From positions 186,001 to 250,000 of IMG/VR virus record IMGVR_UViG_3300032315_001715: a DNA stretch of 64,000 nucleotides; one strand, 5' to 3'. The translations under genes and the position numbers were made by a program. The notes under the pieces are model-generated. The model ran no database searches. It had not been told where the DNA came from and saw only the letters and a program-made list of their open reading frames with translations. Below are positions 1 through 64,000 of the stretch, piece after piece (within the stretch, counting starts at the first letter, position 1; the number at the start of each line of letters is the position of its first letter).

Positions 1-1
1 T

Positions 2-382
2 GATCAAAATCAAATCATATGGACACCGGACTCTGAAACATACCCAACACCGACATTGCCTGCCGTTAGTGCCATTGTTGACCCACACACCAGCGGGCCA
101 AACATAAACCTACCAGAAGCCGCCATTGGCCAACGATATCTGTTAACCGAGGATGCATCAGAAAGCAGCGTTGCGTGGGGTGCAATGACCAGCAAGGCCA
201 ACGATATCGTGGAATTTAACGGATCAAACTGGCAAGTGTCGTGGAATGCCGGAGATAACGCCAGTGCATTGGAGTACGTGTTAAACACGAGATCCAATCG
301 AACATACAGATGGCTTAATGGTTATTGGACCACTGTCATCGAGCCAAAGTATCTGCAAGGGTACTGGAGGATCAGCATGTGA
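2..382 (+). CDS. 5'-truncated ORF; C-terminus of a probable tail-completion/neck (gp15-like) virion protein
   Basis: Frame is open from base 2 (DQNQIIWTPDSETYPTPTLPAVSAIVDP...). The IVDPHTSGP..LP.A..GQRYLL and ANDIVEFNGSNW segments resemble C-terminal extensions of jumbo-phage neck proteins (recalled similarity only). Confidence 0.5.
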   Translation, partial: DQNQIIWTPDSETYPTPTLPAVSAIVDPHTSGPNINLPEAAIGQRYLLTEDASESSVAWGAMTSKANDIVEFNGSNWQVSWNAGDNASALEYVLNTRSNRTYRWLNGYWTTVIEPKYLQGYWRISM

Positions 383-1140
383 TGCAGACATCCCTGTTTG
401 AAATCAAAGGATCAATAGATGCCGAGTCGTTCGGCGCGATCTTCACACCAAATATCAAAAAAGTCATTAGGGTGGTAAGAAAGTACGGATTTGATATTCG
501 CGTGATCGGAGGGGCCGTTAGGGACTTTCTTCGCGGCAAAATGCCAAGAGATGTGGATTTTGCGACCAATGCCGAGCCGGCTGAACTGATGTTCATTTTT
601 GATCTCGAGGGCATCGAACATGACGATTGGGGCATTGCACACGGTACCATCAAGGCTGTTTTTGGTGATGAGGTGATTGATGTGACGTCAATCACGTATA
701 AGCTGCGAATTTCCGGTGATCGTATCAAGATAGATCGCAAGGCATCCTGGGAAACTGATGCTGCACGCAGGGATCTAACCATCAACGCAATGAGCGTTGA
801 TATGTACGGTAATTTATATGATTATCGAAACGGCCAAAAGGATTTAGCCGAACAATTGGTTAAATTCAATCCCGATGCGCAGGACAAGATCGACCAGGAC
901 CCATATACCATATTGCGATGGTTCAAGGCACTGGATTTGTTTGACGATCCAAAGTGGTTGAAAAAAGACAAGATGATCATCATGTCAAATGCCAGCAAGG
1001 TTTCGCGGGTTAAAAAAGAAAAACGCACGAGCAAGCTGCTAGCGTCACTGAAGCAGTCCAAAAAATGGCCAAAAATTCTCAAGCTCATGTGCGATACCGG
1101 GGTTGCAAAACAACTTGATCTAACTTGCACCGATGAATAA
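382..1140 (+). CDS. CCA-adding/poly(A) polymerase (class II) family nucleotidyltransferase, short (252 aa), with a degenerate templating motif
   Basis: GGAVRD...DVD (motif A), HGT, and RRDLTINAM. Start placed at ATG 382 (TGATG overlap, GGAGG at 366-370) rather than 325. Confidence 0.85.
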   Translation: MQTSLFEIKGSIDAESFGAIFTPNIKKVIRVVRKYGFDIRVIGGAVRDFLRGKMPRDVDFATNAEPAELMFIFDLEGIEHDDWGIAHGTIKAVFGDEVIDVTSITYKLRISGDRIKIDRKASWETDAARRDLTINAMSVDMYGNLYDYRNGQKDLAEQLVKFNPDAQDKIDQDPYTILRWFKALDLFDDPKWLKKDKMIIMSNASKVSRVKKEKRTSKLLASLKQSKKWPKILKLMCDTGVAKQLDLTCTDE

Positions 1141-1153
1141 CAATTGATATACT
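1125..1153 (+). promoter_or_regulatory. sigma70-type promoter for the glycosylation cluster
   Basis: TTGCAC-N17-TATACT; the ATG at 1160 lies 6 nt after the -10 element. Confidence 0.6.
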
Positions 1154-1159
1154 TGGTCC

Positions 1160-2017
1160 ATGGCGGACCGCACACAGCAAGATCTCATCATTTCAGCATA
1201 TACCAACTATGATTGGTCAAAACTAAAGTATTGGGCAAACAGCATCGATCGATGCGGGTTTACCGGGGATAAGGTCATGATCGTTTATAACAGCGATCCG
1301 GCAACAGTGCAAAAATTAGTTGATCTTGGATTTAAGATCTGGGCCTTTAATCGAGATTCAACTACCGGTAATTTTTTCTGGCCAACCGAACTAATCATAG
1401 TGGTGCAGAGATTTTACCATATGTGGTATTATCTAAATCAGCTTCCAGACGACCATTATCGATATGTCATTACCACCGATGCCAAGGATGTAGTATTCCA
1501 AACCAATCCGGTAAAATGGCTGGAAAACAATCTAGGCAACAAGGACATCGTGGCTAGCTGCGAAAGCATTCGCTACATGCACGAACCATGGGGCGATGAC
1601 AACCTAAATGGTAGCTATCCCATGGTACACCAACAGATGAGAAAAAATCCAATCTGGAATTGCGGAGTACAAGCAGGCCGACAGCGTGCTATCAAGGAGC
1701 TATGGCTACATATATGGTTAATGTGCAAGGCTGGCGGTAGGCCAAATCCTGACCAAGCCGCATATAACGTTCTTCTGGATACCAAAGCATGGAGCGAAAT
1801 AACCAAGTTCTCGATGAGCGAGGATGGGTGGGCTTGCCAGGCAGGTACCACCGTTGATCCAAAAAAGATCAATGATTATCGGTCACATCTGCTGGAAGCA
1901 GAACCAGTTTGGCACGACGGGCTTGCCAAGACCAGCCAGAATCATACACATTCCATCCTGCATCAGTGGGATCGCATACCAACATGGCTTCCGGATATTG
2001 AAAAGAGATATGGATAG
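1160..2017 (+). CDS. Putative GT-A-fold glycosyltransferase
   Basis: YVITTDAKDVVFQTNP DxxD-type motif and NCGV..G motif; first gene of the sugar cluster. Confidence 0.65.
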   Translation: MADRTQQDLIISAYTNYDWSKLKYWANSIDRCGFTGDKVMIVYNSDPATVQKLVDLGFKIWAFNRDSTTGNFFWPTELIIVVQRFYHMWYYLNQLPDDHYRYVITTDAKDVVFQTNPVKWLENNLGNKDIVASCESIRYMHEPWGDDNLNGSYPMVHQQMRKNPIWNCGVQAGRQRAIKELWLHIWLMCKAGGRPNPDQAAYNVLLDTKAWSEITKFSMSEDGWACQAGTTVDPKKINDYRSHLLEAEPVWHDGLAKTSQNHTHSILHQWDRIPTWLPDIEKRYG

Positions 2018-2020
2018 AAA

Positions 2021-3004
2021 ATGGAAACAAATCTACAACAGCTACACCTTGAACAAGAAACTGCCATCAAGACTCCAATACCCATGCCACAATATTTGGC
2101 CGGTAAAAGCATCGTAACCAGTTGTTATCGATCGGAGATTCCTGGTGCTTACATTTTATTAAGCGAGCTGCATCGCCTTGATTTCAACATTCCAATAGAG
2201 GTGTTTTATCGAGAAGGTGAGCTTAATCAAGATGAGATCAGCGAAATGCAAAAGATATCTCCGGGGCAGATAGTCTTTAAAAAGCTGCAAAGCCCTGCAA
2301 TGAATTTTGTTGATAGATGGGGTAACGTCAAGGGATGGAGCACCAAGGTGCTGGCGATATTTGAAAGCCAGTATGAGGAAAATCTATGGATTGATTGTGA
2401 TAATGTTCCGATACGTAACTGCATGGATCTATTCAGTGACACTGAATACCTGCAGAAAGGCTCCATGTTTTGGCGAGACGTGTACAGCATTGATCGTGCT
2501 GATCAATATTGGAGCGGCAGCGACATGTGGAAGATTTTTGATGTAGTGCCTAACGACGGCGAGCCATTTGAAAGCGGACAATTTCTCATCAACAAACCCA
2601 AGGTCTGGTTGCAGTTTTCGTTGATGCACTATTATACCACACGCAACGAAATCTATTATCAGTTCGGCGGAGACGCTGAGTGCTGGCGAATGGCATGGCA
2701 GCGTGTGTCGATATCCCAAAACGGTTATCATTCGAAATTCAACTATCATTCGAGCGATCAAGTTCCATATGGGCTAATGCCGTATGGTCCTTTCCACAAG
2801 GGTGTGCAAAATCCGTGGCACAAATACGGTGGCGGCAGCGTAATGGTACAGAGAGATCGCAAGGGTGACGAGCTGTTTAATCACCGTAATCTAAACAAGT
2901 GGCGATGGAAGGAAGAAAATCCGTTTAACCACGATGTACAAAACGAATTTTCCTACCATGCTATCATGCGACACATCAAATCCAAGTACGGAGTTACCAA
3001 TTAA
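2021..3004 (+). CDS. Mannosyltransferase-like protein (GT71, Mnn1/Mnn2-like)
   Basis: KVLAIFESQYEENLWIDCDN, GSMFWRD, FESGQFLINK and GDAECWRMAW match the K..A...S.FEEVL.LDADN / G..FWPD / ESGQ..I.K / GDKE.F..A pattern. Confidence 0.75.
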   Translation: METNLQQLHLEQETAIKTPIPMPQYLAGKSIVTSCYRSEIPGAYILLSELHRLDFNIPIEVFYREGELNQDEISEMQKISPGQIVFKKLQSPAMNFVDRWGNVKGWSTKVLAIFESQYEENLWIDCDNVPIRNCMDLFSDTEYLQKGSMFWRDVYSIDRADQYWSGSDMWKIFDVVPNDGEPFESGQFLINKPKVWLQFSLMHYYTTRNEIYYQFGGDAECWRMAWQRVSISQNGYHSKFNYHSSDQVPYGLMPYGPFHKGVQNPWHKYGGGSVMVQRDRKGDELFNHRNLNKWRWKEENPFNHDVQNEFSYHAIMRHIKSKYGVTN

Positions 3005-4203
3005 TGGTAGAGATGCTAAGCCGGTTTGTTTATCAGGAAGACTGGAAGGTTTCATATGATCCCGACCGAGAACCGCAAAAGGTGAAGAGAACGCCGGTAC
3101 GACCTAGGCATCTATGGGTATTTGATTTCGAGGAAAACTACGACTGGGATACCATATGGAATGACGCCGTGCAGATCAACAACGACACTGTGCTGTTGAT
3201 TGGTCCGCCGTTGTATGAACATGCTAACTGGTTGCAAACCAATCACCCTCTGTACCTAAAGAGTACCAACCGCACATTACCAATGGAAATACGGGAGCTC
3301 GACCGTACCTGCGTCACCATGGTGAAGGTCCCAGGAATCGTTGACGAGCTGTTTGTGGCAGGTGATCACGGCGAGAAAACCATCAAGGTCAATCAACCAT
3401 CGTTTGATTTTGCCGGAAAAAAGGTCATCGTCACCATCAGCAGGGATCACCCCATCGAGTGGCTGAAGCAGTGGATAGATTATCATCGGATGGTGCACAA
3501 TATTGACGGATTGTTACTTTATAACAATCGCAGCAAGATCTATACCTCGGCAGAACTTGAAGCAGCTATCAGTAGATCCGACATGATGATCAAGGTCGTC
3601 GACTACGACGTACCGTTTGGTTGCATGGGCGGAGGAGATTGGGAATGGCAAGGTAGGAGAGGAACATCCCTGCCGTGGGATAGCGATTTCTCCCAGTATG
3701 TCATGCTGGAACATGCCAAATGGAGATACTTACACTGTGCCGATTTGGTGATTAACGCCGATACCGACGAACTACTATACATAAAACACACCACGCTCGA
3801 CGGCATGTCAGAATATTGCAAGACCAGCTCAAACAGCGTGTGGCTTTACAAGGGCACATGGATAGAACCGGTTGATAGCCTCACCGGTGTTGTTGCTAGT
3901 GATTTATCATTTGACGATCGCAGGTTTGATCGTTACTGGCAAACCAATAATGCCAATCAACGAGGCATTGGTATCAAATGGATGCTTAATCCGCAACGCA
4001 ACATGAGCTACCAATGGCATCTGCATAAAACATTTGGACCACACATGATGACCGATGAGATCGGATTTGGCCACTATCTGGCCATGAATACATCGTGGAG
4101 CTGGCCTCGAGATGGATACCAAGGTGACAAATCAACGCTGGTAGATCATGCGGAAATGAAATCCCATCTGCTGAGATGGAATCCTAAATTTGGAGAAATG
4201 TAA
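3004..4203 (+). CDS. GT92/GT2-like glycosyltransferase
   Basis: WLKQWIDYHRMVHNIDGLLLYNN and a DTDE motif. Confidence 0.65.
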   Translation: MVEMLSRFVYQEDWKVSYDPDREPQKVKRTPVRPRHLWVFDFEENYDWDTIWNDAVQINNDTVLLIGPPLYEHANWLQTNHPLYLKSTNRTLPMEIRELDRTCVTMVKVPGIVDELFVAGDHGEKTIKVNQPSFDFAGKKVIVTISRDHPIEWLKQWIDYHRMVHNIDGLLLYNNRSKIYTSAELEAAISRSDMMIKVVDYDVPFGCMGGGDWEWQGRRGTSLPWDSDFSQYVMLEHAKWRYLHCADLVINADTDELLYIKHTTLDGMSEYCKTSSNSVWLYKGTWIEPVDSLTGVVASDLSFDDRRFDRYWQTNNANQRGIGIKWMLNPQRNMSYQWHLHKTFGPHMMTDEIGFGHYLAMNTSWSWPRDGYQGDKSTLVDHAEMKSHLLRWNPKFGEM

Positions 4204-4856
4204 TGCGCGGAACACTGGTAACCATACACGACAACAACTATGCAAAGCTAGCCGACTTAACGTGGACTAGAAATCGAACACAATATGCGCTGAAACACGG
4301 TTACGATGCCATAGCCAAGACCAGTGGGTTCGATACCTCCATGTCAATCGGCTTTGCTAAGATCGCACTGCTGCTTGAGATCATGCACAAGGGGCAGCAC
4401 GATGTGCTCCACTGGAGTGGCACCGATACGCTGATTACTAATTTTCATATACCATTGTCAGAATTCCTATACGATGGATATCACGTAACCATTGCTACCG
4501 ATTTTAACGGTATCCAAAGCGATAGCTTTGTGATACGCAATACCATGGAAGGTCGGGCATGGTTACAAATGATCATGGATAAAATGCCAGAATATCGAAA
4601 TCATCCATTTCTAGAACAAGGAGTGATGATGGAAACCTATCAACAATATCAACACATCGTCAAGGTTGTTCCGCAGAGATTTTTGAATAGCTATCACTAT
4701 CCCCTTTACAAAAACAAGGGGGCACGCAATAATCATGATAAACTAGGATTTAGCGGACAATGGCATGTTGGTGATTTTTTGATCCATTCTCCGGATCAAC
4801 CCATGCACATACGCATGGACCTATTCAATCAAATACTACCAATGGTGGTTACATAA
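4203..4856 (+). CDS. GT34 (GMA12/MNN10-like) glycosyltransferase
   Basis: FAKIALL, W...DTLITN, DFNGIQSDSFVIRNT, EQ, and W..GDFLIH.P. The DxD motif reads GTD. Confidence 0.7.
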   Translation: MRGTLVTIHDNNYAKLADLTWTRNRTQYALKHGYDAIAKTSGFDTSMSIGFAKIALLLEIMHKGQHDVLHWSGTDTLITNFHIPLSEFLYDGYHVTIATDFNGIQSDSFVIRNTMEGRAWLQMIMDKMPEYRNHPFLEQGVMMETYQQYQHIVKVVPQRFLNSYHYPLYKNKGARNNHDKLGFSGQWHVGDFLIHSPDQPMHIRMDLFNQILPMVVT

Positions 4857-4864
4857 GGATCCTA

Positions 4865-6190
4865 ATGCCAGATATCAGCGCAATCCTCGGTCTCGTCCAG
4901 GAACACATTACTGACAAGCACGCAACAAAGAGCTGGATACCTGGCGTTGATACCGTGCAATATGCCGGACCGTATTTTGACCATCGAGAATATGTCGCAG
5001 CGGTTGAAAGCCTCCTCGGCGGCTGGTTGGTCTTGGGCAAGGATGCACAGAAATTCGAGCACCATTTTCCTAGGCAATTCGGCAAACTACATGGGGTCCT
5101 TACCAACAGCGGCAGTTCCAGCAATTTAATACAAACGAATGCCTTACGCAGCAAGAGGTTATGGAATCTCCCGCAGGGTACCAAGGTGTTGACCCCAATA
5201 GCTGGTTTTCCAACAACCGTTAATCCAATTTTGCAGGTCGGATTTGTACCGGTCTGGGTTGATATCGACCTCGACGGGCTAAATCTCAATCTTGATCATG
5301 TTGAGCAGATCCTCGAGGACGATCCGGAGATACGCGTCATCACCTTTGCGCATGTCCTTGGTAATCCGCCAAACATGGCTCGATTGATGGAACTGGTTCA
5401 AAAACACCAGCTGATACTGCTAGAGGATTGTTGCGACGCGCTTGGCAGCACCTATGATGGAAAACCTCTGGGTAGTTTTGGCGAGATGGCATCCTGTTCG
5501 TTTTACCCTGCACATCACATCACCGGAGGGGAAGGTGGGTTCGTCGCCACTAGAACAGCTGAGCAGGAACAGGTTGTACGGAGCTTCCGTGAGTGGGGTC
5601 GAGGCTGCTACTGCGTCGGACCGAAGGCCAATCTTCTTAAGAATGGTACCTGTGGTTGCCGATTCAAGGAATGGGTTCCGGCCATGCCTGGTGAGATTTT
5701 TGATCACAAATACGTTTATGACGAAATTGGTTATAACTTAAAGCCAATTGAGCTACAGGCCAGCATGTTGTTGGTACAAATGGACAAGCTAGCCGAGATC
5801 GGTGCATTGAGACGCAGAAATCATGCATTGTTGCTTGATATATTCAAGCCTTACGAGCAGTTCTTTCATCTCCCATATGCAACACCGGCAAGCGATCCAA
5901 GCTGGTTTGCGTTTGCTTTAACCATACGAAACGGTGCACCGTTTGATCGCAGGCGATTCGTTGATCATGTCGAAAGCGCTAAGATCCAAACAAGACCGTA
6001 CTTTGCTGGCAACATCATGTTGCAACCAGCATATGATCATCTCGTCGATCCAGTTGCAACCGCTGCAAGATATCCCACGGCTACCAAGGTCATGCGAGAC
6101 ACGTTCTTCCTCGGAACCAGCCCGGTTATCACCATTGAGCAGATCGCGTACATTGGTGAGGTAGTGCGTGGATTCATGGAGACGATCTGA
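4865..6190 (+). CDS. rfbH: NDP-4-keto-6-deoxyglucose 3-dehydrase (RfbH/DdhC, E1), DegT/DnrJ/EryC1/StrS fold
   Basis: TNSGSSSNL, LLEDCCDALGS, SFYPAHHITGGEGG (His in place of the Schiff-base Lys), Cys cluster CYC..TCGCRF, HKYVYDEIGYNLKP. Confidence 0.9.
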   Translation: MPDISAILGLVQEHITDKHATKSWIPGVDTVQYAGPYFDHREYVAAVESLLGGWLVLGKDAQKFEHHFPRQFGKLHGVLTNSGSSSNLIQTNALRSKRLWNLPQGTKVLTPIAGFPTTVNPILQVGFVPVWVDIDLDGLNLNLDHVEQILEDDPEIRVITFAHVLGNPPNMARLMELVQKHQLILLEDCCDALGSTYDGKPLGSFGEMASCSFYPAHHITGGEGGFVATRTAEQEQVVRSFREWGRGCYCVGPKANLLKNGTCGCRFKEWVPAMPGEIFDHKYVYDEIGYNLKPIELQASMLLVQMDKLAEIGALRRRNHALLLDIFKPYEQFFHLPYATPASDPSWFAFALTIRNGAPFDRRRFVDHVESAKIQTRPYFAGNIMLQPAYDHLVDPVATAARYPTATKVMRDTFFLGTSPVITIEQIAYIGEVVRGFMETI

Positions 6191-6816
6191 TGATCAGCAA
6201 ACAAGAGATGATGGATTTTGAGGAAGAAATCGGCTATAGATTCAACAATCGAGAGATACGAGCGCCAATACATCTTTCATCCGGTAACGAGGATCAAATC
6301 ATTAGGATCTTTGCGGAATGTGGCGTTGACATCAACAACGATTGGGTGTGTTGTACATGGCGCAACCATTATCAAGCACTACTCAAGGGGGTGCCAGTTG
6401 ATATTCTACGTGATCAGATCATCTCCGGTAAGAGCATGGTGCTGAATTTACCAGAATACAAGTTTGTTGCATCCAGCATTGTCGGCGGTATCCCTAGCAT
6501 TGCCGTTGGTCTAGCACTGGCAGCAAAGCTTAGGAAGAGCAGCGAGCGAGTATGGTGCTGGACCGGAGACATGAGTGCCGAGACCGGCGCATGGCACGAA
6601 GCATACAAATATTCCGTCAACCACGATTTACCGATTACGTTTGTCGTTGAGGACAACGGTCTCAGCGTTCTAACTCCGACCTCGGAGATATGGGGTCGCC
6701 GCGTGCCGTATTATGCCGCTGACCAGGACTGGTACCAGGATCGACACCTGATTTACTATCGATATACCAACAACAAATGGCCGCATGCCGGTGCCGGGGT
6801 AAGGGTGCAGTTCTAA
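6190..6816 (+). CDS. TPP-dependent enzyme, E1-alpha/transketolase N-terminal-like subunit
   Basis: HLSSGNE, WRNH, SSIVGG, GD..AETGAWHEA...EDN TPP-binding region. Confidence 0.85.
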   Translation: MISKQEMMDFEEEIGYRFNNREIRAPIHLSSGNEDQIIRIFAECGVDINNDWVCCTWRNHYQALLKGVPVDILRDQIISGKSMVLNLPEYKFVASSIVGGIPSIAVGLALAAKLRKSSERVWCWTGDMSAETGAWHEAYKYSVNHDLPITFVVEDNGLSVLTPTSEIWGRRVPYYAADQDWYQDRHLIYYRYTNNKWPHAGAGVRVQF

Positions 6817-7358
6817 TGAGCAATCAGCTATATAACCGTCGACTTCGAGAGGCAATGAATTGGCTCGCCATGCAATCAAATACGGTATTTCTAGGACAAG
6901 CGGTTAGCTATGCCGGCACCGGATGCTACGAAAGCTTGACCGAGATACCATCTGAGAAAAAGATAGAATTTCCTGTTGCTGAAAATTTCCAAATCGGCGT
7001 CAGCATTGGCTTAGCAATGAATGGATTGATTCCGATCAGCGTCGTACCTCGTTGGAATTTTTTGTTGTGTGCTGCTGACCAAATCGTCAATCATCTTGAC
7101 AAGATGTCGTTGCTCAGTGACGGAGGATACCAACCAAAGGTCATCATACGTGTTGCGGTTGGTTCCGAGCATCCCGTTGATCCGCAGGATCAACACAAGG
7201 GTAATTTTTCCCAGGCGTTTCGATTGATGTGCAAGACCGTGGACATAATCGAAGTAACCAATCCAGGATCCATACTATCAGCATATCAGCTGGCATACAA
7301 TCGCACCGACGGCCGCAGCACCATCGTGGTTGAGTTTCCCGATTACATGAAGGACTGA
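6816..7358 (+). CDS. TPP-dependent enzyme, E1-beta/pyrimidine-binding subunit (no C-terminal domain)
   Basis: VFLGQAV, IEFPVAE..Q.G.SIGLA..G, DQIVNH, QH. ATG 6816 overlaps the upstream TAA. Confidence 0.85.
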   Translation: MSNQLYNRRLREAMNWLAMQSNTVFLGQAVSYAGTGCYESLTEIPSEKKIEFPVAENFQIGVSIGLAMNGLIPISVVPRWNFLLCAADQIVNHLDKMSLLSDGGYQPKVIIRVAVGSEHPVDPQDQHKGNFSQAFRLMCKTVDIIEVTNPGSILSAYQLAYNRTDGRSTIVVEFPDYMKD

Positions 7359-7360
7359 AT

Positions 7361-7390
7361 TTGCAAGGCCGAGCCAACGACTGTTACTAT
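7361..7390 (+). promoter_or_regulatory. Internal sigma70-type promoter
   Basis: TTGCAA-N18-TACTAT with an extended -10 TG, in the only sizeable gap of the cluster. Confidence 0.45.
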
Positions 7391-7408
7391 TGATAATATT
7401 TGGAGAAA

Positions 7409-8248
7409 ATGGTGGACGATCCGGTGATATTAATGACAGGTGCTGCTGGCATCGTCGGACGAGTGCTGTCGAGAGAACTTGCGCATCGACGCATCATCGG
7501 AATTAACAGCATTGATGCCGATCTATCCGATACGGCACAATTCTCAAGCATCATGGATAGATATCAACCTGACGTTCTCCTGCACTGCGCTGCTAGGGGA
7601 GGACGCCAACCAGCCGGTATCTTTAATCAAGATGACCTGATAAACAATCTACAGATAGTTGAAAACATAAGGTATCACCGTGATCGATTTAAACAGATCA
7701 TCAATATATCCAGCGGTGCTGAGTATGGTCTAGAACGTGCAATCGTCGATGTTGAGGAAATTTGGTTAAATCGCAACATGTATCCCCTACCAACTGATAG
7801 CTACGGATTGTCAAAGAGAATTTCATGGCAGATTTTTGAAGATATGGAGAATGCGATTAATGTTCGCATATTTGGTTGCTTTGATCCAACCGAATCCGAT
7901 TCTAGACTGTTGAGAAGATTTGTCAATTGTAAGACCAAGAAACAGGGAAATTTCCAATTACGCCACGATCGTCCGTTCAGTTGGATATCCATGGTTGATC
8001 TAGCCACGGTCATTGACTCGATCGTTGAGAACGGCGCACCAAGCACCATTAACGTTGCATATCCAGAAACTGCGTCCATGCTGTTAAGTGACTTTCTCAA
8101 TCGATGGTGCAAAATACACGGTGTTCCGCCGGATTACGAGATCGTTGATGAGATTGGACTTTCGTACACATGCAACAGTGCTATCATGCAATCTCTCATC
8201 AACCGACCGTTAAGGGGACTGGATGCTTGCCTAAAGGATTACACATGA
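7409..8248 (+). CDS. NAD-dependent epimerase/reductase (extended SDR)
   Basis: TGAAGIVG, HCAA, SSGAEYG, YGLSK. RBS GGAGA precedes ATG 7409. Confidence 0.85.
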   Translation: MVDDPVILMTGAAGIVGRVLSRELAHRRIIGINSIDADLSDTAQFSSIMDRYQPDVLLHCAARGGRQPAGIFNQDDLINNLQIVENIRYHRDRFKQIINISSGAEYGLERAIVDVEEIWLNRNMYPLPTDSYGLSKRISWQIFEDMENAINVRIFGCFDPTESDSRLLRRFVNCKTKKQGNFQLRHDRPFSWISMVDLATVIDSIVENGAPSTINVAYPETASMLLSDFLNRWCKIHGVPPDYEIVDEIGLSYTCNSAIMQSLINRPLRGLDACLKDYT

Positions 8249-9195
8249 CCAAAAAGGTTGTTTACATAACCGGTTGCCTAGGATTTATCGGTAGCTACAT
8301 CACCAGGAGTTGCCTCGACCGAGGTTGGTACGTGATGGGCATTGACTATGAGACCTATGCGGCAAATACGGAATATCTACAGGAGTTTAGTGGTTACGAA
8401 AACTTCACGTATCAACATAAAAATATCAATGATCTCAATATGCTTTATGACTGTGATTACATCATTAATACCGCAGCAGAGACCCATGTAGATAACAGCA
8501 TCGTCAACAGCAACGAGTTCATCCGTAGCAACATCGACGGCGTGCATAATCTTCTCAGATTGATACAAACCAAAAGCAGATTTCAAATGCCAACGCTGGT
8601 ACACTTCAGCACCGACGAAGTCTATGGCGATCTTGTTAATGGCAGCCACACCGAAAAGGATCTAATGAGGCCGAGCAATCCGTATTCGGCGACCAAGGCC
8701 AGCGCCGATATGCTGGTGCTAGCTTGGCATAGAACATATGGAATACCATACATCATCGTCCGTCCGACCAATAACTACGGTACCGGGCAATATGTTGAAA
8801 AATTCATACCAAAGGCCTGCAAGAGCCTCATGTTGGGACGAAAGTTACCAATGCACGAAAACGGTACTCCTATTAGAACTTGGCTACATGCACAGGATAC
8901 CGCAGATGCGGTGATCTTCCTGATAGAAAGCGGTAAGACCAATGACATATACAACATCAGCGGAAACTATGAAGATACCAATCTAAACGTGTTTAAAAAA
9001 ATACTTTCGTCTCACGGTGTAGATCCTGATTCATACTTGAAGCACGTTGATTTTTCATTTACGAGGCCCGGGCAAGACGTGCGCTACAGCGTCGATGACA
9101 CAAAACTGAGAAGCATCGGTTGGACGAATTCTAGATCGTTTGATGATGAGATACCAGCAATCGTCGCATACTATCGGTCTCGATTCATATGGTAA
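8245..9195 (+). CDS. rfbB: dTDP-glucose 4,6-dehydratase
   Basis: TGCLGFIG, AAETHVDNSI, STDEVYG, PSNPYSATK, NNYG, RPGQDVRYSVD. ATGA overlap at 8245. Confidence 0.9.
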   Translation: MTKKVVYITGCLGFIGSYITRSCLDRGWYVMGIDYETYAANTEYLQEFSGYENFTYQHKNINDLNMLYDCDYIINTAAETHVDNSIVNSNEFIRSNIDGVHNLLRLIQTKSRFQMPTLVHFSTDEVYGDLVNGSHTEKDLMRPSNPYSATKASADMLVLAWHRTYGIPYIIVRPTNNYGTGQYVEKFIPKACKSLMLGRKLPMHENGTPIRTWLHAQDTADAVIFLIESGKTNDIYNISGNYEDTNLNVFKKILSSHGVDPDSYLKHVDFSFTRPGQDVRYSVDDTKLRSIGWTNSRSFDDEIPAIVAYYRSRFIW

Positions 9196-10064
9196 ATCCC
9201 GTTATTGCGGTGCGATTTGGGCCCAAGGATGGTATCGTTGTTCGATGGCAGCTTAGAAATGCTCCTATAGCCAAGAGATGGCTAGCGTCATTGAAACAGG
9301 CTTTACCATACGGCATAAATGAACGAGATCGCATCTACAACATGCCAATACAACCATGGAATCGAAATACCATATGTGAAGAATTAACTGATTGCATGTC
9401 AAAAATTGAACGATTCTATCCAGATTTCTTTGATGTATGGCCAACACCTACAATGGATCATGAATCCACTAACGTAATGCATCTAGCATTTGAAAAACTA
9501 AGGGGATCCATTGAAGTTCCATCGGAACTCTATATCAATGCCCCGTATGATGTGCAAATGGAAATATGTCGGTACAATGTACTGATACACCGTTGGGAAA
9601 GCTTCGTGGGCAAAGGACCGCCCAGGGTGGTATGCACATTTAATAAGCCGTTTCGAACACCGTTGCTAGATGACGATTATTCATATTTTTCCGTCGGGCA
9701 CACATACGGAGCGCTGACGATCAATTATCCACAAGTTGGGAAACAACTGCTAGACGTATATCGAGATGATGATATGGTCGTCAGTGCCAAAGCCATAAGA
9801 CCCATGGATCATTATGCCGCTGGATTTGTTGCCCGATTTTTTGAAATCAATACCAATGCTACTGATTCAATTCTCGAATCGTTTGACAAATGGTATGACA
9901 CTAACCATACACACATGTTATCCCTTGGATTTGATCGAGATGATCCAAGGCTCGCCATAGGTTACATACAGGTAGCTGATCTAATCGAGGATCGCGATAG
10001 GACCGCGATGCTTTACAGCATTGGAAAGTCCGGTATAATCGGTGATGTTTGGATCGAAGAATGA
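9189..10064 (+). CDS. Hypothetical protein in the sugar cluster
   Basis: 291-aa ORF overlapping both neighbours; no motif recognised. Confidence 0.7.
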   Translation: MVNPVIAVRFGPKDGIVVRWQLRNAPIAKRWLASLKQALPYGINERDRIYNMPIQPWNRNTICEELTDCMSKIERFYPDFFDVWPTPTMDHESTNVMHLAFEKLRGSIEVPSELYINAPYDVQMEICRYNVLIHRWESFVGKGPPRVVCTFNKPFRTPLLDDDYSYFSVGHTYGALTINYPQVGKQLLDVYRDDDMVVSAKAIRPMDHYAAGFVARFFEINTNATDSILESFDKWYDTNHTHMLSLGFDRDDPRLAIGYIQVADLIEDRDRTAMLYSIGKSGIIGDVWIEE

Positions 10065-10768
10065 AAATAGCCCTACAGATCAGTGGTCGATTGCGATATA
10101 CCGCCGAAAGCATCGGATCTATCATGGCTAGCATTGTTGAGACGCACCAACCTGATATATTCTGTTCTTTTTGGAATGCAGAGAATGACGCAACTTTGAA
10201 AAATTGGTCAGACTATCTCAATCCCCTGTTGATCGAAACCGAAGATCAATCGTTGATAAGACCGTATCTAGACGAACTATTTCAATTTAATGTGCATGCT
10301 AACATGCCGAGCATGAGCTATAAGTTCCATCGAGTGTCAGCCATTCGACAGGCATACGAACGAGCAAACGATGTTAGATATGATGTTGTCATACAAGCTC
10401 GTGCCGACAACATATTCTTTGAAAAGCTTTCAGTTGACATGTTGTCAACGGTGTCAGACGCCGGCATCTATTGCGCCAACGGCAGCATCAACAGCACCAT
10501 AGACCCATATGTACGCCCAAGGATGGTTGATAACTTCTATCTTGGAGATCCTGCCAGCATTGATCTAGCTGCTAGCACATTCTGGCATCTAAGGCGACAG
10601 GCCCAGGAATATACCGCTGCCGGTATGTTGCATCATGTCAGGATTCCCGAAATAATACAAAGCAAGATATGGAATGATCTTGGCATCAATATTCGTCCAT
10701 TGCCAGGAAACAATCCATTTGGTAACTTCCATTACGATATAGATCGGCGTGACACGCCATGGAGATGA
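10061..10768 (+). CDS. Glycosyltransferase-like protein (MKIAL..SG..R family)
   Basis: MKIALQISGRLR N-terminus and YDVVIQARAD. ATGA overlap at 10061. Confidence 0.55.
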   Translation: MKIALQISGRLRYTAESIGSIMASIVETHQPDIFCSFWNAENDATLKNWSDYLNPLLIETEDQSLIRPYLDELFQFNVHANMPSMSYKFHRVSAIRQAYERANDVRYDVVIQARADNIFFEKLSVDMLSTVSDAGIYCANGSINSTIDPYVRPRMVDNFYLGDPASIDLAASTFWHLRRQAQEYTAAGMLHHVRIPEIIQSKIWNDLGINIRPLPGNNPFGNFHYDIDRRDTPWR

Positions 10769-10769
10769 T

Positions 10770-11738
10770 ATGAAGCTGCTGTATGTGGTACACCGATATG
10801 CACCGTACCCAGGAGGATCTGAAATCTATGTGCAAAACATGGCGGAAGAAAGCCTGCGCCGAGGTCACGAAGTTGCGGTGTTTGCTGGAGAACACCAAGG
10901 AGATTACAACGGTGTTAGGGTATCCAGTGATACCAACATCTTGCTATATAACTGGGACCTAATCATCGTCCATGGTGGAGACGTCAATGTACAGAATTTC
11001 GTTCTTTCCAATGCTAGGCGCATACCTAGCCCTGTGCTTTATCTTCTTGTTCTACCTAGTAACAGCGATGTTTGTGTTAAGGCTCTGCATGATTGCCAAT
11101 GGATCGGATGCAGCACGCTCGCTGACTGGCAACACTGCCAGCAGCACAACGTCAACCACAAGGCCGTCGAAATAAAGCACGGGATCGATTGGACAACGTC
11201 AATCGGCAGTACCGGGTTTAAGACCAAGCACGGCATTACCAAGCGGATGTTCCTAAGCTGTGGCGGGTACTGGCCAAACAAGGCCATGCGGAGGCTAGCT
11301 GATATATTTGAAGCGGCCGATATGCCTGATTCCGTGCTGGTAACCACCGGTTATGATAATCGGATGGATCTCATGCCCGCATCTCGAGGCAGCGTCATTC
11401 CAATGTTGATTGATGATCGCAACGAGGTACTGTCAGCAATGCATGACGCCGATTGCGTGATCATGCACAGCACCTCTGAAGGATTTGGGCTAGTTCTATT
11501 GGAGTCCATGCTTAATCAAACTCCGTGGATTGCCAGAAGCATAGCCGGAGCTGAATTTTTACACAGCAAAGGACACGGGCTAACATATCATAGTGATGAA
11601 GAATTAATGGCAATGCTCAGAGGGTTCAATCGAGGGCAGTTTGATATCAAGGGGGCATATGAATACGTGACAGCAAATCATTTGATATCAAACACGGTGT
11701 CTGATATAGAATCCGTTGCTAGCCGTAAAAGTTCCTAA
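10770..11738 (+). CDS. GT4 (GT-B fold) glycosyltransferase
   Basis: HRYAPYPGGSE...A..GHEVAV and EGFGLVLLESM (E-x7-E). Confidence 0.85.
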   Translation: MKLLYVVHRYAPYPGGSEIYVQNMAEESLRRGHEVAVFAGEHQGDYNGVRVSSDTNILLYNWDLIIVHGGDVNVQNFVLSNARRIPSPVLYLLVLPSNSDVCVKALHDCQWIGCSTLADWQHCQQHNVNHKAVEIKHGIDWTTSIGSTGFKTKHGITKRMFLSCGGYWPNKAMRRLADIFEAADMPDSVLVTTGYDNRMDLMPASRGSVIPMLIDDRNEVLSAMHDADCVIMHSTSEGFGLVLLESMLNQTPWIARSIAGAEFLHSKGHGLTYHSDEELMAMLRGFNRGQFDIKGAYEYVTANHLISNTVSDIESVASRKSS

Positions 11739-12402
11739 CCCGTTCCCAGACTCCATGCGGGCTGCCGGTTTCTAAATCAACGATCATGTAGCTTATCGTT
11801 ATTCGTTGACCGTCACCTTGAAATACCGTATGTGGCAGGTTGGTTCGAACAAATCCGCCGGGAATATCGGTTGAAACCGTATGCAGCGGATCTGGAATTT
11901 GATCCCAACTTAGTTTATTTCTAGACCATTCACTGATGTATCCGGTTCTCGTACCAATTTGTTTTCCATTTACCATCACCGGTCCGGTTTCCATGACCAC
12001 TTCTGCATCACTGCCCCACCAAGATATCAACCCTGGTGCCCGAGTTAATCCGTAAAAGCTAAATCTTGCTTCCAACATGCAAAGTTCATTTTTGTAGGTT
12101 AGCGCATCGCAGTGCAATCGCTGTATCTTTGCGGAACCGTTGGCAACAAACAGGGAAGCTTCCTTAATACGCAAGCCTGCTGGCGCTAGCATCGCATTAA
12201 CCATACAAGACGTTTTTGAAAAATGTTTCGTAACACCCGAGATATAAAACAAGCTGTTGGGTGCTGTCGATGCCTTCTTTAGAGACTCAAGAAGGATATT
12301 GCTACGGAGAAAACCCGTTGCTTCTTCTTGATCCGGTTGCATTTCAGATGGTATGAAGAAATTGTTGTTGGGTTCTGAAACCCTGATATTGTTAATATCC
12401 AT
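11719..12402 (-). CDS. Putative 2OG-Fe(II) oxygenase-like protein
   Basis: LHCD (HxD), a distal PH, and RITISY; late promoter directly upstream. Confidence 0.45.
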   Translation of the reverse strand: MDINNIRVSEPNNNFFIPSEMQPDQEEATGFLRSNILLESLKKASTAPNSLFYISGVTKHFSKTSCMVNAMLAPAGLRIKEASLFVANGSAKIQRLHCDALTYKNELCMLEARFSFYGLTRAPGLISWWGSDAEVVMETGPVMVNGKQIGTRTGYISEWSRNKLSWDQIPDPLHTVSTDIPGGFVRTNLPHTVFQGDGQRITISYMIVDLETGSPHGVWERVRNFYG

Positions 12403-12407
12403 GCAAA

Positions 12408-12416
12408 TATTTATTC
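12408..12416 (-). promoter_or_regulatory. T4-type late promoter
   Basis: GAATAAATA on the minus strand, 5 nt before ATG 12402. Confidence 0.6.
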
Positions 12417-12420
12417 AAGT

Positions 12421-13287
12421 CTAGGACGATGTTCGGCTTTTTAATATCTGATCAACGTAGTCGAATGGTTCCTTGCGTGGAGCGTCTCGTTTTAGATATC
12501 TATTTGCAGCCGGGATCGATCCGGTCCTAGAAAGCATATCACTATGTGTGCCAACGTTTTTGTTTTTTGGATTGAAAATCTTGTCCTCAACAAACGAAAC
12601 AAATTGTTTCGAACCGTTATTTTGTATGAATCGCTTGATCACATTGCTCAATGTGTCAATGCACTGATGATATGCTGCTGAATCAAACGGAGTTGATTGC
12701 GGACCGGTACCAAACAATCGCTGCCAGTCACTTTTAAACATGCCACCGGTACGTTGCACGTTATCCTTGAACAGTCCGGGATTGTCATATTGCGGAAAAT
12801 CAGCCCACAATGACTGTGGAACTATACCTAATGGTTCGCTTACGGTGACGAAATACACCGGATATTTGTTATCATTTATGATCTTGTTGTAGCTCTTGTA
12901 CAATCCTCGTGATGCACCGGCCCAAGGTTTGGTCTTTGCACAGGGAACAAATGCAACCATTGAATATTTGTCTGGAACCTTATACGCCGCTATCTCATCG
13001 TGCCATGCTTTTATAATTGGATTGTTTAAGAGGTGGATGGTTTCACCTGGGGTGTATGCGGTTAGTTCTGTATCTAACGACGGGTTTGATGCCAGGCTAC
13101 GATCTACCAGGAATCGTCGGAATCTTGGCCAGTCTTCGCGTGATATGAATCCCGGTGTTCCCAGTTGCCCAAGTTCAACCGAACTAAGTTTTGAGAATGC
13201 TGCGGTTGATTCTGCTGGAGAAAGTTCGTGCGAAGATTGAGGTTTAACGGACTTGATCGAAGCTTCTAATATTTCTGATATTCTCAT
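12421..13287 (-). CDS. DUF5591/archaeosine synthase (ArcS)-like protein with an MRISEILE N-terminus
   Basis: FVPCAKTKPW and VSEPLGIVP...YDNPG match the LLPCSA.KPY and TSPLGVVP...YD.P pattern. Confidence 0.7.
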   Translation of the reverse strand: MRISEILEASIKSVKPQSSHELSPAESTAAFSKLSSVELGQLGTPGFISREDWPRFRRFLVDRSLASNPSLDTELTAYTPGETIHLLNNPIIKAWHDEIAAYKVPDKYSMVAFVPCAKTKPWAGASRGLYKSYNKIINDNKYPVYFVTVSEPLGIVPQSLWADFPQYDNPGLFKDNVQRTGGMFKSDWQRLFGTGPQSTPFDSAAYHQCIDTLSNVIKRFIQNNGSKQFVSFVEDKIFNPKNKNVGTHSDMLSRTGSIPAANRYLKRDAPRKEPFDYVDQILKSRTSS

Positions 13288-13292
13288 GACGG

Positions 13293-13300
13293 TATTTATA
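13293..13300 (-). promoter_or_regulatory. T4-type late promoter (perfect consensus)
   Basis: TATAAATA on the minus strand, 5 nt before ATG 13287. Confidence 0.75.
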
Positions 13301-13368
13301 AAATCAACAACATACCCCTGCTTGATTTATTGGTATAAATGCTGCACACTTTAATTAGAGGTATGCTT

Positions 13369-14229
13369 ATGAAATTCACATGCATGGAATGCGGCCGAGA
13401 ATTTGACCAGATAACGGGCAAACACGTTAAAACGCACGGATTCAACACCGTAGCAGAATATCTTGAAAAACATCCTGGTGCCCAAACCGTCCAAGAACGC
13501 AAGGACTCCAAGGAAACCATCGAGCGAAAACGGATCGCCCGCCTTGGTAAGAAGCATAGCGACGAGGCCAAGGCACGCATAGGCGCCGGCAACAAGGGCA
13601 AGAAGATGAGTGCGGAAGCCATTGATAAATGGCGAGAGTCCTACAGGGAGTATCTCGACGAGCACGGAAGCCCCATGCTGGGCAAGGATCGCGGTGAGGC
13701 CTTCAAGGCAAAGATGAGTGCCATCGCCAAGGCACGGCCCAAGGAACTGGTCGATGCCAAGGTCGCGCAGATGCTGGCTGCGCGACGTGGCAGCAAGGCC
13801 ACTCCTGAGCAGAGGGAGAGGTATAGTGAAGCTCGATTAAAGTTCATTGCAGAAAATCCTGATAAGATGTTACCAAGATTATTCAATACAAAGCCTGAAC
13901 GAGAATTCAAAACGGTGTTAGATGAGATGAACATCTCATACAAACATAATGTTCGCGTTGGTAACAGATTGTATGATTTCCAAATTGGAACAAATGTTTT
14001 GATAGAGCTAGATGGCCCGTTTCATTACAATTATAAAATGTATGGTGATAAATCAATGCCAGACGAAGATCGCATGGCACTGTTTCTAGAAGCCAAAAAG
14101 AAGGACGAATACAAAACGGAATTAGCTAAATCGAACGGATATGTCTTGTATCGAATTATCGTTGGTGGCAATCTTCCTGATGATTGGAAAGCACAGCTTG
14201 AAAATCAAGGTTGCACTCTATTCAAATAA
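13369..14229 (+). mobile_element. Free-standing homing endonuclease (Zn-finger + NUMOD3-like repeats + DUF559/Vsr-like nuclease)
   Basis: CMECGREF...HVKTHG, KKHSDEAKARIG, TKPEREF, YDFQIG..LIELDGPFH. AGAGG RBS before ATG 13369. Confidence 0.75.
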
Positions 14230-14253
14230 AAACCCGGCATTTCTGCCGGGTTT
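14230..14253. terminator. Bidirectional intrinsic terminator between the endonuclease and gp23
   Basis: AAACCCGGCA-TTTC-TGCCGGGTTT, a perfect 10-bp stem; GAAA loop on the minus strand; T-runs on both sides. Confidence 0.85.
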
Positions 14254-14274
14254 CTATAGGATATTTTGTAGAGA

Positions 14275-14310
14275 TTGTTTTCAATGGGCCGTGTAACCCA
14301 TTGAAAACAA
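14275..14310. repeat. Perfect 14-bp inverted repeat just 3' of gp23
   Basis: TTGTTTTCAATGGG-N8-CCCATTGAAAACAA. Confidence 0.85.
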
Positions 14311-14316
14311 AAGATC

Positions 14317-15519
14317 TCACAAAAATTTCAAATGCGCTGTATTGATGCCGATTCCCGCCAGGTAGTCAGCCGCGTTACCAAGACTGCTTGCGGTGTTCGA
14401 CAGCTCCAGGTAACCATACCTGGACATGAAGCTAACCACCGGCTCGAACGTGTTCGGGTCGATGATAACTCCGGAGCTGGTCAGAGGCACATATGGGCAA
14501 TAGTACGCAGCAGCGTCGATCTCGCCTGCGCCCTTGTAACCAACGAGAACGTTGGTGTTATCAGCTGCATACTGGTCAACATAGACGCGCATGCTGTTGT
14601 TTAGGGTTCCAACGAACTTGGTGTTGGTCGGAGCCTCAAACGTTCCCTCGGTGGTACGAGCGAATGCAGAGGTAGTTGCGCTCTGCAGGATCGTTAGGGC
14701 AGTCGGGGAAACCACGACCCAGTTACCTGCGCCACGACGTGTGCGTGCAGCGATCAGGTTTGCACCACGGTTGATCAGCACTGCAAGAGCAGCGTGCTCG
14801 TCACCAACGTAAGTTGCCGTACCGGAAACCGCACCCTGGTCGTATGTCAGGGTGGTACCAGCCAGGCTACGCAGCGACACAAGGATTTCCTGATCGATTT
14901 CTGCGGTGATTTCCTGTGCCAGCGCTGCCATGATCTCGGCCTCGATGTCAATGCCCTGTTGTGCTTGTGCATCCTGGGCAGCTTCAAAGGTCCAGCGAGC
15001 GCTCAGCTTGCGGGTCTTTGCTTCAACCGTCTCCTTGAGGATCTGGATGTTCAAACGCTTACCAGCCGTACCTTCAAGCACGCTGGTTGCAGCGGCACGT
15101 GGGTTAACGGTGTCGCCGTTGCCGCTGTAGAAGCGAGCAATGTCGAACGGGCTCAGTGCTTCAGCACCGGCCACAACGCCCGGAGCTGGTGCACCAAAGG
15201 TGTCAGCATAACGAACGCGCAGGGTGTGGATCTGACCAACTGGGCCGCTCATTGGCTGCACGCCAATGATCTCGTTGGCGATAACGGTCGGCATAACTCG
15301 ACGGATTACCGGCAGGATCACCTTGTTCAGCGTGGCAACATTGCCTGCGCTGGTTGAGCCCGGGGTGGCGTTCTCAAACAGGATTCCGCTCTTTGCTTGC
15401 AGATCCTTACGTGTGTTCTCGAGGATGATTTCCATGACCTTCTTGCGATTGCCGTTTAGACCCTCGCAAAGGGCGGTCTTGGTAGCCGTCCAATGTGTTT
15501 CGAAGAGATTCTTACTCAT
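14317..15519 (-). CDS. gp23: Major capsid protein (T4 gp23-like)
   Basis: ILPVIRRVMP..IA..IIGVQPM.GP.GQI..LR, KTRKLSARWTFEAAQD, YCPYVPL, FEPVVSFMSRYG. Confidence 0.97.
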   Translation of the reverse strand: MSKNLFETHWTATKTALCEGLNGNRKKVMEIILENTRKDLQAKSGILFENATPGSTSAGNVATLNKVILPVIRRVMPTVIANEIIGVQPMSGPVGQIHTLRVRYADTFGAPAPGVVAGAEALSPFDIARFYSGNGDTVNPRAAATSVLEGTAGKRLNIQILKETVEAKTRKLSARWTFEAAQDAQAQQGIDIEAEIMAALAQEITAEIDQEILVSLRSLAGTTLTYDQGAVSGTATYVGDEHAALAVLINRGANLIAARTRRGAGNWVVVSPTALTILQSATTSAFARTTEGTFEAPTNTKFVGTLNNSMRVYVDQYAADNTNVLVGYKGAGEIDAAAYYCPYVPLTSSGVIIDPNTFEPVVSFMSRYGYLELSNTASSLGNAADYLAGIGINTAHLKFL

Positions 15520-15531
15520 TTCAATAGCTCC

Positions 15532-16743
15532 TTAATTCTTGATACCTGCGAGGTGTAGAATCACGCCAAGGTCATCAGGTGTCTTGGTCTCCTCTATCAC
15601 TGCTTTGGCTAGGGTGTTGTTCCTATCGCCGGTCCTGGCAACAGGGGTAGTTTGATTGCTGGCCTCAGAAAGCTGAGCCTTCTGTGGTGCGCGGGCACCG
15701 TTGACCACCGCCGGAAGATAGCGGGCAAAGGTTTCCTTCAAGTTTTGTGTCTTGACGTCCTTTAGCATATCTTCCATGATGGTCTTTTTATCGCGGGCCA
15801 AAGGTGCTAGCAGCTCATTCATGGTCTGCATCCTTTGTAAGCGATCGTTGGCAGCCCGCACCTTGGCATCAGCGGTCTCCATGAGCTTTGACTTCTCATT
15901 GAGCTTTGCCTGGGCCTCGGCCAGCGCAGCCTTCTGTTCCCGAAGCTGACGGTCCAGCTTCTTGACCTCGCTACCTTCGGAGAGATAGCTAGCCATGTAT
16001 TCGGCTGCTACTGCTTCGAAAATTCGGCGACCAAAGTTGTTCTGTCGAGCAACCTTGATATCATCTCGCCATTGCACTAGCTCGCTCTTGATCACTTCAT
16101 TCAGGGTCTTGTCGACCGCCGAAGTTGCGCGATTGATGAACTTGCTTTGGGTTTCGGCAAGTCTCTTCTTGCCTTCCTGTGCTAGCTTGATTCTCTGCTC
16201 AACCAGTGCCTTTTTATCAGCCTGGAATTCAGCGATTTCTTCGCTCAATTGCTTGAGCACGAAACCTTCTAACTTGTTGACGCGAGCAGATAGCTCGCGG
16301 GCGCTGCTTTCCCTAACGGTACGCAGTTCCTTTGCCATTTCACGACGCTGTGCCTGGAGGGTCTTGCGATCCTCAACGAACTCGGCGATTTCAGTCTTAA
16401 GCTGCTCAGCAATAAATGAATTGAGCTTCTTTGCGTGCTCAACCATCATTGTTGCATATAGCTTCCTAGACTCCATCGTTGCCTTGCTCAGCTTCGCACG
16501 TTGCTTGATCATAGCTGATCGGTCCTCAGCGAACTCGGTCAGCTCCGCGCGAATGGCATCACCCAGCATCTTGTCCATGGCCTCAACAAGCACCGCCTTG
16601 TCATTTGAATAACGGGCAGAATAGTCCTCCTGGAGCTTTTGCTCCATGGCCTTTACCTTGTTGTCAAAGGCCTCCTGAAGGGCAGTCTTGACTTCTTCGC
16701 CAAGCACTTCGGTCTCCAGGAGATCCTTAATTTCCTTTTCCAT
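15532..16743 (-). CDS. gp22: Prohead core scaffold protein (gp22-like)
   Basis: Coiled-coil, E/K-rich; lies between the protease and capsid genes. Confidence 0.85.
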   Translation of the reverse strand: MEKEIKDLLETEVLGEEVKTALQEAFDNKVKAMEQKLQEDYSARYSNDKAVLVEAMDKMLGDAIRAELTEFAEDRSAMIKQRAKLSKATMESRKLYATMMVEHAKKLNSFIAEQLKTEIAEFVEDRKTLQAQRREMAKELRTVRESSARELSARVNKLEGFVLKQLSEEIAEFQADKKALVEQRIKLAQEGKKRLAETQSKFINRATSAVDKTLNEVIKSELVQWRDDIKVARQNNFGRRIFEAVAAEYMASYLSEGSEVKKLDRQLREQKAALAEAQAKLNEKSKLMETADAKVRAANDRLQRMQTMNELLAPLARDKKTIMEDMLKDVKTQNLKETFARYLPAVVNGARAPQKAQLSEASNQTTPVARTGDRNNTLAKAVIEETKTPDDLGVILHLAGIKN

Positions 16744-16756
16744 AGGACGATACTCC

Positions 16757-17404
16757 TTATCTAAGTTTCAACTCGTCCACCCAACCCAAAAGTATCTTTT
16801 TGAGATGCTTTTGTGCTATGGCATCGCGCTTAACGCTCTCAGCCAATTCGTGGACCTTCCAGCCGTGCTTGCGGTTCATGATTGCCTCATACACTGGTGT
16901 GGGATATGCATTTGGCGCAGACGGCTTAGCCACTATGTCGACGGTAAGCATGTCAAATTCAGAAACACGCCCGTTGTCATCAACGTTACCTGATCCACGA
17001 GAGCTTACACCGAGCTTAATCCCGCAATCAATCAACGTCTTAACGATGTTGCCGCACGGTGTTGGAAGTATTTGAAGCTTCCCAAATCCGTTGGCACCAT
17101 CCATCCACATCTGGGTAATTTTGTGGCTAACCCTATCCAGATGTATTTGCAATTCTTGCGGATGATCACATTCACCCAACACGCCATTATCTTGTTTAAT
17201 GGCCTCGTTAATTTGCTCAACGGCCTTTCGGATTTCGCCTACTGGATATACTCGACCGTTGTGATTACGTAGATCACCTTGGATGAAAATGCCCTTCATG
17301 TAGACGTTTTTAATTCCGCCCTGCTCGATGTTATCCTCCAAGATGATCTCAGCCTTTGCTGAGTCATAGTTGAGTGTTTCGATCAGTAAATTTTGATTCC
17401 TCAT
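16757..17404 (-). CDS. gp21: Prohead protease (gp21-like)
   Basis: GIFIQG..RNHNGRVYP, LGECDHP, VSH, GVSSRGSG, TVDIVAKPSAPNA. Confidence 0.95.
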   Translation of the reverse strand: MRNQNLLIETLNYDSAKAEIILEDNIEQGGIKNVYMKGIFIQGDLRNHNGRVYPVGEIRKAVEQINEAIKQDNGVLGECDHPQELQIHLDRVSHKITQMWMDGANGFGKLQILPTPCGNIVKTLIDCGIKLGVSSRGSGNVDDNGRVSEFDMLTVDIVAKPSAPNAYPTPVYEAIMNRKHGWKVHELAESVKRDAIAQKHLKKILLGWVDELKLR

Positions 17405-17471
17405 GAATGCCCTTGAAATCCAAAGATTAATCTCAATTCTATTTAATAGAATTAGTCAAATAGTCGTAAAT

Positions 17472-17512
17472 TAATGGAGATTTTCGCAGTATTTCCACGA
17501 AAATCTCCATTA
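17472..17512. terminator. Perfect 15-bp inverted repeat after the core-protein gene (terminator or processing site)
   Basis: TAATGGAGATTTTCG-N11-CGAAAATCTCCATTA. Confidence 0.7.
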
Positions 17513-17519
17513 TATGGTT

Positions 17520-18449
17520 TTACTTTAGATTTTGACCGCCCTTGCTCAGCGGGCTCATGGTGTTGATTGCACCAAAACCGTCGCTGGTTGCCTTGTTGAT
17601 CAGCGCGGAGCTGTCGCCTTCCTTGCTGACCTTCAACGCACCGTCAGTGCTCTTCTTGCGACGGTTGTCACCAAGACCCTGATCGGCACTCTTTGGTGCT
17701 GCCTTGAGGCTGTAACCATTTTCAGTTGGCCCCTTGCCGGTTTCTACCGGACCTGCTCCCATGCGGCTGGTCTGGCTCTTCGGCACTGGGCTCTTGGCGT
17801 CGTTGCCGGTGGTCATACCACCGGAAGCTGCACCAACATCCTTTGCGGTCTTATTGGCCTTGAGAACATCGCGCTCAATGACCTCAAGGTCCAAGCTTTC
17901 TGCTAGATCATCAAAGTCCTCGTCGAGCTCCCAGGATTCGTCCTGCTCTTCCTCACCGCCTTCCTCTTCACCGGCTTCTTCGCCTTCCTCTGACGCTTGG
18001 AGCTTTTCAAATTCAGCCTTTAGGGCTGATAGGGCTGCTTCAAAATCGTTCATCTTGTCTTCGACCGAATCAAAGGATGCTTCACCCTCGTCGTCGGCCG
18101 GCTCGTCACCAACCGCAACCATTTCAAAATCATCGACGTCGTCGTCTTCCATGGTCATGGTTTCTTCAGCTTCGATCTCGTCGTCCATGACTTCAATCTC
18201 GTTGGTGAGATCCCTGCCCATGTCTCCGCTTCCGCCAACGGTTTCGTCCATTTCTTCATCAACGGACTCATCCATTTCTTCCTCAGCAACCGCTGATTCC
18301 TCTTCTGCATCCTCATCCATTGACATCAGTTCCTCATGGATGGCGCGTGCCTTCTCAATGAAAACCTGATGGAGAAGCTCGCGTGCCTTCTCCTCATCGT
18401 TCTTGATCAAATATTCAAGTACCTTAGTGAGCTTTGTGTTCGTCGTCAT
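17520..18449 (-). CDS. Highly acidic prohead core-like protein (gp67/68-like position)
   Basis: E/D-rich 309-aa ORF upstream of gp21, with an RBS. Confidence 0.65.
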   Translation of the reverse strand: MTTNTKLTKVLEYLIKNDEEKARELLHQVFIEKARAIHEELMSMDEDAEEESAVAEEEMDESVDEEMDETVGGSGDMGRDLTNEIEVMDDEIEAEETMTMEDDDVDDFEMVAVGDEPADDEGEASFDSVEDKMNDFEAALSALKAEFEKLQASEEGEEAGEEEGGEEEQDESWELDEDFDDLAESLDLEVIERDVLKANKTAKDVGAASGGMTTGNDAKSPVPKSQTSRMGAGPVETGKGPTENGYSLKAAPKSADQGLGDNRRKKSTDGALKVSKEGDSSALINKATSDGFGAINTMSPLSKGGQNLK

Positions 18450-18573
18450 GGTTGTACTCCTTTGCCAAATGTGTAGACAGACTCAGATTTATTTAAGCCT
18501 ATCGTAGCTATCGCCGTATATCAGAGGTAAAAACCGGTATATTTTTGGAAAAATACCAAATATATCAGCCCGG

Positions 18574-19656
18574 TTATTCAATTCTCATTATGAATCTTGT
18601 CGGGCCAATCTGATATGGCACCAAGTTTGGAGTATTTATCACACCCGCCGACGTGGTAACGGTTTGGCCGTTGCACCATGCCCACTTGTTTGGTACCAAT
18701 ATATCGTCCCACAGCACGATACTCTTGACCGGGACTGGTAGATCATTGCTGCCGCTTATCACGCGACCAGTACCATCGACCGTCACATTGTTGTAGGTGC
18801 CAGGTGTTACTATCGTGCTGTTTAAGCTTACATTGATCGAGTAAACGGTACCGTTTGCAACCGCATTACCAATGGCATCACCGACGATCATCACATCGCT
18901 AGGGGGTGTGTATCCCAGCGCATAGAAAACATCCTGATCAATGAGAACGTTTGCATCAGAGATCGTGCCGTTTGAGTTGATTAAAACCTTGCTCCAATAA
19001 GAGCTGGTATTGATGTTTGAGTTTAATACATTGACCAAATTTGTTGTGATCACAACATCGTTGCTGCCATCAAACTTCACATTGCCGGTAACTGATCCGT
19101 CCAATGTAATGTTGCGCCCTGTGGCTAGAACGTTAGCCGATGTTGCGGTGCCGACAAACCGATAGCCGTTGGCATCAACCGCCATGGTGACACCTGGCAT
19201 GATACCTGATGGGAATCGAGACTTGAGGGCATAAGATGCGCCAGCTATTTCAACCTCATTAGAAAGCTGTGCCGGGCTCAACACATCATGGCTGATAGCA
19301 CAGATGATCTGCGCGGCGCTTAGGATCAAGGCAATTTCCACCGTAGGCGTGATGCTAACCGTAGCCGTTCCGGCATTGCCATTAAATGGCGGTGTTACCA
19401 CCAACCATTTTGATCCTTCCCAGACCTTTAAGCTTGAGCTCACCGTATCAAACCATACCTGCCCGGTAACCGGCATCGGCGGTGGGCTAGAGTTTGCAAA
19501 ATGCTGCATCAGAGCAACGAAATTCTCGTTTAAGGCCAGCCCAAAATTAACCGCATTTCGGCCGATCAGTGAGATGCTGGTCGACGTTGTATCAAGCGTG
19601 GAATCTTGCACCGATGCCAGAGGAGTACCGTCATAATTGGTAACGTTATAAACCAT
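18574..19656 (-). CDS. Fibre-like virion protein with a C-terminal tail-collar-type motif
   Basis: N-terminus paralogous to the ORFs at 60820 and 62658 (NYDGT.L..V.D..DTTS.SI); C-terminal PVKSIVLW...WAWCNGQ...TPNL. Confidence 0.7.
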   Translation of the reverse strand: MVYNVTNYDGTPLASVQDSTLDTTSTSISLIGRNAVNFGLALNENFVALMQHFANSSPPPMPVTGQVWFDTVSSSLKVWEGSKWLVVTPPFNGNAGTATVSITPTVEIALILSAAQIICAISHDVLSPAQLSNEVEIAGASYALKSRFPSGIMPGVTMAVDANGYRFVGTATSANVLATGRNITLDGSVTGNVKFDGSNDVVITTNLVNVLNSNINTSSYWSKVLINSNGTISDANVLIDQDVFYALGYTPPSDVMIVGDAIGNAVANGTVYSINVSLNSTIVTPGTYNNVTVDGTGRVISGSNDLPVPVKSIVLWDDILVPNKWAWCNGQTVTTSAGVINTPNLVPYQIGPTRFIMRIE

Positions 19657-19658
19657 TG

Positions 19659-19880
19659 TTAGATACCGCCTCCAGCTGCTTGATCCTCTGCGGATCCATA
19701 GATGATTTCAAGAAAATCTCCGCGCATGAGATTTTCTAAATCCTTTGCTGCTCGCATCTTCTTAAGCTTGTTCAGCGACAAGAGGGTGATGGTCGGCTTG
19801 CGACTGTCTTGAAAATCGCGCTGCATCAGCATGTCCTGATCGTCATTCCTAAAAGTAGGATTCAGTTCGGTAGCTTTCAT
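19659..19880 (-). CDS. Small portal-adjacent protein
   Basis: 73 aa with an RBS and late promoter; RKP.ITL..LNKLKKMR motif. Confidence 0.7.
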   Translation of the reverse strand: MKATELNPTFRNDDQDMLMQRDFQDSRKPTITLLSLNKLKKMRAAKDLENLMRGDFLEIIYGSAEDQAAGGGI

Positions 19881-19901
19881 GTGGTTCCCCTAAGATGCTG
19901 G

Positions 19902-19909
19902 TATTTATC
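19902..19909 (-). promoter_or_regulatory. Late promoter
   Basis: GATAAATA on the minus strand. Confidence 0.6.
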
Positions 19910-21680
19910 ACGATTCTACCGGTCCGAGCGCACCGGTGGCTGCTTCAGCACCACTTTCTCCGCCCTCAACAGGAGAAGTACCACCTGCTGCCCCAGGTTC
20001 GGCTTCCTCACCTCCCAGTGCCGCTTCCGGAGATTCAGCAGGCGCCGGACGTATCCCAACGGTTCTCAATCCAGGGTGATCCGAATCAGACACCGTAACA
20101 CCGATCTTTTCCTTGACCCGCTTGGCATTTTCTTGTTTCCACATTTCTTCGTTCTTGAGAACGTCGTCTTCGGACCATCCCAAATATCTCGTCATCGCAA
20201 ATCTCTTGCTGATGTATCGAGCCGCATCAGTCTGCATTAGGTTTGAGAACACCGAGATCTGTTCGGTATCAAGGGACATCTGTCGATACTGAGAAAAGCT
20301 CTGTGGCTCCCAAAATTGCAGCTCAAACGCACCGCTTTCAACTTCTATGCCTCGGCTCTTTAGATACAGCTTGAATTCCCTGTCTAGGACCGGAGCTAAC
20401 AGATTTTGTAATCGTTGGCAATACTTGGCAAAGCGGAATTCCTGCACATACGCTGTGCCGACCTTGCCGTCGTTGTAAACCGTAGAACCGTCATCCGGAC
20501 CTGTTGGGAGATAGCTCGAAGGTATGCCAAGTCCTCGTATCATCTTGTTGTTGAAATACTTAAGGTCATCGATCTGTCCCAGATTTTCACCACCCTGCAG
20601 GGTTTCAATGCGGGTTCCCTTGCCTTCTGAGTTGGTAGCCAGGAAATAATCCTCGTTGATTGCCAGTGGGCTGTAAGCCGCATCAAGGATGCTTTGACCG
20701 CCTCCGGTGCGGCTTGGTATGCGCCGCTGATAGATTTCATTCTTCATCCGCTCGACCACGGCTTGTGCTCGAGGTCCGCTTAGGCTGCCAGTGTCGATGT
20801 AAAACACGCGGCGTTCCGGTGCTCGAACGATTCGATAAATCAATATCGAGTCTTCTAGCAGATCCTTTTGCTTGTAAACCTTATAGATGCTTTCCAACAA
20901 CGAGGTACCAAATGGCCACTGGCTATCCATGCCTTCGCTGAGCGATAGATGGATGACGTGCGCTGCGTCGATGGCGATCTGATTAGGCATGCTGTCAAAT
21001 CGGCTGGTCCGAGAACCAGGACTGCTTGGTACACCATAGTTAATGGTACCTGCACCGGCTGCTGGGTTTGAGCTTCGAGGATACCCACCAGGGAAACTGT
21101 ATTGATCATGCACCAGCATGTTGGTACCAACCAATGACATTAGGTTGATGTCTAGATCCTTGATGACATATTGTTCAACTTCCTTGCCCTTGGCCTCGTT
21201 AACGATGATCTTTTCAACCTTAGTTGGATCAATCCATATGAGCTTGAAGGTTTCTGGATCCCTGATGTAGATTTGATCACCATACTTGATGGTGTTGCGA
21301 AATGCACGCCATACGCGCTGTTGCCAACGATTGAGACTACACCATTGGCCAAGCATCTCCTTGAGAAGCTTGATCTCAGTGTCGCTCATGTTCTCTTTAT
21401 AGGTAATGGTAAACGGTTCGGCACCAGGTTCATGGTTCTGGGTTGAATAATCAGCAATGATATCAAGACCTTTGTTGATTTCAGAATCGAGATCCATTTG
21501 TTCATATTGGATGTATCTCTCAACCCTGTTTGGGGCACCGCTATAGACTTCTGGTAGATAGCTTGAATATTTGGCTCCAGAACCTGCCGATCCACCTGAC
21601 TGCCCGTTCCTGCTGTCTATACGCTGTACCAACCTCTGTTGTGTTGGTACCGTTGAGAAATATTTCTTCCATGAGGCCAT
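19908..21680 (-). CDS. gp20: Portal protein (gp20-like)
   Basis: LLEDSILIYRIVRAPERRVFYIDTG, EDYFL...EGKGTRIETLQGGENLGQIDDLKYF...L.IPSSYL. Confidence 0.96.
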   Translation of the reverse strand: MASWKKYFSTVPTQQRLVQRIDSRNGQSGGSAGSGAKYSSYLPEVYSGAPNRVERYIQYEQMDLDSEINKGLDIIADYSTQNHEPGAEPFTITYKENMSDTEIKLLKEMLGQWCSLNRWQQRVWRAFRNTIKYGDQIYIRDPETFKLIWIDPTKVEKIIVNEAKGKEVEQYVIKDLDINLMSLVGTNMLVHDQYSFPGGYPRSSNPAAGAGTINYGVPSSPGSRTSRFDSMPNQIAIDAAHVIHLSLSEGMDSQWPFGTSLLESIYKVYKQKDLLEDSILIYRIVRAPERRVFYIDTGSLSGPRAQAVVERMKNEIYQRRIPSRTGGGQSILDAAYSPLAINEDYFLATNSEGKGTRIETLQGGENLGQIDDLKYFNNKMIRGLGIPSSYLPTGPDDGSTVYNDGKVGTAYVQEFRFAKYCQRLQNLLAPVLDREFKLYLKSRGIEVESGAFELQFWEPQSFSQYRQMSLDTEQISVFSNLMQTDAARYISKRFAMTRYLGWSEDDVLKNEEMWKQENAKRVKEKIGVTVSDSDHPGLRTVGIRPAPAESPEAALGGEEAEPGAAGGTSPVEGGESGAEAATGALGPVES

Positions 21681-21712
21681 TTGATAATATCCGCCGTGTT
21701 AAACTTGGCAGA

Positions 21713-21720
21713 TATTTATC
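21713..21720 (-). promoter_or_regulatory. Late promoter for the portal gene
   Basis: GATAAATA on the minus strand, upstream of ATG 21680. Confidence 0.6.
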
Positions 21721-21753
21721 GTGAAAGATCGAGTTGCGTTTTTAACCGTGCAT

Positions 21754-24700
21754 TTACACGGTTGGGCCGCTCCTATAAATCGCAGTGGCGATCTTGTCCG
21801 AGTTAGAAGTCGCTTCGTCTCGGGTCTTATCAAGGACGTAATTAGCACGTTCCAATGCCGCTATCATCATGTTCATTCGAAGCAGGCTTTCGTCGTAGTA
21901 TTTTACCGTACGATTGTTAAGCTCCTCGGTCGTTAAGATCGGAGCAACGGTCTTAACCGTTTCGGTGGTCTCATTTTTCTTAAAGGATTCATTTATCAGG
22001 GAAGATATTGAGCCAAGATATGGGTCCGGATTTTTGAATGCCACACCGGTCATGTTCTCCATTGGATTCGATGATTGGCTAAATTCAGATCTTATTGAGT
22101 CAAGGGTGTTTTCAACACTGCGAATCTGCTGAAGATCAGCAGATATACCTGCTATTGAATTGTGCATCATTCCAAATCGTTGCACCATACCGGCTATGTA
22201 TGATTCACTTTCAAAGTCAACACGGATCTTTTCTAGATCAAGCATGATTGCTGCCAATGATGTTCGAACAAGTCCAAATCCATCCAACATCTTCGTCATG
22301 TCGATTGGATCAATTCGGATCTTTTCTAGATCAAGCTTGATTGCTGCCAATGATGTTCGAACAAGTCCAAATCCATCCAACATCTTCGTCATGTCGATGT
22401 CAATTGGGTCAACACGGATCTTTTCTAGATCAAGCATGATTGCTGCTAGTGATGTTTGAATCAATCCAAATCCATCAGCAATGGTTGTTAAATAAGATTC
22501 TTTAGCGATTTCTGATGTAATGGATCGCATAGTATCCAATGATTCAACGGTTTCGTAAAACCCTTCGGCATCATTGATGACTTCTTGCCAAGCCGACGAC
22601 ATTGTTGATACCGCCTCATAAACACCCTCAGCATCGTTGATAACTTCCTGCCAACCGGCATCCATCGACATTGGTCGCACAAGTGGATTAAAATCGTTGA
22701 TAATTTCTTGCTGATCAAAATTCATTGACATGGGTCTTGCAAGGGATTCGGCACCAAACGGTGACCCAAGCAACCCACCGGGGCTTGATACTGGATTGAT
22801 TTCAGACATTAACGATCTAATCGTTTCAATTGTTGATTGTAGACGTTCTCGACTTAGATCCGAATTGAGTATTGTACCAATGTTACCAAGAAGTGTTGCC
22901 ATTTGCCTAAGTCGATCAAAACTTTGTTCCGGTATCGTCATCAGCTGTTCGGTAGTTACTGCGCTAATCTGGCGTACCAACGATGATACAACATCTATTA
23001 ACGGTTGTACCTGTCGCGTGTTAATACCTCCCCTGAATATTTGGCCAATTCGGTCAAACATGTTACCAATCGTGTTGATCCGTGCCAGGTTTGCGTCGTT
23101 AAGCAGTGTCAACAGATCTGATATCTTATCCCTAAATTGTGTGATATTGGTTGAAGATTCGTCTAACGCTAGTCCGACACTGACCAATCTATCTAGTTTT
23201 GTCGCAGGATCAACCGTTATAAGTCGACCTAACCCTTCGCTGAGGCTTTGCAATATTCCTGGATTAAATCCTTCTAGAGCGCGTTTCATGGCTTCAATGC
23301 CACGAGCAGAACCTTCTAAGTTATTGCTAGAAATTTCGCTGAGGGCAGTGATTTGCCTCGTAGTAGCGTCAACGTTAGCGGTTCGCAGTTCCCTAAAAGA
23401 ATTGACCATGTTTGAAAGCTGGGTACCAACTGACGTAACAACCTGAGATACACCAGAGAATGCCGAATCAATTGCCTTTCCAACGCTGTTCACCAGCGCA
23501 GAAACTCCTTCAAATCCAGATCTAATTCCAGTACCAAAACTCTGTGCTGCTGATCCAACACTCCGCAATAGTTCGCCTGCTCCGGATAGTCCTTGGTTGA
23601 TTGCAGTACCAAAACTCTGTGCTGCTGATCCAACACTCCGCAATAGTTCGCCTGCTCCGGATAGTCCTTGGTTGATTGCAGTACCAATACCGGTAAGAAG
23701 TGCGCCTGCCCCGGATAGTCCATCCCTGATAAAGGTTCCAATATTTCCGATAACCGACCCAAAGCTTTGAACGATTGCCGCACCACCGACAAATACTTCT
23801 CGTATCATCTTACCAAGTGGTTCAAGTGCGGGCGCGGCTAATCTCAACGCACCGGCCAATCCAATTATTGCAGCGGTTATGATCGCTATGGCAGGAGCTG
23901 CTGCAACCACCGCTGCGCTAAAGGAGGCAGCAGCTGGTACCAATGCCCTAAGCGTACCGCCAAGTCCCCGAGCCGCTGCTGCTGTTCCTGCGCCCCTGGC
24001 GGCGCCTGCGGCCGCGCCGCCACCTCCCGCCGCAGCAGCGCCACCACCACTGCTAAGACCGCCGAGCCTACCTAATCCTCGTAATGCACCAAGACCGGTT
24101 CTGACCATTAACAATCCCATAAGTGCCACGGCTGCTGTGATAACCGCAGGCGCTGCTAGTATTCCGGCAGCCATTATCGCATATCCTGTACCGGCACCTC
24201 CGCCGAACATTCCGCCAAGACCTTTAGAAAACTCGTGAATGGATCCAAAATCAGGCAACATAGCCCTAATGGCGGTGCCAAATTCTCGAACGTCTTTCAT
24301 GAAATCGCTAAATCCGCCTTGGCCCTCTTCCTTGTCTAACCACTTGAAGAAGTCATCAAATGCCGTTGTTATTCTAGTGATTATGGATTCCATATTATTT
24401 TTTAGATAATCACCGAATCTAGTTATATACGGTCCGAGTTTTTCTCTAATGGTTGTTGATGCTGTTGTTAGAGATCGTCCAAACTGTCGCAGAATCGGAG
24501 CAAGGCCTCTTGCCACATCACCTAGCAGTGCTGTTACCGTGTTGCCAATTGAACTAATTCCGGCATTAAATTCATTGAATGCTTCTTGGCTCTCGGACAA
24601 GTTTCGCCGTTGGATATCCTCGGCTTCCCGTTCTTCGGTCGTGAGCAATGCTCGGCGTGCCTGCTCTTGTCTAAACGCTTCTGATCCCTGCTGCAAACCT

Positions 24701-25989
24701 CGAACGAAATTATAAAGCTCTGGTCTTGCTGCACGCAGGGCTTTCATTTGATCTTCTGTCATGTTAGCAAAGATAGCAGACATGCGTTCAGATGCCTGTT
24801 GCGCATCTAGGTTGCCGGATCTTAATCCGGCCGTAACATCCTCGAGAGATGTTGCAAATCCGGGGACAATTGACAGCAGCGGACGCATGGATTCACTGAT
24901 CAACGCAGGTCCGCCCATGAACATGCCTTCTATCATTTCTCCTAACTGTCCGGCACCTGCGGCGCCAAAAGTAGCGTTCAACGCCGCGGTTAAACCTCGA
25001 ACACTACCGGCACCTGCCGTGCCTGCTGCGCGCTGTAGTCCATACATTCTTGTGGTTCTTAACAATTCTGCGGTTGATTTTCTTAGCTCGTCTCGATTCC
25101 TACCAGTTGCTTGGCTCAGTTGATCGAAGTTTCTCACCGTATCCATCGTTCGACCGACGATCTGTTGATCAGTAAGACCCCGTATCTCACCGCTTTGGCG
25201 CATCATTTCGATGGTTTCTAGCGATGCGGTGGTCATTTCGCCCTGCGTCATTATGAAATCAGCACCGCGCCGAGACATCTGGCTCATCTGTCCAGCCAAT
25301 CTCTGCACACGTTGAGTACCAAGAGATGCGGTAACCGCACCAAAGTTACCCATGATACGGCTAAACGCACCGAGCCCTAAGCCAGCTTGCGTAGCAGCAT
25401 CTGCAAATGAATTAAACCCTCCCTCGGCTGGCCGTATGCCCTGTGCATATAATCCACGAGACATGTCGGTGGTGGTCTTGAGTGCGTCGATCAATCCTCC
25501 GGTAACCACGGTAAGTGTTGCAAACGCGCTGGTAACTATACCGAGACCTGTACCAAAGACGGGTACATTGTTTCGTAAAACCTGGCCAAATCTACCAATT
25601 CCTGCCCCGGCATCAGTTAGCGACCTGCTGAAATCAGTTGTATCAGATTGTCCAATTTTCATACCGGCTTGCATGTTGGTGAGAATTGACTTACCTTGCT
25701 TTGCCGCCGGCGGTAATTTATCATCACGATCGCGACTGCTGCCCCGTCGGCGATATTCATTGTTGGTTTGACGCGTTTGTTGATTGGTGTTTTGTATTTC
25801 CTTGGTCAGCTTGTCGATAGCAGCTTGGTCCAACCCACCTGACTTTGCCAGCTGACCGAGCAGTCTCAAACTGATGTTGGAATTTCTAAGGATGCTTTCA
25901 AGCGTGGTTTCCTTGGCCCACCCTAGGGTGCCCAGTTGGCGCAGTGCTTGATCGTCTATGTTTGTTATGCTGGAATCTTGATCTGCCAT
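21754..25989 (-). CDS. Tape-measure-like protein (1411 aa)
   Basis: Long A/G/Q-rich helical ORF with hydrophobic segments and internal repeats; divergent from the gp26-like gene. Confidence 0.75.
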   Translation of the reverse strand: MADQDSSITNIDDQALRQLGTLGWAKETTLESILRNSNISLRLLGQLAKSGGLDQAAIDKLTKEIQNTNQQTRQTNNEYRRRGSSRDRDDKLPPAAKQGKSILTNMQAGMKIGQSDTTDFSRSLTDAGAGIGRFGQVLRNNVPVFGTGLGIVTSAFATLTVVTGGLIDALKTTTDMSRGLYAQGIRPAEGGFNSFADAATQAGLGLGAFSRIMGNFGAVTASLGTQRVQRLAGQMSQMSRRGADFIMTQGEMTTASLETIEMMRQSGEIRGLTDQQIVGRTMDTVRNFDQLSQATGRNRDELRKSTAELLRTTRMYGLQRAAGTAGAGSVRGLTAALNATFGAAGAGQLGEMIEGMFMGGPALISESMRPLLSIVPGFATSLEDVTAGLRSGNLDAQQASERMSAIFANMTEDQMKALRAARPELYNFVRGLQQGSEAFRQEQARRALLTTEEREAEDIQRRNLSESQEAFNEFNAGISSIGNTVTALLGDVARGLAPILRQFGRSLTTASTTIREKLGPYITRFGDYLKNNMESIITRITTAFDDFFKWLDKEEGQGGFSDFMKDVREFGTAIRAMLPDFGSIHEFSKGLGGMFGGGAGTGYAIMAAGILAAPAVITAAVALMGLLMVRTGLGALRGLGRLGGLSSGGGAAAAGGGGAAAGAARGAGTAAAARGLGGTLRALVPAAASFSAAVVAAAPAIAIITAAIIGLAGALRLAAPALEPLGKMIREVFVGGAAIVQSFGSVIGNIGTFIRDGLSGAGALLTGIGTAINQGLSGAGELLRSVGSAAQSFGTAINQGLSGAGELLRSVGSAAQSFGTGIRSGFEGVSALVNSVGKAIDSAFSGVSQVVTSVGTQLSNMVNSFRELRTANVDATTRQITALSEISSNNLEGSARGIEAMKRALEGFNPGILQSLSEGLGRLITVDPATKLDRLVSVGLALDESSTNITQFRDKISDLLTLLNDANLARINTIGNMFDRIGQIFRGGINTRQVQPLIDVVSSLVRQISAVTTEQLMTIPEQSFDRLRQMATLLGNIGTILNSDLSRERLQSTIETIRSLMSEINPVSSPGGLLGSPFGAESLARPMSMNFDQQEIINDFNPLVRPMSMDAGWQEVINDAEGVYEAVSTMSSAWQEVINDAEGFYETVESLDTMRSITSEIAKESYLTTIADGFGLIQTSLAAIMLDLEKIRVDPIDIDMTKMLDGFGLVRTSLAAIKLDLEKIRIDPIDMTKMLDGFGLVRTSLAAIMLDLEKIRVDFESESYIAGMVQRFGMMHNSIAGISADLQQIRSVENTLDSIRSEFSQSSNPMENMTGVAFKNPDPYLGSISSLINESFKKNETTETVKTVAPILTTEELNNRTVKYYDESLLRMNMMIAALERANYVLDKTRDEATSNSDKIATAIYRSGPTV
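22217..22474. repeat. Three near-identical 93/99-bp in-frame repeats in the tape-measure gene
   Basis: CGGATCTTTTCTAGATCAAGC recurs at 22223, 22316 and 22415 (LAAIMLDLEKIRVD.. units). Confidence 0.9.
23529..23687. repeat. Exact 75-bp tandem duplication in the tape-measure gene
   Basis: CAGTACCAA unit starts at 23529, 23604 and 23679; encodes GTAINQGLSGAGELLRSVGSAAQSF twice. Confidence 0.92.
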
Positions 25990-26029
25990 ATTTCTTACCG
26001 CATTGATGGAAATATACCCGGTTAATCCT

Positions 26030-26037
26030 GGTAAATA
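26030..26037 (+). promoter_or_regulatory. Late promoter
   Basis: GGTAAATA upstream of the gp26-like gene. Confidence 0.5.
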
Positions 26038-26067
26038 CCCATGACTTCTATTTATGGGACCAAAACC

Positions 26068-26922
26068 ATGTCATCAAATCCACTCAAGAGATACTTTCGC
26101 CAACCGTCACTGTATGTGAGACTACCAAGCCGAGGGCTTTGGTACAAGAACGGTGAGGTTAGCATGACCGAGGACAATGAAGTAGCCGTGTATCCCATGG
26201 CTGCCATCGACGACATCATGCTCAACACTCCAGATGCCATGCTCAACGGACAAGCGCTGGAAAAGGTTGTTACCAGCTGCGTGCCAGACGTGAAGAACGT
26301 CAAGCGATTAACCCTGCCGGACCTCGAAGCCATTTTTGTCGGCATCAAGTCAGCTACCAACAACGGCAAGGTCGAATACGATCGCAAGTGCCCAAGCTGC
26401 TCACACGAAAACACCTTTGATTTAAACTGCCAAGCCTTGCTTGACAACACATCCTTTGTTGACGACGGTGATCTTGCCATGAAGTTCAATGACGATCTCA
26501 TCGTGCATGTGAAGCCGTATGATTTTGAAATGCGCCAGCTGTTCATCAAGCGAGAGTTTGAGGAAGAACGCGCCATGCGTGCGTTAGAAATGTCCAATCA
26601 GGAAATGGACGACATCACCAAGGCCGCGGTGCTGGGTGAAAGCGTTGATCGTCTCAGCCACATCACCTTTGAGCTAGTAAGCCGCAGCATTGAAAAGATT
26701 GAATTGATCAAGGAAGGCGCTACAGTAACTGATCGAGCACATATCAGTGAATGGTTGATGGGTATCAGCAAGCAACAAGCCGATTTGGTCATCGAGGCGG
26801 TAAACAAGCTCAATGCCGTGGGAGTTACCAAGAAGGTGCCAGTGGTTTGCGAAAGCTGTGGTAACCAGTGGGAGGATGCGCTGAGCTTTGACCCAACAAG
26901 TTTTTTCGCCAAACGCTCCTAA
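26068..26922 (+). CDS. gp26: Baseplate hub assembly protein/tail assembly chaperone (gp26-like)
   Basis: NPLKRYFRQP.LYVRLPS.G, M...D...L.TPD...NG, CPSCSHEN, C..CG...E..L.FDPTSFF. Start could also be 26041. Confidence 0.85.
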   Translation: MSSNPLKRYFRQPSLYVRLPSRGLWYKNGEVSMTEDNEVAVYPMAAIDDIMLNTPDAMLNGQALEKVVTSCVPDVKNVKRLTLPDLEAIFVGIKSATNNGKVEYDRKCPSCSHENTFDLNCQALLDNTSFVDDGDLAMKFNDDLIVHVKPYDFEMRQLFIKREFEEERAMRALEMSNQEMDDITKAAVLGESVDRLSHITFELVSRSIEKIELIKEGATVTDRAHISEWLMGISKQQADLVIEAVNKLNAVGVTKKVPVVCESCGNQWEDALSFDPTSFFAKRS

Positions 26923-26948
26923 CCGGTGATCCAGATCTCATTGTTGAG

Positions 26949-27143
26949 ATGATCAACACGATGGAGCGCAATCGAAAGGCCATAACCAAGGATCTTTCCA
27001 CATTGGTTTTCTACATGCAGGGCGGGCTTAGTTTCGAGGACAGCCATTTGTTGTCTGCTGATCAGCGATCAGCCATGTCAAAGGTCATTGAGAAACACTA
27101 CGAAGCGGCAAGCGGCAAGAGCAACAGCAAGCTAATTGGGTGA
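26949..27143 (+). CDS. gp51-like small hub assembly protein; probably also made as the -1 frameshift extension of gp26
   Basis: YMQGGLSFEDSH.LS..QR pattern; the frame is open back through the slippery site at 26901-26907; weak RBS. Confidence 0.65.
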   Translation: MINTMERNRKAITKDLSTLVFYMQGGLSFEDSHLLSADQRSAMSKVIEKHYEAASGKSNSKLIG

Positions 27144-27620
27144 TGGGCTAACGCCCATCAGTTGTGTGTTTCTTTCGATTCGCAAGCTCATCTCTTTCAA
27201 CACACAACGCATTTATCTACGTCTGATTCTGATAGATTTGAAGCCATTCTTCTCCCCTTGCGGGGAGAGGATTGGTCCGCTTCTGATGAGTCGTCGGCCA
27301 TGCTGCAATCACCCTTGGTTCTGATCAACCAGCTGGCGGAACGCCTATTTCCAGCTTGCGGGTGCTACTCTCGGGACCATCAGTCCCACGTTCGGTTATG
27401 GATTTTCTCCAAGCCGCGAGGCTACCATGCAGGGGCAGGCCACGCGTCACGGGGGTGTTGTCACACGGATCCCGTGATCCTTTTCGCGATTTTTCTGGCG
27501 GGAGCTGTCAGCAGATCTCCCGTGGTGAGTTTGATAACCTCGCCGTTATCCTTTCACCAGGTGGCAACACCACCATGATTGGGCCAGTATGTGATCAGTA
27601 TAGTCTAGATGATATGTTGT
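27141..27620. ncRNA. Candidate large structured non-coding RNA (strand unresolved, minus favoured)
   Basis: Dense stems with no credible ORF: TGATGGGC/GCCCATCA, GTTGTGTGTT/AACACACAAC, TCTCCCC/GGGGAGA, AGCTGG/CCAGCT, GGGAC/GTCCC, TCACGGG/CCCGTGA, CGGGAG/CTCCCG, GATAAC/GTTATC, GGTG/CACC. Confidence 0.55.
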
Positions 27621-27623
27621 ATT

Positions 27624-28047
27624 TTAGATGGTGGGGAGATTTTCATGAGCCTGTATGAGTGCGTTTGTGAGCCTGGTTTTTGGTTCTAGTGAGCTTGGTT
27701 GTTTCATTAAGTGTGGACTTGTTAGGGTCCATAGAATTTGACGACGTTCGGTCGACAAACCATTGTATGTCTCATTTACGATGAGATCAAATTCTCTTCG
27801 GTAATTAAAACACAATGCAGCGTCAATGGTCGAAAATCTTGATTGGCATGATCTCGATCGTTGCTGTGGTCGTGGTATTGATTGTTTCATGGATTTTGGG
27901 AAAAATCTCAAGCTTTATAGACCTTCTATTGGTGTTTTTACATACTAGTCTTGTGAACGTCCTGAGCCAACGTTCCGTTATAACTGAGCCGAGTGCAACA
28001 GGGCAGGTTTTATACCTGCCCTGTTTTTTATCTCCGCTTTCGCTCAT
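27624..28047 (-). pseudogene. Two overlapping short ORFs (28047-27823 and 27911-27624), possibly one frame-disrupted gene
   Basis: The ORFs overlap by ~90 nt in frames offset by +1; both look protein-like, but no family was recognised. Confidence 0.3.
27997..28029 (+). terminator. 12-bp hairpin with a plus-strand T-tract
   Basis: AACAGGGCAGGT-TTTAT-ACCTGCCCTGTT followed by TTTT; sits at the stop codon of the TnpB-like gene. Confidence 0.7.
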
Positions 28048-28813
28048 TGTGATCACTCAGTGTCACGGAATATCCGCCAGTATCCTTGAAATCGATGTAC
28101 CACTTGCCGTCACCATTGATTGGATGTGGTGCTCGAATGATGGCCGATTTAAAGGTTATATCGCTGATGTCAAATCCGTTGATGCGTAACGGATCAACGG
28201 TGTATGGTATCGATACCATGCTGCTGTTGGTTTCTTGATCGAAACTAACCTTGATCAAATCGCCTGGTATTTGCAAATGGCGCTTGGTATCCAAGCTTTG
28301 GGTATGTAGAAGCTGTGTTGGTGATCGAAGTCCTTCCGTTTTCATACCGGCGTGCAAGGTATCAGCTTGGTTGATCATGTATTTCAATATTTCCAGAGCC
28401 ATCGCACGTCTCACGCTTTTATGCAATCGTGCCGGTTCGGCCGCGATCTTCATGATGGTTATCTGTGCTGGTGATATCTTCGGAGAACCATCTGGCTCTC
28501 GAATGGAGCTGGCAAAGGTCCTAAGATGTTCCGGCCATTGTTCGGTCGGATGATCCAGCAATTTTTGCGGATCAACCGCATTCTCAGCGCAGATCTCCCA
28601 GATCTTTCGTTCCTTGTCCTTGAGTCCCATGAAGACCTGTGGGAACGCTCGAAGTGGAGGAGTTAGCTTTTCGACTAACACATTAAAATAACCAAGCTCT
28701 TGGTTAATAAAATACTTCAAATGATGTTCGACATTGCGATTAACGTCTATTTCAAATGTACGTCGATTGGTAGACCGCCGCTTTGGTTGAGTTGTTTCTG
28801 GATTATTTCTCAT
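28028..28813 (-). CDS. TnpB/Cas12f-like REC+wedge protein lacking the RuvC nuclease domain (261 aa)
   Basis: RTFEIDVN....HHLKYFINQELGYFNVL resembles the TnpB N-terminus. LHKSVRRAMALEILKY resembles the REC helix. VSIPY...LRI...FKSAIIR...GKWYIDF resembles the wedge strands. The ORF ends ~19 aa later. AGGAAGG RBS before ATG 28813. Confidence 0.6.
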   Translation of the reverse strand: MRNNPETTQPKRRSTNRRTFEIDVNRNVEHHLKYFINQELGYFNVLVEKLTPPLRAFPQVFMGLKDKERKIWEICAENAVDPQKLLDHPTEQWPEHLRTFASSIREPDGSPKISPAQITIMKIAAEPARLHKSVRRAMALEILKYMINQADTLHAGMKTEGLRSPTQLLHTQSLDTKRHLQIPGDLIKVSFDQETNSSMVSIPYTVDPLRINGFDISDITFKSAIIRAPHPINGDGKWYIDFKDTGGYSVTLSDHNERKRR

Positions 28814-28834
28814 TTGCCTTCCTAACATTTTATT

Positions 28835-28864
28835 AGTGTACCTTGGCCGGTAAAAATATGTCAA
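28835..28864 (-). promoter_or_regulatory. sigma70-type promoter for the TnpB-like gene
   Basis: TTGACA-N18-TACACT on the minus strand. Confidence 0.55.
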
Positions 28865-28984
28865 CACCGGTGAAATACGCCGTTGATGCTCGATCTAGGC
28901 GATACATAGTCAAGCACATGGTATAACGGTACTTGATATCTAATACCTGGATGAAAATATTTCTTGCCACATAGGAAATTAGAC

Positions 28985-29470
28985 ATGAACAGTAAAAACA
29001 AGGGCAACAGCTTCGAACGAAAGATCGCAAATCTGTTATCGTCTCGGTTTGAATTAAAAACCGGTATCAAGAAGGCATTTCGTCGTAATGCTGACTCTGG
29101 CAGCTTTTTTGGAGGATCAAACCAAAAGAGATTGGAAACATATGATACCGAGAAGGCCAGCTTAGGCGATGTCATATGCCCGCAGACCTTTGTTTATACC
29201 GTTGAATGCAAGCATTATAAATCGGCGCCGTTGTTTAAGAACATCATGCAACAGGAATGCAAGGAATGGGACGGATGGATCAAGCAAGCCGAGCAGGACA
29301 GCCAAAACAGCGGAAAGAAAATGCTGCTCATAATCAAATACAACAATGTCGATGAGATCGTCATTGCCACTGAACCAGTTCCAAACGCCTACAATCTTCC
29401 TTACAAGACCTATTTCGTTTCATCGTTGTCATCATGCCTTGCCCAGGACGACTCGGTATTTTTTGACTGA
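28985..29470 (+). CDS. PD-(D/E)xK nuclease, Holliday-junction resolvase-like
   Basis: SKNKGNSFERKIA, GDVICP, VECKHY, W..QAEQD. Confidence 0.75.
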   Translation: MNSKNKGNSFERKIANLLSSRFELKTGIKKAFRRNADSGSFFGGSNQKRLETYDTEKASLGDVICPQTFVYTVECKHYKSAPLFKNIMQQECKEWDGWIKQAEQDSQNSGKKMLLIIKYNNVDEIVIATEPVPNAYNLPYKTYFVSSLSSCLAQDDSVFFD

Positions 29471-29472
29471 CA

Positions 29473-31251
29473 TCAGCTTGCGGCTGAATGATCAACGCTG
29501 AATGTCGTGAAGCTGTTTTCTTTGATAACGGTTAACACGGCGCCGACACGATTGATCAGTTCCTCTCGGTGGCTAATCACGAAAATGTTCTTGTTTCGTT
29601 CGCGTTCCATCTTTTTAAGTATCTCGATAGCACCCTCAAGACCCTGAGGATCCATTCCGCTGTCAAGCAGCTCGTCAACGAATATCAAATTTATAGCATG
29701 CATGGTATTTTCGAAGATGTCCCTGAATGCCCAGCTTAGTCCAAGTATCAACCGTGTGCGCTCCCCTCGAGAAAGATTGTCGAAATCCAATTCCTGTCCA
29801 TTTAAGCTGATTTCAACTGATAGATCATTGATAAACTTGATCTGATGTGGTAATCCAAGCTTGTCTAGATACTCGTTGAGACGTAGGTTTAGATATGCTA
29901 GATTTTGATCGATGATACGCTTTCGAATGAAGCTGTCCTTGTTGGTCAGCAGCTTAAACAAAAATTCTTGGTGATCTCGATCCTTAATCAGTTGGTTGAG
30001 ATCGTCGTATGTTACCTCTTGCATGGTACCGGCTAGGCTGGTATTTTGATCTCGATATGGATTAACTGATACGACCTCCTTTTCCAATTCCTTGATCAGC
30101 TGTTCCAGCGTGTTTCGATGATTTAGAGCTTGTTCCAGGGTCTGATATGCGGTCATCGGTTTGGTCATTTCATTTAACACGCGGTCTAGCTCGGCTAGCT
30201 GAGTTTTGCTAATATCGACCTCTTCTTGCTCGGCCTTGGTCTGGGTGTCAAGTTGCATGATCTTGGTTTCTAGACCAGTTCGTATCCTTTCGTGCTCCTG
30301 ATCATGGATGCCTTGTCCGCATGTTGGGCATTCGTGATTAACGGCCTTGTCGTAGTCAGTTAAGGCAGCATTGAGCTGCGTGGACATCTGCTGTAGGTGC
30401 CGACCTTTCATGGCAAGATCCCTGGTGATCTGTGACTTTGACGATACTAGTTGGTTATACAGATCCAAATCTCGATGGGATTGCAGCTCTCGCTCAATGT
30501 CAAGGGTCTCAAGGCTCTCGATGGCCTTGGCTAGCTCATCAATGGTTGACTGCCTGGTGATGTCCCAATTATCGGCCTTTCGTGCGATATCCTGCATGGT
30601 TAGTCGAATTCGATCGTTGCTTTGCTTCACGGTCCTTATTCGAAAATCCTCCTGCTCAATGGAGGTTTTAGTGATCTTGATCATCTCCTTGAGATTTTCA
30701 GCCTTTTGGCTTAACAGGGTGATGGTCAGCAGCTCCTCGATGATCTCTCGTTGCTTTGATGCACCCAGGCTGAGGAATGGTTCCGTGTAGGTATTGAGCG
30801 CAAGTATGTGCTTGAACAGAGAATGGCTCATACCGAGGATATTATCTATTTCCTTTTGGGTTTCACGGTTTTCGCCCTGTGCGTCGTCGGTGCTTTCGTC
30901 AACATTCTTGTCATCAACGATATATCGAAAGAAATTTGGCTTGCGCCCCCGTTCAATGCGATACTGATGACCGTCCTTTTCAAATTCAACGGCCACCATC
31001 ATGTTCTTTTGATTGATGTTGTTTATGAGATTATTAACCCTGATGTTGGTAAGGCTTTGCCCGTATAGGCCAAATGATATGGCCTGCAGGATGGTGCTTT
31101 TGCCGACCCCGTTTCGTGATCCGTTACCTCCCATGTCGAGATTCTCACCGAGGACCAAGCTCAATCCGGTTTTGTTAAGCTCAACGGTTTGTGTGGCGTT
31201 GCCGCAGCTTAGAAAATTTTTGATGATTACGTTTTTAATTATGAGAGCCAT
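29473..31251 (-). CDS. gp46: Recombination endonuclease ATPase subunit (gp46/SbcC/Rad50)
   Basis: Walker A GNGSRNGVGKS, zinc hook CPTCGQ, signature LSRGE, Walker B FVDELLD, ISH. Confidence 0.95.
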   Translation of the reverse strand: MALIIKNVIIKNFLSCGNATQTVELNKTGLSLVLGENLDMGGNGSRNGVGKSTILQAISFGLYGQSLTNIRVNNLINNINQKNMMVAVEFEKDGHQYRIERGRKPNFFRYIVDDKNVDESTDDAQGENRETQKEIDNILGMSHSLFKHILALNTYTEPFLSLGASKQREIIEELLTITLLSQKAENLKEMIKITKTSIEQEDFRIRTVKQSNDRIRLTMQDIARKADNWDITRQSTIDELAKAIESLETLDIERELQSHRDLDLYNQLVSSKSQITRDLAMKGRHLQQMSTQLNAALTDYDKAVNHECPTCGQGIHDQEHERIRTGLETKIMQLDTQTKAEQEEVDISKTQLAELDRVLNEMTKPMTAYQTLEQALNHRNTLEQLIKELEKEVVSVNPYRDQNTSLAGTMQEVTYDDLNQLIKDRDHQEFLFKLLTNKDSFIRKRIIDQNLAYLNLRLNEYLDKLGLPHQIKFINDLSVEISLNGQELDFDNLSRGERTRLILGLSWAFRDIFENTMHAINLIFVDELLDSGMDPQGLEGAIEILKKMERERNKNIFVISHREELINRVGAVLTVIKENSFTTFSVDHSAAS

Positions 31252-31813
31252 TGTAATACCTCATCAGATTGTCCTTCCATGGAAGCATTCTAAGGTTTTC
31301 TATCGACGATGCTTCCTCTACGGTCATACCTCTAGCAAAGCATTCCTTGATTGAGATAATATGATCGAGTTGCCATCCACCTTCTACACCACAAAGGGTT
31401 CGCGGGTGTCGATTAGGATTGATCCTATCGATGTTTGCTTCATAAATCCGTTGACTCGCACCATGGACATTACGTAGGTATCTCTTCCAGGTCGACATGT
31501 TTAGATTTCGTTTTCTGGGCGCTTTTCTTGTCAACCAACTTTTTCGAGTCAAGGCCTGGCATCGATGAGAACAGAATCGTTTCTTAACCGATGGAACGGT
31601 GACAAATGAATTGTTACATCCTTCTGCAACACACGTCCTTGCTTCTCGTTTAATCCGTTTAGGTACCGCTTTGCCGGGTTTAGCACCTATTGACATCTTG
31701 ATTCCAAGTTTTTTGCGCCATCGCCATATTGTAATTGGATGAACTTCTAATTTTACGGCAACTTCTCTTGCCGTCATAGAAATATCCCACAAGCACGGAT
31801 CGGGTATCAACAT
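31235..31813 (-). mobile_element. HNH homing endonuclease (HTH + Zn ribbon + HNH) between gp47 and gp46
   Basis: HTH (TAREVAVKLEVHPITIWRW), C..EGC...FCS..C, WQLDHIISI...NLRMLPW.DN. Confidence 0.75.
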
Positions 31814-31814
31814 A

Positions 31815-32834
31815 TCAAATACCTTGGTATATCTTGACCAGCTCGTTTTTATCCATTGTGTTGGATTCGATGCTTTGAAGATGGCTTATCACGATGGTAT
31901 CGACACTTTCAAAATTGATGTCGGCTTCGTCCAGCATGTCAGGATCGCTGTTCTTGGGGGTTATTATCTGCACCTCTCGAGCATTGAGCTCATTTTCCAG
32001 CAGTTCTTTGATAAAATTAACGTCCTCATACGAAGCGTTGATATCCATGGTGATCTTGGCAAAGGTTCGATCATCGATAAATTGGGACGGATCGGCCACG
32101 ACCTGGCTCATGGTTAGGGTTCTATATTTTGGTGTTTCAGGCCATGTGATAAAATCTGGGTCCTGTCCCGGTGTCCACACCATCATCCCGCGATCATCAT
32201 CCCAGGCATCGGCAAAATTGTGAGGGAATGCGTTTCCAATGTACCATATTTTGCCCTTGTTTTGTCTTTTGTGGAAATGTCCGGAAAATACCTGAGTTTG
32301 GTTAACAAAGTGTGCGGCATTGAGCAGTCCGTGATCTGGCATTTCTACCATTGCATTCATCTTGAATTTTGGTAGCTCAAAGTGACCAAACATATATGGG
32401 GATTTGAGATTTGGCACTTTTTTCCATTGATCAGCAACCAACCATGGCACAAATGCAACCCCGTCCATTTCGGTCATGGTAGAGATCGTGTGTATTTTTG
32501 GAAACTGTGTGATGTATGGCAGGCTGTGTATTTCGTACTTGTCTCGATAAAACAAATCGTGGTTACCGAGGATGAAGAACGTGTTGTCAAAATAGTCGTT
32601 AAGCAGCTTGAGGCCGCTAACCGAATAGTTCAATGTTGAAATGTTGATGGCGGATCTAACATGGTGAAAGTCCCCGCCGAAGATGCAGGTTCGAATACCC
32701 CGGTCCTCGCTTTGCTGGATCATCCATTTGATGAATCTCTCGCAACTGTCATTATGATCACGGCTGTTGTTTCGCATGCCATAGTGCAGATCGGTGAACA
32801 CCGCTACTTTTGAAAAGTCTGGATTGATTGCCAT
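31815..32834 (-). CDS. gp47: Recombination endonuclease nuclease subunit (gp47/SbcD/Mre11)
   Basis: FTDLHYG, GGDFHH, GNHD, FGHFE, SGHFH. Confidence 0.95.
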   Translation of the reverse strand: MAINPDFSKVAVFTDLHYGMRNNSRDHNDSCERFIKWMIQQSEDRGIRTCIFGGDFHHVRSAINISTLNYSVSGLKLLNDYFDNTFFILGNHDLFYRDKYEIHSLPYITQFPKIHTISTMTEMDGVAFVPWLVADQWKKVPNLKSPYMFGHFELPKFKMNAMVEMPDHGLLNAAHFVNQTQVFSGHFHKRQNKGKIWYIGNAFPHNFADAWDDDRGMMVWTPGQDPDFITWPETPKYRTLTMSQVVADPSQFIDDRTFAKITMDINASYEDVNFIKELLENELNAREVQIITPKNSDPDMLDEADINFESVDTIVISHLQSIESNTMDKNELVKIYQGI

Positions 32835-32856
32835 GATAGATCCCTAGCTAGAATCT

Positions 32857-32885
32857 ATTTTACCTCACCGTACGATCGGTAGCAA
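32857..32885 (-). promoter_or_regulatory. sigma70-type promoter for gp47
   Basis: TTGCTA-N17-TAAAAT. Confidence 0.55.
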
Positions 32886-32924
32886 TAAAGCCGTCGATAA
32901 TAACACGGCGCATGGCAGTCGTTT

Positions 32925-33749
32925 TCAAGCTTCCTTTGGTGGGATCTTTTGGGCTATCTCGTTATCAACCATTCTGGTATAGCTTGGCGATGCTCCGTGC
33001 ATGATCAAGATATCATCGCGGATGTTTTGATTTTTCTTTTCAATATTCAGTATGCGCATGAAGCTATTGGTAATGGTTTGCGTGTAGTAGGCAAATGGAT
33101 TTGGTGTATCTGATCGGCTTTCATCGAACTGTAATCCAACCTGGGATAGCTGCAACAGTGCCTGGCACTTCATTTCATCGATGTAGGTATAGCCGCGCCA
33201 GTTACCGCGATGCCCGTACCGATCAACCAGTTTCATGAACATCAATGCTAGATTATTGGTCATCTTTCCGTGGTCTCGACAGAAATGACCATTTTCTAGC
33301 CCGCCTTTCCAATGGCTTTTGAGTACACAGGTCAGTACGTCTTCTTTCATGATGTAGTGTTGGAATGGAGGAAAATTGCATCGCATGTGTCGCTCAGCTA
33401 CGGTCTTGGCTTTATCAACCTTGTCAGGATTGATCGGTATGTGCGTGTGTGTCATCAGCCTAATCACTATCGACTCAATTGGTACATCATCTAGGGTTAT
33501 GGTTATTTTAGGATCCTTGATCCCTTGGGAGATCTGTGCCTTTTTCTCGATCATCTGTAGTTCAGCAAGCTTTTTCTTTCTAGCTTCTTCTACCCTGGTC
33601 GGCGTTATCAGCTTGATGTCATTGACGATAAAATCGTATCGGGCATAAATGGGGTCTGGATAGGAACAATACGATGTTTTGCTACGGTGGATCTCTTCCA
33701 ACAGATCCTTGTTGGTTAGATATTTGATTTTTACTGGGGCTATGGCCAT
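32925..33749 (-). CDS. gp55: Late-transcription sigma factor (gp55-like)
   Basis: YLTNKDLLEEI, NWRGYTYIDEM...A, FD...NPFAYYTQ...NSF.R....EKK. Confidence 0.85.
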   Translation of the reverse strand: MAIAPVKIKYLTNKDLLEEIHRSKTSYCSYPDPIYARYDFIVNDIKLITPTRVEEARKKKLAELQMIEKKAQISQGIKDPKITITLDDVPIESIVIRLMTHTHIPINPDKVDKAKTVAERHMRCNFPPFQHYIMKEDVLTCVLKSHWKGGLENGHFCRDHGKMTNNLALMFMKLVDRYGHRGNWRGYTYIDEMKCQALLQLSQVGLQFDESRSDTPNPFAYYTQTITNSFMRILNIEKKNQNIRDDILIMHGASPSYTRMVDNEIAQKIPPKEA

Positions 33750-33779
33750 GCTTGTTTCCTATCAAGTGAAAGTGTTGTT

Positions 33780-33808
33780 ATTGTAACTATTTTGAACTAT
33801 TGAGTCAA
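33780..33808 (-). promoter_or_regulatory. sigma70-type promoter for gp55
   Basis: TTGACT-N17-TACAAT. Confidence 0.7.
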
Positions 33809-33845
33809 ACCAGACCATTTGGTTAACATGGTGGTTTATAGAGGT

Positions 33846-33853
33846 GATAAATA
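33846..33853 (+). promoter_or_regulatory. Late promoter for the baseplate operon
   Basis: GATAAATA. Confidence 0.6.
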
Positions 33854-33887
33854 TCGTCAACAGACCTGGATTTTGGAATATAATACG

Positions 33888-34778
33888 ATGGTAGAAGGAA
33901 CAAACACGCCTCCGAACATACAAGAAGCCCTTTCTGCATACCAGCGGGCATCGGCGCAGGGCGGCGATGTGCAAGGAACCCTTCGAAACTTGCAGACAGC
34001 TATACAATCTCTTTATTTTTTGCAAGATCTAGGTGCTGCACCATCGGCTCCACAAAACTTACAAGATACTGCTGGCAGACGCGTTCGACTTAGGGCTAAA
34101 CCGGGGTCTACTGGTATAGTATATGGAACGGGGTTGATGAAACCACTGTTGGATACCAACGGAGTTGTATTTCCCTATCAACCAACTATCACATATCAAC
34201 AAGATGTGACCTACACGCCTATGGAGTTGGTACATACTAACCAGGATTTTCATAGCTATACTCGCACCCCGGCGCTAAAACTGTCGGTTGATGGGCAATT
34301 CACCGTTCAAAGCCAGGCAGAAGGTGCATACGCTATGGCATGCATTCATTTTCTCCGAACATCAACAAAGATGTGGTTTGGTGGAGCACAGGGATCTGAT
34401 GCCGAAAAATACCAAGGGACTCCCCCACCGGTTCTGTTGTTTGACGCCTACGGTCAATACATGTTCAACGCTCTACCGGTGATCATCACCCAGTTTTCAG
34501 TTACGTTGCCAAACGACGTCGATTACGTTCCGGTTAAAATCAACGCAGATCAAGGCGGAAGCCCCCAACCTGCTAGTCCAAATGAGCTATATTCGGTTCT
34601 TAATTCGATCAACAGTACCAATATAAGCTCACAAACAAATGATGGATATGCCTGGTTACCGGCCCTATTCAACATACAGGTGCAGCTGATCGTGCAAAAT
34701 ACCCCGAGGCGGCTGAGAGCATTCGATCTTTCACAATTCAGGGATGGATCGCTGCTGAGAGGAGGTACCTGGGTATGA
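33888..34778 (+). CDS. Baseplate tail-tube initiator/cap (gp48/gp54-like)
   Basis: VFPYQP.I, HFLR..TKM.FG, G.PPPVL...AYG..MF..LPV.IT.F.V.LP.DVDY. Start placed after the late promoter. Confidence 0.7.
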   Translation: MVEGTNTPPNIQEALSAYQRASAQGGDVQGTLRNLQTAIQSLYFLQDLGAAPSAPQNLQDTAGRRVRLRAKPGSTGIVYGTGLMKPLLDTNGVVFPYQPTITYQQDVTYTPMELVHTNQDFHSYTRTPALKLSVDGQFTVQSQAEGAYAMACIHFLRTSTKMWFGGAQGSDAEKYQGTPPPVLLFDAYGQYMFNALPVIITQFSVTLPNDVDYVPVKINADQGGSPQPASPNELYSVLNSINSTNISSQTNDGYAWLPALFNIQVQLIVQNTPRRLRAFDLSQFRDGSLLRGGTWV

Positions 34779-35086
34779 CAACGGTAAATTATCAACCGGC
34801 TAGCCCGTATGCTGGCACTGATCAGGTAAACGTATATCTCGAATATTTGGATTTTTGGAACGGTCCATTTGTTTTACCGCAGACTGACGATCAATTATAT
34901 ACGGTACAAGCAAAATACGACAAACGTCCGGATCTGTTAGCATTTGATCAATATGGATCAACCGGTTGGTGGTGGATTTTTGCCGTTCGAAATCCAAACA
35001 CCATCAAGGACCCGATCTACGATTTGAAGGCAGGTATTACCATTTATCTACCTAATAAAGCAAACTTACCTAGATTGAGAGTTTAA
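34775..35086 (+). CDS. Baseplate wedge protein (gp53-like, LysM-like)
   Basis: RPDLLAFDQYG...WWIFA.RN...DP..DL.AG..I.LP. Confidence 0.8.
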   Translation: MTTVNYQPASPYAGTDQVNVYLEYLDFWNGPFVLPQTDDQLYTVQAKYDKRPDLLAFDQYGSTGWWWIFAVRNPNTIKDPIYDLKAGITIYLPNKANLPRLRV

Positions 35087-35088
35087 CG

Positions 35089-37767
35089 ATGCCAACTGGC
35101 CCAAGATCATCAGCACCTCTAACGCCACCTGAACAGGTTCGGGCAGCAAGTGCGATCCCACCAGTATCACCAACTCAGGTTGATCGTGGATCGGTGACTG
35201 CGGCTGCCCAAGCGGCATTTTCCCCGATATTTCCTGGATCTGGTAACGCGATTACGTTTTCCGATGCACAGGGTGCATTGCAGAATCTAGTTTCCGGTGA
35301 TGCATATCAAGGTGCGGCACAGATAGGACAGATATCCCAAAATTTTAGATCTCAGGTCACGTCGACTCCAGGTCGACAAGTTGAAGCATATCCAAATGTG
35401 TTGCATCAATTTGCTAACTATACCTATCATGTCAGATGGAGCTTAACTGATGATTTAGTCGGATCAAGCATTGCTTCGGCTCTTGAGTTTCAATCTACCA
35501 AAAAGGTTGTCATAGCTGAAAGCGGTGTAACCGCCGGATTTAACATCACTGATTTTGAAATAGAAAACATCTGTGCTCCAACGCAGCGGGTGCAATCTAT
35601 GCTGCATACTAAATTTAAGATGACGCTGAAGGAACCGTACGGTCTCAGCCTGATTGATCGAATCTATTCCCTGTCTAGAAGAATGGGGGTTAGGAATCAT
35701 CTAACTAACTCGACCTTTATCGAGATATGGTTTACCGGATATGATGAGGCCGGAAATATCACTACGCCTGACATGAAAGTTGGATTGTATAAGCTTTTCA
35801 GGATTAACGTAACCAAGTTAGAGTCTGACACAACTAGCAGCGGTACCGAGTACAACATCGAGGGCATGTTAGACGGCATGTATGCAAATTCTGATCACGT
35901 TGCTATGTTACCTAGTGGTGTTAATATCGGAAACTTAAATCCGCCAACGATTGGTGAATTTTTCCGTCGATTACAACAGGTCATGAATGATCAGCAATTG
36001 AACCTGGAAAACGACAATGTGCGCCGAATTGAATATGAATTCGTTTTACCAAACGACATGGGCGACTGGCGATTTTCCACCGTACCGACCACTGATCAAC
36101 GAAACAGCAGCATTAGTTTGACCGATCCGGCAAATTTCGCCAATCCAACATTTAGCCTATCCAGAGGCATGGATATCAGTACCGTGTTATATTTCGTCAT
36201 CAGCATGACCGAACGCGGGCGACAGTTTGTAGCCGGTGAAGATCGTCAACCCGGGCAACCTAGCCAAGCACGTCCGGGACAAAGCCAAGCAAGCATACGA
36301 GCAAATGGTATGGCAAACATGTTTGCTATACATGCTAGATCTCAGATCGTTGGTTTTGATTATCTAACGGATGATTATGTTCGAAAGGTTACCTACACGG
36401 TTACCGAATATCCCACAACTAGGGCTATCGTTGATCAACAAAATGCTGTTGCCACACAGCAGCCGGCGCAGCAACAGGATCGACAAAACACACTGGTTAG
36501 ATCCAAGAGATATAACAAGGTCTACGACTACATCTTTACCGGGACAAATCTTGATGTAATCAAGCTTGATATCAAGCTTGAATGGTTTTGGCAAGCATCA
36601 GTTCCGACACAACTTGGCCAAAACGTTTACAGCAACTATACCATTGGGCCTCAGGTCGATCCGACCAGCATTGCATTTGCATCGGCTAATCAATATCGTC
36701 GAGCTAGGGCAGAGGTACAGACAGCTCGGCAAAATCTCAGTGCCCTGCAGAATGCTCGAAATGCCCAGCAAAATCAGCCACAGATTGAATCGGCACAGCA
36801 AACCCTTCAGGAAGCCGAGCGCTTATTATCTCAATATGGCAACGACGCTAGGAGATTCCAGGAACGCTGGGAAAATCGCAGCCCTGGAGAACAGATGTTG
36901 CAGGGCTTGCAGGTACAGGTTGGTAACGATGACATCAGAGGTGCAGCAGTACAAAATTTTGCCACCAGAGCTGCGTGGGATCTATCCACACGAAATCGTC
37001 AGAATCTCTATCTTGAGGACGCTAGGGTGGCAAATTTTTATTCAACACCTCTACCGGTGAGCCTGCGACCGGTATCAGCTCCGATCGGTCAGATCGCTAC
37101 CATGGCTGGTGCGGCTCAATCAGAGCAAGCTTCGGCACGGGCTAATCTAGAAAGCCTTCCTAGGAATCGAAGTTTGGTAGCAGCGGTATTGAACGACGTC
37201 ATGTCAACGCCTTATTTTGTTGAAGTTAACATTGAAATACGTGGTGATCCATACTGGATTGGGTTGGGGAACATTGAGGAAAATTCAGCTATCGCAACAG
37301 CAGCGCGGCAGTCTGAGCTACAATACTCACCACAAGCGGCATTTTTCTACGGAGGCGAAACTGGGTTCTTTTTGAATTTTAGGACCGGAGAAGCTCCGAA
37401 TGAGGAAACCGGTTACGTTGAATTTAATACCAGCAGCATTGCATTTAACGGTATCTACAGCGCGATAGAAATACGCAGCATTTTCAAAGATGGCAAGTTC
37501 ACACAGGCTATCAAGGCGATCAAGGATCCATTGTTGCAGTCTAGTTCCGTGCAAGGAAACCCTGCCGTTAATCCCGCGCCGGCGACCAGTATTGCTGCGC
37601 AACAAGCTGCCGGTGCAGCAGGCGCAGCTCCGGCAGCGACAGCTTCTCCAACACCAGCTGCTGCCCCTAGCGTTAGTGTGGTTCCGCCTGCGGTAAACAC
37701 CAACCCCTACAGCCAAGAAAATAATCCCCTTACATCACCGTCTGGGATGAATTTTGGCCTATTTTAA
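35089..37767 (+). CDS. Baseplate hub protein (gp27-like)
   Basis: NVLH.FANYTYH, IAESGVT, Y.YIFTG.N.DV, IEIRGDPYW, G.Y....I.S.FKDGKFTQ; lies between gp53 and gp5. Confidence 0.7.
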   Translation: MPTGPRSSAPLTPPEQVRAASAIPPVSPTQVDRGSVTAAAQAAFSPIFPGSGNAITFSDAQGALQNLVSGDAYQGAAQIGQISQNFRSQVTSTPGRQVEAYPNVLHQFANYTYHVRWSLTDDLVGSSIASALEFQSTKKVVIAESGVTAGFNITDFEIENICAPTQRVQSMLHTKFKMTLKEPYGLSLIDRIYSLSRRMGVRNHLTNSTFIEIWFTGYDEAGNITTPDMKVGLYKLFRINVTKLESDTTSSGTEYNIEGMLDGMYANSDHVAMLPSGVNIGNLNPPTIGEFFRRLQQVMNDQQLNLENDNVRRIEYEFVLPNDMGDWRFSTVPTTDQRNSSISLTDPANFANPTFSLSRGMDISTVLYFVISMTERGRQFVAGEDRQPGQPSQARPGQSQASIRANGMANMFAIHARSQIVGFDYLTDDYVRKVTYTVTEYPTTRAIVDQQNAVATQQPAQQQDRQNTLVRSKRYNKVYDYIFTGTNLDVIKLDIKLEWFWQASVPTQLGQNVYSNYTIGPQVDPTSIAFASANQYRRARAEVQTARQNLSALQNARNAQQNQPQIESAQQTLQEAERLLSQYGNDARRFQERWENRSPGEQMLQGLQVQVGNDDIRGAAVQNFATRAAWDLSTRNRQNLYLEDARVANFYSTPLPVSLRPVSAPIGQIATMAGAAQSEQASARANLESLPRNRSLVAAVLNDVMSTPYFVEVNIEIRGDPYWIGLGNIEENSAIATAARQSELQYSPQAAFFYGGETGFFLNFRTGEAPNEETGYVEFNTSSIAFNGIYSAIEIRSIFKDGKFTQAIKAIKDPLLQSSSVQGNPAVNPAPATSIAAQQAAGAAGAAPAATASPTPAAAPSVSVVPPAVNTNPYSQENNPLTSPSGMNFGLF

Positions 37768-37779
37768 CCAAGGAATATC

Positions 37780-40700
37780 ATGGTAACCCTAACAAGACAC
37801 ATCAATGCTCCGCGCAGCTATGATCTTGAGCTTCCTGGCCGAGGAACCTTGCAGGACAAATTTTATGTTGGATTTATCAAGGTAGCTGATGATGTTCTAC
37901 GCATGGGCCGACTGAAGGTCTGGATACCAGAACTCAACGGTGACCCAAATGACGAAAATGGTTGGTTCATCGTTAGCTACTGTTCACCGTTTGCTGGTGC
38001 GACTAGCATTTATGACAATAAAAACGAAAACACCTTTGCAGGCACGCAAAAAAGCTACGGCATGTGGTTCATACCGCCAGATGTGAACAACGAGGTAGTT
38101 TGCGCATTCATCAATGGGGATCCGGCTAGAGGAATATGGCTAGGGTGTTTATACCAGCAAAACATGAACCACATGGTGCCTGGATTGCCCGGGCAAGACA
38201 GCACTGCTAGCACTCCAGTTGCCGAATACAACAAGAAAGTTGTTAACACCAATTTAAATAATCCGGTAAGACCGGAATATTCTCCATTGGCCGAGGGTCT
38301 CTTAAGGCAGGGATTAAACGTTGATACCATAAGAGGAGTCAGTGACAGTGGTGCCCGCAGGGCCGAACCGGCTAATTCGATTTACGGTATATTAACACCG
38401 GGCGGTAGCCAAATGGTGTTCGATGACAGTCCTACCAATAACTACATCAGATTTAGAACGCAAAGCGGCGCTCAAATCATGATTAACGACACGTCTGGAT
38501 TTATCTATCTAAACAGCGTTGATGGTAAGAACTGGATCAGCATGGATGCAACTGGCAAGGTTGACATCTATGCACAGGATGATATCACCTTGAGGAGCCA
38601 GGGCAGCATTAACATACGGGGCGACCTAGATGTTAACATTGAAGCTGGTCGTGACATTAACATGCGTGCTCGCGGAAAACCGACAACTGCGGGAGTATCG
38701 TCTACGGCTGGTGTCCCGCCACCGTCGCTGCCAGCAACTGGTAACATTGTTGTGGTCGGAGACAGCATTGCACAGGGAGTTGGCTCCAGAATAGAAGGCG
38801 CGGTAGTATCAGCCGTGGTAGGCGAATCGTCAACGGAGATTGCCGTACGGGTTAGGGAAAACACCAGCATTCAAAATTCCGTGAATGCCATACTCAGCGT
38901 TGGTAGCAATGACGGGCCACAGGGAAATCAATCAACATTAACGTCTAACCTCGATTCAATTCGAACTTCTCTAGCATCTAATAATTATATTTGGCTGCTA
39001 CCATACGACGATGTGTTGAAAGCAACGGTTAAAACATTTGCTGACAGCAAGGGGGATAAGACCCTTAATCTCAGCCGATACCCGTCGTCGGATAATCTGC
39101 ATCCCAGGGATTACGCGCTGGTGGCCAATGATGCGCGGGCCTTGTGCATACCGTCGCCGGATGCGGTAGTTAACGGTGTAACTGGTGCAAGCGCCGGAGG
39201 TGTTGGCCAAACGCCATATGGACCATATAATACGGGTACCTTTAGGTCGCTGGAGGATGCTGAAGCTAAAGCAGCCCAGTATAGATCTGCGGTTGAGTTT
39301 GGGCGGGCCAATCCAAGCCTTTATACCCCGGCAGAGATGCGGGCAATGTTGTATTTGGAATCAGCTGCTAATACAGAAGTGCAGAGATTGCGCGGTCAAA
39401 ACGCAACAACCCCTGCGACCATACAATCGCAACAAACTGGACCAACTGGCCCGGTTGCTCCTGGTGCGGCTGCTTCACCCACAAGTGCAACCGGAGCTAG
39501 TGAAAATCTCAACTACATCTCCATTGCATCGCAGTTTATCAAACAGGAAGAAGGTCGAGGCCAACCGTCGCTGCGAGCGTATCGCGATCCGCCTCGCCAG
39601 TCGATAAACTATGCAATTGCCTTCGGCCATAACATGGGCATGAACGAGCTGTCGTCTAGAAGCAGGCAACGGGCATATATCGATGCCGGTTTTGCCGGAC
39701 AGGTACCGATCGTTGGCACCTATGGAGAAAATACCACATGTAATGCTGAACAGGCAGAGGGCATATTCCAGGTTGATCTACGTAAGTACGAACAAACTGC
39801 ACAAAATGTTTTACGAGGTACCTACGATCAGCTCGGTCCGTATCAAAAAGCATCAATGATCAGCTTTTGTTACAACGCAGGAGGTGGTGGTCTAGGAAGA
39901 TTACGTGATGCAGGATTAAGCAATTTCGTCAATCAACGGGACATAGAAAGCGCCGCAGCACTGATTGAACAAACCATAACCAGGGCATCGGACGGAACCG
40001 ATCTAACAAGGCGACGCCGAAACGAAGCTAACTTGTTCCGCAACCGCCCTGAGTTGGCGGGCATAGGTGCTGGCGGCAGGGAGGTCGACGGATATACGCG
40101 CGGTGTTAACGATACCACCCGTGCATCAGCCCAGGACCAACCGCTGAGCTCACCTGACACTACCGTTGTTGGCGGGTACATTAAGATGCAAAGCCGAAAC
40201 AGCATGCACCTTTTGTCTGAGCAGCACATGTTCATAACTTCGGCCAAGGACATGCATCGGTTGGCAGGAAATAATCTGTTTGATTCAGCCGGACAGAACA
40301 TCAACAGGGCTGCTGGCGGCTTTGTTCACGAATCGGCAAGAGGCGCGTGGACTGTCGGTGCTGCCGGTCAGATCAACATCAACGGGCCTAGGATAGATCT
40401 CAATGGCGCTCCACCGCCACCTGCTACCGCTGCTGCGCTGGCAGAAGGACCTGCCAGCCGTCCGCAGTCTGACATAGTTCTCAATTCCCTTGGCAATGCG
40501 GTGGTGGTGCTAACCGATACGATACTACCCCACTTGCCACATCACGAGCCCTATGAAAATCACGGCGGACGTAACTTCCAGAATCTACGTGATTCCACGC
40601 AAATCAATAACAACACTGGTCTTCGAGATGGCGAAATAGCGCTAAACAGCAATGCACCTCTTGACATATATGGTAGCCCGCGCAGTGACATGCCGCCGGC

Positions 40701-41415
40701 GGTCTATCGCGGAGTTGCGTACAATTCTAGGAATCAGCCGCTGTATAGATACGAGGCAACGTTGATCGGACGGGCTAACGTTATGACATCCAACAGCTTG
40801 GTTCTAAGCGATGAAGGTCGACAGTTCATAGTTTCCAGGGAAAACGGTAGCTATCGTCCGATAGAGGTAGGTAACCCACCGAAGCAAGAAATTGGCTATG
40901 GACATACGCTAACACCTGAGGAACTCTCTGCCCAGACTATTAGGATTGGTAGCGACAATGTGCAATTGAATGCACCTCTGACCCAACAACAGATTAACGA
41001 ATTGTTTGATCAGGACATACAAGTCGTTCAACAATGGGTTCGTCCAGAAATTACACAGGGAGTTAGCCAGACACAATACGACATGTTTTGTAGCCTGGCA
41101 TTCAACATCGGCGAAAACAATTTTAAACGCTCAGATGCGCTGAAAAATTTCAATGAAAACAACCTCTCAAAGGTACCAAATACATGGATGCAGCATACTG
41201 TTAACGCCGTTGGTCAGGTACTGCCCGGCTTGGTGTTGAGACGCCGGGCTGAGATCATAAACTTTATATCTGGACCAGCAACGGATTTCCGCGGCGGAGA
41301 GAGCCAGTCAGATCTCATTGGCAGCTACACAGACGGACTTCGACAGGTAACTGGTCCAACCGGAGTTACCATCATGTCAACTGCACCGTTGGCAGTTACT
41401 GGCCCGACCGGTTAA
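37780..41415 (+). CDS. gp5: Baseplate central spike (gp5-like) with SGNH hydrolase and two GH24 lysozyme-like domains
   Basis: OB-fold (GRLKVWIP, MWFIPPDVNNEV.CAFINGD); GDS..GSND..DNLHP; EEG...AYRDP...FGH...YNAG...RRRNE; RE...IGYGH...FNIG...LVLRRRAE. Confidence 0.85.
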   Translation: MVTLTRHINAPRSYDLELPGRGTLQDKFYVGFIKVADDVLRMGRLKVWIPELNGDPNDENGWFIVSYCSPFAGATSIYDNKNENTFAGTQKSYGMWFIPPDVNNEVVCAFINGDPARGIWLGCLYQQNMNHMVPGLPGQDSTASTPVAEYNKKVVNTNLNNPVRPEYSPLAEGLLRQGLNVDTIRGVSDSGARRAEPANSIYGILTPGGSQMVFDDSPTNNYIRFRTQSGAQIMINDTSGFIYLNSVDGKNWISMDATGKVDIYAQDDITLRSQGSINIRGDLDVNIEAGRDINMRARGKPTTAGVSSTAGVPPPSLPATGNIVVVGDSIAQGVGSRIEGAVVSAVVGESSTEIAVRVRENTSIQNSVNAILSVGSNDGPQGNQSTLTSNLDSIRTSLASNNYIWLLPYDDVLKATVKTFADSKGDKTLNLSRYPSSDNLHPRDYALVANDARALCIPSPDAVVNGVTGASAGGVGQTPYGPYNTGTFRSLEDAEAKAAQYRSAVEFGRANPSLYTPAEMRAMLYLESAANTEVQRLRGQNATTPATIQSQQTGPTGPVAPGAAASPTSATGASENLNYISIASQFIKQEEGRGQPSLRAYRDPPRQSINYAIAFGHNMGMNELSSRSRQRAYIDAGFAGQVPIVGTYGENTTCNAEQAEGIFQVDLRKYEQTAQNVLRGTYDQLGPYQKASMISFCYNAGGGGLGRLRDAGLSNFVNQRDIESAAALIEQTITRASDGTDLTRRRRNEANLFRNRPELAGIGAGGREVDGYTRGVNDTTRASAQDQPLSSPDTTVVGGYIKMQSRNSMHLLSEQHMFITSAKDMHRLAGNNLFDSAGQNINRAAGGFVHESARGAWTVGAAGQININGPRIDLNGAPPPPATAAALAEGPASRPQSDIVLNSLGNAVVVLTDTILPHLPHHEPYENHGGRNFQNLRDSTQINNNTGLRDGEIALNSNAPLDIYGSPRSDMPPAVYRGVAYNSRNQPLYRYEATLIGRANVMTSNSLVLSDEGRQFIVSRENGSYRPIEVGNPPKQEIGYGHTLTPEELSAQTIRIGSDNVQLNAPLTQQQINELFDQDIQVVQQWVRPEITQGVSQTQYDMFCSLAFNIGENNFKRSDALKNFNENNLSKVPNTWMQHTVNAVGQVLPGLVLRRRAEIINFISGPATDFRGGESQSDLIGSYTDGLRQVTGPTGVTIMSTAPLAVTGPTG

Positions 41416-43016
41416 GCAGACACCTTTAGATCCAGGGTATTAACCGCCCGCCCGGCATCAAGAACCGCATCGAGAACCTGCCCCTTGCTGATCAACATGT
41501 CGGCCATCTCTTCTTCGACGGTTCCTTCGGCAACAAGGTTGAATACTGTTACGGTGTCGGCAACCTGCCCGATGCGGTGAATGCGATCCGCGCACTGGCT
41601 GATCTCACCTGGTGTCCAGGGGAGCTGGACAAACGCCACCGCCTTGGCCGCAGTAAGCGTGAGACCAAATCCGCCAGCGGTGATACCCACGAGGATCACA
41701 CGGACCGTTGGGTCCTCCTGGAACGCCAGCACAGCATCGGCCCGTGCTTCGTCCTTGATGCCGCCGTAGATGACACCAACCGCGCCCTGGTAGTCCTCTT
41801 CATTTTCAAGCGAATCTCGGATGGTGTCGATCACTAACCGATTATGTGCGAAAACAACGATCTTCTCGCCTTCCTCGGTGTAGTCTCGGATCCACTCGAT
41901 GGTAGAATCCAGCTTGGCATAAGCTGCAATCTCGCGCAACTTTTGGATGGCAACGATAGCATCATCACTCTTGGGCGCATTTCCGCCCATGCGGATGATG
42001 GTCTCCATCCCTGCCTTCCAATTAATACCGTTGAATGCGGATTCGACCTTGTCGTATTCCCTGCGATCAAAATCCAGCGGAATGGTGCGGTACACCTTGG
42101 GCGGCAGATCCTTGAGAACGTCTACCTTGAGGCGGCGCAGCATGATGTGCTGCGCTAGCAATCCATTGAGCTCGTCGATGTTGCTAGCACCATTGAAATC
42201 CCAGCCGTATCCGTTATTCTTTGGATTACAATAGCGGAATCCAAATCGACTCCATTTGCTGAATTCCGGCACCCAGCTACCAATGCTACGCACGGTGGTC
42301 CACAGCTCCTTGGGACGGTTCACCATCGGTGTTCCACTCATCAGCACGACCTTTTGAACGCCTTGACCGATCTTGACGGTTTCGTACCGCCCTGCCTTTT
42401 TTTCATCGATCTCGCCAATGGCAAGGCGTGTATAGGCCTTGGTGCGCTTGGCGTCCGGATTCTTGATCTTGTGGCTTTCATCCACGGCCATGAACCGTAG
42501 ATTCAGCGCTTCAAGCGCATCCACGTTGGCAGCCAGGATATCATAGTTGATGATGTAGATGTCGCAGCCGTTTTCGGGCACCTTGCTGTACACCACGTTG
42601 GGATGCCGTAATGCACGCTTTTCGGTCTGGCGCCGGCTGTAAACTTTACCAATGATGTTGATGCGATATGTCTGGCCGGTCATGGCGATGATCTCATTTC
42701 GCCAGTTGTATTTCAACGTGTTTGGACACACCACCAACATGGGGAACATATGATTCTTGTGGGCGTAAGCCATGACTTGGACGGTCTTACCGGTGCCCTG
42801 TTCGTCCGCAAGCAGCCCAGTGCCAAGCTGGCTTTCTAGCCAGGCAACGCCGTCGGCTTGGAAATCCTTGAGCTCGAACTTAAAACCTGGGATGCATCGC
42901 ACGCGCGGTATGCTGTTCAAGACCTCATGGATTTGCGGATCGACCTTCAAGCCGTGCTTGGTAGCGATCCTCAATACCTTGCGTGTGTTTTCAACGGTAG
43001 CATTAACCGAAAGCAT
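41412..43016 (-). CDS. SNF2-family (SMARCAL1/HARP-like) helicase ATPase
   Basis: LLADEQGTGKT, VDESH, LMSGTPMVNRP.ELW, RRLK.DVL.DLPPK, G.TLTAA, QCADRIHRIGQ. Confidence 0.93.
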   Translation of the reverse strand: MLSVNATVENTRKVLRIATKHGLKVDPQIHEVLNSIPRVRCIPGFKFELKDFQADGVAWLESQLGTGLLADEQGTGKTVQVMAYAHKNHMFPMLVVCPNTLKYNWRNEIIAMTGQTYRINIIGKVYSRRQTEKRALRHPNVVYSKVPENGCDIYIINYDILAANVDALEALNLRFMAVDESHKIKNPDAKRTKAYTRLAIGEIDEKKAGRYETVKIGQGVQKVVLMSGTPMVNRPKELWTTVRSIGSWVPEFSKWSRFGFRYCNPKNNGYGWDFNGASNIDELNGLLAQHIMLRRLKVDVLKDLPPKVYRTIPLDFDRREYDKVESAFNGINWKAGMETIIRMGGNAPKSDDAIVAIQKLREIAAYAKLDSTIEWIRDYTEEGEKIVVFAHNRLVIDTIRDSLENEEDYQGAVGVIYGGIKDEARADAVLAFQEDPTVRVILVGITAGGFGLTLTAAKAVAFVQLPWTPGEISQCADRIHRIGQVADTVTVFNLVAEGTVEEEMADMLISKGQVLDAVLDAGRAVNTLDLKVSA

Positions 43017-43045
43017 ATTGAACTGCTCCCCTTGTTTGAGCCTGT

Positions 43046-43074
43046 AAACTAGCAGATCTTGTGAGTTCGGTCAA
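43046..43074 (-). promoter_or_regulatory. sigma70-type promoter for the SNF2 gene
   Basis: TTGACC-N17-TAGTTT; GGGGAG RBS downstream. Confidence 0.5.
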
Positions 43075-43080
43075 GCGAAT

Positions 43081-43362
43081 TTAGTTGATCACATGCGGAG
43101 AAAATTCGTCCAGGTCTTCATCGTCGTCAACGATCCCGGAGATAAATTCCTCAACATATTCGGGCCATACAGCGTGGCAGTCTGGACAGACCTTGTCCAA
43201 CCAGGTTACGACGGCTTCCTTTGAACGTGCGAAACGAGGAGTTTCACACACTCCGCACCAACGGCGTCCGTCATCGAAGGTTTCTCCGTGCCGAACGCCG
43301 AGTTCGTCGAACATCTGGATCAGCGTGTCTCGGTCGTCGTATGAATTAATCGTTGAGTGCAT
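43081..43362 (-). CDS. Small hypothetical protein with two CxxC motifs
   Basis: CGVC and CPDC; GAGG RBS before ATG 43362. Confidence 0.55.
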   Translation of the reverse strand: MHSTINSYDDRDTLIQMFDELGVRHGETFDDGRRWCGVCETPRFARSKEAVVTWLDKVCPDCHAVWPEYVEEFISGIVDDDEDLDEFSPHVIN

Positions 43363-44056
43363 TTTCAAATTCCTCGAGAATGGCCGCATCGGCGACCGAG
43401 ATCATGATTTTGTCTGATACCACTACCACATGCCTGTTGTCGTTCAACGACAACAGGGTGCGGCTTTCCTGCGTCTTTTCTTGGATTTTTTCCAAGTAGT
43501 CGATGAATCGCTGTTCGACGTCAAATCCAAATCGTTCAGCAACATCCATGATGGGTGCGATGCTGGTCTCATTTACCGGTACTGACCAGCATTTTTTGTC
43601 CGGATGCCATGATGCCCAAAACTTTTTGCCGCCGTGCTCTCCTTTGAGATCAGTTTTAATAGACTGTACCACCTGGGCATCATATCGAAAGATAAACAAC
43701 GCGTCGCTTTGGCTACTGACCAGTTTTCGATCAGCAGTTGCATCCGTTGTTGTGCGTTCAAGCGGATCGATTGGTTTTTGGCAAAAGATCGGAGATTGCA
43801 GCCAGTTGTCCATGAAATCTTGCCCGCCTAGCTGGCGCTGATATTTTCGAAGCAACTTCAATGCTGCTGTGGCCTGCTTAACGCTCCATGCGCGATTGTT
43901 GGATGCTTGCTGGGCCAATGAGTGCCCAAACGCTGAGTCCAGTCTGGAAAATCCAGAACCGTCCAAGGTGCTAGCGTGATTACACACCCCAGCAAGTTGT
44001 TGTATCATGCGTTCGGCCGTGTTTGGCGAATTGGCGTCCGTGGTCCATGATGTCAT
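43346..44056 (-). CDS. Stand-alone HARP-like/N-terminal domain of the kind normally fused to phage SNF2 helicases
   Basis: LAGVC..A..LDG.GF...D..FG.SLA and FRYD...V..IK...W....K.W.VP. GAGGA RBS before ATG 44056. Confidence 0.6.
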   Translation of the reverse strand: MTSWTTDANSPNTAERMIQQLAGVCNHASTLDGSGFSRLDSAFGHSLAQQASNNRAWSVKQATAALKLLRKYQRQLGGQDFMDNWLQSPIFCQKPIDPLERTTTDATADRKLVSSQSDALFIFRYDAQVVQSIKTDLKGEHGGKKFWASWHPDKKCWSVPVNETSIAPIMDVAERFGFDVEQRFIDYLEKIQEKTQESRTLLSLNDNRHVVVVSDKIMISVADAAILEEFENALND

Positions 44057-44082
44057 AGTATGGTCCTCGTTGGTCATGACAG

Positions 44083-44110
44083 ATACTAACACGTTGCATT
44101 GTGCTGTCAA
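44083..44110 (-). promoter_or_regulatory. sigma70-type promoter
   Basis: TTGACA-N16-TAGTAT with an extended -10 TG. Confidence 0.55.
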
Positions 44111-44137
44111 CCGATCATTTCGAGGACTTGATCGTAG

Positions 44138-44632
44138 TTAGAACACTTCCTTTAGCCACGGTTTTGAATGGTGACCGCGATCAACGGCCCATTGGTACAC
44201 CAAGCCTTTTTCCCTACCATGGGCTTCGATTTCCCATGGTAGATCCCAATAGTCTAGCTCATCGTCTGGTATCTTGCTGCCATGCCATTTTGGTTTTCCG
44301 GTTTTTCCGCAGAATGACAGCTCTTTTTTAGCATGCTGTTTGACATGGACCATCTCATGTGCAAGGATCATGAGGCTTCGTAGGATGGCAAATCTATTGG
44401 TTATCTTGATGATGAAATTTCTTGGACGATCCCAATCATCGTCCTCGTTGATATCAGTAAGGCCGTACTGTCTATCCTGATCAAACATCTTTGGACCAAC
44501 GATGTGTATGATCACTGACATGTTTCTCTGCATCTGACGGCTGATCAGCTTGTGTCCGCACCATTCGGTGAAATCAATCATCAATTGGCGCTTTTCATCA
44601 GAAAAATACCGACCCTTGATGGTTATTTTCAT
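44138..44632 (-). CDS. HExxH zinc-metallopeptidase-like protein
   Basis: LAHEMVHVKQ and Y...PWE.EA. Confidence 0.75.
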   Translation of the reverse strand: MKITIKGRYFSDEKRQLMIDFTEWCGHKLISRQMQRNMSVIIHIVGPKMFDQDRQYGLTDINEDDDWDRPRNFIIKITNRFAILRSLMILAHEMVHVKQHAKKELSFCGKTGKPKWHGSKIPDDELDYWDLPWEIEAHGREKGLVYQWAVDRGHHSKPWLKEVF

Positions 44633-44661
44633 TTCATTTCCGTTACCAGTTCACGGGATAT

Positions 44662-44871
44662 TTATTTGAGCAGATTTATCCCAACTGGAGTGACGAGCAG
44701 TTTCTTTGAAACAAGAAGGTCCAGCACGGCTCGCGCCTGACCTCGGCAAAAATTCCGTTGGACTTCGCTGGTTCTTTTCCAGTGTTCTGGTGTGCAAGTC
44801 CCGTATTGCGTGTAGCTATCGCAATAAATGGTCTTGGCAACTTCCTCAATCAATTCAGAACTGATCATCAA
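44662..44871 (-). CDS. Small hypothetical protein
   Basis: 69 aa, translationally coupled to the ACP gene. Confidence 0.6.
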   Translation of the reverse strand: MMISSELIEEVAKTIYCDSYTQYGTCTPEHWKRTSEVQRNFCRGQARAVLDLLVSKKLLVTPVGINLLK

Positions 44872-45113
44872 TCGATACCGTATTTGTCTCGGATTGAATC
44901 TATTAGATGCCCGACGGTGTCGGACAATCTTATATTGTCGTCGTCGTCGTCGACTGTGATTCCAAGCTTTTCTTCGAGATGCATGGTGAGCTCAATTACA
45001 TCTAAGCTATCCATTGCTAGATCATCGGATAGTAGATGGTTGAGTTGTACTTCGGTGCTGATCAGTTTTGATTCGTTTAAATATCCGAGAACGGCTTCTT
45101 CTACGGTCGGCAT
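44868..45113 (-). CDS. acpP: Acyl carrier protein
   Basis: DDLAMDSLDVIELTMHLEEKLGI (phosphopantetheine-accepting DSL Ser), acidic, 81 aa, GGAG RBS. Confidence 0.85.
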   Translation of the reverse strand: MPTVEEAVLGYLNESKLISTEVQLNHLLSDDLAMDSLDVIELTMHLEEKLGITVDDDDDNIRLSDTVGHLIDSIRDKYGID

Positions 45114-45199
45114 GTGACATCTCCATGTTTGTGCTGTCTTGCAATTTTTATCTATCTTTCGTCGATAGTCAAGATGTCAAAAACGGTCATTCTAGCTAG

Positions 45200-45207
45200 G
45201 ATAAATA
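45200..45207 (+). promoter_or_regulatory. Late promoter for the gp25-gp6-wedge operon
   Basis: GATAAATA, 8 nt before ATG 45216. Confidence 0.65.
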
Positions 45208-45215
45208 TCAATGAC

Positions 45216-45608
45216 ATGGCAAACTTAACCACTAGAAATCTGTTCGTTGGATATTCAACCGTTGGTGCCCCAAAGGGTCAACAATTGGTGGATCTCAAGC
45301 TGGTAGAACAGGACCTTTTGAATCATTTTTATACCAAACGCAACGAGAGGTTAATGATGCCCGGTTGGGGATGCGGTATCTGGGATTATCTTTTTGAGCC
45401 TCTGGATGCCGTTAGAAATGACATAATATATGAAGCACAGAAAGTCATTGATGCTGATCCCAGGGTCAAGCTCCAATCGATTAATGTAACCGAGCAAGAT
45501 CACGGAATGCGCATACAAATGGTTTTATTGTATGTACCATTGAACGCAATTAGCTCTTTTTCGGTGGATTTTGATCGTCGCAGCCTTGCTCAAAGCGAGA
45601 CAATGTGA
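45216..45608 (+). CDS. gp25: Baseplate wedge protein gp25
   Basis: DLLNHF.T...ER.M.P.WG..IW..LFEP and I..DPRV. Confidence 0.9.
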   Translation: MANLTTRNLFVGYSTVGAPKGQQLVDLKLVEQDLLNHFYTKRNERLMMPGWGCGIWDYLFEPLDAVRNDIIYEAQKVIDADPRVKLQSINVTEQDHGMRIQMVLLYVPLNAISSFSVDFDRRSLAQSETM

Positions 45609-45623
45609 TCTAAGGAAAGAAGA

Positions 45624-48600
45624 ATGGCAACTACACAGCAGGTCAGGCAAAGTCAGTTATTTGCCGGAGAAGATTGGAGGGTCATATACACGGCCTTCAC
45701 TCAGGTAAATTTCAATGCATACGACTTTGAAACCATTCGTTCTGCGATGGTTGATTATGTTCGTCTAAATTATCCGGAAGATTTCAACGACTGGATCGAA
45801 AGTTCCGAGTTTGTTGCGTTGATCGATCTGCTGGCATATCTTGGACAAAGCCTTGCGTTTCGTATGGATCTCAATACCAGGGAAAACTTCCTAGATACGG
45901 CCACCAGGCGGGAAAGCGTTTTTCGATTAGCAAGGATGTTGAGCTATCAGCCACAGCGATCAATACCTGCAAGCGGGCTGTTAAAAATCACCACAACGAT
46001 TACCAATCAATCGATTTATGATTCGTATGGTAACAATTTGCAGAACGTGCAGATCATCTGGAATGACCAGAATAACGCTGATTGGTTTGAACAGTTCATA
46101 TTGGTCATCAATGCCACGTTAAACGCAACCAATACCTTTGGAGATCCGGCCAAGAGCGGAATCGTGCAAGGCGTCCCTACTGAACTCTACCAGATGAACA
46201 ACACGTCGATACCAACCGGTGTCGTGCCTTTCACTGCTAGTGTTGCTGGTAATAACTTGTCAATGGAATTGGCAAACGTTAGCTTTGATGAGGGGTCGAT
46301 CACCAATCTGGCTAACAGCGGTTCGTTTTATGAGATTGATCCAGACCCTCTCAATTCCTGGAGCATTGTCTATCGAAATGACGGAAATGGCTATTCAAGT
46401 CCAAATTCTGGATTTTTTCTGTACTTCAAGCAGGGAAATATGCAGTTCAAGGATTATCAGTGCAGCCTTCCGGTTCCAAATCGAGTGATCGACGTGAATG
46501 CAGATGGCGTTAATCAGACCGATGTATGGGTTCAAAACATTGATACTACCGGGCTTGTTAATAAGAAGTGGAAAAAGGTACCGGCCATTAACGGATACAA
46601 CGTGATCTACAACAGCCTGGACAAGGGCGAGCGAGACATTTTCAGCGTTATAAGCCGGGATAACAATGGTAATGATCAGGTCAGCATTAGATTTGCTGAC
46701 GGAAATTTTGGTAATGTTCCCATAGGTGTGATCAGGGTGTGGTATAGAACCAGCAACAATCTCACCTATCAAATACGCCCGAGTGACATTTCAAATCAGA
46801 CCTTTGCATTTAGCTATGTTGATAACCTCAACAACGTATGGAACGTAGCGTTTACCACTAACCTAAGCTACACGGTTAATAATGCACAGGGAACCGAAAG
46901 CAATTTTAGGATTGCCCAGAATGCACCGCAGATCTATTACACCCAGGATAGAATGGTCAACGGAGAAGACTACAATCTTTTCCCACTACAGGATGGTCGG
47001 GTACTGAAGAACAAGGCCGTAAACCGAATTTACAGCGGTCAAAGCCGTTATCTAGATGTGACAGATCCGACCGGTAGTTACAATGATCTAAACGTATTTG
47101 GCACCGACGGGATACTTTACAGCGAAAATGATCTCAACATGCGCGATGTTGTTACATCGCCGGGTATCAACTACACGGTGGTCGTGAACACGCAGATACA
47201 ACCTCTTCTCAACGGCAGCCTTGGTAATCAAACACAGGCCCTCGAGCTTAAGAACTTTTATTATTACAACTATCCAAGAGTTGCGATACCGGCTGGTTAT
47301 ACGTGGAAAACCATTACCAGCCTTACCAAGAGCACCACTGGTGCATTTTTTGATCAAAGCACGGCAGTACCACTTGGTAGCTATGCAAGCACGCAGTCAG
47401 CTTGGCACTATGTTTCACAAGGGTCGTTGATGAAATTTTCCAGTGGCAAGCAAGCATCGGTCGTTGGTATAATCGGCAACGGCACAGGTGTTGGTTTAAC
47501 TGGTAAGCTGGTCACGAATCAGGGCGCGGTAACATTGAGCAATCTTATAAACACCGGCGATATTCCGGTTAGCGTTATTGCAGCCTTCCGCACGACCTTA
47601 ACGACCTCGGAAGTTTCTAACATAGCATCGGCGCTAGGTACCAAGCAGACCTTTGGAATTCGATATGATTCCGGTGATATGGTTTGGAAGATCATATCAC
47701 CGGATAATCTAAGTTCGAGCGACACGTTTAGCTTGGATTTTGCCGGTGATACCAGCAGCATGAACAAGGATGCTAGCTGGTTGGTCAAGGTCATATGGAC
47801 CGGGTCTGGATGGCGCATATACACGCGATCCATGCGTTATATCTTTGAAAGTGTTCGACAGAATCGATTCTATTTTGAAAACACCAAGAAGGTGTATGAT
47901 CCAAATACCAGTTCAGCAAAGCTTGACTACATATCGGTCCTCAGCATTAATCCTGATCCGATCACTGGACTGGCACTTGGTAAGGATTATCAATGGCAAA
48001 TCACCGGTCAGCAGATATATCCGGACGGTTATGCTGATCCACGAAGCGTTCGTTTGACCATGTGGGAAGGTAACAACTTTGGGATACCCGACGACCCGGA
48101 GGAATTCAATGAGATAGTTGATCCATCGGTCTCACCGGAAAAGATGGTGTTTTGGCAACGCATAACCAGTTCCGACGGTTATCAATACTGGCAGCCAATT
48201 GATATTCCCATATCCAGGATATATCTCAATCCGTCCTTGATCCCTCCAACTAACTCTACCAATCCAGCGTGGAAGGAGGGTGACATAGCATATGTCATCA
48301 GTACCCAAAGCTTTTTTCGATACAGCAAGAGCATGCTATACAACGTCACCAACGAATATCGCATGAGGATTGGTCGAAAAAACATCAGCTTTTTATGGAA
48401 GCATTATGCACCATCTGAGCAACGCATCAATCCCGCGGTGATGAACCTCATAGATATGTATGTTCTAACATCGGCATACAATACAGACGTTAGAAACTGG
48501 ATCGCCACAAATGGATCAACAACGACCATTCCTCAGCCACCGACCAGTGCTGATCTCAAGGCAGATTTCATCGATCTCGAAGCTTACAAGCAAATGACCG

Positions 48601-49004
48601 ATCAGATGGTATGGCATCCGGTTAGATACAAGGTTCTGTTTGGTAGCCAAGCAGAACAGGAACTGCAAGCCAAGTTCAAGGTCGTTAAAACACCCGGTAC
48701 CACGGTAACCGACAACGAGGTGAAAAGCCTGGTCATTGCTGCGGTAAATGATTATTTTAGCCTGTCCAACTGGGATTTTGGCCAAAGTTTCTACTTTACT
48801 GAGCTTGCGGCTTATATACATCAGAGATTGGCTACCATAGTTGGTTCGGTGGTGATCACTCCCTTGAATGCACAGGCAAAATTTGGAGATCTTTTTGAAA
48901 TCACCTGTAATGCTGATGAGGTTTTCATCAGCAGCGCACGAGTGACCGATGTTCAGATAGTACCAGCACTAACAGAAACGGTTCTAGGAATAACAAATGG
49001 TTGA
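45624..49004 (+). CDS. gp6: Baseplate wedge protein gp6-like
   Basis: DFETIR, DF.D.IESSE...L.DLLAY, NFLDTA.RRESV..LA, I.F.DG.FG, RMV..EDY. Confidence 0.88.
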   Translation: MATTQQVRQSQLFAGEDWRVIYTAFTQVNFNAYDFETIRSAMVDYVRLNYPEDFNDWIESSEFVALIDLLAYLGQSLAFRMDLNTRENFLDTATRRESVFRLARMLSYQPQRSIPASGLLKITTTITNQSIYDSYGNNLQNVQIIWNDQNNADWFEQFILVINATLNATNTFGDPAKSGIVQGVPTELYQMNNTSIPTGVVPFTASVAGNNLSMELANVSFDEGSITNLANSGSFYEIDPDPLNSWSIVYRNDGNGYSSPNSGFFLYFKQGNMQFKDYQCSLPVPNRVIDVNADGVNQTDVWVQNIDTTGLVNKKWKKVPAINGYNVIYNSLDKGERDIFSVISRDNNGNDQVSIRFADGNFGNVPIGVIRVWYRTSNNLTYQIRPSDISNQTFAFSYVDNLNNVWNVAFTTNLSYTVNNAQGTESNFRIAQNAPQIYYTQDRMVNGEDYNLFPLQDGRVLKNKAVNRIYSGQSRYLDVTDPTGSYNDLNVFGTDGILYSENDLNMRDVVTSPGINYTVVVNTQIQPLLNGSLGNQTQALELKNFYYYNYPRVAIPAGYTWKTITSLTKSTTGAFFDQSTAVPLGSYASTQSAWHYVSQGSLMKFSSGKQASVVGIIGNGTGVGLTGKLVTNQGAVTLSNLINTGDIPVSVIAAFRTTLTTSEVSNIASALGTKQTFGIRYDSGDMVWKIISPDNLSSSDTFSLDFAGDTSSMNKDASWLVKVIWTGSGWRIYTRSMRYIFESVRQNRFYFENTKKVYDPNTSSAKLDYISVLSINPDPITGLALGKDYQWQITGQQIYPDGYADPRSVRLTMWEGNNFGIPDDPEEFNEIVDPSVSPEKMVFWQRITSSDGYQYWQPIDIPISRIYLNPSLIPPTNSTNPAWKEGDIAYVISTQSFFRYSKSMLYNVTNEYRMRIGRKNISFLWKHYAPSEQRINPAVMNLIDMYVLTSAYNTDVRNWIATNGSTTTIPQPPTSADLKADFIDLEAYKQMTDQMVWHPVRYKVLFGSQAEQELQAKFKVVKTPGTTVTDNEVKSLVIAAVNDYFSLSNWDFGQSFYFTELAAYIHQRLATIVGSVVITPLNAQAKFGDLFEITCNADEVFISSARVTDVQIVPALTETVLGITNG

Positions 49005-52000
49005 TAAGCGTCGAACTATTGAGCTCCTTCCAGGGCATCTACGTACTGAAACACTTACCAAGGTATTTGCGGCCACGGTTGATCATCTTTTTCAACCGGA
49101 AAGTGTTGAGTTTTTAACCGGGTATGTTGGTAATAGACCAGCATGGTACGATCCAGTTAAGGATTTTTACATCGGTGAGCCTACCAAGAATCGCGCGGAT
49201 TATCAATTTTCACCGACGATCGTTAGCAAGGATTACCAGAGCGGATTGCTGACCAATGCATTGTTTTACGAGGATCTACTGGGTCAGTTGCGATTTCAAG
49301 GCGCACTGGTTGATAATCATAATCGATTGTTTGAACAGGAATACTACTCGTGGAGTCCTCCGATAGATGCTGATAAGTTTGTTAACTTTTATAACTACTA
49401 TTGGTTACCATACGGCCCGGCGGCAATTGAATTGCTAGACACAACTGATCTTCTAAATGATGTGGTTGATGCCCTTAACTACACTTATACCGGAACGATA
49501 AAGTACGAGTCGACCGGCGAAGTGGTCGAGACTACATTACCGTTTACCACTGGAATGAAAATCGTACCTCGGGCAGATCGAACTGATTCGATCAATGGTC
49601 GAGAATTTATCATTGAGCTTGTTGGTCAAGGGATACAGCTTGTTGAGATATTTTCACTGGCAAACCCAGGATGGGATTTAACTTCGTGGGATACGTCCAG
49701 CTGGGGCGGAGACGATTCACTTGAATACAAGCAATACATAACCATCAATCGAGCTAGCAAGGATGGAAATCAATGGAGTTCGACCAATAGATGGTTCCAC
49801 GTTGATGTTATCAAGTTCAGCAAGGAAGTCAATCCAGATCCGTATCAACAACAAGCCCGTCGCCCTATCATTGAGTTTGACAGCAACATCAATTTGTACA
49901 AGTACGGTTTTCGAAACCAAGGATCGGTGGATCTTGTTGATACTACCAATGGCGATTTCCTGGGATCTATCGTTGGGCAGCCATCGTGGTCTATCGACGG
50001 TGTTCCTCTGCGCGACGGTATGCGAGTGTTGCCACTGGCCGATGAAAATCTCAATACCAACGGAAAGATATATGAGGTATCGGGACAGATCGCCGGGGCA
50101 ATTGAGCTCACTGTTGTTCAATTGAATGGCGATCAAAACGGATCTCCGATGTACGGTGATCGAGTTAACGTTAAGTTTGGCGCCCTACAGGGATATAATC
50201 TCTATTATGATGGAATGAATTGGTCGTCATCTGGCCAGCAAAAACAGGGCACGACGATACCTCCGTTATTCATACTGTATGACATCAACGGCAATGCAAT
50301 GGACGATCCTAGCATTTATCCGTCGAGCACATTTGCTGGCAGCCATGTGTTTGGATATACGTTGGATCAGAATTCATCCTTCGATTCGGAGCTTGGGATT
50401 AATGCCAAGCTCGACCAGTTCGGTGATTATGTTTTTATCAACAATTTAGCATCAGACACCGTAAACTACATCAGCGATAATCGCCAGCAGACCTATAGCG
50501 GTTATCTGTTTGCCGGTATCGGCGACGATCAGTTTTCGAACTCGTGGTATTCTGCCCCCACATCAAGCAGGCAATACATCGTTAACGAATTTGTTGTAAC
50601 CAGAAATCAAGCTGAATATCGCATCGATCAGACCCCGGCTGTGCAGATACCAAATACCCTGCCGACCATAATGGTATATTCAATAACGCCAAATGGCACC
50701 CAAACTGAACTGAGAAACGGCAGTGACTACTTGGTTAGTGGAAATATAGTATCGATAATTTCGTCGATCATACCAGGATCAAGATTGATAGTTAAAAGCT
50801 GGAACAGCACCGCACCGTCAGAACTAATTGGATATTACGAAATTCCGCTCAATTTACGCGCAAATCCGAACAACGATGAAATCGTGTCAACCACTCGTAG
50901 CCAATTTTTGCAACAGTTCATCGATATTATCAGCAACCAAACAGGTCTTACCGGCACAACTCTTGGTAGCAACAACTATCGAGATACTGCAAAAAATCGT
51001 GGGCTAGGTCTGTCGATATTACAACACCGTGCTCCGATGATCAAGCTTGCTCTGATGAACACCATTCGTATCAACGATGCAACATCAACACAAGGGCCAG
51101 CCGATCCGATAGCAGCGATGCAGTTTGCACAGAGATCGTATCAAAGATTTTACAATCGATTCCTGCAAGCGTTGTTTAGCCAGTCGACTAAGCAGGGATT
51201 CTCAGCGTCCTCCTCTGGATCGTGCGATCCTTATGTGGTCGCACAATGGGTCTCTTCCGCCCTGGCACAAATCAATGTTGGGAAGACCCAAGCAAGCCCG
51301 TGGGCTAATAGTGGTCCAGATGGTATGCCCGGATCATATTGCTCGATGAAAAGCTCGTCTCCGACCTATGTTCCGGCATCGCCTGCTCGATTGGGACTAA
51401 CTCCGGTTTATCAGCCGGTTGTTTATCTAGACTCGTGGACCTATACAGATACTAGATTGGTGATACAAACACACGACGGTGCGCGCATCGTCATGGTGAA
51501 CGATCAAGGTGAACAGCTAGGTACGTTTGTTCATGGACAAACCTCGACGACAAATCCAGAAGAATTGACCAACCCGGTTGCAGCAGCATGGTTGAAATTT
51601 GAGCTAGATTTGTACAACGGGCTTCCAACCGGATATCGAGATCCAGACGCTGCACTGGTATTTGATACCAGGGAATACATGCCAGGAAAATGGCGCTCTA
51701 GCGACTACAGCCGCAGTGAGACCTTGCGGCTCCAACGATCATTCTTTGATAAATGGACGATCAACGGCCAGATCGAGTTTAGGGCGAATACAGGATACGA
51801 TACAACCAATCAATTTTCTTACAACTATCGAAGTGTTCTCGATCTCAATGGCCAAGCGGTGCCTGGTCATTGGCAAGGGATCTATCGATGGTTTTACGAT
51901 ACTGATCGACCAAATACACATCCATGGGAAATGCTCGGGTTTACCCAAAAGCCGGCTTGGTGGGATGCACAGTACGGGTCGTCTCCGTACACTCGAGGTA

Positions 52001-55000
52001 ACACTGCATTGTGGGAAGATCTTCGAGATGGCATCATCAGGCAAGGCGCACGTGCCGGTCAACATCAAGCATGGGCTCGCCCAGGTCTGATGAGTTCAAT
52101 ACCAGTTGATGATCAAGGAAATCTACTGCCTCCTTATGCAGCTGGTTGTGTGGCATCTATACCAGATGTGTATTCGTCTAGATCTGAATGGATATTTGGT
52201 GATGGCTCACCGGTTGAGAGCGCATGGACATATTCTCAGGACTATTCCTTTGTAATCTCTCAGGTTAGCTATCTCATGAAGCCGGCTCGATTCGTTGAAT
52301 ACACCTGGGATTCACTGCGAACCGTTGACTCGTTCGCTAATACATCAAGTTCACAATGGCTGTACATTGATACCAATTCTCGCCGCGGTAGCAATGAGTT
52401 TTATGTACACAGGGAGAAACCAAACACCCTGTCGATAGGTGTTACCATACCAAACGAAAGCGATCTTTCTTATTTTGGTAGCTGTGGATTCCAGCACTGG
52501 ATATCCGAATACCTTGTTAGCCAAGGATTAGATGTTACTAACTATTTTGGTAATCTCATCAGGGGAGGTAACGTACAGCTTGCCCAACGAATGGCAGGCT
52601 ACATCAACAGCAATAGCCTTAGAGTAACCGTGGACAGTTTTGGAGATCTTGGATACAATAGCCAGATAGTTCCAAATGAAAACATCAATACATACCTCTA
52701 CAAAAGCACCAGCATCGGAGAAAGCATCTATAGCGGCGTGGTCGTCGAGCAGGTAAAGAACGGATGGCGGGTTTACGGATATGATCCGGTTGGTCAGATC
52801 TTCACCATCATACCTAGCAATACCAATGGTGCAAAAAATTCAATAGTGATTGGTAATCAAAAGGCAATCGAATACAAGATTGGATTACCAACAACATCCT
52901 ACGTGCCATACGGTAAGGTGTTTTCCACTAGGCAAGATGTTTACGACTTTTTGATCAGCTATGGTAGATGGTTGACTGATCAAGGGTGGGTCTTTGATCA
53001 ATACAGCGAAGATGCAAACGTTGTATTGAACTGGAGCCAAAGCGCCAAGGAATTTTTGTTTTGGAGCCAAGGTTCCTGGGACAACGGTACGTTTATTACA
53101 CTGAGTCCAAGTGCTGACAGCGTAAGATTTTTTCAGCAATATGGTAATATACAATATGTTAACGGGATAACGGCAGGGACCTATCCGATCGTGGACAGGG
53201 CTGGATCTCCGGTACAACCTCAAAACGTTACGATTATCAGGGATGAGGGTGCTATTACCGTTAAACCAAATAACTCTCAGGGAATCTACGGTCTTCGACT
53301 TTATAGAACAACGCTCGAACATGCGGTATTTTTTGATAACATCACGGCCTTTGGAGATATAGTATATCAGCCTTTGTATAATCTCAGGCAGGAACGTGTT
53401 AAGATATATGCATACAGGACCAATGATTGGAATGGGCGAGTTGATGCTCCCGGGTATTTCCTGACCCAGAATGCCAACACGGGTACGTGGAGCATGACAA
53501 CCAATCTTGAAACCACGGCTAATGATGTACGCAAGTATTTCAACATTGACCAACCGAAGAATTATAACGAAATTAATCCGATAAATGGTGCGATCGTACA
53601 AAAGACCACCGAACTCGGTGTGGTCGATCGAACCGATATCAGAAATCTTGCAAAGCATCTGATCGGTTATCAGGATCGGGTTTACATGCAAAATCTCTTG
53701 CTAGAGGATGCCACGCAGTTTGAGTTTTATCAGGGATTCATTAGGCAAAAAGGTACCAGAAGCACCATTGATAGGCTGCTTCGCAATACCTCGATAATAC
53801 CGGCTGACAGTTCTTTTAATTACTATGAGGAATGGTTGATACGTACCGGATGGTATGGTGCAACCAGCCTTAACAACGTCATTGAATACAGATTACCACA
53901 GGCAAAGGTCGTCAACGATCCGCAGTGGATTAGGCTGTTTAGTACCAGTGACAGTGACTACAGCGGTGATCAGGTTCTTGACATAGTGCCTGGCGATCCG
54001 TTGATAGTAACACCTCCTGAAAGTTATCAAGATCGCCTATTTGCGCTGAGAACCAGCTATGCTATTAATCCACAAACTGATCTACCAACCGCCGGCTATG
54101 CCATGCTTGGTGAGACCACTTGGTTTGTAACAAACACAGCCGGATTGTTTAGTTTGTATTCTGATAGGCGCTCACAACTAATACCGCTGCAAGAACGCGA
54201 CACGGTATGGCAATTTATCAACAATACCGGAGGCTGGAACGCTTGGATATTAACCAAGGCGGTAAGCCAAATTGATATCACCATACCTAGCCAGGTTAAT
54301 GACACGCCTACTATCATTACAACCATTGCTGAGCACGGATTGCTTGATGGTGATATAGTAGTCATATATGGCGTTTTTGGATTAGCAATACTAAATGGTA
54401 CCTATGTGATCAGCGGTGTGACGCCAAAGACCTTTCAGATACCAGTTACTACCTTTGAACAGGGTATAGGCGGAACGATATTAGTTTATCGACCAATGAG
54501 ATTTGCCACGATATTTGATCGAGATAGCGGCGAGCCACCAGGAGGTTGGATGGACGGCGACATCGTTTATGTCGACGAGGGAGGAATCGTTCCAGGAGCA
54601 TGGACGGTCTACACAAGAAGCTTTAATAAGTGGTATCCATATCGGCAACAGGAATACCGAGTGGCAGCTAGCCAGATGGTTGAATCTCGGTTGTATGATT
54701 CTGATAGCAAGGCACTGATTTCGTTGGTTGGATACCATGATCCGATACAGGGTCGTATTTCTGGTAAGGCTGATGCTGAAATCAGCTACAAGACTGATTT
54801 CGATCCGGCCAAGTATAACAAAGGAAATTCAAGTGGCTACGCACTAAGCGAAAGCGAGGCATGGAGCAGCGCCCAGCTCGGCGAGGTGTGGTGGGATCTT
54901 TCAACGGCGAGGTATATTGATTATGGCATCGGAGATGAACAATACAGGATACAACATTGGGGAAAGATCGCCCCTGGAACAAGTGTTGACGTGTATGAAT

Positions 55001-58000
55001 GGATACGAAGCCCTATACCGCCTTCAGATTGGGCTAGTTATGCTGCGCAAGGCGAAAGCATCTCAGATGGAAGCAGAACTTTTATCCCTACAGGAAGTAT
55101 CAGAAATCCTACAAATCCGAGCTGGTCAGAGATAGTCGAATACGGCTCCGGTGGTTCTGCGACGACATATTACTATTTCTGGGTAAAAAATAGCTCGATG
55201 GCACCCTGGTCTCCCACGAGGAAACTAACGACCATAAACATTTCGACCCTAATACAAAATCCAGATTCTGACGATATGCCGTGGTATGCTGCTGTGAGCA
55301 GCCGAAGCATTGTGATGGGTAATGTTCAGCGGCTGTTGAATGCTAATCGTCTCATACATCAGATAACGTACTCGTCAACTCCGAACGAAAACAACACGTT
55401 TGGCGAGTGGGAACTGATACGCGAAGGCGATCCAATGAGCCCCATTAACGATACAGCATGGGGTAAGCTGAAAAGCAGCCTAACAACCATTGACGGTCTA
55501 AACAACGATGTACCGGATTACCATCTTCCGGAAATGCAAAAATACGGTACGATGGTACGTCCTCGCCAGACCTGGTTTGAAAACAGGGAAGCTGCTAGCA
55601 AGGTGTTTGTTAACGCATTTAACACGCTTATAAGCATAAGCTTGACTCCAATGGTCGACAACCCTGCGATGACCGGTTGGAAGATCTATTTTGAGGCGGC
55701 GGAACCAATTCCGCCCCAAGCCGGCAACTGGGACTATCGTGTTACGGATCTTGGGCAGCGGGATGCACTAATTGGTGCTATATTGCCGGGGCAAGTGGTA
55801 TTAGTGGACCCGGTGTCTGCTACCGGTAATCTATGGACCATGTGGGTGTATCAACCCGGATCGTCGCCTTGGACGATGATTAGGAAACAAGCATATAACA
55901 CCAACAACTACTGGAATTATGTCGATTGGTATCTAGTTGGATATGGTCCAAATACCAACATTAACTACACCGTAGCAACCATTGGTGAACTAAGCACGAT
56001 AGACAACCCATCTGTCGGAAAGACCGTCCGTGTGCTTGACAACGGCAGCAACAAATGGCAGATCTTCGCATGGAACGGCGAATGGCGATTGGTTGGTCAA
56101 CAAGACGGCAGTATCGAGGTTCTTTCCCAGATCTATACATGGGCAGAAACACTTGGTGGATTTGATGATCTTGCGTTTGATAGCACCATGTTTGATCCAA
56201 CTGCTTCTATTGAGTTTGGTAATGTTATTGATGGTATCACGAATGCCATTTATCCCGAGCCAGATTCAATTGAGATGAATAGCTTGTTCTTCTCGATGCT
56301 CAGCTACGTTGTATCAGAACAAGGACAGGTTGATTGGTTGGTTAAGACCAGTAACATTGTCCTAAAAGGATTTGATCAATCTCTCACAACATCAAAGCTT
56401 CTGGCCGCTGACAACATTAACAGCATTATTGGGTTCGTTAACGAGGCTAAACCGTACCATTCCAAGGTCAGGGAGTTTGTTTCTGGCAAGAAATCGGATG
56501 ATCTAGCAAGCCTCAATATCATTGACTTTGATTACCCACCCGGACTTCCATATGATGTAATACCAGACGAAGGAACCGTTGAACGTATCTACTACGATAC
56601 CTACCAGTCTTGGGCCAATAATTATCTGACCAATCCGGAATTGGTTAGAAAGCTTACTACCACATTGATTTTCGATAGGATCAGCACGCCAAGTCTTAGG
56701 AAAGGCTGGGGTCGCATTTGGGCGGTGTTTGGTTGGGACGACAGCTATGGACAGAATTTTGGTGCCATAGATCGCATCGACGAATATTACGAACCAACAC
56801 CTGGTATGATACCGAAGATCATTGAAGATCTAATGGGCGGTGTTACGTATAAAGGTTACCGCTTAAATGCTCTTGGATTTAATGTGGAAACTGGCTGGGG
56901 TATTGGACCTTGGGGAGGTCTCCTTGGATGGGATCCAGATCCTCTTGCGGTTGAAAGCTATCTTGATCAAATCATACAGGGTGGAGATGCACCGACATAC
57001 GACGTTGGTGTAGGCAATGGTATCACTCGTAACTTCCCCATCGTTCGAGATGTTACTAACCCACACAACATAGTTGTTTGGAGTGACGGAAGCCTTCGGA
57101 CCTACGGAATTGACTGGATCGTACCGACATACGCGCAGAGCGCAACGGTTGTTGACGGCGGCAGTGGTTATTCGATTGGTGACCAGCTTGACCTAATTGC
57201 AGGTAACGGCATAGCTGCTGCTAGGCTGCGAGTAACAGCGGTTGATCATGGTATGATTACCGCTGTTGAAATAGTTGGACGAGGTTCATATTCAACGGTT
57301 CTTAGAGGACCGTATTTGGCACAGTATCCTTTTGCATATCCGGGTACTGGTAGCAATGCACAGTTCGGTGTTAATTGGTTTTGTAATAACATTGAGTTTG
57401 CCACAGCACCAGACAGCAGCAGTGTTGCTAATATATTCATGTTGTATGTCGGTACGACATTTGGTCCGGCTCCAGAAGGCAGCAGTGACACGATATATGA
57501 CGGTAATGAATTCATACAACCATTCGTTGATGACAATCATCCGGAAGAACTCTATCCGTTCCGTGCAAGAGATGCCGTCATGATGGATGTCATGACCAGG
57601 CGCGCTGGCGGCCAGCCATTGATAAACGTCGGGGTTTACACAACTGACGGTATAACTGACCAATATGACCTATCAATCGTACCCCAGGATGACGATGCGG
57701 TCATGGCATATCTAGACGGGCAACCGTTGGTTGCCGGGTTAGCCGGTGATTTTGTGATCAACTATGATACCAGACGAATGGTGTTCCTATCAACTCCGCT
57801 GAGCGATAAGATCTTGCATGTTTTTGTCATCGGTACCGGCGGTAGCAGCAGGCTTGCGGGCGAAGCGTATGTAGCATCTCCGGGAATCGGTTATCTACCA
57901 GGAGACGTTGTAACGCTTGACAGCGAGATTGGACAGGTACCAGCTAGCGTGCAGATATCAACCGTAACCGCGGTATCGATCTCGATAACATCGCCTGGCA

Positions 58001-60027
58001 TGGGATACGTTGTGGGTGACCTATTGGTGCTAGAAGGTGGTACTCCGCTACCTGATACAGCAACGGTTTTGCGCGTAACCGATGTTGGTCCAAACGGTGA
58101 GCTGCAATCGGTAATGATTGAAGTTGCTGGCGAATGGTCTGCGGTACCATCTCTTCCGTATTCGTGGAATGTTTCTAGAGCGGTCGGAAACGGATTTGTC
58201 GCTGCTGGAATTACCATAGGTTGGGGTGCAAATACCGCAGTAATTGTGGGATCGGGTAGATACGCTAGGATTCCAGAACAACCAATGACACAGGTGTCGG
58301 CACCGGCGTCGGGCGGAATTGGAGCAACATGGAATCTAATTTTCCTTGGAAAGATAAACACCTACAATTTTGTTGGCAACGGTGCAACCACTGATTTTTA
58401 CATTCCGAATACCAGCGAATTGTCATCAAACCAATTCATGGTTGTTATTGACGGTGTAATATCCTATGTTAATAGCGTATTGATAAATGGTGTGAGATTG
58501 CCGTACGCACCAGCGTATGGTGCTAAGATCACGGTGACACTGTTTGGTTCGGCTGAATATAGCCAAATTATCGAAACTACCATCAACATCACCAATCCAT
58601 TGGTATTGAGCTATCCGCTATCTCAGACTCCAGCAAGCACATTACCGACCTACATCAGCACACTGGTTAGAAAAAATGGTGATCTACTAGAACCACCGTT
58701 GTTACAGCAGTTCCGTGGAAATGGATCAATGAGATCGTGGAGGATGACGATCGATCTTACCGGATATTTGGATGTTAGGGTTTATGTTGATCAAGTCCTA
58801 CAATCTGGGACCATCACGGCATTGACAGAAGTTGAGCCGCTTCCTGGATATGATTATATCATCGACGGAGATAACCGTTTAATATTTGCATCTCCAAACG
58901 CTAACGATGCTGACATACAGGTACTTTGCATCAAATCAACAACTGAATACACCATTAGTGGTTCGACCATCATATTCAACGGCTCTGCAATTTCCAACGG
59001 AGATCAAATCATAGTTACTTCCTACAATCAGGATCTTGACTATGAATTCCATACGGAGGAGTTTGAACCAAGTGTGACCAATCGCTATCCTCTTACCAAG
59101 ATACCGTATGATAGGAATTCTATACGTGTATGGCAGGACGGCAAGCTGTTGGTACCAATGAAGGATTACACGATTGAATTTGATCCGGCTAATAGCGGGT
59201 GGGATATAACATCGTGGGATCAATGGGGTTGGGACGTGCCGACAGACGATCGAGATGTCGTGAAGATCGGTGAATCCTTGGTCACTGCTGATCAAGTGGT
59301 TGTAACATACATGGTTGGGTTGCCAGAACGCCCGGCTGTTGCATGGAGGACATTGACCACCGAAACCGCTAGCCTAACGACTGCGTTGGATTCGACTAGA
59401 GAAACCATACTCCTCAGCAATGTGTTTACATTCAGTTCAACCATTGAGATTGCTGATTATACAACGTTAACAGCACCAACTCTCACTGATCCTGGGTATG
59501 TTTATATAAACAACGAATTAATTGGATTCACGGGGATACAATCGTCCCCTAGCATGGCTAACCCAAAGCGGGCATTCCTAACAGGATTGCAGAGAAATCG
59601 AATGGGAACCTCCGGATCACCAACAACATTGTATAACGTGCAGTTCTATGACGGCGACAACAGCACCGTGTATTTTGCAACAGAGGCATTTAATCAAGCG
59701 ATATCAAGGACCGTTTGGGTTAACGAGGTGTTGCAAGTTGAGGGAGTTGATTACGAGTTTGTGATAATGTCTTCTCCGCCGTTGGTAGGTGAATATGTGA
59801 AATTCTTATCTCCACCATCGGCCGGATACAGAAATGTAAAGATATCCAATCTAAATCGTGATAGCATTGAAACAAATGTCAGCCATGTTGTTCTCAGCAC
59901 GGTCATTGATGCCGGTACAATGGTTAGATTCCCAACTCCTTATGCTTGGGAACCGGCACCTCGTGGATTGCAGTATAGCAAGAGTGATCAAGCCATGTTC
60001 ATTCTAAACCACCAATCTAGCGGATAA
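48997..60027 (+). CDS. Giant baseplate wedge/scaffold protein (3676 aa, gp7-like position)
   Basis: Uninterrupted ORF directly after gp6; repeated G(D/N)G.T..F and G.GY..GD modules; KPYHSKVR motif. Confidence 0.75.
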   Translation: MVDKRRTIELLPGHLRTETLTKVFAATVDHLFQPESVEFLTGYVGNRPAWYDPVKDFYIGEPTKNRADYQFSPTIVSKDYQSGLLTNALFYEDLLGQLRFQGALVDNHNRLFEQEYYSWSPPIDADKFVNFYNYYWLPYGPAAIELLDTTDLLNDVVDALNYTYTGTIKYESTGEVVETTLPFTTGMKIVPRADRTDSINGREFIIELVGQGIQLVEIFSLANPGWDLTSWDTSSWGGDDSLEYKQYITINRASKDGNQWSSTNRWFHVDVIKFSKEVNPDPYQQQARRPIIEFDSNINLYKYGFRNQGSVDLVDTTNGDFLGSIVGQPSWSIDGVPLRDGMRVLPLADENLNTNGKIYEVSGQIAGAIELTVVQLNGDQNGSPMYGDRVNVKFGALQGYNLYYDGMNWSSSGQQKQGTTIPPLFILYDINGNAMDDPSIYPSSTFAGSHVFGYTLDQNSSFDSELGINAKLDQFGDYVFINNLASDTVNYISDNRQQTYSGYLFAGIGDDQFSNSWYSAPTSSRQYIVNEFVVTRNQAEYRIDQTPAVQIPNTLPTIMVYSITPNGTQTELRNGSDYLVSGNIVSIISSIIPGSRLIVKSWNSTAPSELIGYYEIPLNLRANPNNDEIVSTTRSQFLQQFIDIISNQTGLTGTTLGSNNYRDTAKNRGLGLSILQHRAPMIKLALMNTIRINDATSTQGPADPIAAMQFAQRSYQRFYNRFLQALFSQSTKQGFSASSSGSCDPYVVAQWVSSALAQINVGKTQASPWANSGPDGMPGSYCSMKSSSPTYVPASPARLGLTPVYQPVVYLDSWTYTDTRLVIQTHDGARIVMVNDQGEQLGTFVHGQTSTTNPEELTNPVAAAWLKFELDLYNGLPTGYRDPDAALVFDTREYMPGKWRSSDYSRSETLRLQRSFFDKWTINGQIEFRANTGYDTTNQFSYNYRSVLDLNGQAVPGHWQGIYRWFYDTDRPNTHPWEMLGFTQKPAWWDAQYGSSPYTRGNTALWEDLRDGIIRQGARAGQHQAWARPGLMSSIPVDDQGNLLPPYAAGCVASIPDVYSSRSEWIFGDGSPVESAWTYSQDYSFVISQVSYLMKPARFVEYTWDSLRTVDSFANTSSSQWLYIDTNSRRGSNEFYVHREKPNTLSIGVTIPNESDLSYFGSCGFQHWISEYLVSQGLDVTNYFGNLIRGGNVQLAQRMAGYINSNSLRVTVDSFGDLGYNSQIVPNENINTYLYKSTSIGESIYSGVVVEQVKNGWRVYGYDPVGQIFTIIPSNTNGAKNSIVIGNQKAIEYKIGLPTTSYVPYGKVFSTRQDVYDFLISYGRWLTDQGWVFDQYSEDANVVLNWSQSAKEFLFWSQGSWDNGTFITLSPSADSVRFFQQYGNIQYVNGITAGTYPIVDRAGSPVQPQNVTIIRDEGAITVKPNNSQGIYGLRLYRTTLEHAVFFDNITAFGDIVYQPLYNLRQERVKIYAYRTNDWNGRVDAPGYFLTQNANTGTWSMTTNLETTANDVRKYFNIDQPKNYNEINPINGAIVQKTTELGVVDRTDIRNLAKHLIGYQDRVYMQNLLLEDATQFEFYQGFIRQKGTRSTIDRLLRNTSIIPADSSFNYYEEWLIRTGWYGATSLNNVIEYRLPQAKVVNDPQWIRLFSTSDSDYSGDQVLDIVPGDPLIVTPPESYQDRLFALRTSYAINPQTDLPTAGYAMLGETTWFVTNTAGLFSLYSDRRSQLIPLQERDTVWQFINNTGGWNAWILTKAVSQIDITIPSQVNDTPTIITTIAEHGLLDGDIVVIYGVFGLAILNGTYVISGVTPKTFQIPVTTFEQGIGGTILVYRPMRFATIFDRDSGEPPGGWMDGDIVYVDEGGIVPGAWTVYTRSFNKWYPYRQQEYRVAASQMVESRLYDSDSKALISLVGYHDPIQGRISGKADAEISYKTDFDPAKYNKGNSSGYALSESEAWSSAQLGEVWWDLSTARYIDYGIGDEQYRIQHWGKIAPGTSVDVYEWIRSPIPPSDWASYAAQGESISDGSRTFIPTGSIRNPTNPSWSEIVEYGSGGSATTYYYFWVKNSSMAPWSPTRKLTTINISTLIQNPDSDDMPWYAAVSSRSIVMGNVQRLLNANRLIHQITYSSTPNENNTFGEWELIREGDPMSPINDTAWGKLKSSLTTIDGLNNDVPDYHLPEMQKYGTMVRPRQTWFENREAASKVFVNAFNTLISISLTPMVDNPAMTGWKIYFEAAEPIPPQAGNWDYRVTDLGQRDALIGAILPGQVVLVDPVSATGNLWTMWVYQPGSSPWTMIRKQAYNTNNYWNYVDWYLVGYGPNTNINYTVATIGELSTIDNPSVGKTVRVLDNGSNKWQIFAWNGEWRLVGQQDGSIEVLSQIYTWAETLGGFDDLAFDSTMFDPTASIEFGNVIDGITNAIYPEPDSIEMNSLFFSMLSYVVSEQGQVDWLVKTSNIVLKGFDQSLTTSKLLAADNINSIIGFVNEAKPYHSKVREFVSGKKSDDLASLNIIDFDYPPGLPYDVIPDEGTVERIYYDTYQSWANNYLTNPELVRKLTTTLIFDRISTPSLRKGWGRIWAVFGWDDSYGQNFGAIDRIDEYYEPTPGMIPKIIEDLMGGVTYKGYRLNALGFNVETGWGIGPWGGLLGWDPDPLAVESYLDQIIQGGDAPTYDVGVGNGITRNFPIVRDVTNPHNIVVWSDGSLRTYGIDWIVPTYAQSATVVDGGSGYSIGDQLDLIAGNGIAAARLRVTAVDHGMITAVEIVGRGSYSTVLRGPYLAQYPFAYPGTGSNAQFGVNWFCNNIEFATAPDSSSVANIFMLYVGTTFGPAPEGSSDTIYDGNEFIQPFVDDNHPEELYPFRARDAVMMDVMTRRAGGQPLINVGVYTTDGITDQYDLSIVPQDDDAVMAYLDGQPLVAGLAGDFVINYDTRRMVFLSTPLSDKILHVFVIGTGGSSRLAGEAYVASPGIGYLPGDVVTLDSEIGQVPASVQISTVTAVSISITSPGMGYVVGDLLVLEGGTPLPDTATVLRVTDVGPNGELQSVMIEVAGEWSAVPSLPYSWNVSRAVGNGFVAAGITIGWGANTAVIVGSGRYARIPEQPMTQVSAPASGGIGATWNLIFLGKINTYNFVGNGATTDFYIPNTSELSSNQFMVVIDGVISYVNSVLINGVRLPYAPAYGAKITVTLFGSAEYSQIIETTINITNPLVLSYPLSQTPASTLPTYISTLVRKNGDLLEPPLLQQFRGNGSMRSWRMTIDLTGYLDVRVYVDQVLQSGTITALTEVEPLPGYDYIIDGDNRLIFASPNANDADIQVLCIKSTTEYTISGSTIIFNGSAISNGDQIIVTSYNQDLDYEFHTEEFEPSVTNRYPLTKIPYDRNSIRVWQDGKLLVPMKDYTIEFDPANSGWDITSWDQWGWDVPTDDRDVVKIGESLVTADQVVVTYMVGLPERPAVAWRTLTTETASLTTALDSTRETILLSNVFTFSSTIEIADYTTLTAPTLTDPGYVYINNELIGFTGIQSSPSMANPKRAFLTGLQRNRMGTSGSPTTLYNVQFYDGDNSTVYFATEAFNQAISRTVWVNEVLQVEGVDYEFVIMSSPPLVGEYVKFLSPPSAGYRNVKISNLNRDSIETNVSHVVLSTVIDAGTMVRFPTPYAWEPAPRGLQYSKSDQAMFILNHQSSG

Positions 60028-60030
60028 ATA
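60023..60030 (+). promoter_or_regulatory. Late promoter
   Basis: GATAAATA, overlapping the wedge stop codon and 4 nt before ATG 60035. Confidence 0.65.
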
Positions 60031-60034
60031 GCTG

Positions 60035-60187
60035 ATGGTTAATAACAACGGCCAGGATCGATCGACTCCTAACACAGCGGATCAACCAGAATCGAGCACC
60101 GATGAAAAACTTGGTGTTATGGTTTATGGTAATCTCAAGATATTCGATGTGTCTACGGGAGAAGTGTTGGTAAACAAGAGAGCTTGA
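60035..60187 (+). CDS. 50-aa protein missing from the ORF track
   Basis: MVNNNGQDRSTPNTADQPESSTDEKLGVMVYGNLKIFDVSTGEVLVNKRA; late promoter upstream; TGATG coupling to the next gene. Confidence 0.7.
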   Translation: MVNNNGQDRSTPNTADQPESSTDEKLGVMVYGNLKIFDVSTGEVLVNKRA

Positions 60188-60789
60188 TGAGAAACGAAAT
60201 GAATGATACCCTAGCGAGCTTTGTAAGAGGTCACGTTTTAATAACGGATGTTGCTACCGGAGAAACACTGGTCGACAAATACAATGCCATTAACTATGAA
60301 AATTTTTCCATCAGCTTGACGAGAACCATCGCAAATCGTACCGATAGCTGGATACAAGACATGGTTTTTGGAAACGGTGCTGCGACGGTAAGTGGCACAG
60401 GTACCATAACGTATCTCCCACCAAATGTGGTCGGTGCATCAGCACAGCTTTATAATGAAACATATTCAAAATGTGTGGACGATATTAGTCCATTAAATTT
60501 AGACCCGTCCTCTAATTACATTACCACCGCACACATCAATGGTACGACATACAGTGATGTTATCATCACTTGTAATCTTGGAGTTGGAGAACCATCCGGA
60601 CAGGATGCATTTGATAATGCAACCACATTAACTGGTCCATATGTTTTCAATGAAATTGGATTGAAAGCATACGATCCTCGAGGACCAGCCCAAGGGCGGT
60701 TGCTTAGCCATGTGATTTTTAGTCCGGTACAAAAGAGTTTGAATCGGCAGCTAGCCATAGTCTATACCATAAGAATACAAACGGTGTGA
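60187..60789 (+). CDS. Baseplate/tail-fibre attachment-type structural protein
   Basis: GHV.I.D..TGE.LVDK.NAI, EP.GQDAFD, F.E.GL, SHVIF.PVQKSLNR...I.YT.RIQ. Confidence 0.65.
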   Translation: MRNEMNDTLASFVRGHVLITDVATGETLVDKYNAINYENFSISLTRTIANRTDSWIQDMVFGNGAATVSGTGTITYLPPNVVGASAQLYNETYSKCVDDISPLNLDPSSNYITTAHINGTTYSDVIITCNLGVGEPSGQDAFDNATTLTGPYVFNEIGLKAYDPRGPAQGRLLSHVIFSPVQKSLNRQLAIVYTIRIQTV

Positions 60790-60819
60790 TCTGTGATTTC
60801 TATAAGGAATGATTGTTAA

Positions 60820-62589
60820 ATGGCTACAAACATATTCAACTATAACGGAACAAAACTAACCACGGTCCCGGATGGTCGCATTGATACTACCAGCGCGAGT
60901 ATTAAATTTCCCGGTTACGGATATATCAACTACGGCGAGGCCGTAAATGAAAACATGCTGTGGATCATGCAAAATTTTGCAGGATCGACACCACCGACAA
61001 ATCCAACCTTGGGACAAACATGGTACGACACGTCGGCTGTGTCCCTAAAGGTCTTTGATGGAACAAATTGGACGGATGCAACCGGTATATCAACCGGACC
61101 GACCCAGCCTGTATCGCCGGCTGATTCCGGGTCTCTTTGGTTTGATACCGTCAACAAGCAGCTTAATGTCTATTCTGGATCGTCTTGGTTGTTGGTTGGT
61201 CCGCTTGGTAGTGCTAACAATACCGATCCCGTTAATCCTGCTATACCGACCTATAACATGATAGATGCTGCCCGAATTTCGGATGGCACCACAACCCATT
61301 CGGTATGGCGTCTCAGCCTCGGGGGCATCCTGCTTGCTATAATGAGCGTTGATACCGAATTTATCCCAATTCCAAATATTTCCGGATTTTCGACGATCAA
61401 GCCTGGGCTGAATCTCAATGGATCAGTTGCTGGGGTTAGCATTACCGGCGATTTAACATTGTTTCGAAACAATTCCGATAATGTACCGAGTGCAACGGAT
61501 ACATACGATCTTGGAACTAGCAGCAGTCGTTTTAAAACGGTCTATGCTACTAAATTTAACGGCATAGCAACCAGTGCGGAAGTGGCCACTTCCGCAGGTA
61601 CAGCTACCATTGCACAGAACAGCGATCAATTGGGCGGCATTGACGCGTCAAAATTCCTCAGGACGAATCAACATAACATACCAGACACTAATCTAGCATA
61701 TGATCTTGGTAGCCAATCACAACAATGGAAAACCGTGTATGCCGGAAACTTAGTGCTCAATGGCGTATCATTGAGCACGGGTAACATAGTTAGCATATCC
61801 GGCACGGCGAATCAGGTCATCGTCACCGGAACAGCTAATGCCGTATTAAGCCTTCCGCAAAGCATAGCTCCGGCTAGCTCAGTTCGATTCTCGTCTATTG
61901 GATTGAATCAAGCAGCAGGTGCAGCCGGATCGTTGACGTTCGGCGACGGCACGATGCAAAGCACAGCCTATATCCCGGGTACGGGGTATAATCTAAATTC
62001 GTCACCTCCGCCTTCGAACATCAATCTATCTATTGGACAAAAGATCATATTGAATTTTACCAATCTAACAAATTTACCGCTGTACACCGCTTGCTCCCAG
62101 GGTATCTATAAGGTCTATTTGGTATGCACCCAAACCAATTCTCCAAACGTTACCATTGAATGGTTCCCAAACAGCGTGTTGACACCGAGTGCTATTTCAG
62201 ATGAGTTTGAGACCACCGGTATCTTGACGAATACCGCCAGTGGAGGATTTAGCACAACGCCCATTGCTCAGAACAACAAAAAGCCTGGTGCATTTTATTT
62301 TGATTTAGTAAATGGACCAAATGATGCGGTATCTGACAAGGGGCCGTTCATGGCGGAATTTATCGCCAGCACATATACAGCGGCTAAGATGATTAAAGCA
62401 TCGACGATTATTGCGCTTGGATCAAGCATCAATAACAGCATGTGGTTGAATGGAATCGGTACAGGTTCCGGATCGGCACGGCTTAATACCACAACAGCGT
62501 GGACCAGCCTGGGAGTGATTCGGTTCGAACCGTCTGCATCGCCGAGCAGCGTCATGACCGGTACGGTTGTGATAGAACGGCTTGCGTAA
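60820..62589 (+). CDS. Tail fibre-like protein
   Basis: Shared NYNGT..T.VPDG.IDTTS anchor, G.LWFDT repeats, ADQLGG-type linker, S/T/N-rich distal domain. Confidence 0.75.
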   Translation: MATNIFNYNGTKLTTVPDGRIDTTSASIKFPGYGYINYGEAVNENMLWIMQNFAGSTPPTNPTLGQTWYDTSAVSLKVFDGTNWTDATGISTGPTQPVSPADSGSLWFDTVNKQLNVYSGSSWLLVGPLGSANNTDPVNPAIPTYNMIDAARISDGTTTHSVWRLSLGGILLAIMSVDTEFIPIPNISGFSTIKPGLNLNGSVAGVSITGDLTLFRNNSDNVPSATDTYDLGTSSSRFKTVYATKFNGIATSAEVATSAGTATIAQNSDQLGGIDASKFLRTNQHNIPDTNLAYDLGSQSQQWKTVYAGNLVLNGVSLSTGNIVSISGTANQVIVTGTANAVLSLPQSIAPASSVRFSSIGLNQAAGAAGSLTFGDGTMQSTAYIPGTGYNLNSSPPPSNINLSIGQKIILNFTNLTNLPLYTACSQGIYKVYLVCTQTNSPNVTIEWFPNSVLTPSAISDEFETTGILTNTASGGFSTTPIAQNNKKPGAFYFDLVNGPNDAVSDKGPFMAEFIASTYTAAKMIKASTIIALGSSINNSMWLNGIGTGSGSARLNTTTAWTSLGVIRFEPSASPSSVMTGTVVIERLA

Positions 62590-62622
62590 ATGTCACAGCA
62601 TCCGCACCGTTCAAACTTCATG

Positions 62623-62630
62623 GATAAATA
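62623..62630 (+). promoter_or_regulatory. Late promoter
   Basis: GATAAATA. Confidence 0.6.
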
Positions 62631-62657
62631 ACTCAACATAGACAAGGGTAATTACGA

Positions 62658-63812
62658 ATGGCTACCAACATTTATAACTACGATGGAACGTTGCTCGCAA
62701 CGGTCCCTGATGGTAGTATCGATACCACCAGCGCCAGCATAAAGTTTCCGGGCCGAGGCTATGTAAATTACGGTGCACCGGTCAACGAGGATCTTCTGTG
62801 GATCTTACAAAACTTTGCGTCTGGATCGTCGCCGGCTAACCCAACAAACGGTCAGCTCTGGTATGATACATCGACAAAATTGATCAAGGTCTACGACTCA
62901 ACAGCCTTAGCATGGGTGTCAGTTGGCGGCGTTGTCAGATCAAGCACGGCACCGATCACTGGTTCAAATGTCGGTGCGCTTTGGTACGATACAACCAAAA
63001 ATCAGTTACACGTTTGGTCCGGAACGGCCTGGTTGCTTCTAGGTCCACTGGGGGCTAGCGATAATTTGGATCCGTTGAATCCCACCAACCCAACCTACAG
63101 TAGGATTGATTCAGCAAGAATATCTGATGGTACGACAAATCATCCAATTTGGAGGATAACCATCGGAAATACCGTCTTCGCTATCATCAGCAAGGATGCA
63201 TCGTTCGTTCCTAATCCGTCAATATCTGGATTCGCGCAGCTTAATCCGGGTATCAATTTCAACACCAACGTAGCGGGTGTCGGTATCACCGGCGACACCG
63301 CACTGTTTAAGAACAATCAAAATAACCTACCTATATCAAACAATGTTTATGATATGGGTAGCTCGACCTATAGATTTGCTAACATGTATGCAACTCTGTT
63401 TGACGGGGTTGCTACGTCAGCAAGGTATGCTGACCTTGCGGAAAGATATGAAGCTGATCGAGTTTATCCATCCGGGACGGTTGTGTGTCTAGGCGGGGCA
63501 AAGGAGATTACTGCATCTAATCAACCGGGTGATGATTCGGTGTTTGGGGTCATTTCGACATCACCCGCACACTTGATGAATTCGGGTGCCGGGGACGATG
63601 ACACACATCCAGCCGTTGCATTAACCGGACGTGTACCATGTAAGGTCGTTGGCCAGGTTAAGAAACATCAGCGATTGATGGCTAGCTCCATGGAAGGTGT
63701 TGCATGTGCGTGGGATCCGGCGTTTGGAATCCTTGCGATAATTGGCAGAACCCTTGTCGAAAAAACGACACACGGAGTTGATTTAATAGAGATCGTTGTA
63801 GGCAAGAACTAA
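62658..63812 (+). CDS. Tail fibre-like protein with a C-terminal intramolecular-chaperone-like domain
   Basis: Paralogous to 60820 over the N-terminal ~250 aa; ATSARYADLAERY...GTVV...VAL.GRVP.KV.G. Confidence 0.8.
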   Translation: MATNIYNYDGTLLATVPDGSIDTTSASIKFPGRGYVNYGAPVNEDLLWILQNFASGSSPANPTNGQLWYDTSTKLIKVYDSTALAWVSVGGVVRSSTAPITGSNVGALWYDTTKNQLHVWSGTAWLLLGPLGASDNLDPLNPTNPTYSRIDSARISDGTTNHPIWRITIGNTVFAIISKDASFVPNPSISGFAQLNPGINFNTNVAGVGITGDTALFKNNQNNLPISNNVYDMGSSTYRFANMYATLFDGVATSARYADLAERYEADRVYPSGTVVCLGGAKEITASNQPGDDSVFGVISTSPAHLMNSGAGDDDTHPAVALTGRVPCKVVGQVKKHQRLMASSMEGVACAWDPAFGILAIIGRTLVEKTTHGVDLIEIVVGKN

Positions 63813-63813
63813 C

Positions 63814-64000
63814 ATGACTTATAGCCCCGGGCAACTGATATTAGCGGACGATTTCACGGCATTTAGGGGATCGATAGCTCCGAGCTCTCCGTATCCAAGC
63901 CTAGTGAACGCTGCAAATAAGGTAGCTGCCCTGGTAGGTGTCGGATATGGTAACCGCGGTTACGGCCAGATCTCAACACCGCTAACCGGGGTTTCAGTTG
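63814..64000 (+). CDS. 3'-truncated structural protein
   Basis: MTYSPGQLILADDF...GVGYGNRGYGQ, open to the window end. Confidence 0.7.
   Translation, partial: MTYSPGQLILADDFTAFRGSIAPSSPYPSLVNAANKVAALVGVGYGNRGYGQISTPLTGVSV

What the first reader, a model, noticed from the sequence alone, without database searches (positions are those of the whole stretch)
1160..11738. Twelve-gene phage glycosylation locus beside the head module
Seen: a tightly coupled operon with about six GT-like genes (GT-A-like, GT71-, GT92-, GT34-, MKIAL-type, GT4) plus five sugar-synthesis genes. Known: phages glycosylate DNA (T-even), virion proteins (some mycobacteriophages) or the host O-antigen. Multi-GT loci that build their own rare sugar are better known from giant eukaryotic viruses. 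Inference: the phage builds a complex oligosaccharide. The acceptor (virion, hypermodified DNA or host surface) is unknown; no hydroxymethylase is visible in this window.
Basis: partly seen in the sequence, partly recalled or inferred. Interest (0 to 1): 0.8.

Follow-up and report, generated by a model that had tools for sequence, protein, structure and literature searches.

The report
Jumbo-phage island for branched-sugar glycans
A 450-kb freshwater phage carries, between its tail and head genes, a fast-evolving 12-gene island that seems to make a rare carbon-branched deoxysugar and build it into an oligosaccharide whose target is still unknown.

Summary
Window 1160-11738 is 12 co-directional, tightly coupled genes in a complete 452.8-kb T4-core jumbo phage from freshwater.

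- **Glycosyltransferases (GTs).** Five are supported: GT71-, GT34- and GT4-like pass Pfam cut-offs, the GT92-like one is supported at family level, and gene 1 is GT-A by predicted fold. The 'MKIAL' gene is not shown to be a GT.
- **Sugar genes.** This is the logic of yersiniose, a C-4 branched 3,6-dideoxyhexose.
- **Kin phages.** They keep the island at the same site, between a gp15-like tail gene and the capsid gene. They swap the middle cassette among three thiamine-enzyme types. Capsid proteins are 96-97% identical while the GTs are 35-82%.
- **Spread.** The sugar cassette alone occurs in at least 96 other viral contigs.
- **Acceptor: unresolved.** No hydroxymethylase or C5 methylase argues against DNA. 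No flippase or polymerase was found. All locus proteins look soluble. A lone undecaprenyl-phosphate sugar transferase sits 110 kb away.

I favour virion glycosylation (about 0.4) over host-surface remodelling (about 0.33). Similar clusters are already described in cyanophages, so this is a new variant of a known kind.

The parts
1160..2017 (+). Gene 1: soluble GT-A-fold glycosyltransferase-like protein (285 aa). The D107/D110 motif is invariant in 13 homologues.
   Evidence: Weak Pfam GT_PLOD hit. AF2 model with pLDDT 94.2. Foldseek matches GT6, GT8, UGGT and LH3 GT domains, best E 2.7e-8 and TM about 0.56. Invariant columns. No TM segment.
2021..3004 (+). Gene 2: GT71-like (Mannosyl_trans3) glycosyltransferase, 327 aa.
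   Evidence: Pfam 78.4 bits against a cut-off of 22. At least 167 metagenomic homologues, all about 325 aa with PF11051, on contigs up to 452 kb. No match among isolated phages.
3004..4203 (+). Gene 3: GT92-like GT-A glycosyltransferase, 399 aa.
   Evidence: Pfam 21.8 bits against 23. 6 of 13 family members hit GT92 and 5 hit Glyco_tranf_2_4. The L098 homologue carries PF01697.
4203..4856 (+). Gene 4: GT34-like glycosyltransferase, 217 aa. It is the candidate transferase for the branched sugar, because it travels with thiamine cassettes.
   Evidence: Pfam 54.7 bits against 23. It lies directly upstream of RfbH-E1a-E1b-SDR-4,6DH in unrelated viral contigs L054 and L032. It is absent from L014, the one kin locus without a thiamine cassette.
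4865..6190 (+). Gene 5: RfbH/E1-type PMP-dependent NDP-4-keto-6-deoxyhexose 3-dehydrase, 441 aa.
   Evidence: NCBIfam RfbH equivalog, 429.8 bits against a cut-off of 423. E 1.3e-92 to PDB 3BCX. Query His217 aligns with E1 His220, which is Lys in aminotransferases and in the 3BB8 mutant. The CxC plus downstream Cys are kept.
6190..6816 (+). Gene 6: minimal E1-alpha-like thiamine-diphosphate (PP-domain) subunit, 208 aa.
   Evidence: Pfam E1_dh 54.3 bits. PDH E1 alpha NCBIfam hits fall far below the equivalog cut-offs. G126, D127 and N156 of the ThDP/Mg motif are invariant in 14 homologues.
6816..7358 (+). Gene 7: minimal E1-beta-like (Pyr-domain only) subunit, 180 aa.
   Evidence: Pfam Transket_pyr 26.2 bits, with PDH E1 beta NCBIfam hits. 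It is always adjacent to gene 6 in phages and in Omnitrophota MAGs.
7400..8248 (+). Gene 8: short-chain dehydrogenase/reductase (GAAGIVG, YGLSK). It is the predicted ketoreductase of the branch or the ring.
   Evidence: Pfam Epimerase 59 bits. Motifs are read from the translation. It is the least conserved cassette gene, 24-45% identical.
8245..9195 (+). Gene 9: NDP-glucose 4,6-dehydratase of the RmlB (dTDP) type (TDEVYG, YSATK).
   Evidence: NCBIfam dTDP_gluc_dehyt 285 bits against 60 bits for the CDP type. Pfam GDP_Man_Dehyd 181 bits. In L054 the cassette is followed by RmlC and an RmlD-like gene.
9189..10064 (+). Gene 10: protein of unknown function, 291 aa. The predicted fold is a cyclophilin-like barrel with an inserted four-helix bundle. 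The family is restricted to these phage sugar cassettes.
   Evidence: No Pfam, NCBIfam or PHROG hit. 14 homologues, several on contigs of 250-485 kb. AF2 pLDDT 89.8. No Foldseek PDB match at E<=0.001. VIA Z about 10 to cyclophilin-like folds. One or two copies per locus, next to RfbH and the 4,6-dehydratase.
10061..10768 (+). Gene 11: DUF7796-like viral protein, 235 aa. It may be GT-A-like, but this is not established.
   Evidence: Only phrog_13607, of unknown function. Atlas neighbours include DUF7796, WavE and GT8-like proteins. No Pfam hit in 8 members. hhalign is not significant. A weak paralogue lies elsewhere in the genome.
10770..11738 (+). Gene 12: GT4-family GT-B glycosyltransferase, 322 aa.
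   Evidence: Pfam Glyco_trans_1_4 36.8 bits against 27, and Glycos_transf_1 32.4 against 26.4. phrog_2170 glycosyltransferase. 61-72% identical in kin loci.
325..1140 (+). Conserved upstream neighbour, probably not part of the pathway. It is a PolyA_pol-head (CCA-adding-like) nucleotidyltransferase and directly follows the gp15-like tail gene.
   Evidence: Pfam 92 bits. It holds the same position in all kin loci. The gp15-like gene is at L100:16727-18382.

Best explanation
The locus is a hypervariable glycan-assembly island of a lytic-type, T4-core freshwater jumbo phage.

**Sugar part (inferred from family membership and gene order, confidence about 0.75).**
1. Host NDP-glucose, probably dTDP-glucose, is oxidised to the 4-keto-6-deoxy sugar by gene 9. 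The phage has no sugar-1-phosphate nucleotidyltransferase of its own.
2. Gene 5, the RfbH-type PMP/iron-sulfur dehydrase, removes the 3-hydroxyl. It would draw electrons from a host ferredoxin or flavodoxin system.
3. The minimal thiamine-diphosphate enzyme (genes 6 and 7) adds a two-carbon acyl branch at C-4 from a 2-oxo acid such as pyruvate.
4. The SDR (gene 8) reduces a keto group.

The product would be a yersiniose-like NDP-3,6-dideoxy-4-C-(1-hydroxyethyl)hexose.

**Assembly part (inferred).** Five, or possibly six, soluble glycosyltransferases build an oligosaccharide from this sugar and from host NDP-sugars. These are genes 1-4, gene 12 and perhaps gene 11. The GT34-like gene 4 is the likeliest transferase of the branched sugar.

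**Acceptor (the weakest step).** I favour a virion protein that is glycosylated stepwise in the cytoplasm late in infection. This would give related phages different surface glycans on near-identical capsids.
For: **Shown**
- Gene families and catalytic motifs.
- The His-for-Lys signature of 3-dehydrases.
- The dTDP-type dehydratase score, and RmlC plus an RmlD-like gene next to the same cassette in L054.
- Kin loci hold RfbH plus a split YerE/acetolactate-synthase-like thiamine enzyme plus an SDR at the same position. That is the published yersiniose enzyme set (PMC9306805; PMC4753412). E1 alpha/beta-like AviB1/AviB2 and Pau11/Pau12 are the proposed C-4 acetyl-branching enzymes in antibiotics.
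- All kin variants keep some thiamine enzype type, except the minimal locus L014. L014 also lacks gene 4.

**For a virion acceptor**
- The island sits between a virion structural protein, an endolysin-like gene and a gp15-like tail gene on the same strand, and the convergent capsid, protease and portal genes. It holds this site in kin genomes.
- No locus protein has a TM-like segment.
- The genome has no Wzx, Wzy/ligase or WecA.
- It has no ThyA-type hydroxymethylase and no C5 methylase.
- The capsid protein is 96-97% identical between phages whose GTs are 35-82% identical.
- Precedents exist in mycobacteriophages and giant viruses (cited; PMC9614988).
Against: - Nothing here shows a glycan on any molecule.
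- No E3-type reductase and no nucleotidyltransferase is encoded, so two pathway steps rest on the host.
- The thiamine enzyme's donor and the sugar's stereochemistry are unknown.
- The head and large structural ORFs checked show no Ser/Thr-rich tract and no distinctive C-terminal tail of the kind glycosylated in mycobacteriophages.
- The genome does encode an ExoY/WbaP-like phosphoglycosyltransferase. That fits a lipid-linked glycan better than direct protein glycosylation.
- Peripheral LPS glycosyltransferases also lack TM helices, so solubility does not discriminate between the readings.
- Published opinion reads comparable phage clusters as host-surface modification.
- No promoter or terminator evidence for late co-transcription was obtained.
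Confidence: 0.4

Rival explanations
1. Host-surface remodelling. The phage's ExoY/WbaP-like phosphoglycosyltransferase primes undecaprenyl phosphate. The soluble GTs of the island extend the lipid-linked unit with the branched sugar. Host flippase and ligase or polymerase then display it on LPS, capsule or EPS. The result would change the infected cell's surface, for example to block superinfection or to stop progeny re-adsorbing.
For: - A small PGT (PF02397, 200 bits) lies at genome 76,303-76,929. A 72% homologue sits at the syntenic site of a kin contig.
- Its next relatives are alphaproteobacterial ExoY-like enzymes at 55-63% identity.
- Yersiniose-type sugars are otherwise known from O-antigens of Gram-negative bacteria and from antibiotics made by Gram-positive bacteria.
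- The flank-conserved, centre-variable pattern resembles O-antigen loci.
- Similar cyanophage clusters are interpreted this way (PMC7824862).
- Phosso lacks both the island's GT71/E1-alpha genes and the PGT.
Against: - The PGT is 110 kb away, among nucleotide-metabolism genes. It was not seen on the large kin contigs among the best 120 hits.
- No Wzx, Wzy/ligase or WecA is present anywhere in the genome.
- The island lies inside the structural gene region, not among early genes.
- The GT71-like gene, the only GT searched that widely, returned homologues only from metagenomic contigs, none named for a cellular organism.
Confidence: 0.33
2. DNA hypermodification. The GTs attach a mono- or oligosaccharide, including the rare sugar, to a hydroxylated base in phage DNA to evade restriction. 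This would resemble T4 glucosyl-hmC, RB69 arabinosyl-5-hydroxycytosine or the methylase/TET/GT clusters.
For: - Diverse phage GT clusters, some next to structural genes, do glycosylate DNA (abstracts).
- An arms race with modification-dependent nucleases would also explain glycan diversification.
- A gp1-like dNMP kinase is encoded upstream.
- A further GT-B gene lies near the DNA polymerase.
Against: - No ThyA-family enzyme, the source of hmC, hmU and 5hoC, is present in a genome rated 100% complete.
- There is no C5 DNA methylase to feed a TET route and no Tet_JBP hit (though its control was silent).
- There is no TGT/DpdA.
Confidence: 0.07
3. Another acceptor or role. The glycan could be put on a small molecule, on a host cytoplasmic protein or RNA, or on a secreted product. 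Alternatively, the island could be a passenger cassette with no role in this phage.
For: - The branched-sugar chemistry is shared with antibiotic pathways.
- The sugar cassette is mobile among at least 96 viral contigs of different lineages.
- Gene 10 is a conserved protein of unknown function.
Against: - All twelve ORFs are intact, tightly coupled and kept at one site across kin. This argues for selection.
- No aglycone-synthesis genes (PKS, NRPS and the like) are nearby.
Confidence: 0.15

Closest known systems
Yersiniose A pathway of Yersinia pseudotuberculosis (4,6-dehydratase, E1/DdhC 3-dehydrase, E3 reductase, ThDP enzyme YerE, reductase YerF)
   Same: - The same order of chemistry is implied: 4,6-dehydration, PMP-dependent 3-deoxygenation, ThDP-dependent two-carbon branching at C-4, then ketoreduction.
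- Gene 5 passes the RfbH equivalog model and keeps the diagnostic His.
- Kin loci L013 and L098 even use a YerE-like (acetolactate-synthase-type) enzyme.
   Different: - Here the branching enzyme is a minimal E1 alpha/beta pair (208 + 180 aa), not a YerE-type flavoprotein.
- The dehydratase is dTDP-type rather than CDP-type.
- No E3 reductase and no cytidylyltransferase is encoded.
- The setting is a phage structural region, not an O-antigen cluster with wzx/wzy.
AviB1/AviB2 (avilamycin) and Pau11/Pau12 (paulomycin) E1 alpha/beta-like branching enzymes
   Same: A two-subunit enzyme like pyruvate-dehydrogenase E1, proposed to install a C-4 acetyl branch on an NDP-ketosugar from pyruvate.
   Different: - Those are actinomycete antibiotic genes, and direct sequence kinship was not tested here.
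- The phage subunits are much shorter than classical E1 subunits.
- The only cellular homologues found by the motif-limited scan are adjacent gene pairs in Omnitrophota/PVC MAGs at 41-49% identity.
Cyanophage and jumbo-phage polysaccharide clusters (e.g. the 15-gene P-SSM2 cluster; Iyer et al. 2021, PMC7824862)
   Same: - Phage-encoded sets of SDR epimerases/dehydratases plus several GT families.
- They are polymorphic between related phages, and function is inferred only.
   Different: - This island has no sugar kinase and no nucleotidyltransferase.
- It sits between the tail and head modules.
- It uses GT71/GT34/GT92-type GT-A enzymes.
- It is built around a 3-dehydrase plus a thiamine branching enzyme.
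Mycobacteriophage virion glycosylation (Freeman et al. 2023, cited in PMC12619734)
   Same: Phage GT genes lie beside structural genes, and the glycans shield capsid and tail-tube subunits.
   Different: - Those systems use a few GTs and host sugars.
- Their acceptors are C-terminal tails, which are not evident here.
- The host type and the GT families differ.
Giant-virus glycosylation machineries (chloroviruses, Mimivirus; PMC9614988)
   Same: - Virus-encoded rare-sugar pathways plus soluble versions of GT families that are membrane-anchored in eukaryotes.
- The glycans on capsid or fibrils vary between strains.
   Different: - Those are eukaryotic viruses with different sugars (viosamine, bacillosamine, rhamnose).
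- Their glycans are chemically proven, whereas nothing has been measured here.
Phage DNA glycosylation (T4 alpha/beta-GT; RB69 arabosyl-5hoC; methylase/TET/GT clusters)
   Same: Phage GTs with sugar-nucleotide genes, and a diversifying glycan chemistry.
   Different: The required base-hydroxylating enzymes (a ThyA homologue, or a C5 methylase with TET) were not found in this genome.

Membership tests
Yersiniose-type branched 3,6-dideoxyhexose pathway | NDP-hexose 4,6-dehydratase | tested here: met
   Gene 9 hits the dTDP-glucose 4,6-dehydratase model at 285 bits. The TDEVYG and YSATK motifs are present.
Yersiniose-type branched 3,6-dideoxyhexose pathway | PMP-dependent 3-dehydrase (E1/RfbH) with His in place of the Schiff-base Lys | tested here: met
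   RfbH equivalog 429.8 bits against a cut-off of 423. His217 aligns with E1 His220 of PDB 3BCX.
Yersiniose-type branched 3,6-dideoxyhexose pathway | Dedicated E3 [2Fe-2S] flavoprotein reductase | tested here: not met
   No NAD_binding_1 or Fer2 domain anywhere in the genome. A host electron donor would be needed.
Yersiniose-type branched 3,6-dideoxyhexose pathway | YerE-type (acetolactate-synthase-like) ThDP flavoenzyme | tested here: not met
   The window has an E1 alpha/beta-like pair instead. Kin loci L013 and L098 do carry split TPP_enzyme_N/M + C genes at this position.
Yersiniose-type branched 3,6-dideoxyhexose pathway | Side-chain ketoreductase (YerF-like) | tested here: inconclusive
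   An SDR with an intact Rossmann motif and YxxxK follows the ThDP genes. Its substrate is unknown.
Yersiniose-type branched 3,6-dideoxyhexose pathway | Glucose-1-phosphate cytidylyltransferase | tested here: not met
   No NTP_transferase in the genome. Kin locus L006 has an NTP_transferase-HAD fusion.
AviB1/AviB2-type two-subunit branching enzyme | Adjacent PP-domain and Pyr-domain subunits with a conserved ThDP/Mg motif | tested here: met
   E1_dh and Transket_pyr hits. G126, D127 and N156 are invariant in 14 homologues.
AviB1/AviB2-type two-subunit branching enzyme | Sequence kinship to AviB1/AviB2 or Pau11/Pau12 | not tested
   No reference sequences were available through the tools. The role of those proteins is taken from PMC4753412.
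Phage DNA sugar hypermodification | ThyA-family dCMP/dUMP hydroxymethylase or 5-hydroxylase | tested here: not met
   PF00303 was absent from the 452.8-kb genome, while the control rang in 10 of 14 genomes.
Phage DNA sugar hypermodification | C5 cytosine methylase plus TET/JBP dioxygenase | tested here: not met
   PF00145 was absent, with a positive control. PF12851 was also absent, but its control was silent, so that half is inconclusive.
Wzx/Wzy-type O-antigen or capsule cluster | Initiating phosphoglycosyltransferase | tested here: met
   It is not in the locus. A 208-aa Bac_transf protein (200 bits) lies at genome 76,303-76,929.
Wzx/Wzy-type O-antigen or capsule cluster | Flippase and polymerase/ligase | tested here: not met
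   No PF01943 or PF04932. The only ORF with 7 or more TM-like segments has no family and low recognition.
Virion glycosylation of the mycobacteriophage type | GT genes embedded in the virion structural region | tested here: met
   The island lies between the gp15-like tail gene and the gp23-like capsid gene, here and in kin.
Virion glycosylation of the mycobacteriophage type | Glycan demonstrated on capsid or tail subunits | not testable with these tools
   This needs virions. No isolate of this clade with the island is in the phage collection.
Cyanophage/jumbo-phage polysaccharide clusters (Iyer et al. 2021) | Several SDR paralogues plus several GT families, polymorphic among relatives | tested here: met
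Cyanophage/jumbo-phage polysaccharide clusters (Iyer et al. 2021) | Sugar kinase and HIGH-type nucleotidyltransferase in the cluster | tested here: not met
   None among the 12 genes.

The most novel reading that the evidence does not exclude
A clade of freshwater T4-core jumbo phages coats its virions with serotype-like oligosaccharides containing carbon-branched deoxysugars. The glycans are made by a recombining island between the tail and head genes. This would be a bacterial-virus counterpart of giant-virus capsid glycosylation. It would include a new cyclophilin-fold enzyme family and a minimal two-subunit thiamine enzyme for sugar branching.
Probability: 0.3. Interest if true: 0.85.

Novelty: new variant of a known kind. 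Interest (0 to 1): 0.6.

Why it matters
- **New chemistry for a virus.** In the papers read here, branched-chain sugars of the yersiniose type come from a few bacterial O-antigens and from antibiotics. I found no viral report. Here the pathway appears in a phage, and the core cassette recurs in at least 96 viral contigs. Viruses may therefore be a large unrecognised reservoir of this chemistry and of compact thiamine enzymes useful for carboligation.
- **A directly testable contrast.** Related phages with near-identical capsid proteins carry different sugar cassettes at one site. Do the differing glycans sit on the virion, on the DNA or on the infected cell? And what selects for their diversity?
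- **Practical consequence.** If the glycan is on virions, it bears on phage recognition by host defences and on phage surface engineering.

Tried and rejected
- **Megablast of the locus against isolated phages:** no match.
- **tblastn of the GT71-like gene against isolated phages:** no match.
- **The nearest isolate by capsid protein, Sinorhizobium phage Phosso (77%):** no glyco genes annotated beside its capsid gene.
- **T4 late-promoter motif TATAAATA:** 1 site against 2 expected.
- **Sigma-70 and terminator scans:** at or below chance. Expression timing therefore stays an inference from gene order.
- **Gene 10:** Foldseek on the PDB found nothing. AFDB clusters gave only unnamed or doubtfully named relatives. 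VIA-align gave a cyclophilin-like barrel. Its function is still unknown. I considered it as the missing E3 reductase or nucleotidyltransferase and rejected both, because it has no conserved Cys cluster and not the right fold.
- **Gene 11:** a PDB profile search, Pfam on 8 members and hhalign against the other GT families were all negative.
- **Gene 1:** a PDB profile search by sequence was negative, before the fold search succeeded.
- **Upstream PolyA_pol gene as the missing sugar nucleotidyltransferase:** rejected. It belongs to the Pol-beta/CCA family and is a syntenic neighbour in all kin.
- **The 437-aa multi-TM ORF as a Wzx/Wzy candidate:** no family and low recognition.
- **Ser/Thr-rich acceptor tracts in structural proteins:** none convincing.
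- **A suspected second glyco cluster near 291-299 kb:** it turned out to flank the split DNA polymerase.
- **The PGT in IMG/VR:** only another assembly from the same sample was found.

Full report
**Setting.** The window is bases 186,001-250,000 of a single-contig virus record of 452,799 bp. It has 49% GC and is rated 100% complete. The capsid protein (14317-15519, minus strand) is a gp23-family protein. It is 77% identical to that of the 469-kb Sinorhizobium phage Phosso and about 69% identical to the PA5oct group. Near-identical DNA comes from one metagenome, and partial matches come from lake and freshwater metagenomes. This is therefore an uncultivated freshwater jumbo phage with a T4-like core.

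**Observation.** Twelve plus-strand ORFs fill 1160-11738. With starts refined from profile matches and translations, eight of the eleven junctions are overlaps of 1-7 nt or a 1-nt gap. Two more are gaps of 3 and 8 nt, and only one is a gap of 41-50 nt.

- GT71-like (78 bits), GT34-like (55 bits) and GT4 (37 bits) pass the curated cut-offs.
- The GT92-like gene is just under the cut-off (21.8 against 23). However, 6 of 13 homologues hit GT92 and 5 hit a GT2-type GT-A model.
- Gene 1 had only a sub-threshold PLOD-GT hit. Its AlphaFold model (pLDDT 94) matches retaining GT-A enzymes of GT6, GT8, UGGT and the LH3 GT domain. There are 342 PDB chains at E<=0.001.
- The 'MKIAL-type' gene 11 is not established as a glycosyltransferase. 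It has no Pfam hit in 8 family members and no significant profile-profile match. The only support is a language-model lead to DUF7796/WavE/GT8-like viral clusters.
- No protein of the locus has a TM-like segment.

**The sugar genes.**
- *The DegT-family gene (4865-6190).* It passes NCBI's RfbH equivalog model (429.8 against 423 bits). It aligns end to end with the Yersinia E1 3-dehydrase (PDB 3BCX, E 1e-92). Its His217 falls on E1 His220, the position that is Lys in aminotransferases and in the engineered H220K structure 3BB8. The CxC and a downstream Cys of the iron-sulfur region are kept. It is a 3-dehydrase, not an aminotransferase.
- *The dehydratase (8245-9195).* It scores 285 bits with the dTDP-glucose 4,6-dehydratase model against 60 bits with the CDP type. 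It has the TDEVYG and YSATK motifs.
- *The two short genes between them (208 and 180 aa).* They are the PP and Pyr domains of an E1 alpha/beta-like thiamine-diphosphate enzyme. The Mg/ThDP ligands G126, D127 and N156 are invariant in 14 homologues.
- *The SDR.* A reductase with intact motifs follows.
- *The implied pathway.* This is the enzyme logic of yersiniose A: 4,6-dehydration, PMP-dependent 3-deoxygenation, ThDP-dependent addition of a two-carbon branch from pyruvate at C-4, then reduction (PMC9306805; PMC4753412). In Yersinia the branching enzyme is YerE. In antibiotic pathways it is proposed to be an E1 alpha/beta-like pair, AviB1/AviB2 or Pau11/Pau12. I infer that the product is an NDP-3,6-dideoxy-4-C-branched hexose, probably dTDP-linked.
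- *Steps left to the host.* The genome has no sugar-1-phosphate nucleotidyltransferase and no E3-type reductase domains. Activation of glucose and electron supply must come from the host.

**Comparative evidence.**
- *The same island in kin.* The GT71-like gene recovered 15 IMG/VR contigs, and further metagenome contigs of 310 and 485 kb carry the same island.
- *A fixed site.* Where flanks are present, the order is always: gp15-like tail-sheath stabiliser, PolyA_pol-type nucleotidyltransferase, the island, then the convergent capsid, prohead protease and portal genes. In the window's own genome a virion structural protein and an endolysin-like gene precede gp15 on the same strand.
- *Constant frame, variable middle.* The frame of GT genes 1-4, the 4,6-dehydratase and GT4 is conserved, but the middle differs:
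  - the window and L097 have RfbH + E1 alpha/beta + SDR;
  - L013 and L098 have RfbH + a split acetolactate-synthase/YerE-like enzyme + SDR;
  - L005-L011 have an SDR + an FkbM methyltransferase + a split transketolase-like enzyme;
  - L098 adds a second aminosugar-type set with a CAP59-like GT;
  - L006 adds a nucleotidyltransferase-HAD fusion;
  - L014 has no middle cassette, and it alone also lacks the GT34-like gene.
- *What is constant.* A thiamine-dependent C-branching step is therefore the constant feature, served by three enzyme lineages. The GT34-like gene travels with it. It also lies directly upstream of the cassette in unrelated contigs L054 and L032.
- *Rates of divergence.* Between the window and L097/L098 the capsid protein is 96-97% identical. 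Portal and protease are 80-89% identical. The GTs are 35-82% identical. The island evolves far faster than its flanks, as serotype loci do.

**Spread of the sugar cassette.**
- The E1 alpha-like gene found 96 relatives in IMG/VR. The best 80 are 60-79% identical. Nearly all carry E1 beta, the SDR and the 4,6-dehydratase alongside. Most also carry the RfbH-type gene at about 60-69% identity, while in about a quarter it is absent or only 23-31% identical. Contigs reach 353 kb.
- One of them continues with RmlC and an RmlD-like gene, which again points to dTDP sugars.
- Isolated cyanophages P-TIM68 and S-SM2 have only a distant, fused relative (37-38%) inside heptose-type sugar clusters.
- In 185,579 prokaryote genomes, the two motifs used for the scan recovered 66 loci. 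Almost all are Omnitrophota or other PVC-labelled MAGs. There the alpha/beta pair is adjacent at 41-49% identity, but the only DegT-family neighbours are about 27% identical to gene 5.

**Gene 10 (9189-10064).** It has no family assignment. Its 14 homologues include several on 150-485-kb metagenome contigs, and the two contexts examined are kin glyco islands. It sits after RfbH and/or after the 4,6-dehydratase, sometimes in two copies. The confident model (pLDDT 89.8) has no Foldseek match in the PDB. By VIA-align it resembles cyclophilin-like barrels (Z about 10) with an inserted four-helix bundle. Its role is open.

**The acceptor.**
- *Against DNA.* The genome has no ThyA-family enzyme, no C5 methylase, no Tet_JBP hit (control silent) and no TGT. 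The known routes to glycosylated bases need one of these.
- *Against a self-contained O-antigen-type system.* There is no WecA, Wzx or Wzy/ligase. No credible polytopic membrane protein was found.
- *A caveat that cuts the other way.* The genome does encode a 208-aa ExoY/WbaP-like phosphoglycosyltransferase at 76,303-76,929. It lies among PRPP synthetase, CTP synthase and radical-SAM genes. A 72% homologue sits at the syntenic site of a kin contig. Otherwise its closest relatives are Acetobacteraceae enzymes at 55-63% identity. It is absent from Phosso and from two other jumbo phages that carry the sugar cassette.
- *More glyco genes elsewhere.* Further GT2 and GT-B genes and SDR paralogues lie elsewhere in the genome.
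- *Weighing.* The fixed place of the island inside the structural region, its soluble enzymes and the precedents in mycobacteriophages and giant viruses make virion glycosylation my first choice (about 0.4). The phosphoglycosyltransferase, the O-antigen-like chemistry and published opinion on cyanophage clusters keep host-surface remodelling close behind (about 0.33). DNA gets about 0.07.
- *No help from timing or sequence.* Promoter and terminator scans and a look for Ser/Thr-rich acceptor tracts did not discriminate.

**Novelty and verdict.** The class is already described: large sugar-plus-GT clusters in cyanophages and jumbo phages. The following are new as far as my searches of the held literature reach:
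- a yersiniose-like branched-sugar pathway in viruses;
- the interchange of three thiamine-enzyme types at one conserved site;
- the minimal E1 alpha/beta pair;
- the cyclophilin-fold family;
- the sharp contrast between near-identical capsids and divergent glycan genes.

I rate it a new variant of a known kind. Interest is moderate to high. The acceptor remains the open and testable question.

Noticed in passing
L175:10303-10929 (genome 76,303-76,929, minus strand): A stand-alone small phosphoglycosyltransferase (Bac_transf, 200 bits) of the ExoY/WbaP type lies among HD, PRPP-synthetase, CTP-synthase and radical-SAM genes. It is 72% identical in a syntenic kin contig and otherwise closest to Acetobacteraceae (55-63%). 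This is also a possible host hint.
   Followed up: partly
L184:10228-14566 (genome 294,228-298,566, minus strand): The family-B DNA polymerase is split. A 748-aa N-terminal piece and a 337-aa C-terminal piece are separated by a 347-aa ORF with no PDB relative. The C-terminal piece starts with a weak intein-like match.
   Followed up: partly
L184:7096-8103 and L184:14642-15646: A second GT-B (Glycos_transf_1, 76 bits) gene and an SDR paralogue flank the DNA-polymerase region. They lie far from the island and were not analysed further.
   Followed up: no
L185:3875-4603, L185:15804-16508 and L185:3471-3578: Two GT2-family genes lie elsewhere in the genome. A 36-aa stretch 75% identical to part of the capsid protein lies next to the first of them. 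It may be a remnant of a homing-endonuclease event.
   Followed up: no
window 12421-13287 (-): A 288-aa protein with a just-passing DUF5591 hit (a domain of archaeosine tRNA-guanine transglycosylases). It is 88% identical in kin locus L006, more conserved than the GTs. The genome has no TGT catalytic domain.
   Followed up: partly
window 13339-14229 (+): An HNH-type homing endonuclease lies between the island and the capsid gene. No homologue of it, or of the two genes at 11719-13287, was detected at this position in L097 and L098.
   Followed up: partly
window 48997-60027 (+): A single ORF of 3,676 aa with only faint matches, including a tail-sheath gp18 domain-I-like stretch. Large ORFs of 1,126 and 1,211 aa lie just upstream. 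The 1,211-aa ORF is a gp5-like baseplate hub with a lysozyme domain (37780-41415).
   Followed up: partly
L108-L173 (genome-contig loci): The only cellular genomes recovered with the minimal E1 alpha/beta motifs are Omnitrophota or PVC-labelled MAGs. There the pair is adjacent, amid other sugar genes but without an RfbH orthologue.
   Followed up: partly
genome 125,820-126,518 (tblastn): A second PolyA_pol-head paralogue, 35% identical to the one upstream of the island.
   Followed up: no
L098:1270-6867: A kin phage adds a second sugar set to the island: an SDR, a GDP-mannose-dehydratase-like gene, a 390-aa DegT aminotransferase and a CAP59-like GT. This suggests a second, amino-deoxy sugar in that variant.
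   Followed up: no

What the first reader, a model, noticed from the sequence alone, without database searches (positions are those of the whole stretch)
4865..9195. Enzyme set for a branched-chain 3,6-dideoxysugar (yersiniose-like)
Seen: a 4,6-dehydratase (TDE/YSATK); an E1-type 3-dehydrase identified by His replacing Lys (SFYPAHH) plus Fe-S cysteines; a split TPP alpha/beta pair whose beta lacks the C-terminal domain; and an SDR. Known: DdhC/RfbH makes 4-keto-3,6-dideoxyhexose; TPP enzymes (YerE, and E1-like AviB1/B2) add a pyruvate-derived C2 branch at C4; SDRs (YerF) reduce it. Inference: the phage makes a dTDP-linked C4-branched 3,6-dideoxyhexose. The E3 reductase (DdhD) and the sugar-1-P nucleotidyltransferase are absent from the window and would need to come from the host or elsewhere in the genome.
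Basis: partly seen in the sequence, partly recalled or inferred. Interest (0 to 1): 0.72.

Follow-up and report, generated by a model that had tools for sequence, protein, structure and literature searches.

The report
Phage genes for a branched dideoxy-sugar
A 453-kb freshwater jumbo phage carries a tightly linked five-gene set, shared by dozens of uncultured phages, that most likely turns a nucleotide-glucose into a rare 3,6-dideoxy sugar with a two-carbon branch, using an unusually small thiamine enzyme not yet described in viruses.

Summary
Window 4865-9195 holds five co-directional, overlapping genes:
- an E1/RfbH-type 3-dehydrase with His in place of Lys and all four [2Fe-2S] cysteines;
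- a 208-aa E1-alpha-like ThDP subunit;
- a 180-aa E1-beta-like subunit with only the pyrimidine-binding domain;
- an extended SDR;
- an RmlB-type 4,6-dehydratase.

Six or seven glycosyltransferase-like genes flank the set.

In 46 non-redundant viral loci, the 4,6-dehydratase, 3-dehydrase, both ThDP subunits and the SDR stay together in at least three gene orders. About ten loci replace the Fe-S dehydrase with a His-containing, cysteine-free relative. At least two complete loci have no dehydrase at all. The ThDP pair, RmlB and SDR are kept in both cases, so the ThDP pair works on the keto-sugar and is not just an electron donor for the dehydrase.

Best reading (about 0.5): a yersiniose-like pathway in which a minimal alpha-keto-acid-dehydrogenase-type carboligase replaces YerE.

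The nucleotide carrier (dTDP or UDP), the acyl donor, the SDR's exact step and the glycan's acceptor are not settled. The whole phage genome has no E3-like reductase and no RmlA-type transferase.

I rate it a new variant of a known kind, of moderate to high interest.

The parts
4865..6190 (+). E1/RfbH-type PMP- and [2Fe-2S]-dependent NDP-4-keto-6-deoxyhexose 3-dehydrase (441 aa)
   Evidence: NCBIfam RfbH 429.8 bits, over the cut-off of 423. PDB 3bcx 1.3e-92, with H220, C193, C251, C253 and C261 conserved.
6190..6816 (+). ThDP enzyme alpha subunit (208 aa): the diphosphate-binding (PP) domain of the E1-alpha type, with the C-terminal part missing
   Evidence: E1_dh 1.3e-14 covering profile positions 6-171 of 300. 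PDH E1-alpha TIGR03182 65 bits against transketolase 29 bits. GD...N motif conserved. 2386 homologues.
6816..7358 (+). ThDP enzyme beta subunit (180 aa from the ATG at 6816; the ORF opens at 6777): pyrimidine-binding (Pyr) domain only, no C-terminal domain
   Evidence: Transket_pyr 9-163 of 174. PDH E1-beta 4.2e-9, with the catalytic Glu aligned. Predicted alpha-beta complex ipSAE 0.89 against a best control of 0.00; that mark was reached by 51 of 78 solved complexes and 2 of 108 mismatched pairs.
7409..8248 (+). Extended SDR (279 aa), a nucleotide-sugar ketoreductase-like protein
   Evidence: Epimerase 5.1e-16. AlphaFold model pLDDT 95. Best folds are GDP-L-fucose synthase (TM 0.83) and RmlD (TM 0.80). 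Ser/Tyr/Lys triad conserved.
8245..9195 (+). RmlB-type NDP-glucose 4,6-dehydratase (316 aa from the ATG at 8245)
   Evidence: TIGR01181 285 bits; CDP-type TIGR02622 only 60 bits. PDB RmlB structures down to 8e-63. STDE and YSATK motifs.
1160..4856 (+). Four consecutive GT-A-type glycosyltransferase-like genes: 1160-2017, 2021-3004, 3004-4203, 4203-4856
   Evidence: PLOD-GT (weak), Mannosyl_trans3 7.8e-22, GT92 (weak), GT34 1.6e-14. Same order in the 485-kb relative L008.
9189..10064 (+). 291-aa protein of unknown function inside the operon
   Evidence: No Pfam or PHROG match. Atlas scores under 0.55. Conserved only in L008.
10049..10768 (+). DUF7796-like protein, probably a GT-A-like transferase
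   Evidence: Atlas feature score 0.98 to phage DUF7796 clusters, whose models resemble GT8, WavE and GT92 proteins. phrog_13607.
10749..11738 (+). GT4-family (GT-B) glycosyltransferase, the last gene of the operon
   Evidence: Glyco_trans_1_4 5.6e-9, Glycos_transf_1 8.3e-8.

Best explanation
The five genes form a nucleotide-sugar tailoring cassette that makes an NDP-3,6-dideoxy-4-C-(two-carbon-branched) hexose of the yersiniose type. The flanking glycosyltransferases then put this sugar into a phage-directed glycan.

Proposed steps:
1. Host NDP-glucose (dTDP- or UDP-) is oxidised and dehydrated by the RmlB-like enzyme to NDP-4-keto-6-deoxyglucose. Step inferred from family membership.
2. The E1-type dehydrase, with PMP and a [2Fe-2S] cluster, removes the C3 hydroxyl. 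Electrons come from a host ferredoxin or flavodoxin reductase pair, as for SpnQ, because the phage has no E3. The family and its residues are shown here; the electron source is inferred.
3. The minimal alpha-beta ThDP enzyme decarboxylates a 2-oxo acid, most likely pyruvate, and adds the activated acyl unit to the C4 ketone. This gives a tertiary alcohol with an acetyl branch. Inferred from gene linkage and from the known chemistry of the alpha-keto-acid-dehydrogenase-2 superfamily.
4. The SDR reduces the remaining carbonyl to give the 1-hydroxyethyl branch. Inferred; this is the weakest step.
For: Residue-level match of the dehydrase to Yersinia E1.

Linkage. In 46 non-redundant viral loci with at least 5 kb on each side, within 8 kb of the ThDP alpha gene I found RmlB in 45, a 3-dehydrase in 43, ThDP-beta in 46 and the SDR in 45. 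At least three different gene orders occur.

Conservation. The ThDP subunits are among the best-conserved members of the set (median 64% identity to the window, as for the dehydrase, against 29% for the SDR; 78% and 75% against 66% and 58% in the L005 comparison).

Independence from the Fe-S cluster.
- About ten loci carry an E1-like enzyme that keeps the catalytic His but has no Fe-S cysteines, which is the ColD logic with no reductant needed. They still keep the ThDP pair.
- Two complete 20-kb loci have no DegT-like gene at all but keep RmlB, the ThDP pair and the SDR.
- So the pair's constant partners are the makers and users of a 4-keto sugar.

The ThDP pair looks functional. ThDP/Mg motif and catalytic Glu are present. 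A heterodimer is predicted, 0.89 against controls of 0.00. Natural alpha-beta fusions exist. It is closer to 2-oxo-acid dehydrogenase E1 than to transketolase.

Bacterial members of the same short family (44-50% identity) lie inside NDP-sugar clusters. One has an aldo-keto reductase, the family of the paulomycin branch reductase Pau7, and a malic enzyme, which makes pyruvate, next to the pair (PMC4753412).

Enzymes of this superfamily are documented to branch keto sugars with pyruvate: AviB1/B2, Pau11/12, aldgamycin, and KbDH-alpha/beta in vitro (PMC12247030, PMC4425429).

The missing beta C-terminal domain and alpha C-terminal part fit an enzyme that no longer serves a lipoyl-E2 complex (established knowledge of PDH E1; inference).
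Against: - No biochemical data exist for any member of this short family. PHROG 34187 is listed as 'unknown function'.
- The SDR's nearest folds are C4-ketoreductases and epimerase-reductases (GDP-fucose synthase, RmlD). RmlB + 3-dehydrase + such a reductase already make up a complete colitose- or abequose-type pathway without any ThDP step.
- The more distant homologues in SAR11 and in cyanophages sit with SIS isomerase, sugar kinase and nucleotidyltransferase genes. That context would also suit a transketolase-like role on sugar phosphates.
- The acyl donor is unknown.
- The known sugar-branching alpha/beta enzymes are full length (325 and 345 aa), and I could not test whether the short family groups with them.
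Confidence: 0.5

Rival explanations
1. The cassette makes a plain 3,6-dideoxyhexose (abequose-, paratose-, colitose- or ascarylose-like). RmlB, the 3-dehydrase and the SDR, acting as a C4 reductase, would be the whole pathway. The ThDP pair would do something else for the same glycan, for example make a non-sugar substituent or a precursor.
For: The SDR model is closest to GDP-L-fucose synthase (TM 0.83) and RmlD (TM 0.80), both C4 reductases of NDP-4-keto-6-deoxy sugars. The trio mirrors Gmd/ColD/ColC (PMC8987622). Cyanophage S-H68 has RmlB, RmlC, SDRs and an E1-like dehydrase with no ThDP gene.
Against: The ThDP pair is among the best-conserved and most constantly linked parts of the set (46 of 46 loci). 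It sits between the dehydrase and the SDR in most gene orders. It stays with RmlB and the SDR even where the dehydrase is absent. No other substrate-supplying gene is conserved beside it.
Confidence: 0.17
2. The ThDP pair does branch or extend the sugar, but not with a pyruvate-derived acetyl group. It might transfer glycolaldehyde from a ketose phosphate, as a transketolase does, or a longer 2-oxo-acid-derived chain, as ErwE and MMAR_2332 do. In distant relatives it might act on sugar phosphates before nucleotide activation.
For: The fold superfamily is shared with transketolase; a split transketolase is a weak PDB hit at 1.3e-3. SAR11, Verrucomicrobiota and cyanophage homologues lie next to SIS isomerase, GHMP or carbohydrate kinase and nucleotidyltransferase genes. 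One homologue is fused to an APH-type kinase. Split transketolases are proposed to make hydroxyacetyl branches, and YerE-like enzymes use C4-C8 donors (PMC12247030).
Against: Scores favour 2-oxo-acid dehydrogenase E1 over transketolase: 65 against 29 bits for alpha, and E1-beta models only for beta. A malic enzyme lies next to the pair in one bacterial locus. The one characterised alpha/beta brancher, KbDH, is restricted to pyruvate (PMC12247030).
Confidence: 0.15
3. The ThDP pair stands in for the missing E3 reductase. It would oxidise pyruvate and pass the electrons of hydroxyethyl-ThDP to the [2Fe-2S] cluster of the dehydrase, making C3 deoxygenation independent of host reductases.
For: The 453-kb genome has no E3-type domains and no flavodoxin. 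The dehydrase gene directly precedes the alpha gene in the window and in many loci. E1-type enzymes can reduce artificial acceptors, for example acetoin:DCPIP oxidoreductase (PMC12247030).
Against: The pair is retained where the dehydrase has lost all Fe-S cysteines and where there is no dehydrase at all. Bacterial homologues sit with ordinary DegT-family genes, whose active-site residues I did not inspect. There is no precedent for an E1-alpha/beta enzyme donating to a protein Fe-S cluster (own knowledge).
Confidence: 0.06

Closest known systems
Yersiniose A pathway of Yersinia pseudotuberculosis (DdhA, DdhB, DdhC/E1, DdhD/E3, YerE, YerF)
   Same: The order of chemistry is the same: 4,6-dehydration, PMP/[2Fe-2S] C3 deoxygenation, ThDP-dependent C2 addition at the C4 ketone, then reduction. 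The dehydrase is a clear E1 homologue with all catalytic and cluster residues.
   Different: There is no DdhA and no DdhD. The 4,6-dehydratase is RmlB-type, not CDP-type, so the carrier is probably not CDP. The ThDP enzyme is a two-subunit E1-like protein, not the single-chain AHAS-like flavoprotein YerE. The setting is a phage operon with GT-A-type transferases, not an O-antigen cluster.
Sugar-branching alpha-keto-acid dehydrogenase-2 enzymes of actinomycete antibiotics (AviB1/AviB2, Pau11/Pau12, aldgamycin AlmDI/DII, KbDH-alpha/beta)
   Same: They are two subunits homologous to PDH E1 alpha and beta, encoded beside NDP-4-keto-sugar genes. Genetics, and in vitro work for KbDH, show they install an acetyl branch from pyruvate on a keto sugar (PMC12247030, PMC4425429).
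   Different: The known enzymes are full length (Pau11 325 aa, Pau12 345 aa). The phage proteins are 208 and 180 aa: beta has no C-terminal domain and alpha matches only the first 57% of the E1_dh profile. The hosts are phages and planktonic bacteria rather than actinomycete secondary-metabolite clusters. I did not test whether the two groups are related beyond the superfamily level.
ColD / SpnQ (other NDP-sugar 3-dehydratases)
   Same: SpnQ also has the Fe-S motif, acts on a dTDP-sugar and uses general cellular reductases instead of a dedicated E3. That is the model for how the phage enzyme could work without E3. The cysteine-free variants in about ten related phages follow ColD logic (PMC8987622).
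   Different: The window enzyme is much closer to Yersinia E1 (1.3e-92) than to ColD (about 1e-45). Even the cysteine-free phage variants are closer to E1 (4e-57) than to ColD (about 1e-40).
Fused 'transketolase central region-containing protein' of cyanophages P-TIM68 and S-SM2 (PHROG 34187)
   Same: It is the same short ThDP family (37-38% identity to alpha), here as one alpha-beta chain, inside phage sugar-nucleotide clusters.
   Different: Its neighbours are a Zn-alcohol dehydrogenase, a carbohydrate kinase, a phosphoheptose-isomerase-like gene and nucleotidyltransferases. No E1-type dehydrase was found nearby. Its function has never been assigned.

Membership tests
E1 / DdhC / RfbH 3-dehydrase | DegT/aspartate-aminotransferase fold with His replacing the cofactor-binding Lys | tested here: met
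   SFYPAHH aligns to E1 H220 of 3bcx; 3bb8 is the H220K mutant. The His is kept in all 84 family members examined.
E1 / DdhC / RfbH 3-dehydrase | Four cysteines that bind the [2Fe-2S] cluster (C193, C251, C253, C261 of Yersinia E1) | tested here: met
   All four align to Cys in the window protein. Cluster binding itself cannot be tested with these tools.
E1 / DdhC / RfbH 3-dehydrase | Score above the curated family cut-off | tested here: met
   NF011936 429.8 bits against a cut-off of 423.
E1 / DdhC / RfbH 3-dehydrase | A dedicated E3 (DdhD) reductase partner | tested here: not met
   No PF00175, PF00111, PF00970 or PF00258 in the 452,799-bp genome. SpnQ shows that this partner is dispensable (PMC8987622).
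RmlB dTDP-glucose 4,6-dehydratase | Extended SDR with GxxGxxG, the TDE acid/base pair and YxxxK | tested here: met
   GCLGFIGS, STDE and YSATK are read. PDB RmlB hits down to 8e-63.
RmlB dTDP-glucose 4,6-dehydratase | Equivalog-level score, which would imply dTDP specificity | tested here: not met
   TIGR01181 285 bits against a cut-off of 365. Nucleotide specificity remains open.
Sugar-branching alpha-KADH2 ThDP enzymes (AviB1/B2 type) | Two subunits homologous to E1 alpha (PP domain) and E1 beta (Pyr domain) that assemble | tested here: met
   Pfam, NCBIfam and PDB matches. Predicted complex 0.89 against a best control of 0.00 (mark reached by 51 of 78 solved complexes and 2 of 108 mismatched pairs; a like complex is solved, so this shows likeness). 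Natural fusions exist.
Sugar-branching alpha-KADH2 ThDP enzymes (AviB1/B2 type) | ThDP/Mg-binding motif in alpha and cofactor-activating Glu in beta | tested here: met
   G126 and N156 invariant and D127 nearly invariant in 17 diverse homologues. The beta Glu of FPVAE aligns to the PDH E1-beta Glu.
Sugar-branching alpha-KADH2 ThDP enzymes (AviB1/B2 type) | Full-length E1 architecture (about 325 and 345 aa, beta with C-terminal domain) | tested here: not met
   208 and 180 aa. E1_dh profile covered 6-171 of 300. No Transketolase_C. Pau11/12 sizes from PMC4425429.
Sugar-branching alpha-KADH2 ThDP enzymes (AviB1/B2 type) | Encoded next to enzymes that make an NDP-keto-sugar | tested here: met
   RmlB within 8 kb in 45 of 46 loci.
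Sugar-branching alpha-KADH2 ThDP enzymes (AviB1/B2 type) | Groups phylogenetically with AviB1/B2, Pau11/12 or KbDH rather than with metabolic E1s | not tested
Sugar-branching alpha-KADH2 ThDP enzymes (AviB1/B2 type) | Pyruvate-dependent acyl transfer to a keto sugar | not testable with these tools
   This needs an enzyme assay.
YerE (AHAS-like ThDP flavoprotein) | Single chain of the decarboxylase superfamily with N-terminal, middle (FAD) and C-terminal ThDP domains | tested here: not met
   Only E1_dh and Transket_pyr match strongly. TPP_enzyme_C is weak and below its cut-off; there is no TPP_enzyme_N or _M. The pair may work like YerE but is not a member.
GDP-fucose synthase / ColC epimerase-reductase | SDR triad plus the Cys/His acid-base pair for epimerisation | tested here: inconclusive
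   The fold is closest to GDP-fucose synthase (TM 0.83) and the triad is conserved. The residue two positions after the catalytic Ser is a nearly invariant Ala, where, from my own knowledge, GDP-fucose synthase has Cys. I made no residue-level structural superposition.

The most novel reading that the evidence does not exclude
The minimal ThDP pair has two jobs. Besides branching the sugar, or instead of it in the Fe-S-bearing phages, it would oxidise pyruvate and feed electrons to the [2Fe-2S] cluster of the E1-type dehydrase. That would give the phage a self-contained, pyruvate-driven C3 deoxygenation without an E3 or any host reductase. The evidence disfavours this as the pair's only role, because the pair persists without the cluster and without the dehydrase. 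It does not exclude it as an added role.
Probability: 0.05. Interest if true: 0.85.

Novelty: new variant of a known kind. Interest (0 to 1): 0.62.

Why it matters
If the reading is right, these would be the first viral genes found for a C-branched deoxysugar. Such sugars are otherwise known from a few O-antigens and from actinomycete antibiotics. The cassette is not a one-off. The alpha subunit has 2386 database relatives, and the set is syntenic in dozens of uncultured freshwater and marine T4-like and jumbo phages, so an unrecognised glycan may be common on phage-infected cells or on virions in plankton.

The 208 + 180 aa enzyme would be the smallest known member of the keto-sugar-branching ThDP carboligases. 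A 2025 review notes that no structure exists for this group and names viruses as an unexplored source (PMC12247030). That makes it attractive for structural work and for biocatalytic synthesis of tertiary alcohols.

The natural swaps seen here (Fe-S dehydrase, cysteine-free dehydrase, no dehydrase) provide a ready comparative series for working out the pathway.

Tried and rejected
- **Near-identical or cultured relatives.** Megablast of the cassette against 50,697 phage records found nothing. tblastn with the alpha subunit found only eight records, all at 38% identity or less.
- **DNA glycosylation as the target.** The genome has no thymidylate-synthase-like hydroxymethylase, so 5-hydroxymethyl-pyrimidine glycosylation is unlikely. 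The GTP cyclohydrolase I, QueD and QueE-like neighbours in one clade are a 7-deazaguanine module, not part of the sugar set.
- **A hidden E3 among conserved unknown neighbours.** The recurrent unknown families look like GT-A transferases, a methyltransferase or QueE. None is cysteine-rich or flavoprotein-like, and only two have weak copies in this genome.
- **T4 late promoters.** TATAAATA occurs once in 64 kb, against 2 expected. The sigma-70 and terminator scan was uninformative: 11 promoter-like sites against 28 expected.
- **tRNA genes in the window.** None found.
- **Context of the closest 50%-cluster representatives.** P0122 and P0123 lie on contigs too short to be useful.
- **Exact-protein look-ups for three MAG loci.** These failed. 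I replaced them with ORF calling and Pfam.
- **Expression evidence.** No RNA run holds the sequence, so I did not use read laying.
- **The 'moraphage' jumbo-phage paper (PMC12619734).** It mentions glycosyltransferases only in general terms.

Full report
**Setting.** The window is bases 186,001-250,000 of a 452,799-bp IMG/VR virus record that CheckV rates as complete. It is a T4-like jumbo myovirus. A gp23-type major capsid gene lies at 14317-15519(-), with 77% identity to Sinorhizobium phage Phosso and 69% to the PA5oct group. Apart from its probable source sample, public runs that hold small parts of the cassette are lake-water and freshwater metagenomes.

**The observation.** From 325 to 11738 the + strand carries thirteen abutting or overlapping genes.
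- The finding's span, 4865-9195, holds five of them.
- 4865-6190 is an E1/RfbH 3-dehydrase. It scores above the curated RfbH cut-off (429.8 against 423 bits). It aligns to the Yersinia E1 structure 3bcx at 1.3e-92, with His220 and the cluster ligands Cys193, Cys251, Cys253 and Cys261 all identical.
- 6190-6816 is a 208-aa E1-alpha-like ThDP subunit. It covers only positions 6-171 of the 300-position E1_dh profile and keeps the GD...N cofactor motif.
- 6816-7358 is a 180-aa E1-beta-like subunit with the pyrimidine-binding domain alone and the cofactor-activating Glu.
- 7409-8248 is an extended SDR with an intact Ser/Tyr/Lys triad.
- 8245-9195 is an RmlB-type 4,6-dehydratase with STDE and YSATK.
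One addition: the alpha subunit is truncated too.
- Around the five genes lie four GT-A-like transferases upstream. Downstream lie a protein of unknown function, a DUF7796 GT-A-like protein and a GT4.

**Is the set a unit?**
- The alpha subunit has 2386 relatives at E <= 1e-5 in the 5.8-billion-protein collection. The best 120 are all 67-85% identical and 202-214 aa long, many on contigs of 150-485 kb.
- At 50% clustering there are 77 clusters at E <= 1e-30.
- I fetched 80 viral loci and mapped the window's proteins onto them.
- In 46 non-redundant loci with at least 5 kb on both sides, within 8 kb of the alpha gene I found ThDP-beta in 46, RmlB in 45, the SDR in 45 and a 3-dehydrase in 43. 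At least three different gene orders occur.
- The flanks are not conserved. No other family occurs in more than 22 of 85 loci, and the recurrent ones are mostly glycosyltransferases of varied families: GT34, GT2, GT4, GT10, GT-D-like.
- The ThDP subunits are among the best-conserved members. Their median identity to the window is 64%, as for the dehydrase, against 29% for the SDR. In the L005 comparison they score 78% and 75%, against 66% for the dehydrase and 58% for RmlB.
- The closest relative, on a 485-kb contig, has the whole operon in the same order.

**Natural variants that discriminate between models.**
- Of 84 dehydrase-family proteins in these loci, 66 keep His plus all the cluster cysteines.
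- Ten loci instead carry a 380-386-aa enzyme that keeps the catalytic His but has none of the cysteines. It is still closer to E1 (4e-57) than to ColD (about 1e-40).
- By the logic established for ColD, such an enzyme deoxygenates C3 without any reductase (PMC8987622).
- These loci keep RmlB, the ThDP pair and the SDR.
- Two complete 20-kb loci have no DegT-like gene at all, even at E = 10, yet keep RmlB, the pair and the SDR.
- Two conclusions follow. C3 deoxygenation is a frequent step, maintained by two enzyme types, so a 4-keto-3,6-dideoxy intermediate in the window's phage is well supported. The ThDP pair's constant partners are the enzyme that makes the 4-keto sugar and the SDR, not the Fe-S cluster.

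**The ThDP pair.**
- It scores better against 2-oxo-acid dehydrogenase E1 models than against transketolase: 65 against 29 bits for alpha, and only E1-beta models for beta (PDB).
- The two chains are predicted to bind. The score is 0.89 with a best control of 0.00; that mark was reached by 51 of 78 solved complexes and 2 of 108 mismatched pairs. Solved E1 complexes exist, so this shows likeness and not proof of binding.
- The predicted interface includes the beta segment around the catalytic Glu.
- Natural single-chain alpha-beta fusions occur. PHROG 34187, the fused form, is listed as 'unknown function'.
- The parts that are missing are, in PDH-type E1 enzymes, those that deal with the E2 component and its lipoyl arm (established knowledge; inference for this protein). 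That fits a free-standing carboligase.
- Enzymes of this superfamily are known to branch keto sugars. AviB1/B2, Pau11/12 and the aldgamycin enzymes are supported by genetics and feeding. KbDH-alpha/beta is shown in vitro, with pyruvate as the only donor (PMC12247030, PMC4425429, PMC4753412).
- Those enzymes are full length (325 and 345 aa), and all known examples come from actinomycete antibiotic clusters. The 2025 review names viruses as unexplored.

**Bacterial members of the short family.**
- A scan of one genome per prokaryote species found only seven loci at 44-50% identity. They are in SAR11, SAR116, Verrucomicrobiota, a gammaproteobacterium and one unclassified MAG. Everything else was ordinary PDH or acetoin E1 at 35% identity or less.
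- I annotated three of the seven. All three are NDP-sugar clusters with a GHMP kinase; the other components vary (NTP_transferase, SDRs, a DegT-family gene, an RmlC-like gene, a B12-radical SAM enzyme, glycosyltransferases).
- One of them has an aldo-keto reductase directly upstream of alpha and a malic enzyme downstream. The paulomycin branch ketoreductase Pau7 is an aldo-keto reductase (PMC4753412), and malic enzyme produces pyruvate. This is suggestive but circumstantial.
- The SIS-isomerase and kinase neighbours in SAR11 and in cyanophages leave room for a role on sugar phosphates in those distant members.

**The SDR.**
- A confident model (pLDDT 95) is closest to GDP-L-fucose synthase (TM 0.83) and RmlD (TM 0.80). 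So it is a nucleotide-sugar ketoreductase-type protein.
- This is the main weakness of the branched-sugar reading, because RmlB, a 3-dehydrase and a C4 reductase already form a complete 3,6-dideoxyhexose pathway.
- Against that simpler reading stands the universal retention of the ThDP pair.
- Reduction of the exocyclic branch carbonyl by a diverged C4-reductase-type SDR is plausible but unproven.

**What the phage lacks and has elsewhere.**
- The whole genome has no PF00483 nucleotidyltransferase, no E3-type domains and no flavodoxin.
- The Fe-S dehydrase must therefore use host reductants, as SpnQ does (PMC8987622).
- The starting NDP-glucose must also come from the host, unless a 523-aa NTP_transf_3-kinase fusion at genome position 329,977-331,548 supplies it.
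- The dehydratase is RmlB-like (285 bits) rather than CDP-type (60 bits). The carrier is therefore probably dTDP or UDP, and I cannot tell which.
- The genome also holds a PglC-like phosphoglycosyl transferase at 76,303-76,929 but no WecA-type enzyme.
- The glycan's acceptor, whether virion protein or a lipid-linked host-surface glycan, remains open. Glycosylation of hydroxymethyl-pyrimidine DNA is unlikely.

**Verdict.**
This estimate is my own judgement, as is a figure of roughly 0.85 for production of an NDP-4-keto-3,6-dideoxyhexose.
- In chemistry the closest system is the yersiniose pathway. In enzyme type the closest are the AviB1/B2-class branchers.
- It differs from both in using a minimal two-subunit ThDP enzyme, in pairing an E1-type dehydrase with an RmlB-type dehydratase, in lacking E3, and in being a phage-borne, widely distributed module.
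- I found no publication describing it.

Noticed in passing
G000:C1:76303-76929 (-), outside the window (locus L183:4303-4929): The phage encodes a 208-aa PglC-like polyprenyl-phosphate phosphoglycosyl transferase (Bac_transf, 1.8e-59). It sits beside a PRPP synthetase, a CTP synthase, a radical SAM protein and a weak DUF7796 protein. This suggests the phage can start a lipid-linked glycan in the host.
   Followed up: partly
G000:C1:325900-335776 (locus L177:3900-13776): A second sugar-like cluster. It holds two DUF6071 proteins, a DUF7796 protein, a GatZ/KbaZ-like aldolase, a shikimate-dehydrogenase-like protein, a 523-aa NTP_transf_3 + APH-kinase fusion (possibly an anomeric kinase and nucleotidyltransferase), a cupin, a radical SAM protein and a carbamoyltransferase.
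   Followed up: partly
Loci L120, L131, L135, L145, L156, L158, L164, L165, L168, L170 (e.g. L135:7871-9031): In these related phages the Fe-S E1 dehydrase is replaced by a 380-386-aa E1-like enzyme that keeps the catalytic His but has no cluster cysteines. This looks like an independent, E1-derived route to ColD-like chemistry.
   Followed up: yes
L016:8934-15140 (uncultured bacterium MAG, 588-kb contig): In this bacterial locus the short ThDP pair lies between an aldo-keto reductase and a GHMP kinase, followed by two GT2 genes and a malic enzyme. These could be a branch reductase and a pyruvate supply encoded next to the carboligase.
   Followed up: partly
Proteins P0162, P0154, P0215 (homologues of window 6190-6816): Some alpha-subunit homologues are interrupted by an intein or a LAGLIDADG element. 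One is fused to an APH-type kinase domain.
   Followed up: no
window 12421-13287 (-): A 288-aa protein with a weak DUF5591 match (the archaeosine tRNA-guanine transglycosylase-associated domain). A related phage clade has GTP cyclohydrolase I, QueD-like and QueE-like genes next to the sugar cassette, which hints at 7-deazaguanine metabolism in this group.
   Followed up: partly
window 13339-14229 (+): An HNH or homing-endonuclease-like gene lies directly beside the major capsid gene (14317-15519, - strand). The genome's family-B DNA polymerase is split by an intein (G000 294228-298566).
   Followed up: no
window 325-1140 (+): The first gene of the operon is a 271-aa protein with a CCA-adding enzyme or poly(A) polymerase head domain. 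It is kept in the same position in the 485-kb relative L008. The window has no tRNA genes.
   Followed up: no
window 48997-60027 (+) and 21754-25989 (-): Very long ORFs of 3676 aa and 1411 aa. I did not examine them. They may be fibre or other virion proteins that could accept glycans.
   Followed up: no
G000:C1:390891-391892 (-) and 298642-299646 (-): Two further extended-SDR genes outside the window. The first lies next to FkbM-type and CmcI/rhamnosyl-O-methyltransferase-like methyltransferases, which suggests yet another sugar-tailoring site.
   Followed up: no

Follow-up and report, generated by a model that had tools for sequence, protein, structure and literature searches.

An ArcS2-like protein with a capsid-targeting-like N-terminus, encoded by a predicted late gene of a 452-kb T4-like phage

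Introduction

7-Deazaguanine DNA modifications are a recently recognised anti-restriction strategy of phages. Canonical archaeosine synthase, ArcS, is a tRNA enzyme of four domains (TGT-like N-domain, C1, C2 and PUA), and its C1 core carries the motif PC-X3-KPY-X2-S-X2-H (PMC10516641). Phage ArcS2 proteins consist of the DUF5591 core alone. ArcS2 has been tested in one phage only, the T4-like Vibrio phage nt-1 (VPFG_00169, 226 aa; Cui et al. 2023, PMC10516641), where ArcS2 together with DpdA2 gives dG+ in E. coli and dG+ appeared only when DpdA2 was co-expressed. In the same study STSV2, which has only DpdA and ArcS, carries dCDG and not dG+. ArcS-type enzymes act on preQ0 that is already inserted in the polymer.

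[quoted passage not shown] Ten N-terminal residues of IPIII suffice for targeting, gp21 cuts after Glu, and Alt is packaged and loses a 7-residue propeptide (PMC9026906). A further precedent is DarB of phage P1, a packaged anti-restriction protein with an N-terminal capsid-targeting signal, which is believed to enter the cell with the DNA (PMC9024508). An ArcS-type base-modification enzyme is not known to have been described as a head protein. Here we describe an ArcS2-like gene of a 452.8-kb T4-like phage, an uncultured phage known only from metagenome assemblies, whose product begins with a peptide resembling the T4 signal. A literature search for ArcS2 returned only unrelated papers.

Results

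The locus and its neighbours

The window analysed is a 64,000-nt stretch of the phage genome. The features considered are as follows (window positions; a slash in a peptide marks the cut or predicted cut).

12421-13287, minus strand: ORF of 288 aa (stop TAG at 12421-12423), ArcS2-like DUF5591 protein; the predicted mature form A9-S288 is 280 aa, 31.4 kDa, pI 9.3
13293-13300, minus strand: TATAAATA, late-promoter-like motif, followed by the 5-nt spacer CCGTC (13288-13292) and the ATG
13264-13287, minus strand: codons 1-8, MRISEILE, predicted capsid-targeting propeptide with a predicted gp21-type cut after Glu8 (I-L-E/A)
12784-13014, minus strand: stretch matched by Pfam DUF5591 (aa 92-168), overlapping the local matches to the NCBIfam ArcS alpha models (aa 75-168)
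12922-12945, minus strand: PCAKTKPW (aa 115-122), the family's version of the ArcS C1 motif PC-X3-KPY
12775-12840, minus strand: conserved block SEPLGIVP ... FPQYDNPG (aa 150-171), with SEPLGIVP at aa 150-157 (12817-12840) and YDNPG at aa 167-171 (12775-12789)
12424-13011, minus strand: C-terminal alpha/beta domain (aa 93-288) with the predicted fold of the AF0587 DUF5591 domain
16757-17404, minus strand: gp21-type prohead serine protease (Peptidase_S77), the predicted processing enzyme; N-terminus MRNQNLLIE/T
15532-16743, minus strand: gp22-position scaffold-like protein of 403 aa; N-terminus MEKEIKDLLE/T
14317-15519, minus strand: gp23 major capsid protein; the DUF5591 gene is the next gene on this strand
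13339-14229, plus strand: homing-endonuclease-like ORF inserted between gp23 and the DUF5591 gene, absent at this place in the relative L029
11719-12402, minus strand: downstream ORF of 227 aa with no known relatives, with its own AATAAATA (12408-12415), a 5-nt spacer and then ATG, a second gene of the predicted leaderless late type
32925-33749, minus strand: homologue of the T4 late sigma factor gp55

The first-pass annotation, made from sequence alone, had reported the PCAKTKPW, SEPLGIVP and YDNPG motifs, the MRISEILEA N-terminus and the promoter motif 5 nt upstream; each of these was found as described, and the observation is confirmed. A wrong start codon was considered and rejected, as the ATG at 13287 is the first possible start in the open frame and the homologues share the N-terminus. 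Amber read-through of the TAG stop was considered in view of two tRNAs with CUA anticodons and rejected; it would add two residues before a TGA. An Atlas search with the downstream 227-aa ORF gave no usable hit.

The protein has a DUF5591/ArcS core

In a Pfam search the protein matched DUF5591 (PF17884) at E 1.7e-6 and 28.4 bits against a cut-off of 26, although the match covers only profile positions 1-74 of 150. The precomputed PF17884 annotation is present on most homologues. The NCBIfam ArcS alpha models matched locally, around the PC-X3-KP motif, at E 2.9e-8 and 3.5e-6. These matches, at 32.6 and 25.9 bits, are far below the cut-offs of 600 and 440 for full-length enzymes, and with no PUA or TGT hit in Pfam the protein is not a canonical four-domain ArcS. 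The AF2 model (pLDDT 93) was compared with solved structures. AF0587 (PDB 2q07) was the only strong match, at Z 10.9, rmsd 3.1 and 134 aligned residues over model residues 93-288, with Foldseek E 8.9e-4; the next hit scored Z 6.4. A uracil-DNA-glycosylase-like reading was rejected, since UDG scored only Z 5.2. A profile search of solved-structure sequences with the family alignment found nothing, and only the fold comparison found AF0587.

In a 23-sequence alignment reaching down to 46% identity, all residues of YDNPG and most residues of the other two motifs are invariant. PC-X3-KPW is invariant in the family, with its Cys and Lys, but Y is replaced by W and the Ser and His positions of the ArcS motif are not conserved. 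nt-1 ArcS2 is equally degenerate at this motif and still gave dG+. When the family was aligned to nt-1 ArcS2 with hhalign, a probability of 87.7% and E 3.4e-6 were obtained; the C-x3-[KR]P[WY] and GI/VxPQxxW blocks, the conserved block at aa 150-171 and the SNP-containing N-terminal region were all aligned. The homology is weak but specific, and is not detected by BLAST. The present family differs from nt-1 ArcS2 in an extra AYTPGET segment and a longer C-terminal part (288 aa against 226 aa). Compared with archaeal ArcS alpha and AF0587, it lacks the TGT-like N-domain, C2 and PUA, and its context is bacterial and viral.

A PHROG scan of the protein found no family. tblastn of the protein and megablast of 6 kb against 50,697 deposited phage genomes found no match, and no cultured phage in that collection carries the family. 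A word search gave 280 relatives.

The incomplete motif leaves room for another reading, in which the protein is packaged but does not form an amidine. It could be a binder or anti-restriction factor that recognises 7-deazaguanine-modified DNA, or it could carry out different chemistry on the 7-substituent, for example nitrile to amide or carboxylate, as was proposed for the STSV2 ArcS. The non-conserved Ser and His, the atypical QueC-like protein (see below) and the dCDG of STSV2 are in its favour. However, the Cys, both Lys residues and about 55 other positions are invariant down to 46% identity, a degree of conservation typical of an active enzyme, and nt-1 ArcS2, with an equally degenerate motif, still gave dG+. 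The alternative is considered unlikely.

7-Deazaguanine pathway genes are present elsewhere in the genome

The first-pass annotation had proposed a search of the genome for dpdA, folE, queD and queC as a check, and the search was positive. The genes found lie outside the window and are listed in genome coordinates.

C1:285336-286007: FolE (166 bits, 40% identical to nt-1 FolE)
C1:283126-283656: QueD-like (phrog_2389, E 1e-34)
C1:281261-282088: QueE-like (phrog_2076, E 2e-44)
C1:287052-288692: unannotated TGT-fold protein of 546 aa next to FolE, candidate DpdA
C1:375035-375694: divergent QueC-like protein (Pfam QueC 25.2 bits against a cut-off of 22)

The 546-aa ORF carries the motifs GDSGGFQ, HYLGNG and SFDAAS, collinear with and spaced like those of nt-1 DpdA2. 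Its AF2 model (pLDDT 85) matched tRNA-guanine transglycosylases in essentially all listed top Foldseek hits, at E about 1e-6. Pfam TGT gave no hit in the phage genome, but this is not evidence of absence, as the same model also misses the proven nt-1 DpdA2. NCBIfam did not recognise the ORF either. The nt-1 DpdA2 family, phrog_10773, had no hit in the genome, hhalign of the 546-aa family against nt-1 DpdA2 was not significant, and a profile search of PDB sequences with the family found nothing useful. The TGT assignment therefore rests on the fold, the three motifs and an Atlas look-alike, and the fold does not tell DNA from tRNA as the substrate.

In nt-1 the ArcS2 gene sits inside a QueD-ArcS2-FolE-DpdA2-QueC cluster and its product has no CTS-like N-terminus. 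Here the gene sits after gp23, about 82-89 kb from the FolE-QueD-QueE-TGT-fold cluster and about 176 kb from the QueC-like gene. Promoter motifs did not assign a timing to the cluster. The QueC-like protein is very divergent, and preQ0 may not be the base the phage makes. The complete relative G004 (372 kb), whose homologue is 61% identical and begins MRAREFIVE/A, also has the S77 protease, QueE and the TGT-fold protein. Two large records with more distant homologues, G008 (81% complete) and G011, lack QueE and the TGT-fold protein; G011 also lacks an S77 hit, although its homologue begins MLFSQWLE/T.

These results also bear on the possibility that the Que genes, the TGT-fold protein and the ArcS-like protein install a 7-deazaguanine such as archaeosine or a Q-type base in the phage's own tRNAs or in host tRNAs; if packaged, the enzyme would act on host tRNA right after injection. 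Canonical ArcS is a tRNA enzyme, the best structural matches of the 546-aa protein are tRNA enzymes, the genome encodes 43 tRNAs, including Asp-GUC, Asn-GUU and Tyr-GUA, and some homologues occur in genomes without the TGT-fold protein or QueE. Against this, the protein lacks the PUA RNA-binding domain and the TGT-like N-domain, its nearest characterised viral relative gave dG+ in DNA, and the 546-aa protein shares motif spacing with the DNA enzyme DpdA2 and is recognised by neither Pfam TGT nor NCBIfam. A head-gene position and head-targeting signal fit a DNA-linked role better. A tRNA substrate is considered improbable.

A late-promoter-like motif lies 5 nt before the ATG

The exact 8-mer TATAAATA is not enriched in the genome (19 copies against 15.7 expected) and taken alone would not be significant. 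In contrast, NATAAATA is about 16-fold enriched upstream of genes. Of 99 copies of ATAAATA, 55 lie 0-40 nt upstream of a gene start on the same strand, and the enrichment in the -60 to -1 region is 15.6-fold. Twenty of them lie 2-7 nt from the ATG; a 4-5 nt spacing is the commonest arrangement, with 5 nt the commonest. The site thus fits a genome-wide class and predicts a leaderless late mRNA that starts at the A of the ATG. In a search with T4 gp55 a homologue was found in the window at E 9.6e-6, with 30% identity over residues 6-116 of T4 gp55. The motif is conserved with a 4-5 nt spacer in the relatives L030, L031 and L041, while in L033 and L034 the spacer is 19 nt and contains a Shine-Dalgarno site. 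A search for sequencing runs holding the sequence found only DNA metagenomes (the likely source sample plus small shares in freshwater and lake samples) and no RNA, and the late timing is inferred from sequence.

The N-terminal peptide is separable and shared

The N-terminal peptide is disordered in the model, with pLDDT below 50 for residues 1-7. The 39 homologues without an extension form one clade (SH-aLRT 99) in a tree built without the N-termini, and their proteins begin at about the predicted cut (MKKTIKSV against E/ASIKSV). In the 55 homologues with an extension, P3 is I/L/V/M in 43 and P1' is A/S/T/G in 42. The peptide is 8-14 residues long in most homologues, which read, for example, MKASEFIQE/A, MRANEFMFE/A and MRYHEFVIE/E. 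T4 IPII and IPIII begin MKTYQEFIAE/A; the peptide here is 8 residues against 10 in the IPs. DarB is an unrelated 250-kDa protein with a signal between 9 and 30 residues long, from a phage with a different assembly system.

Within this genome an unrelated 172-aa ORF starts with the identical MRISEILE. At least six more predicted late ORFs with no known family start MKINEIISE/A, MRIKEIIE/A, MKIKDILE/G, MRFQHILE/A and so on, and gp21 and gp22 carry the same kind of N-terminus. The core pattern occurs at position 2 of 4/591 proteins against 20/130,318 internal positions, though the pattern was defined post hoc; for a looser pattern, also post hoc, the effect is modest (odds ratio 2.5, p 0.006). 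In a different lineage (L041) the homologue and an adjacent GNAT-like ORF share the N-terminus MNFKNWLLL. The gp21-type protease gene (Peptidase_S77 at 90.6 bits, phrog_207 at E 3.9e-57) lies about 3.5 kb upstream, and the DUF5591 gene follows gp21-gp22-gp23 in five relatives. A complex prediction of gp21 with residues 1-40 of the protein gave a score of 0.00 in a run without controls and is no evidence either way.

The shared N-terminus could have another cause. The protein may be an ordinary cytoplasmic late enzyme that is not packaged, the M-[KR]-I-x-E-I-L-E pattern reflecting constraints on translation initiation of late, often leaderless, A-rich mRNAs, or a different shared function such as regulated turnover. 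The gene has no Shine-Dalgarno site, 34 genes of the genome, with a 2-8 nt spacing, share the leaderless arrangement so that the 5' coding sequence may be under nucleotide-level selection, the shared coding stretch in L041 is nearly identical at the DNA level, and direct evidence of packaging is lacking. However, most genes of the leaderless class have unrelated N-termini, and MRISEILE of the 172-aa ORF is encoded by different codons and follows a normal Shine-Dalgarno site. Homologues keep the peptide behind a leader with a Shine-Dalgarno site (L033, L034) and where the 30 nt shown upstream hold no NATAAATA (L029, L035). The protease-type ending in about three quarters of the homologues, the occurrence of the peptide on gp21 and gp22, which are prohead-core proteins in T4, and its absence from a whole clade also speak against this reading, which appears unlikely.

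Discussion

The gene is best explained as encoding a stand-alone ArcS-core enzyme of the phage ArcS2 kind, belonging to a 7-deazaguanine nucleic-acid modification pathway that the phage encodes itself. By analogy with ArcS and nt-1 ArcS2, the enzyme most likely acts on the nitrile of preQ0 already inserted in DNA; the conserved Cys116 and Lys120 of the PC-X3-KPW motif would take part, and the product would be an amidine (dG+) or a related derivative. In this view the gene is transcribed late from a gp55-type NATAAATA promoter so close to the ATG that the mRNA is probably leaderless. MRISEILE would be a T4-type propeptide that brings the protein into the prohead core and is removed by the gp21-type protease after Glu8, and the 31-kDa basic mature enzyme would stay in the head with the DNA and probably enter the next cell with it. 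We place the probability of this explanation at roughly 0.55. The analysis itself establishes the domain identity, the predicted fold, the pathway genes, the promoter class and the modular and shared nature of the peptide, whereas packaging, cleavage, injection, late transcription, substrate and product are inferred.

The interpretation in the first-pass annotation, a late-made, possibly packaged and injected enzyme related to deazaguanine or tRNA modification, is supported in each element that could be examined computationally. Its remark that late timing is unexpected for a DNA-precursor enzyme rests on a wrong premise, as a late, post-replicative step is not odd for an enzyme acting on the polymer.

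If an ArcS2-type enzyme is carried in the capsid, DNA-modification chemistry would be linked to head assembly and to the first seconds of infection. More tentatively, the last step of DNA hypermodification, or its upkeep or repair, would take place inside the head or at the moment of injection, and the enzyme would be the first base-modification enzyme known as CTS cargo; the same signal would mark a further set of unknown cargo proteins in this and related uncultured jumbo phages. This is possible but less likely than not. Carriage of the enzyme in the capsid would also give a sequence rule for predicting packaged and injected proteins in uncultured T4-like phages, namely the N-terminal pattern M-[KR]-x-x-[ED]-hydrophobic-hydrophobic-(x)-E followed by a small residue, behind a late promoter.

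The 546-aa protein belongs to a large unannotated TGT-fold family with more than 2,400 metagenomic members that may be a further DpdA-type group. The genome also has a large class of apparently leaderless late genes, and relatives of the enzyme without the tag occur in bacterial-looking contexts.

The DUF5591 locus and its phage

Examination of the minus strand of the window revealed a single ORF of 288 aa, and the features that the first-pass annotation had described for it are all present, so that the observation itself holds. The ATG is the first possible start in the open frame, and the homologues share this N-terminus. The gene and the features around it are as follows.

12421..13287, minus strand: ORF of 288 aa with the N-terminus MRISEILEA and the motifs PCAKTKPW (aa 115-122), SEPLGIVP (aa 150-157) and YDNPG (aa 167-171)
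13293-13300, minus strand: TATAAATA, followed by CCGTC and the ATG
14317-15519, minus strand: gp23
15532-16743, minus strand: gp22-position protein
16757-17404, minus strand: gp21-type Peptidase_S77
32925-33749: gp55 homologue
13339-14229, plus strand: homing-endonuclease-like ORF

The window is part of an IMG/VR virus record of 452,799 bp, rated complete, and the phage is T4-like. No cultured phage in the deposited collection matched either the region or the protein, and a search of sequencing runs found the region only in freshwater or lake DNA metagenomes. The homing-endonuclease-like ORF (PHROG HNH/homing endonuclease families, weak NUMOD3) is inserted between gp23 and the DUF5591 gene. 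It is absent at this place in one relative (contig L029), whereas in another (contig L007) two other ORFs are inserted there. On the opposite strand, a long block of genes (1160-11738, plus strand) ends next to the DUF5591 gene in a GT4 glycosyltransferase (10749-11738). In L007 the equivalent block (9235-16861) holds epimerases, transketolase-like subunits, a methyltransferase and several glycosyltransferases, and looks like a sugar-biosynthesis cluster.

Identity of the protein

Four lines of evidence place the protein in the DUF5591/ArcS-core superfamily. In the family searches, Pfam DUF5591 scored 28.4 bits against a cut-off of 26 (E 1.7e-6), over half of the profile. The NCBIfam archaeosine synthase alpha models matched locally around the motif (E 2.9e-8 and 3.5e-6), far below their full-length cut-offs. 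A word-based protein search found 280 relatives of about 275-305 aa, almost all from metagenomes. An alignment reaching down to 46% identity has 55 invariant positions, including P115, C116, K118, T119, K120, P121, W122, S150-L153, the F164-F173 block, H248, K266, R267 and R271.

With this alignment AlphaFold gave a confident model (pLDDT 93, pTM 0.90), in which residues 1-7 are the only stretch below pLDDT 50. The only strong structural match of the model is AF0587 (PDB 2q07), a DUF5591-plus-PUA protein, at Z 10.9 and rmsd 3.1 over 134 residues covering model residues 93-288. The next hit scored Z 6.4 and uracil-DNA glycosylase Z 5.2. Foldseek agreed (E 8.9e-4). Finally, a profile comparison with the characterised viral relative, Vibrio phage nt-1 ArcS2, gave a probability of 87.7% and E 3.4e-6 over 99 columns, with the Cys-x3-[KR]-P-[WY] and G-[IV]-x-P-Q-x-x-W blocks aligned.

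Phage and virus ArcS proteins consist of the DUF5591 core alone, the C1 motif is PC-X3-KPY-X2-S-X2-H, the motif is degenerate in nt-1, and nt-1 ArcS2 together with DpdA2 yields dG+ in E. coli plasmid DNA (PMC10516641). The present protein keeps PC-X3-KPW but not the Ser and His. It is therefore a member of the DUF5591 superfamily and a distant relative of phage ArcS2, and not a canonical four-domain ArcS. A packaged binder, or an enzyme with a different chemistry on the 7-substituent, is a rival reading, given the precedent of dCDG in STSV2 (PMC10516641).

7-Deazaguanine pathway genes in the genome

A search of the genome for dpdA, folE, queD and queC had been proposed beforehand as a check on the assignment. 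The genes that it and the accompanying profile searches identified are listed below.

Candidate 7-deazaguanine pathway genes. C1, genome coordinates; L006, the stretch of the same genome that carries the FolE-QueD cluster.
FolE; C1:285336-286007; tblastn with the nt-1 cluster proteins, 40% identity, E 6e-41; Pfam GTP_cyclohydroI, 166 bits
QueD-like; L006:7127-7657; PTPS, 55.9 bits; phrog_2389, E 1e-34
QueE-like radical SAM; L006:5262-6089; phrog_2076, E 2e-44; best NCBIfam hits are all QueE models
QueC-like, 219 aa; C1:375035-375694; PP-loop SGGIDS and a C-terminal CxxCxxC; Pfam QueC, 25.2 bits against a cut-off of 22, only its C-terminal part matching

A SegE-like GIY-YIG gene (L006:8431-9321) splits the FolE-QueD cluster, as the homing-endonuclease-like ORF does at the DUF5591 locus. 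The QueC-like protein (minus strand) is very divergent. Its gene is convergent with the adjacent C1:374855-376033 (plus strand), which encodes a 392-aa twitch-domain radical SAM protein (NF033640, 160.8 bits against a cut-off of 170) that did not match any archaeosine-related radical SAM model.

The Pfam TGT model found nothing in the genome. As the same model also misses the proven nt-1 DpdA2, this silence is uninformative. Next to FolE lies an ORF of 546 aa (C1:287052-288692; L006:11053-12693, minus strand) without a Pfam, NCBIfam or PHROG hit. A feature search of the Atlas pointed to clusters of TGT-like proteins, and 2,442 metagenomic relatives were found. The protein carries GDSGGFQ (110), HYLGNG (273) and SFDAAS (305), which are collinear with VDSGGLQ (76), HMLGFG (235) and SYDSS (265) of nt-1 DpdA2, with almost the same spacing. 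Its AlphaFold model (pLDDT 85) matched tRNA-guanine transglycosylases in essentially all listed top Foldseek hits, at E about 1e-6. These results suggest a further DpdA-type (or tRNA) transglycosylase family, marked by DSGGFQ / HxLGxG / [FY]D[AS][AS] motifs, that current profiles miss.

Thus, the phage has a complete or nearly complete 7-deazaguanine gene set, including a TGT-superfamily enzyme that is a candidate DpdA, with either DNA or tRNA as its possible substrate. A tRNA role for the pathway is a rival possibility, since the genome has 43 tRNAs and the fold matches of the 546-aa protein are tRNA enzymes. This reading is weakened by the lack of a PUA domain in the DUF5591 protein and by the nt-1 precedent. 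Among the 43 tRNAs are two adjacent ones with the anticodon CUA (C1:321051-321206; amber-suppressor type, labelled 'Pyl' by aragorn). The ORFs read normally under table 11, so general recoding is not indicated.

Co-occurrence of these genes was also examined in other records. The complete 372-kb relative G004, whose DUF5591 homologue is 61% identical, also has the S77 protease, QueE and the TGT-fold protein, and the fragment G005 has the TGT-fold protein. Two records with more distant homologues (G008 and G011) have neither QueE nor the TGT-fold protein. The link to the pathway is therefore not universal across the family.

The predicted late promoter

The exact TATAAATA is not over-represented in the genome (19 copies, 15.7 expected). 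ATAAATA is, as 55 of its 99 copies lie within 40 nt upstream of a gene start on the same strand (15.6-fold enrichment), and TAAATA is 13-fold enriched. The spacings fall in two classes. Of the 94 genes with TAAATA within 50 nt upstream, 34 have it only 2-8 nt before the ATG (20 with ATAAATA at 2-7 nt), most often at 5 nt, with no room for a Shine-Dalgarno site. The rest have 15-40 nt and an AGGAG site. The DUF5591 gene belongs to the short class, as do the 227-aa ORF just downstream of it (AATAAATA at 12408-12415, minus strand, then 5 nt and ATG) and the QueC-like gene (GGTAAATA, 5 nt, ATG).

At T4 late promoters transcription starts a few bases after the element. A 5-nt spacer would then put the start at or next to the A of the ATG and give a leaderless mRNA, an inference from sequence alone. 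A large class of such apparently leaderless late genes is not known to have been described for T4-like phages. The arrangement is conserved in relatives: AATAAATA with 5 nt in contig L030, TATAAATA with 5 nt in L031, CATAAATA with 4 nt in a 45%-identical homologue (L041), and AATAAATA with 19 nt and a GAGGA site in L033 and L034. Late expression is thus well supported at the sequence level. The first-pass annotation had considered late timing unexpected for a DNA-precursor enzyme, but it is not surprising for an enzyme that acts after base insertion.

The N-terminal peptide

The first-pass annotation had likened the N-terminus to the targeting peptides of T4 internal proteins, and five observations support this idea. 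The first is modularity. The 120 listed homologues fall into two kinds: 62 carry an N-terminal extension, most often of 8-14 residues, in front of the conserved [ST]-I-K-S-[IV] segment, and 37 start directly with MKKTIKSV. In a tree built without the N-terminal region, the proteins without an extension form one clade (SH-aLRT 99), which also includes three members whose starts were called too far upstream. All other clades carry an extension. The predicted mature phage protein (E|ASIKSV...) therefore corresponds to the full-length protein of that clade.

The second is the cleavage-site pattern. Among 55 extension-bearing homologues, the residue three before the last Glu is I/L/V/M in 43, and the residue after it is A/S/T/G in 42. 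In the present protein the site is I-L-E|A. The third is likeness to T4. IPII and IPIII, read from the T4 record, start MKTYQEFIAE|A, and homologues of the DUF5591 protein read MKASEFIQE|A, MRANEFMFE|A, MRYHEFVIE|E and MRIKEFIIE|A. The first 10 residues of IPIII are reported to suffice for head targeting, gp21 cuts after Glu, the enzyme Alt is packaged and loses a 7-residue propeptide, and related phages carry varied proteins with CTS-like sequences (PMC9026906).

The fourth is sharing of the peptide within the genome. An unrelated 172-aa ORF (C1:127046-127564, plus strand) starts with the identical MRISEILE, written in different codons and following a normal Shine-Dalgarno site. Further ORFs with no known family start MKINEIISE|A, MRIKEIIE|A, MKIKDILE|G, MLIKDLVE|S, MRFQHILE|A and MKNFRDYLAE|S, and most of them sit behind NATAAATA. 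Together with the 172-aa ORF, the following are candidate further head-packaged or ejected proteins.

C1:82955-83692, minus strand: ORF with no known family and a similar N-terminus
C1:72542-72823, minus strand: likewise
C1:304410-305146, minus strand: likewise
C1:338877-339425, minus strand: likewise
C1:162919-163710, minus strand: likewise
C1:21902-22429, plus strand: likewise

The phage's own gp21 (MRNQNLLIE|T) and gp22-position protein (MEKEIKDLLE|T) have the same kind of N-terminus, and T4 gp21 is noted for a matching LIE-9 site (PMC9026906). The core pattern is found at position 2 of 4/591 proteins against 20/130,318 internal positions (Fisher p 4e-6). A looser pattern gives an odds ratio of 2.5 (p 0.006), and its hits are enriched for late promoters (7 of 14 against 94 of 591). 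These patterns were defined after seeing the data, and the numbers are only indicative. In another lineage, the 197.5-kb IMG/VR contig L041, a GNAT-acetyltransferase-like ORF and the adjacent DUF5591 homologue (L041:5427-5969 and 5977-6927) share the N-terminus MNFKNWLLL[NS]E, the first 21 coding bases being identical.

The fifth is position. In five close relatives the gene follows gp21-gp22-gp23, and in L029 it follows gp23 directly. An alternative is that the protein is a cytoplasmic, unpackaged enzyme whose N-terminus reflects translation constraints. This is weakened by the diversity of N-termini among leaderless genes and by the presence of the peptide behind normal leaders.

Genomic contexts support a split between phage and non-phage members. 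Extension-bearing homologues lie in T4-like phage contigs, with S77 protease and gp23 in L007, a type II topoisomerase and a T4 gp9/10 domain in L016, and PhoH, thymidylate synthase and DHFR in L018. One counter-example exists: the 373-kb record G011 has a 536-aa fusion homologue (contig L043:5974-7584) beginning MLFSQWLE|T, with a C-terminal domain of about 250 aa, but shows no S77 hit. Of the members without an extension, one lies among MutS, YhdP, S49 peptidase and pilin-like genes, which looks bacterial, and two others lie among ORFs with no known family. Hits in the genome collection are in Bdellovibrionota and CPR MAGs and lack the extension. The clade without the extension (loci L008/L009, protein P0073; L019, P0093; L020, P0057; and L010-L015) occurs in bacterial-looking contexts and in contigs of up to 1.69 Mb rich in ORFs with no known family.

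Proposed mechanism

The domain, the predicted fold, the pathway genes, the promoter class, the modular and shared peptide and the protease gene are established by the analysis, whereas the events that follow are inferred. In this view, the protein is made late and enters the prohead core through residues 1-8. The gp21-type protease would trim it after Glu8, leaving a 280-aa protein of 31.4 kDa and pI 9.3, which would stay with the packaged DNA and probably be ejected with it. By analogy with ArcS and ArcS2, its reaction would be the addition of an amine to the nitrile of preQ0 in the polymer. Such a packaged enzyme may finish the modification on packaged or entering DNA, protect the incoming modified DNA, as the T4 IPs (PMC9026906) and P1 DarB are reported to do, or act on the first replicated copies before late genes are on.

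The interpretation put forward in the first-pass annotation, a late-made and possibly packaged and injected enzyme related to deazaguanine or tRNA modification, is thus supported by the sequence evidence, with packaging and injection remaining inference. We are confident of the ArcS2-like pathway assignment and give the full model including packaging a probability of about 0.55, while an enzymatic role inside the capsid or at injection is only a tentative suggestion. Phage ArcS2, T4-type targeting peptides and NATAAATA late promoters are each known. To our knowledge their combination, an ArcS2-type base-modification enzyme that carries a predicted head-targeting propeptide and sits in the head-gene module, is not. 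Elsewhere in the window, a single ORF of 3,676 aa occupies 48997-60027 on the plus strand.
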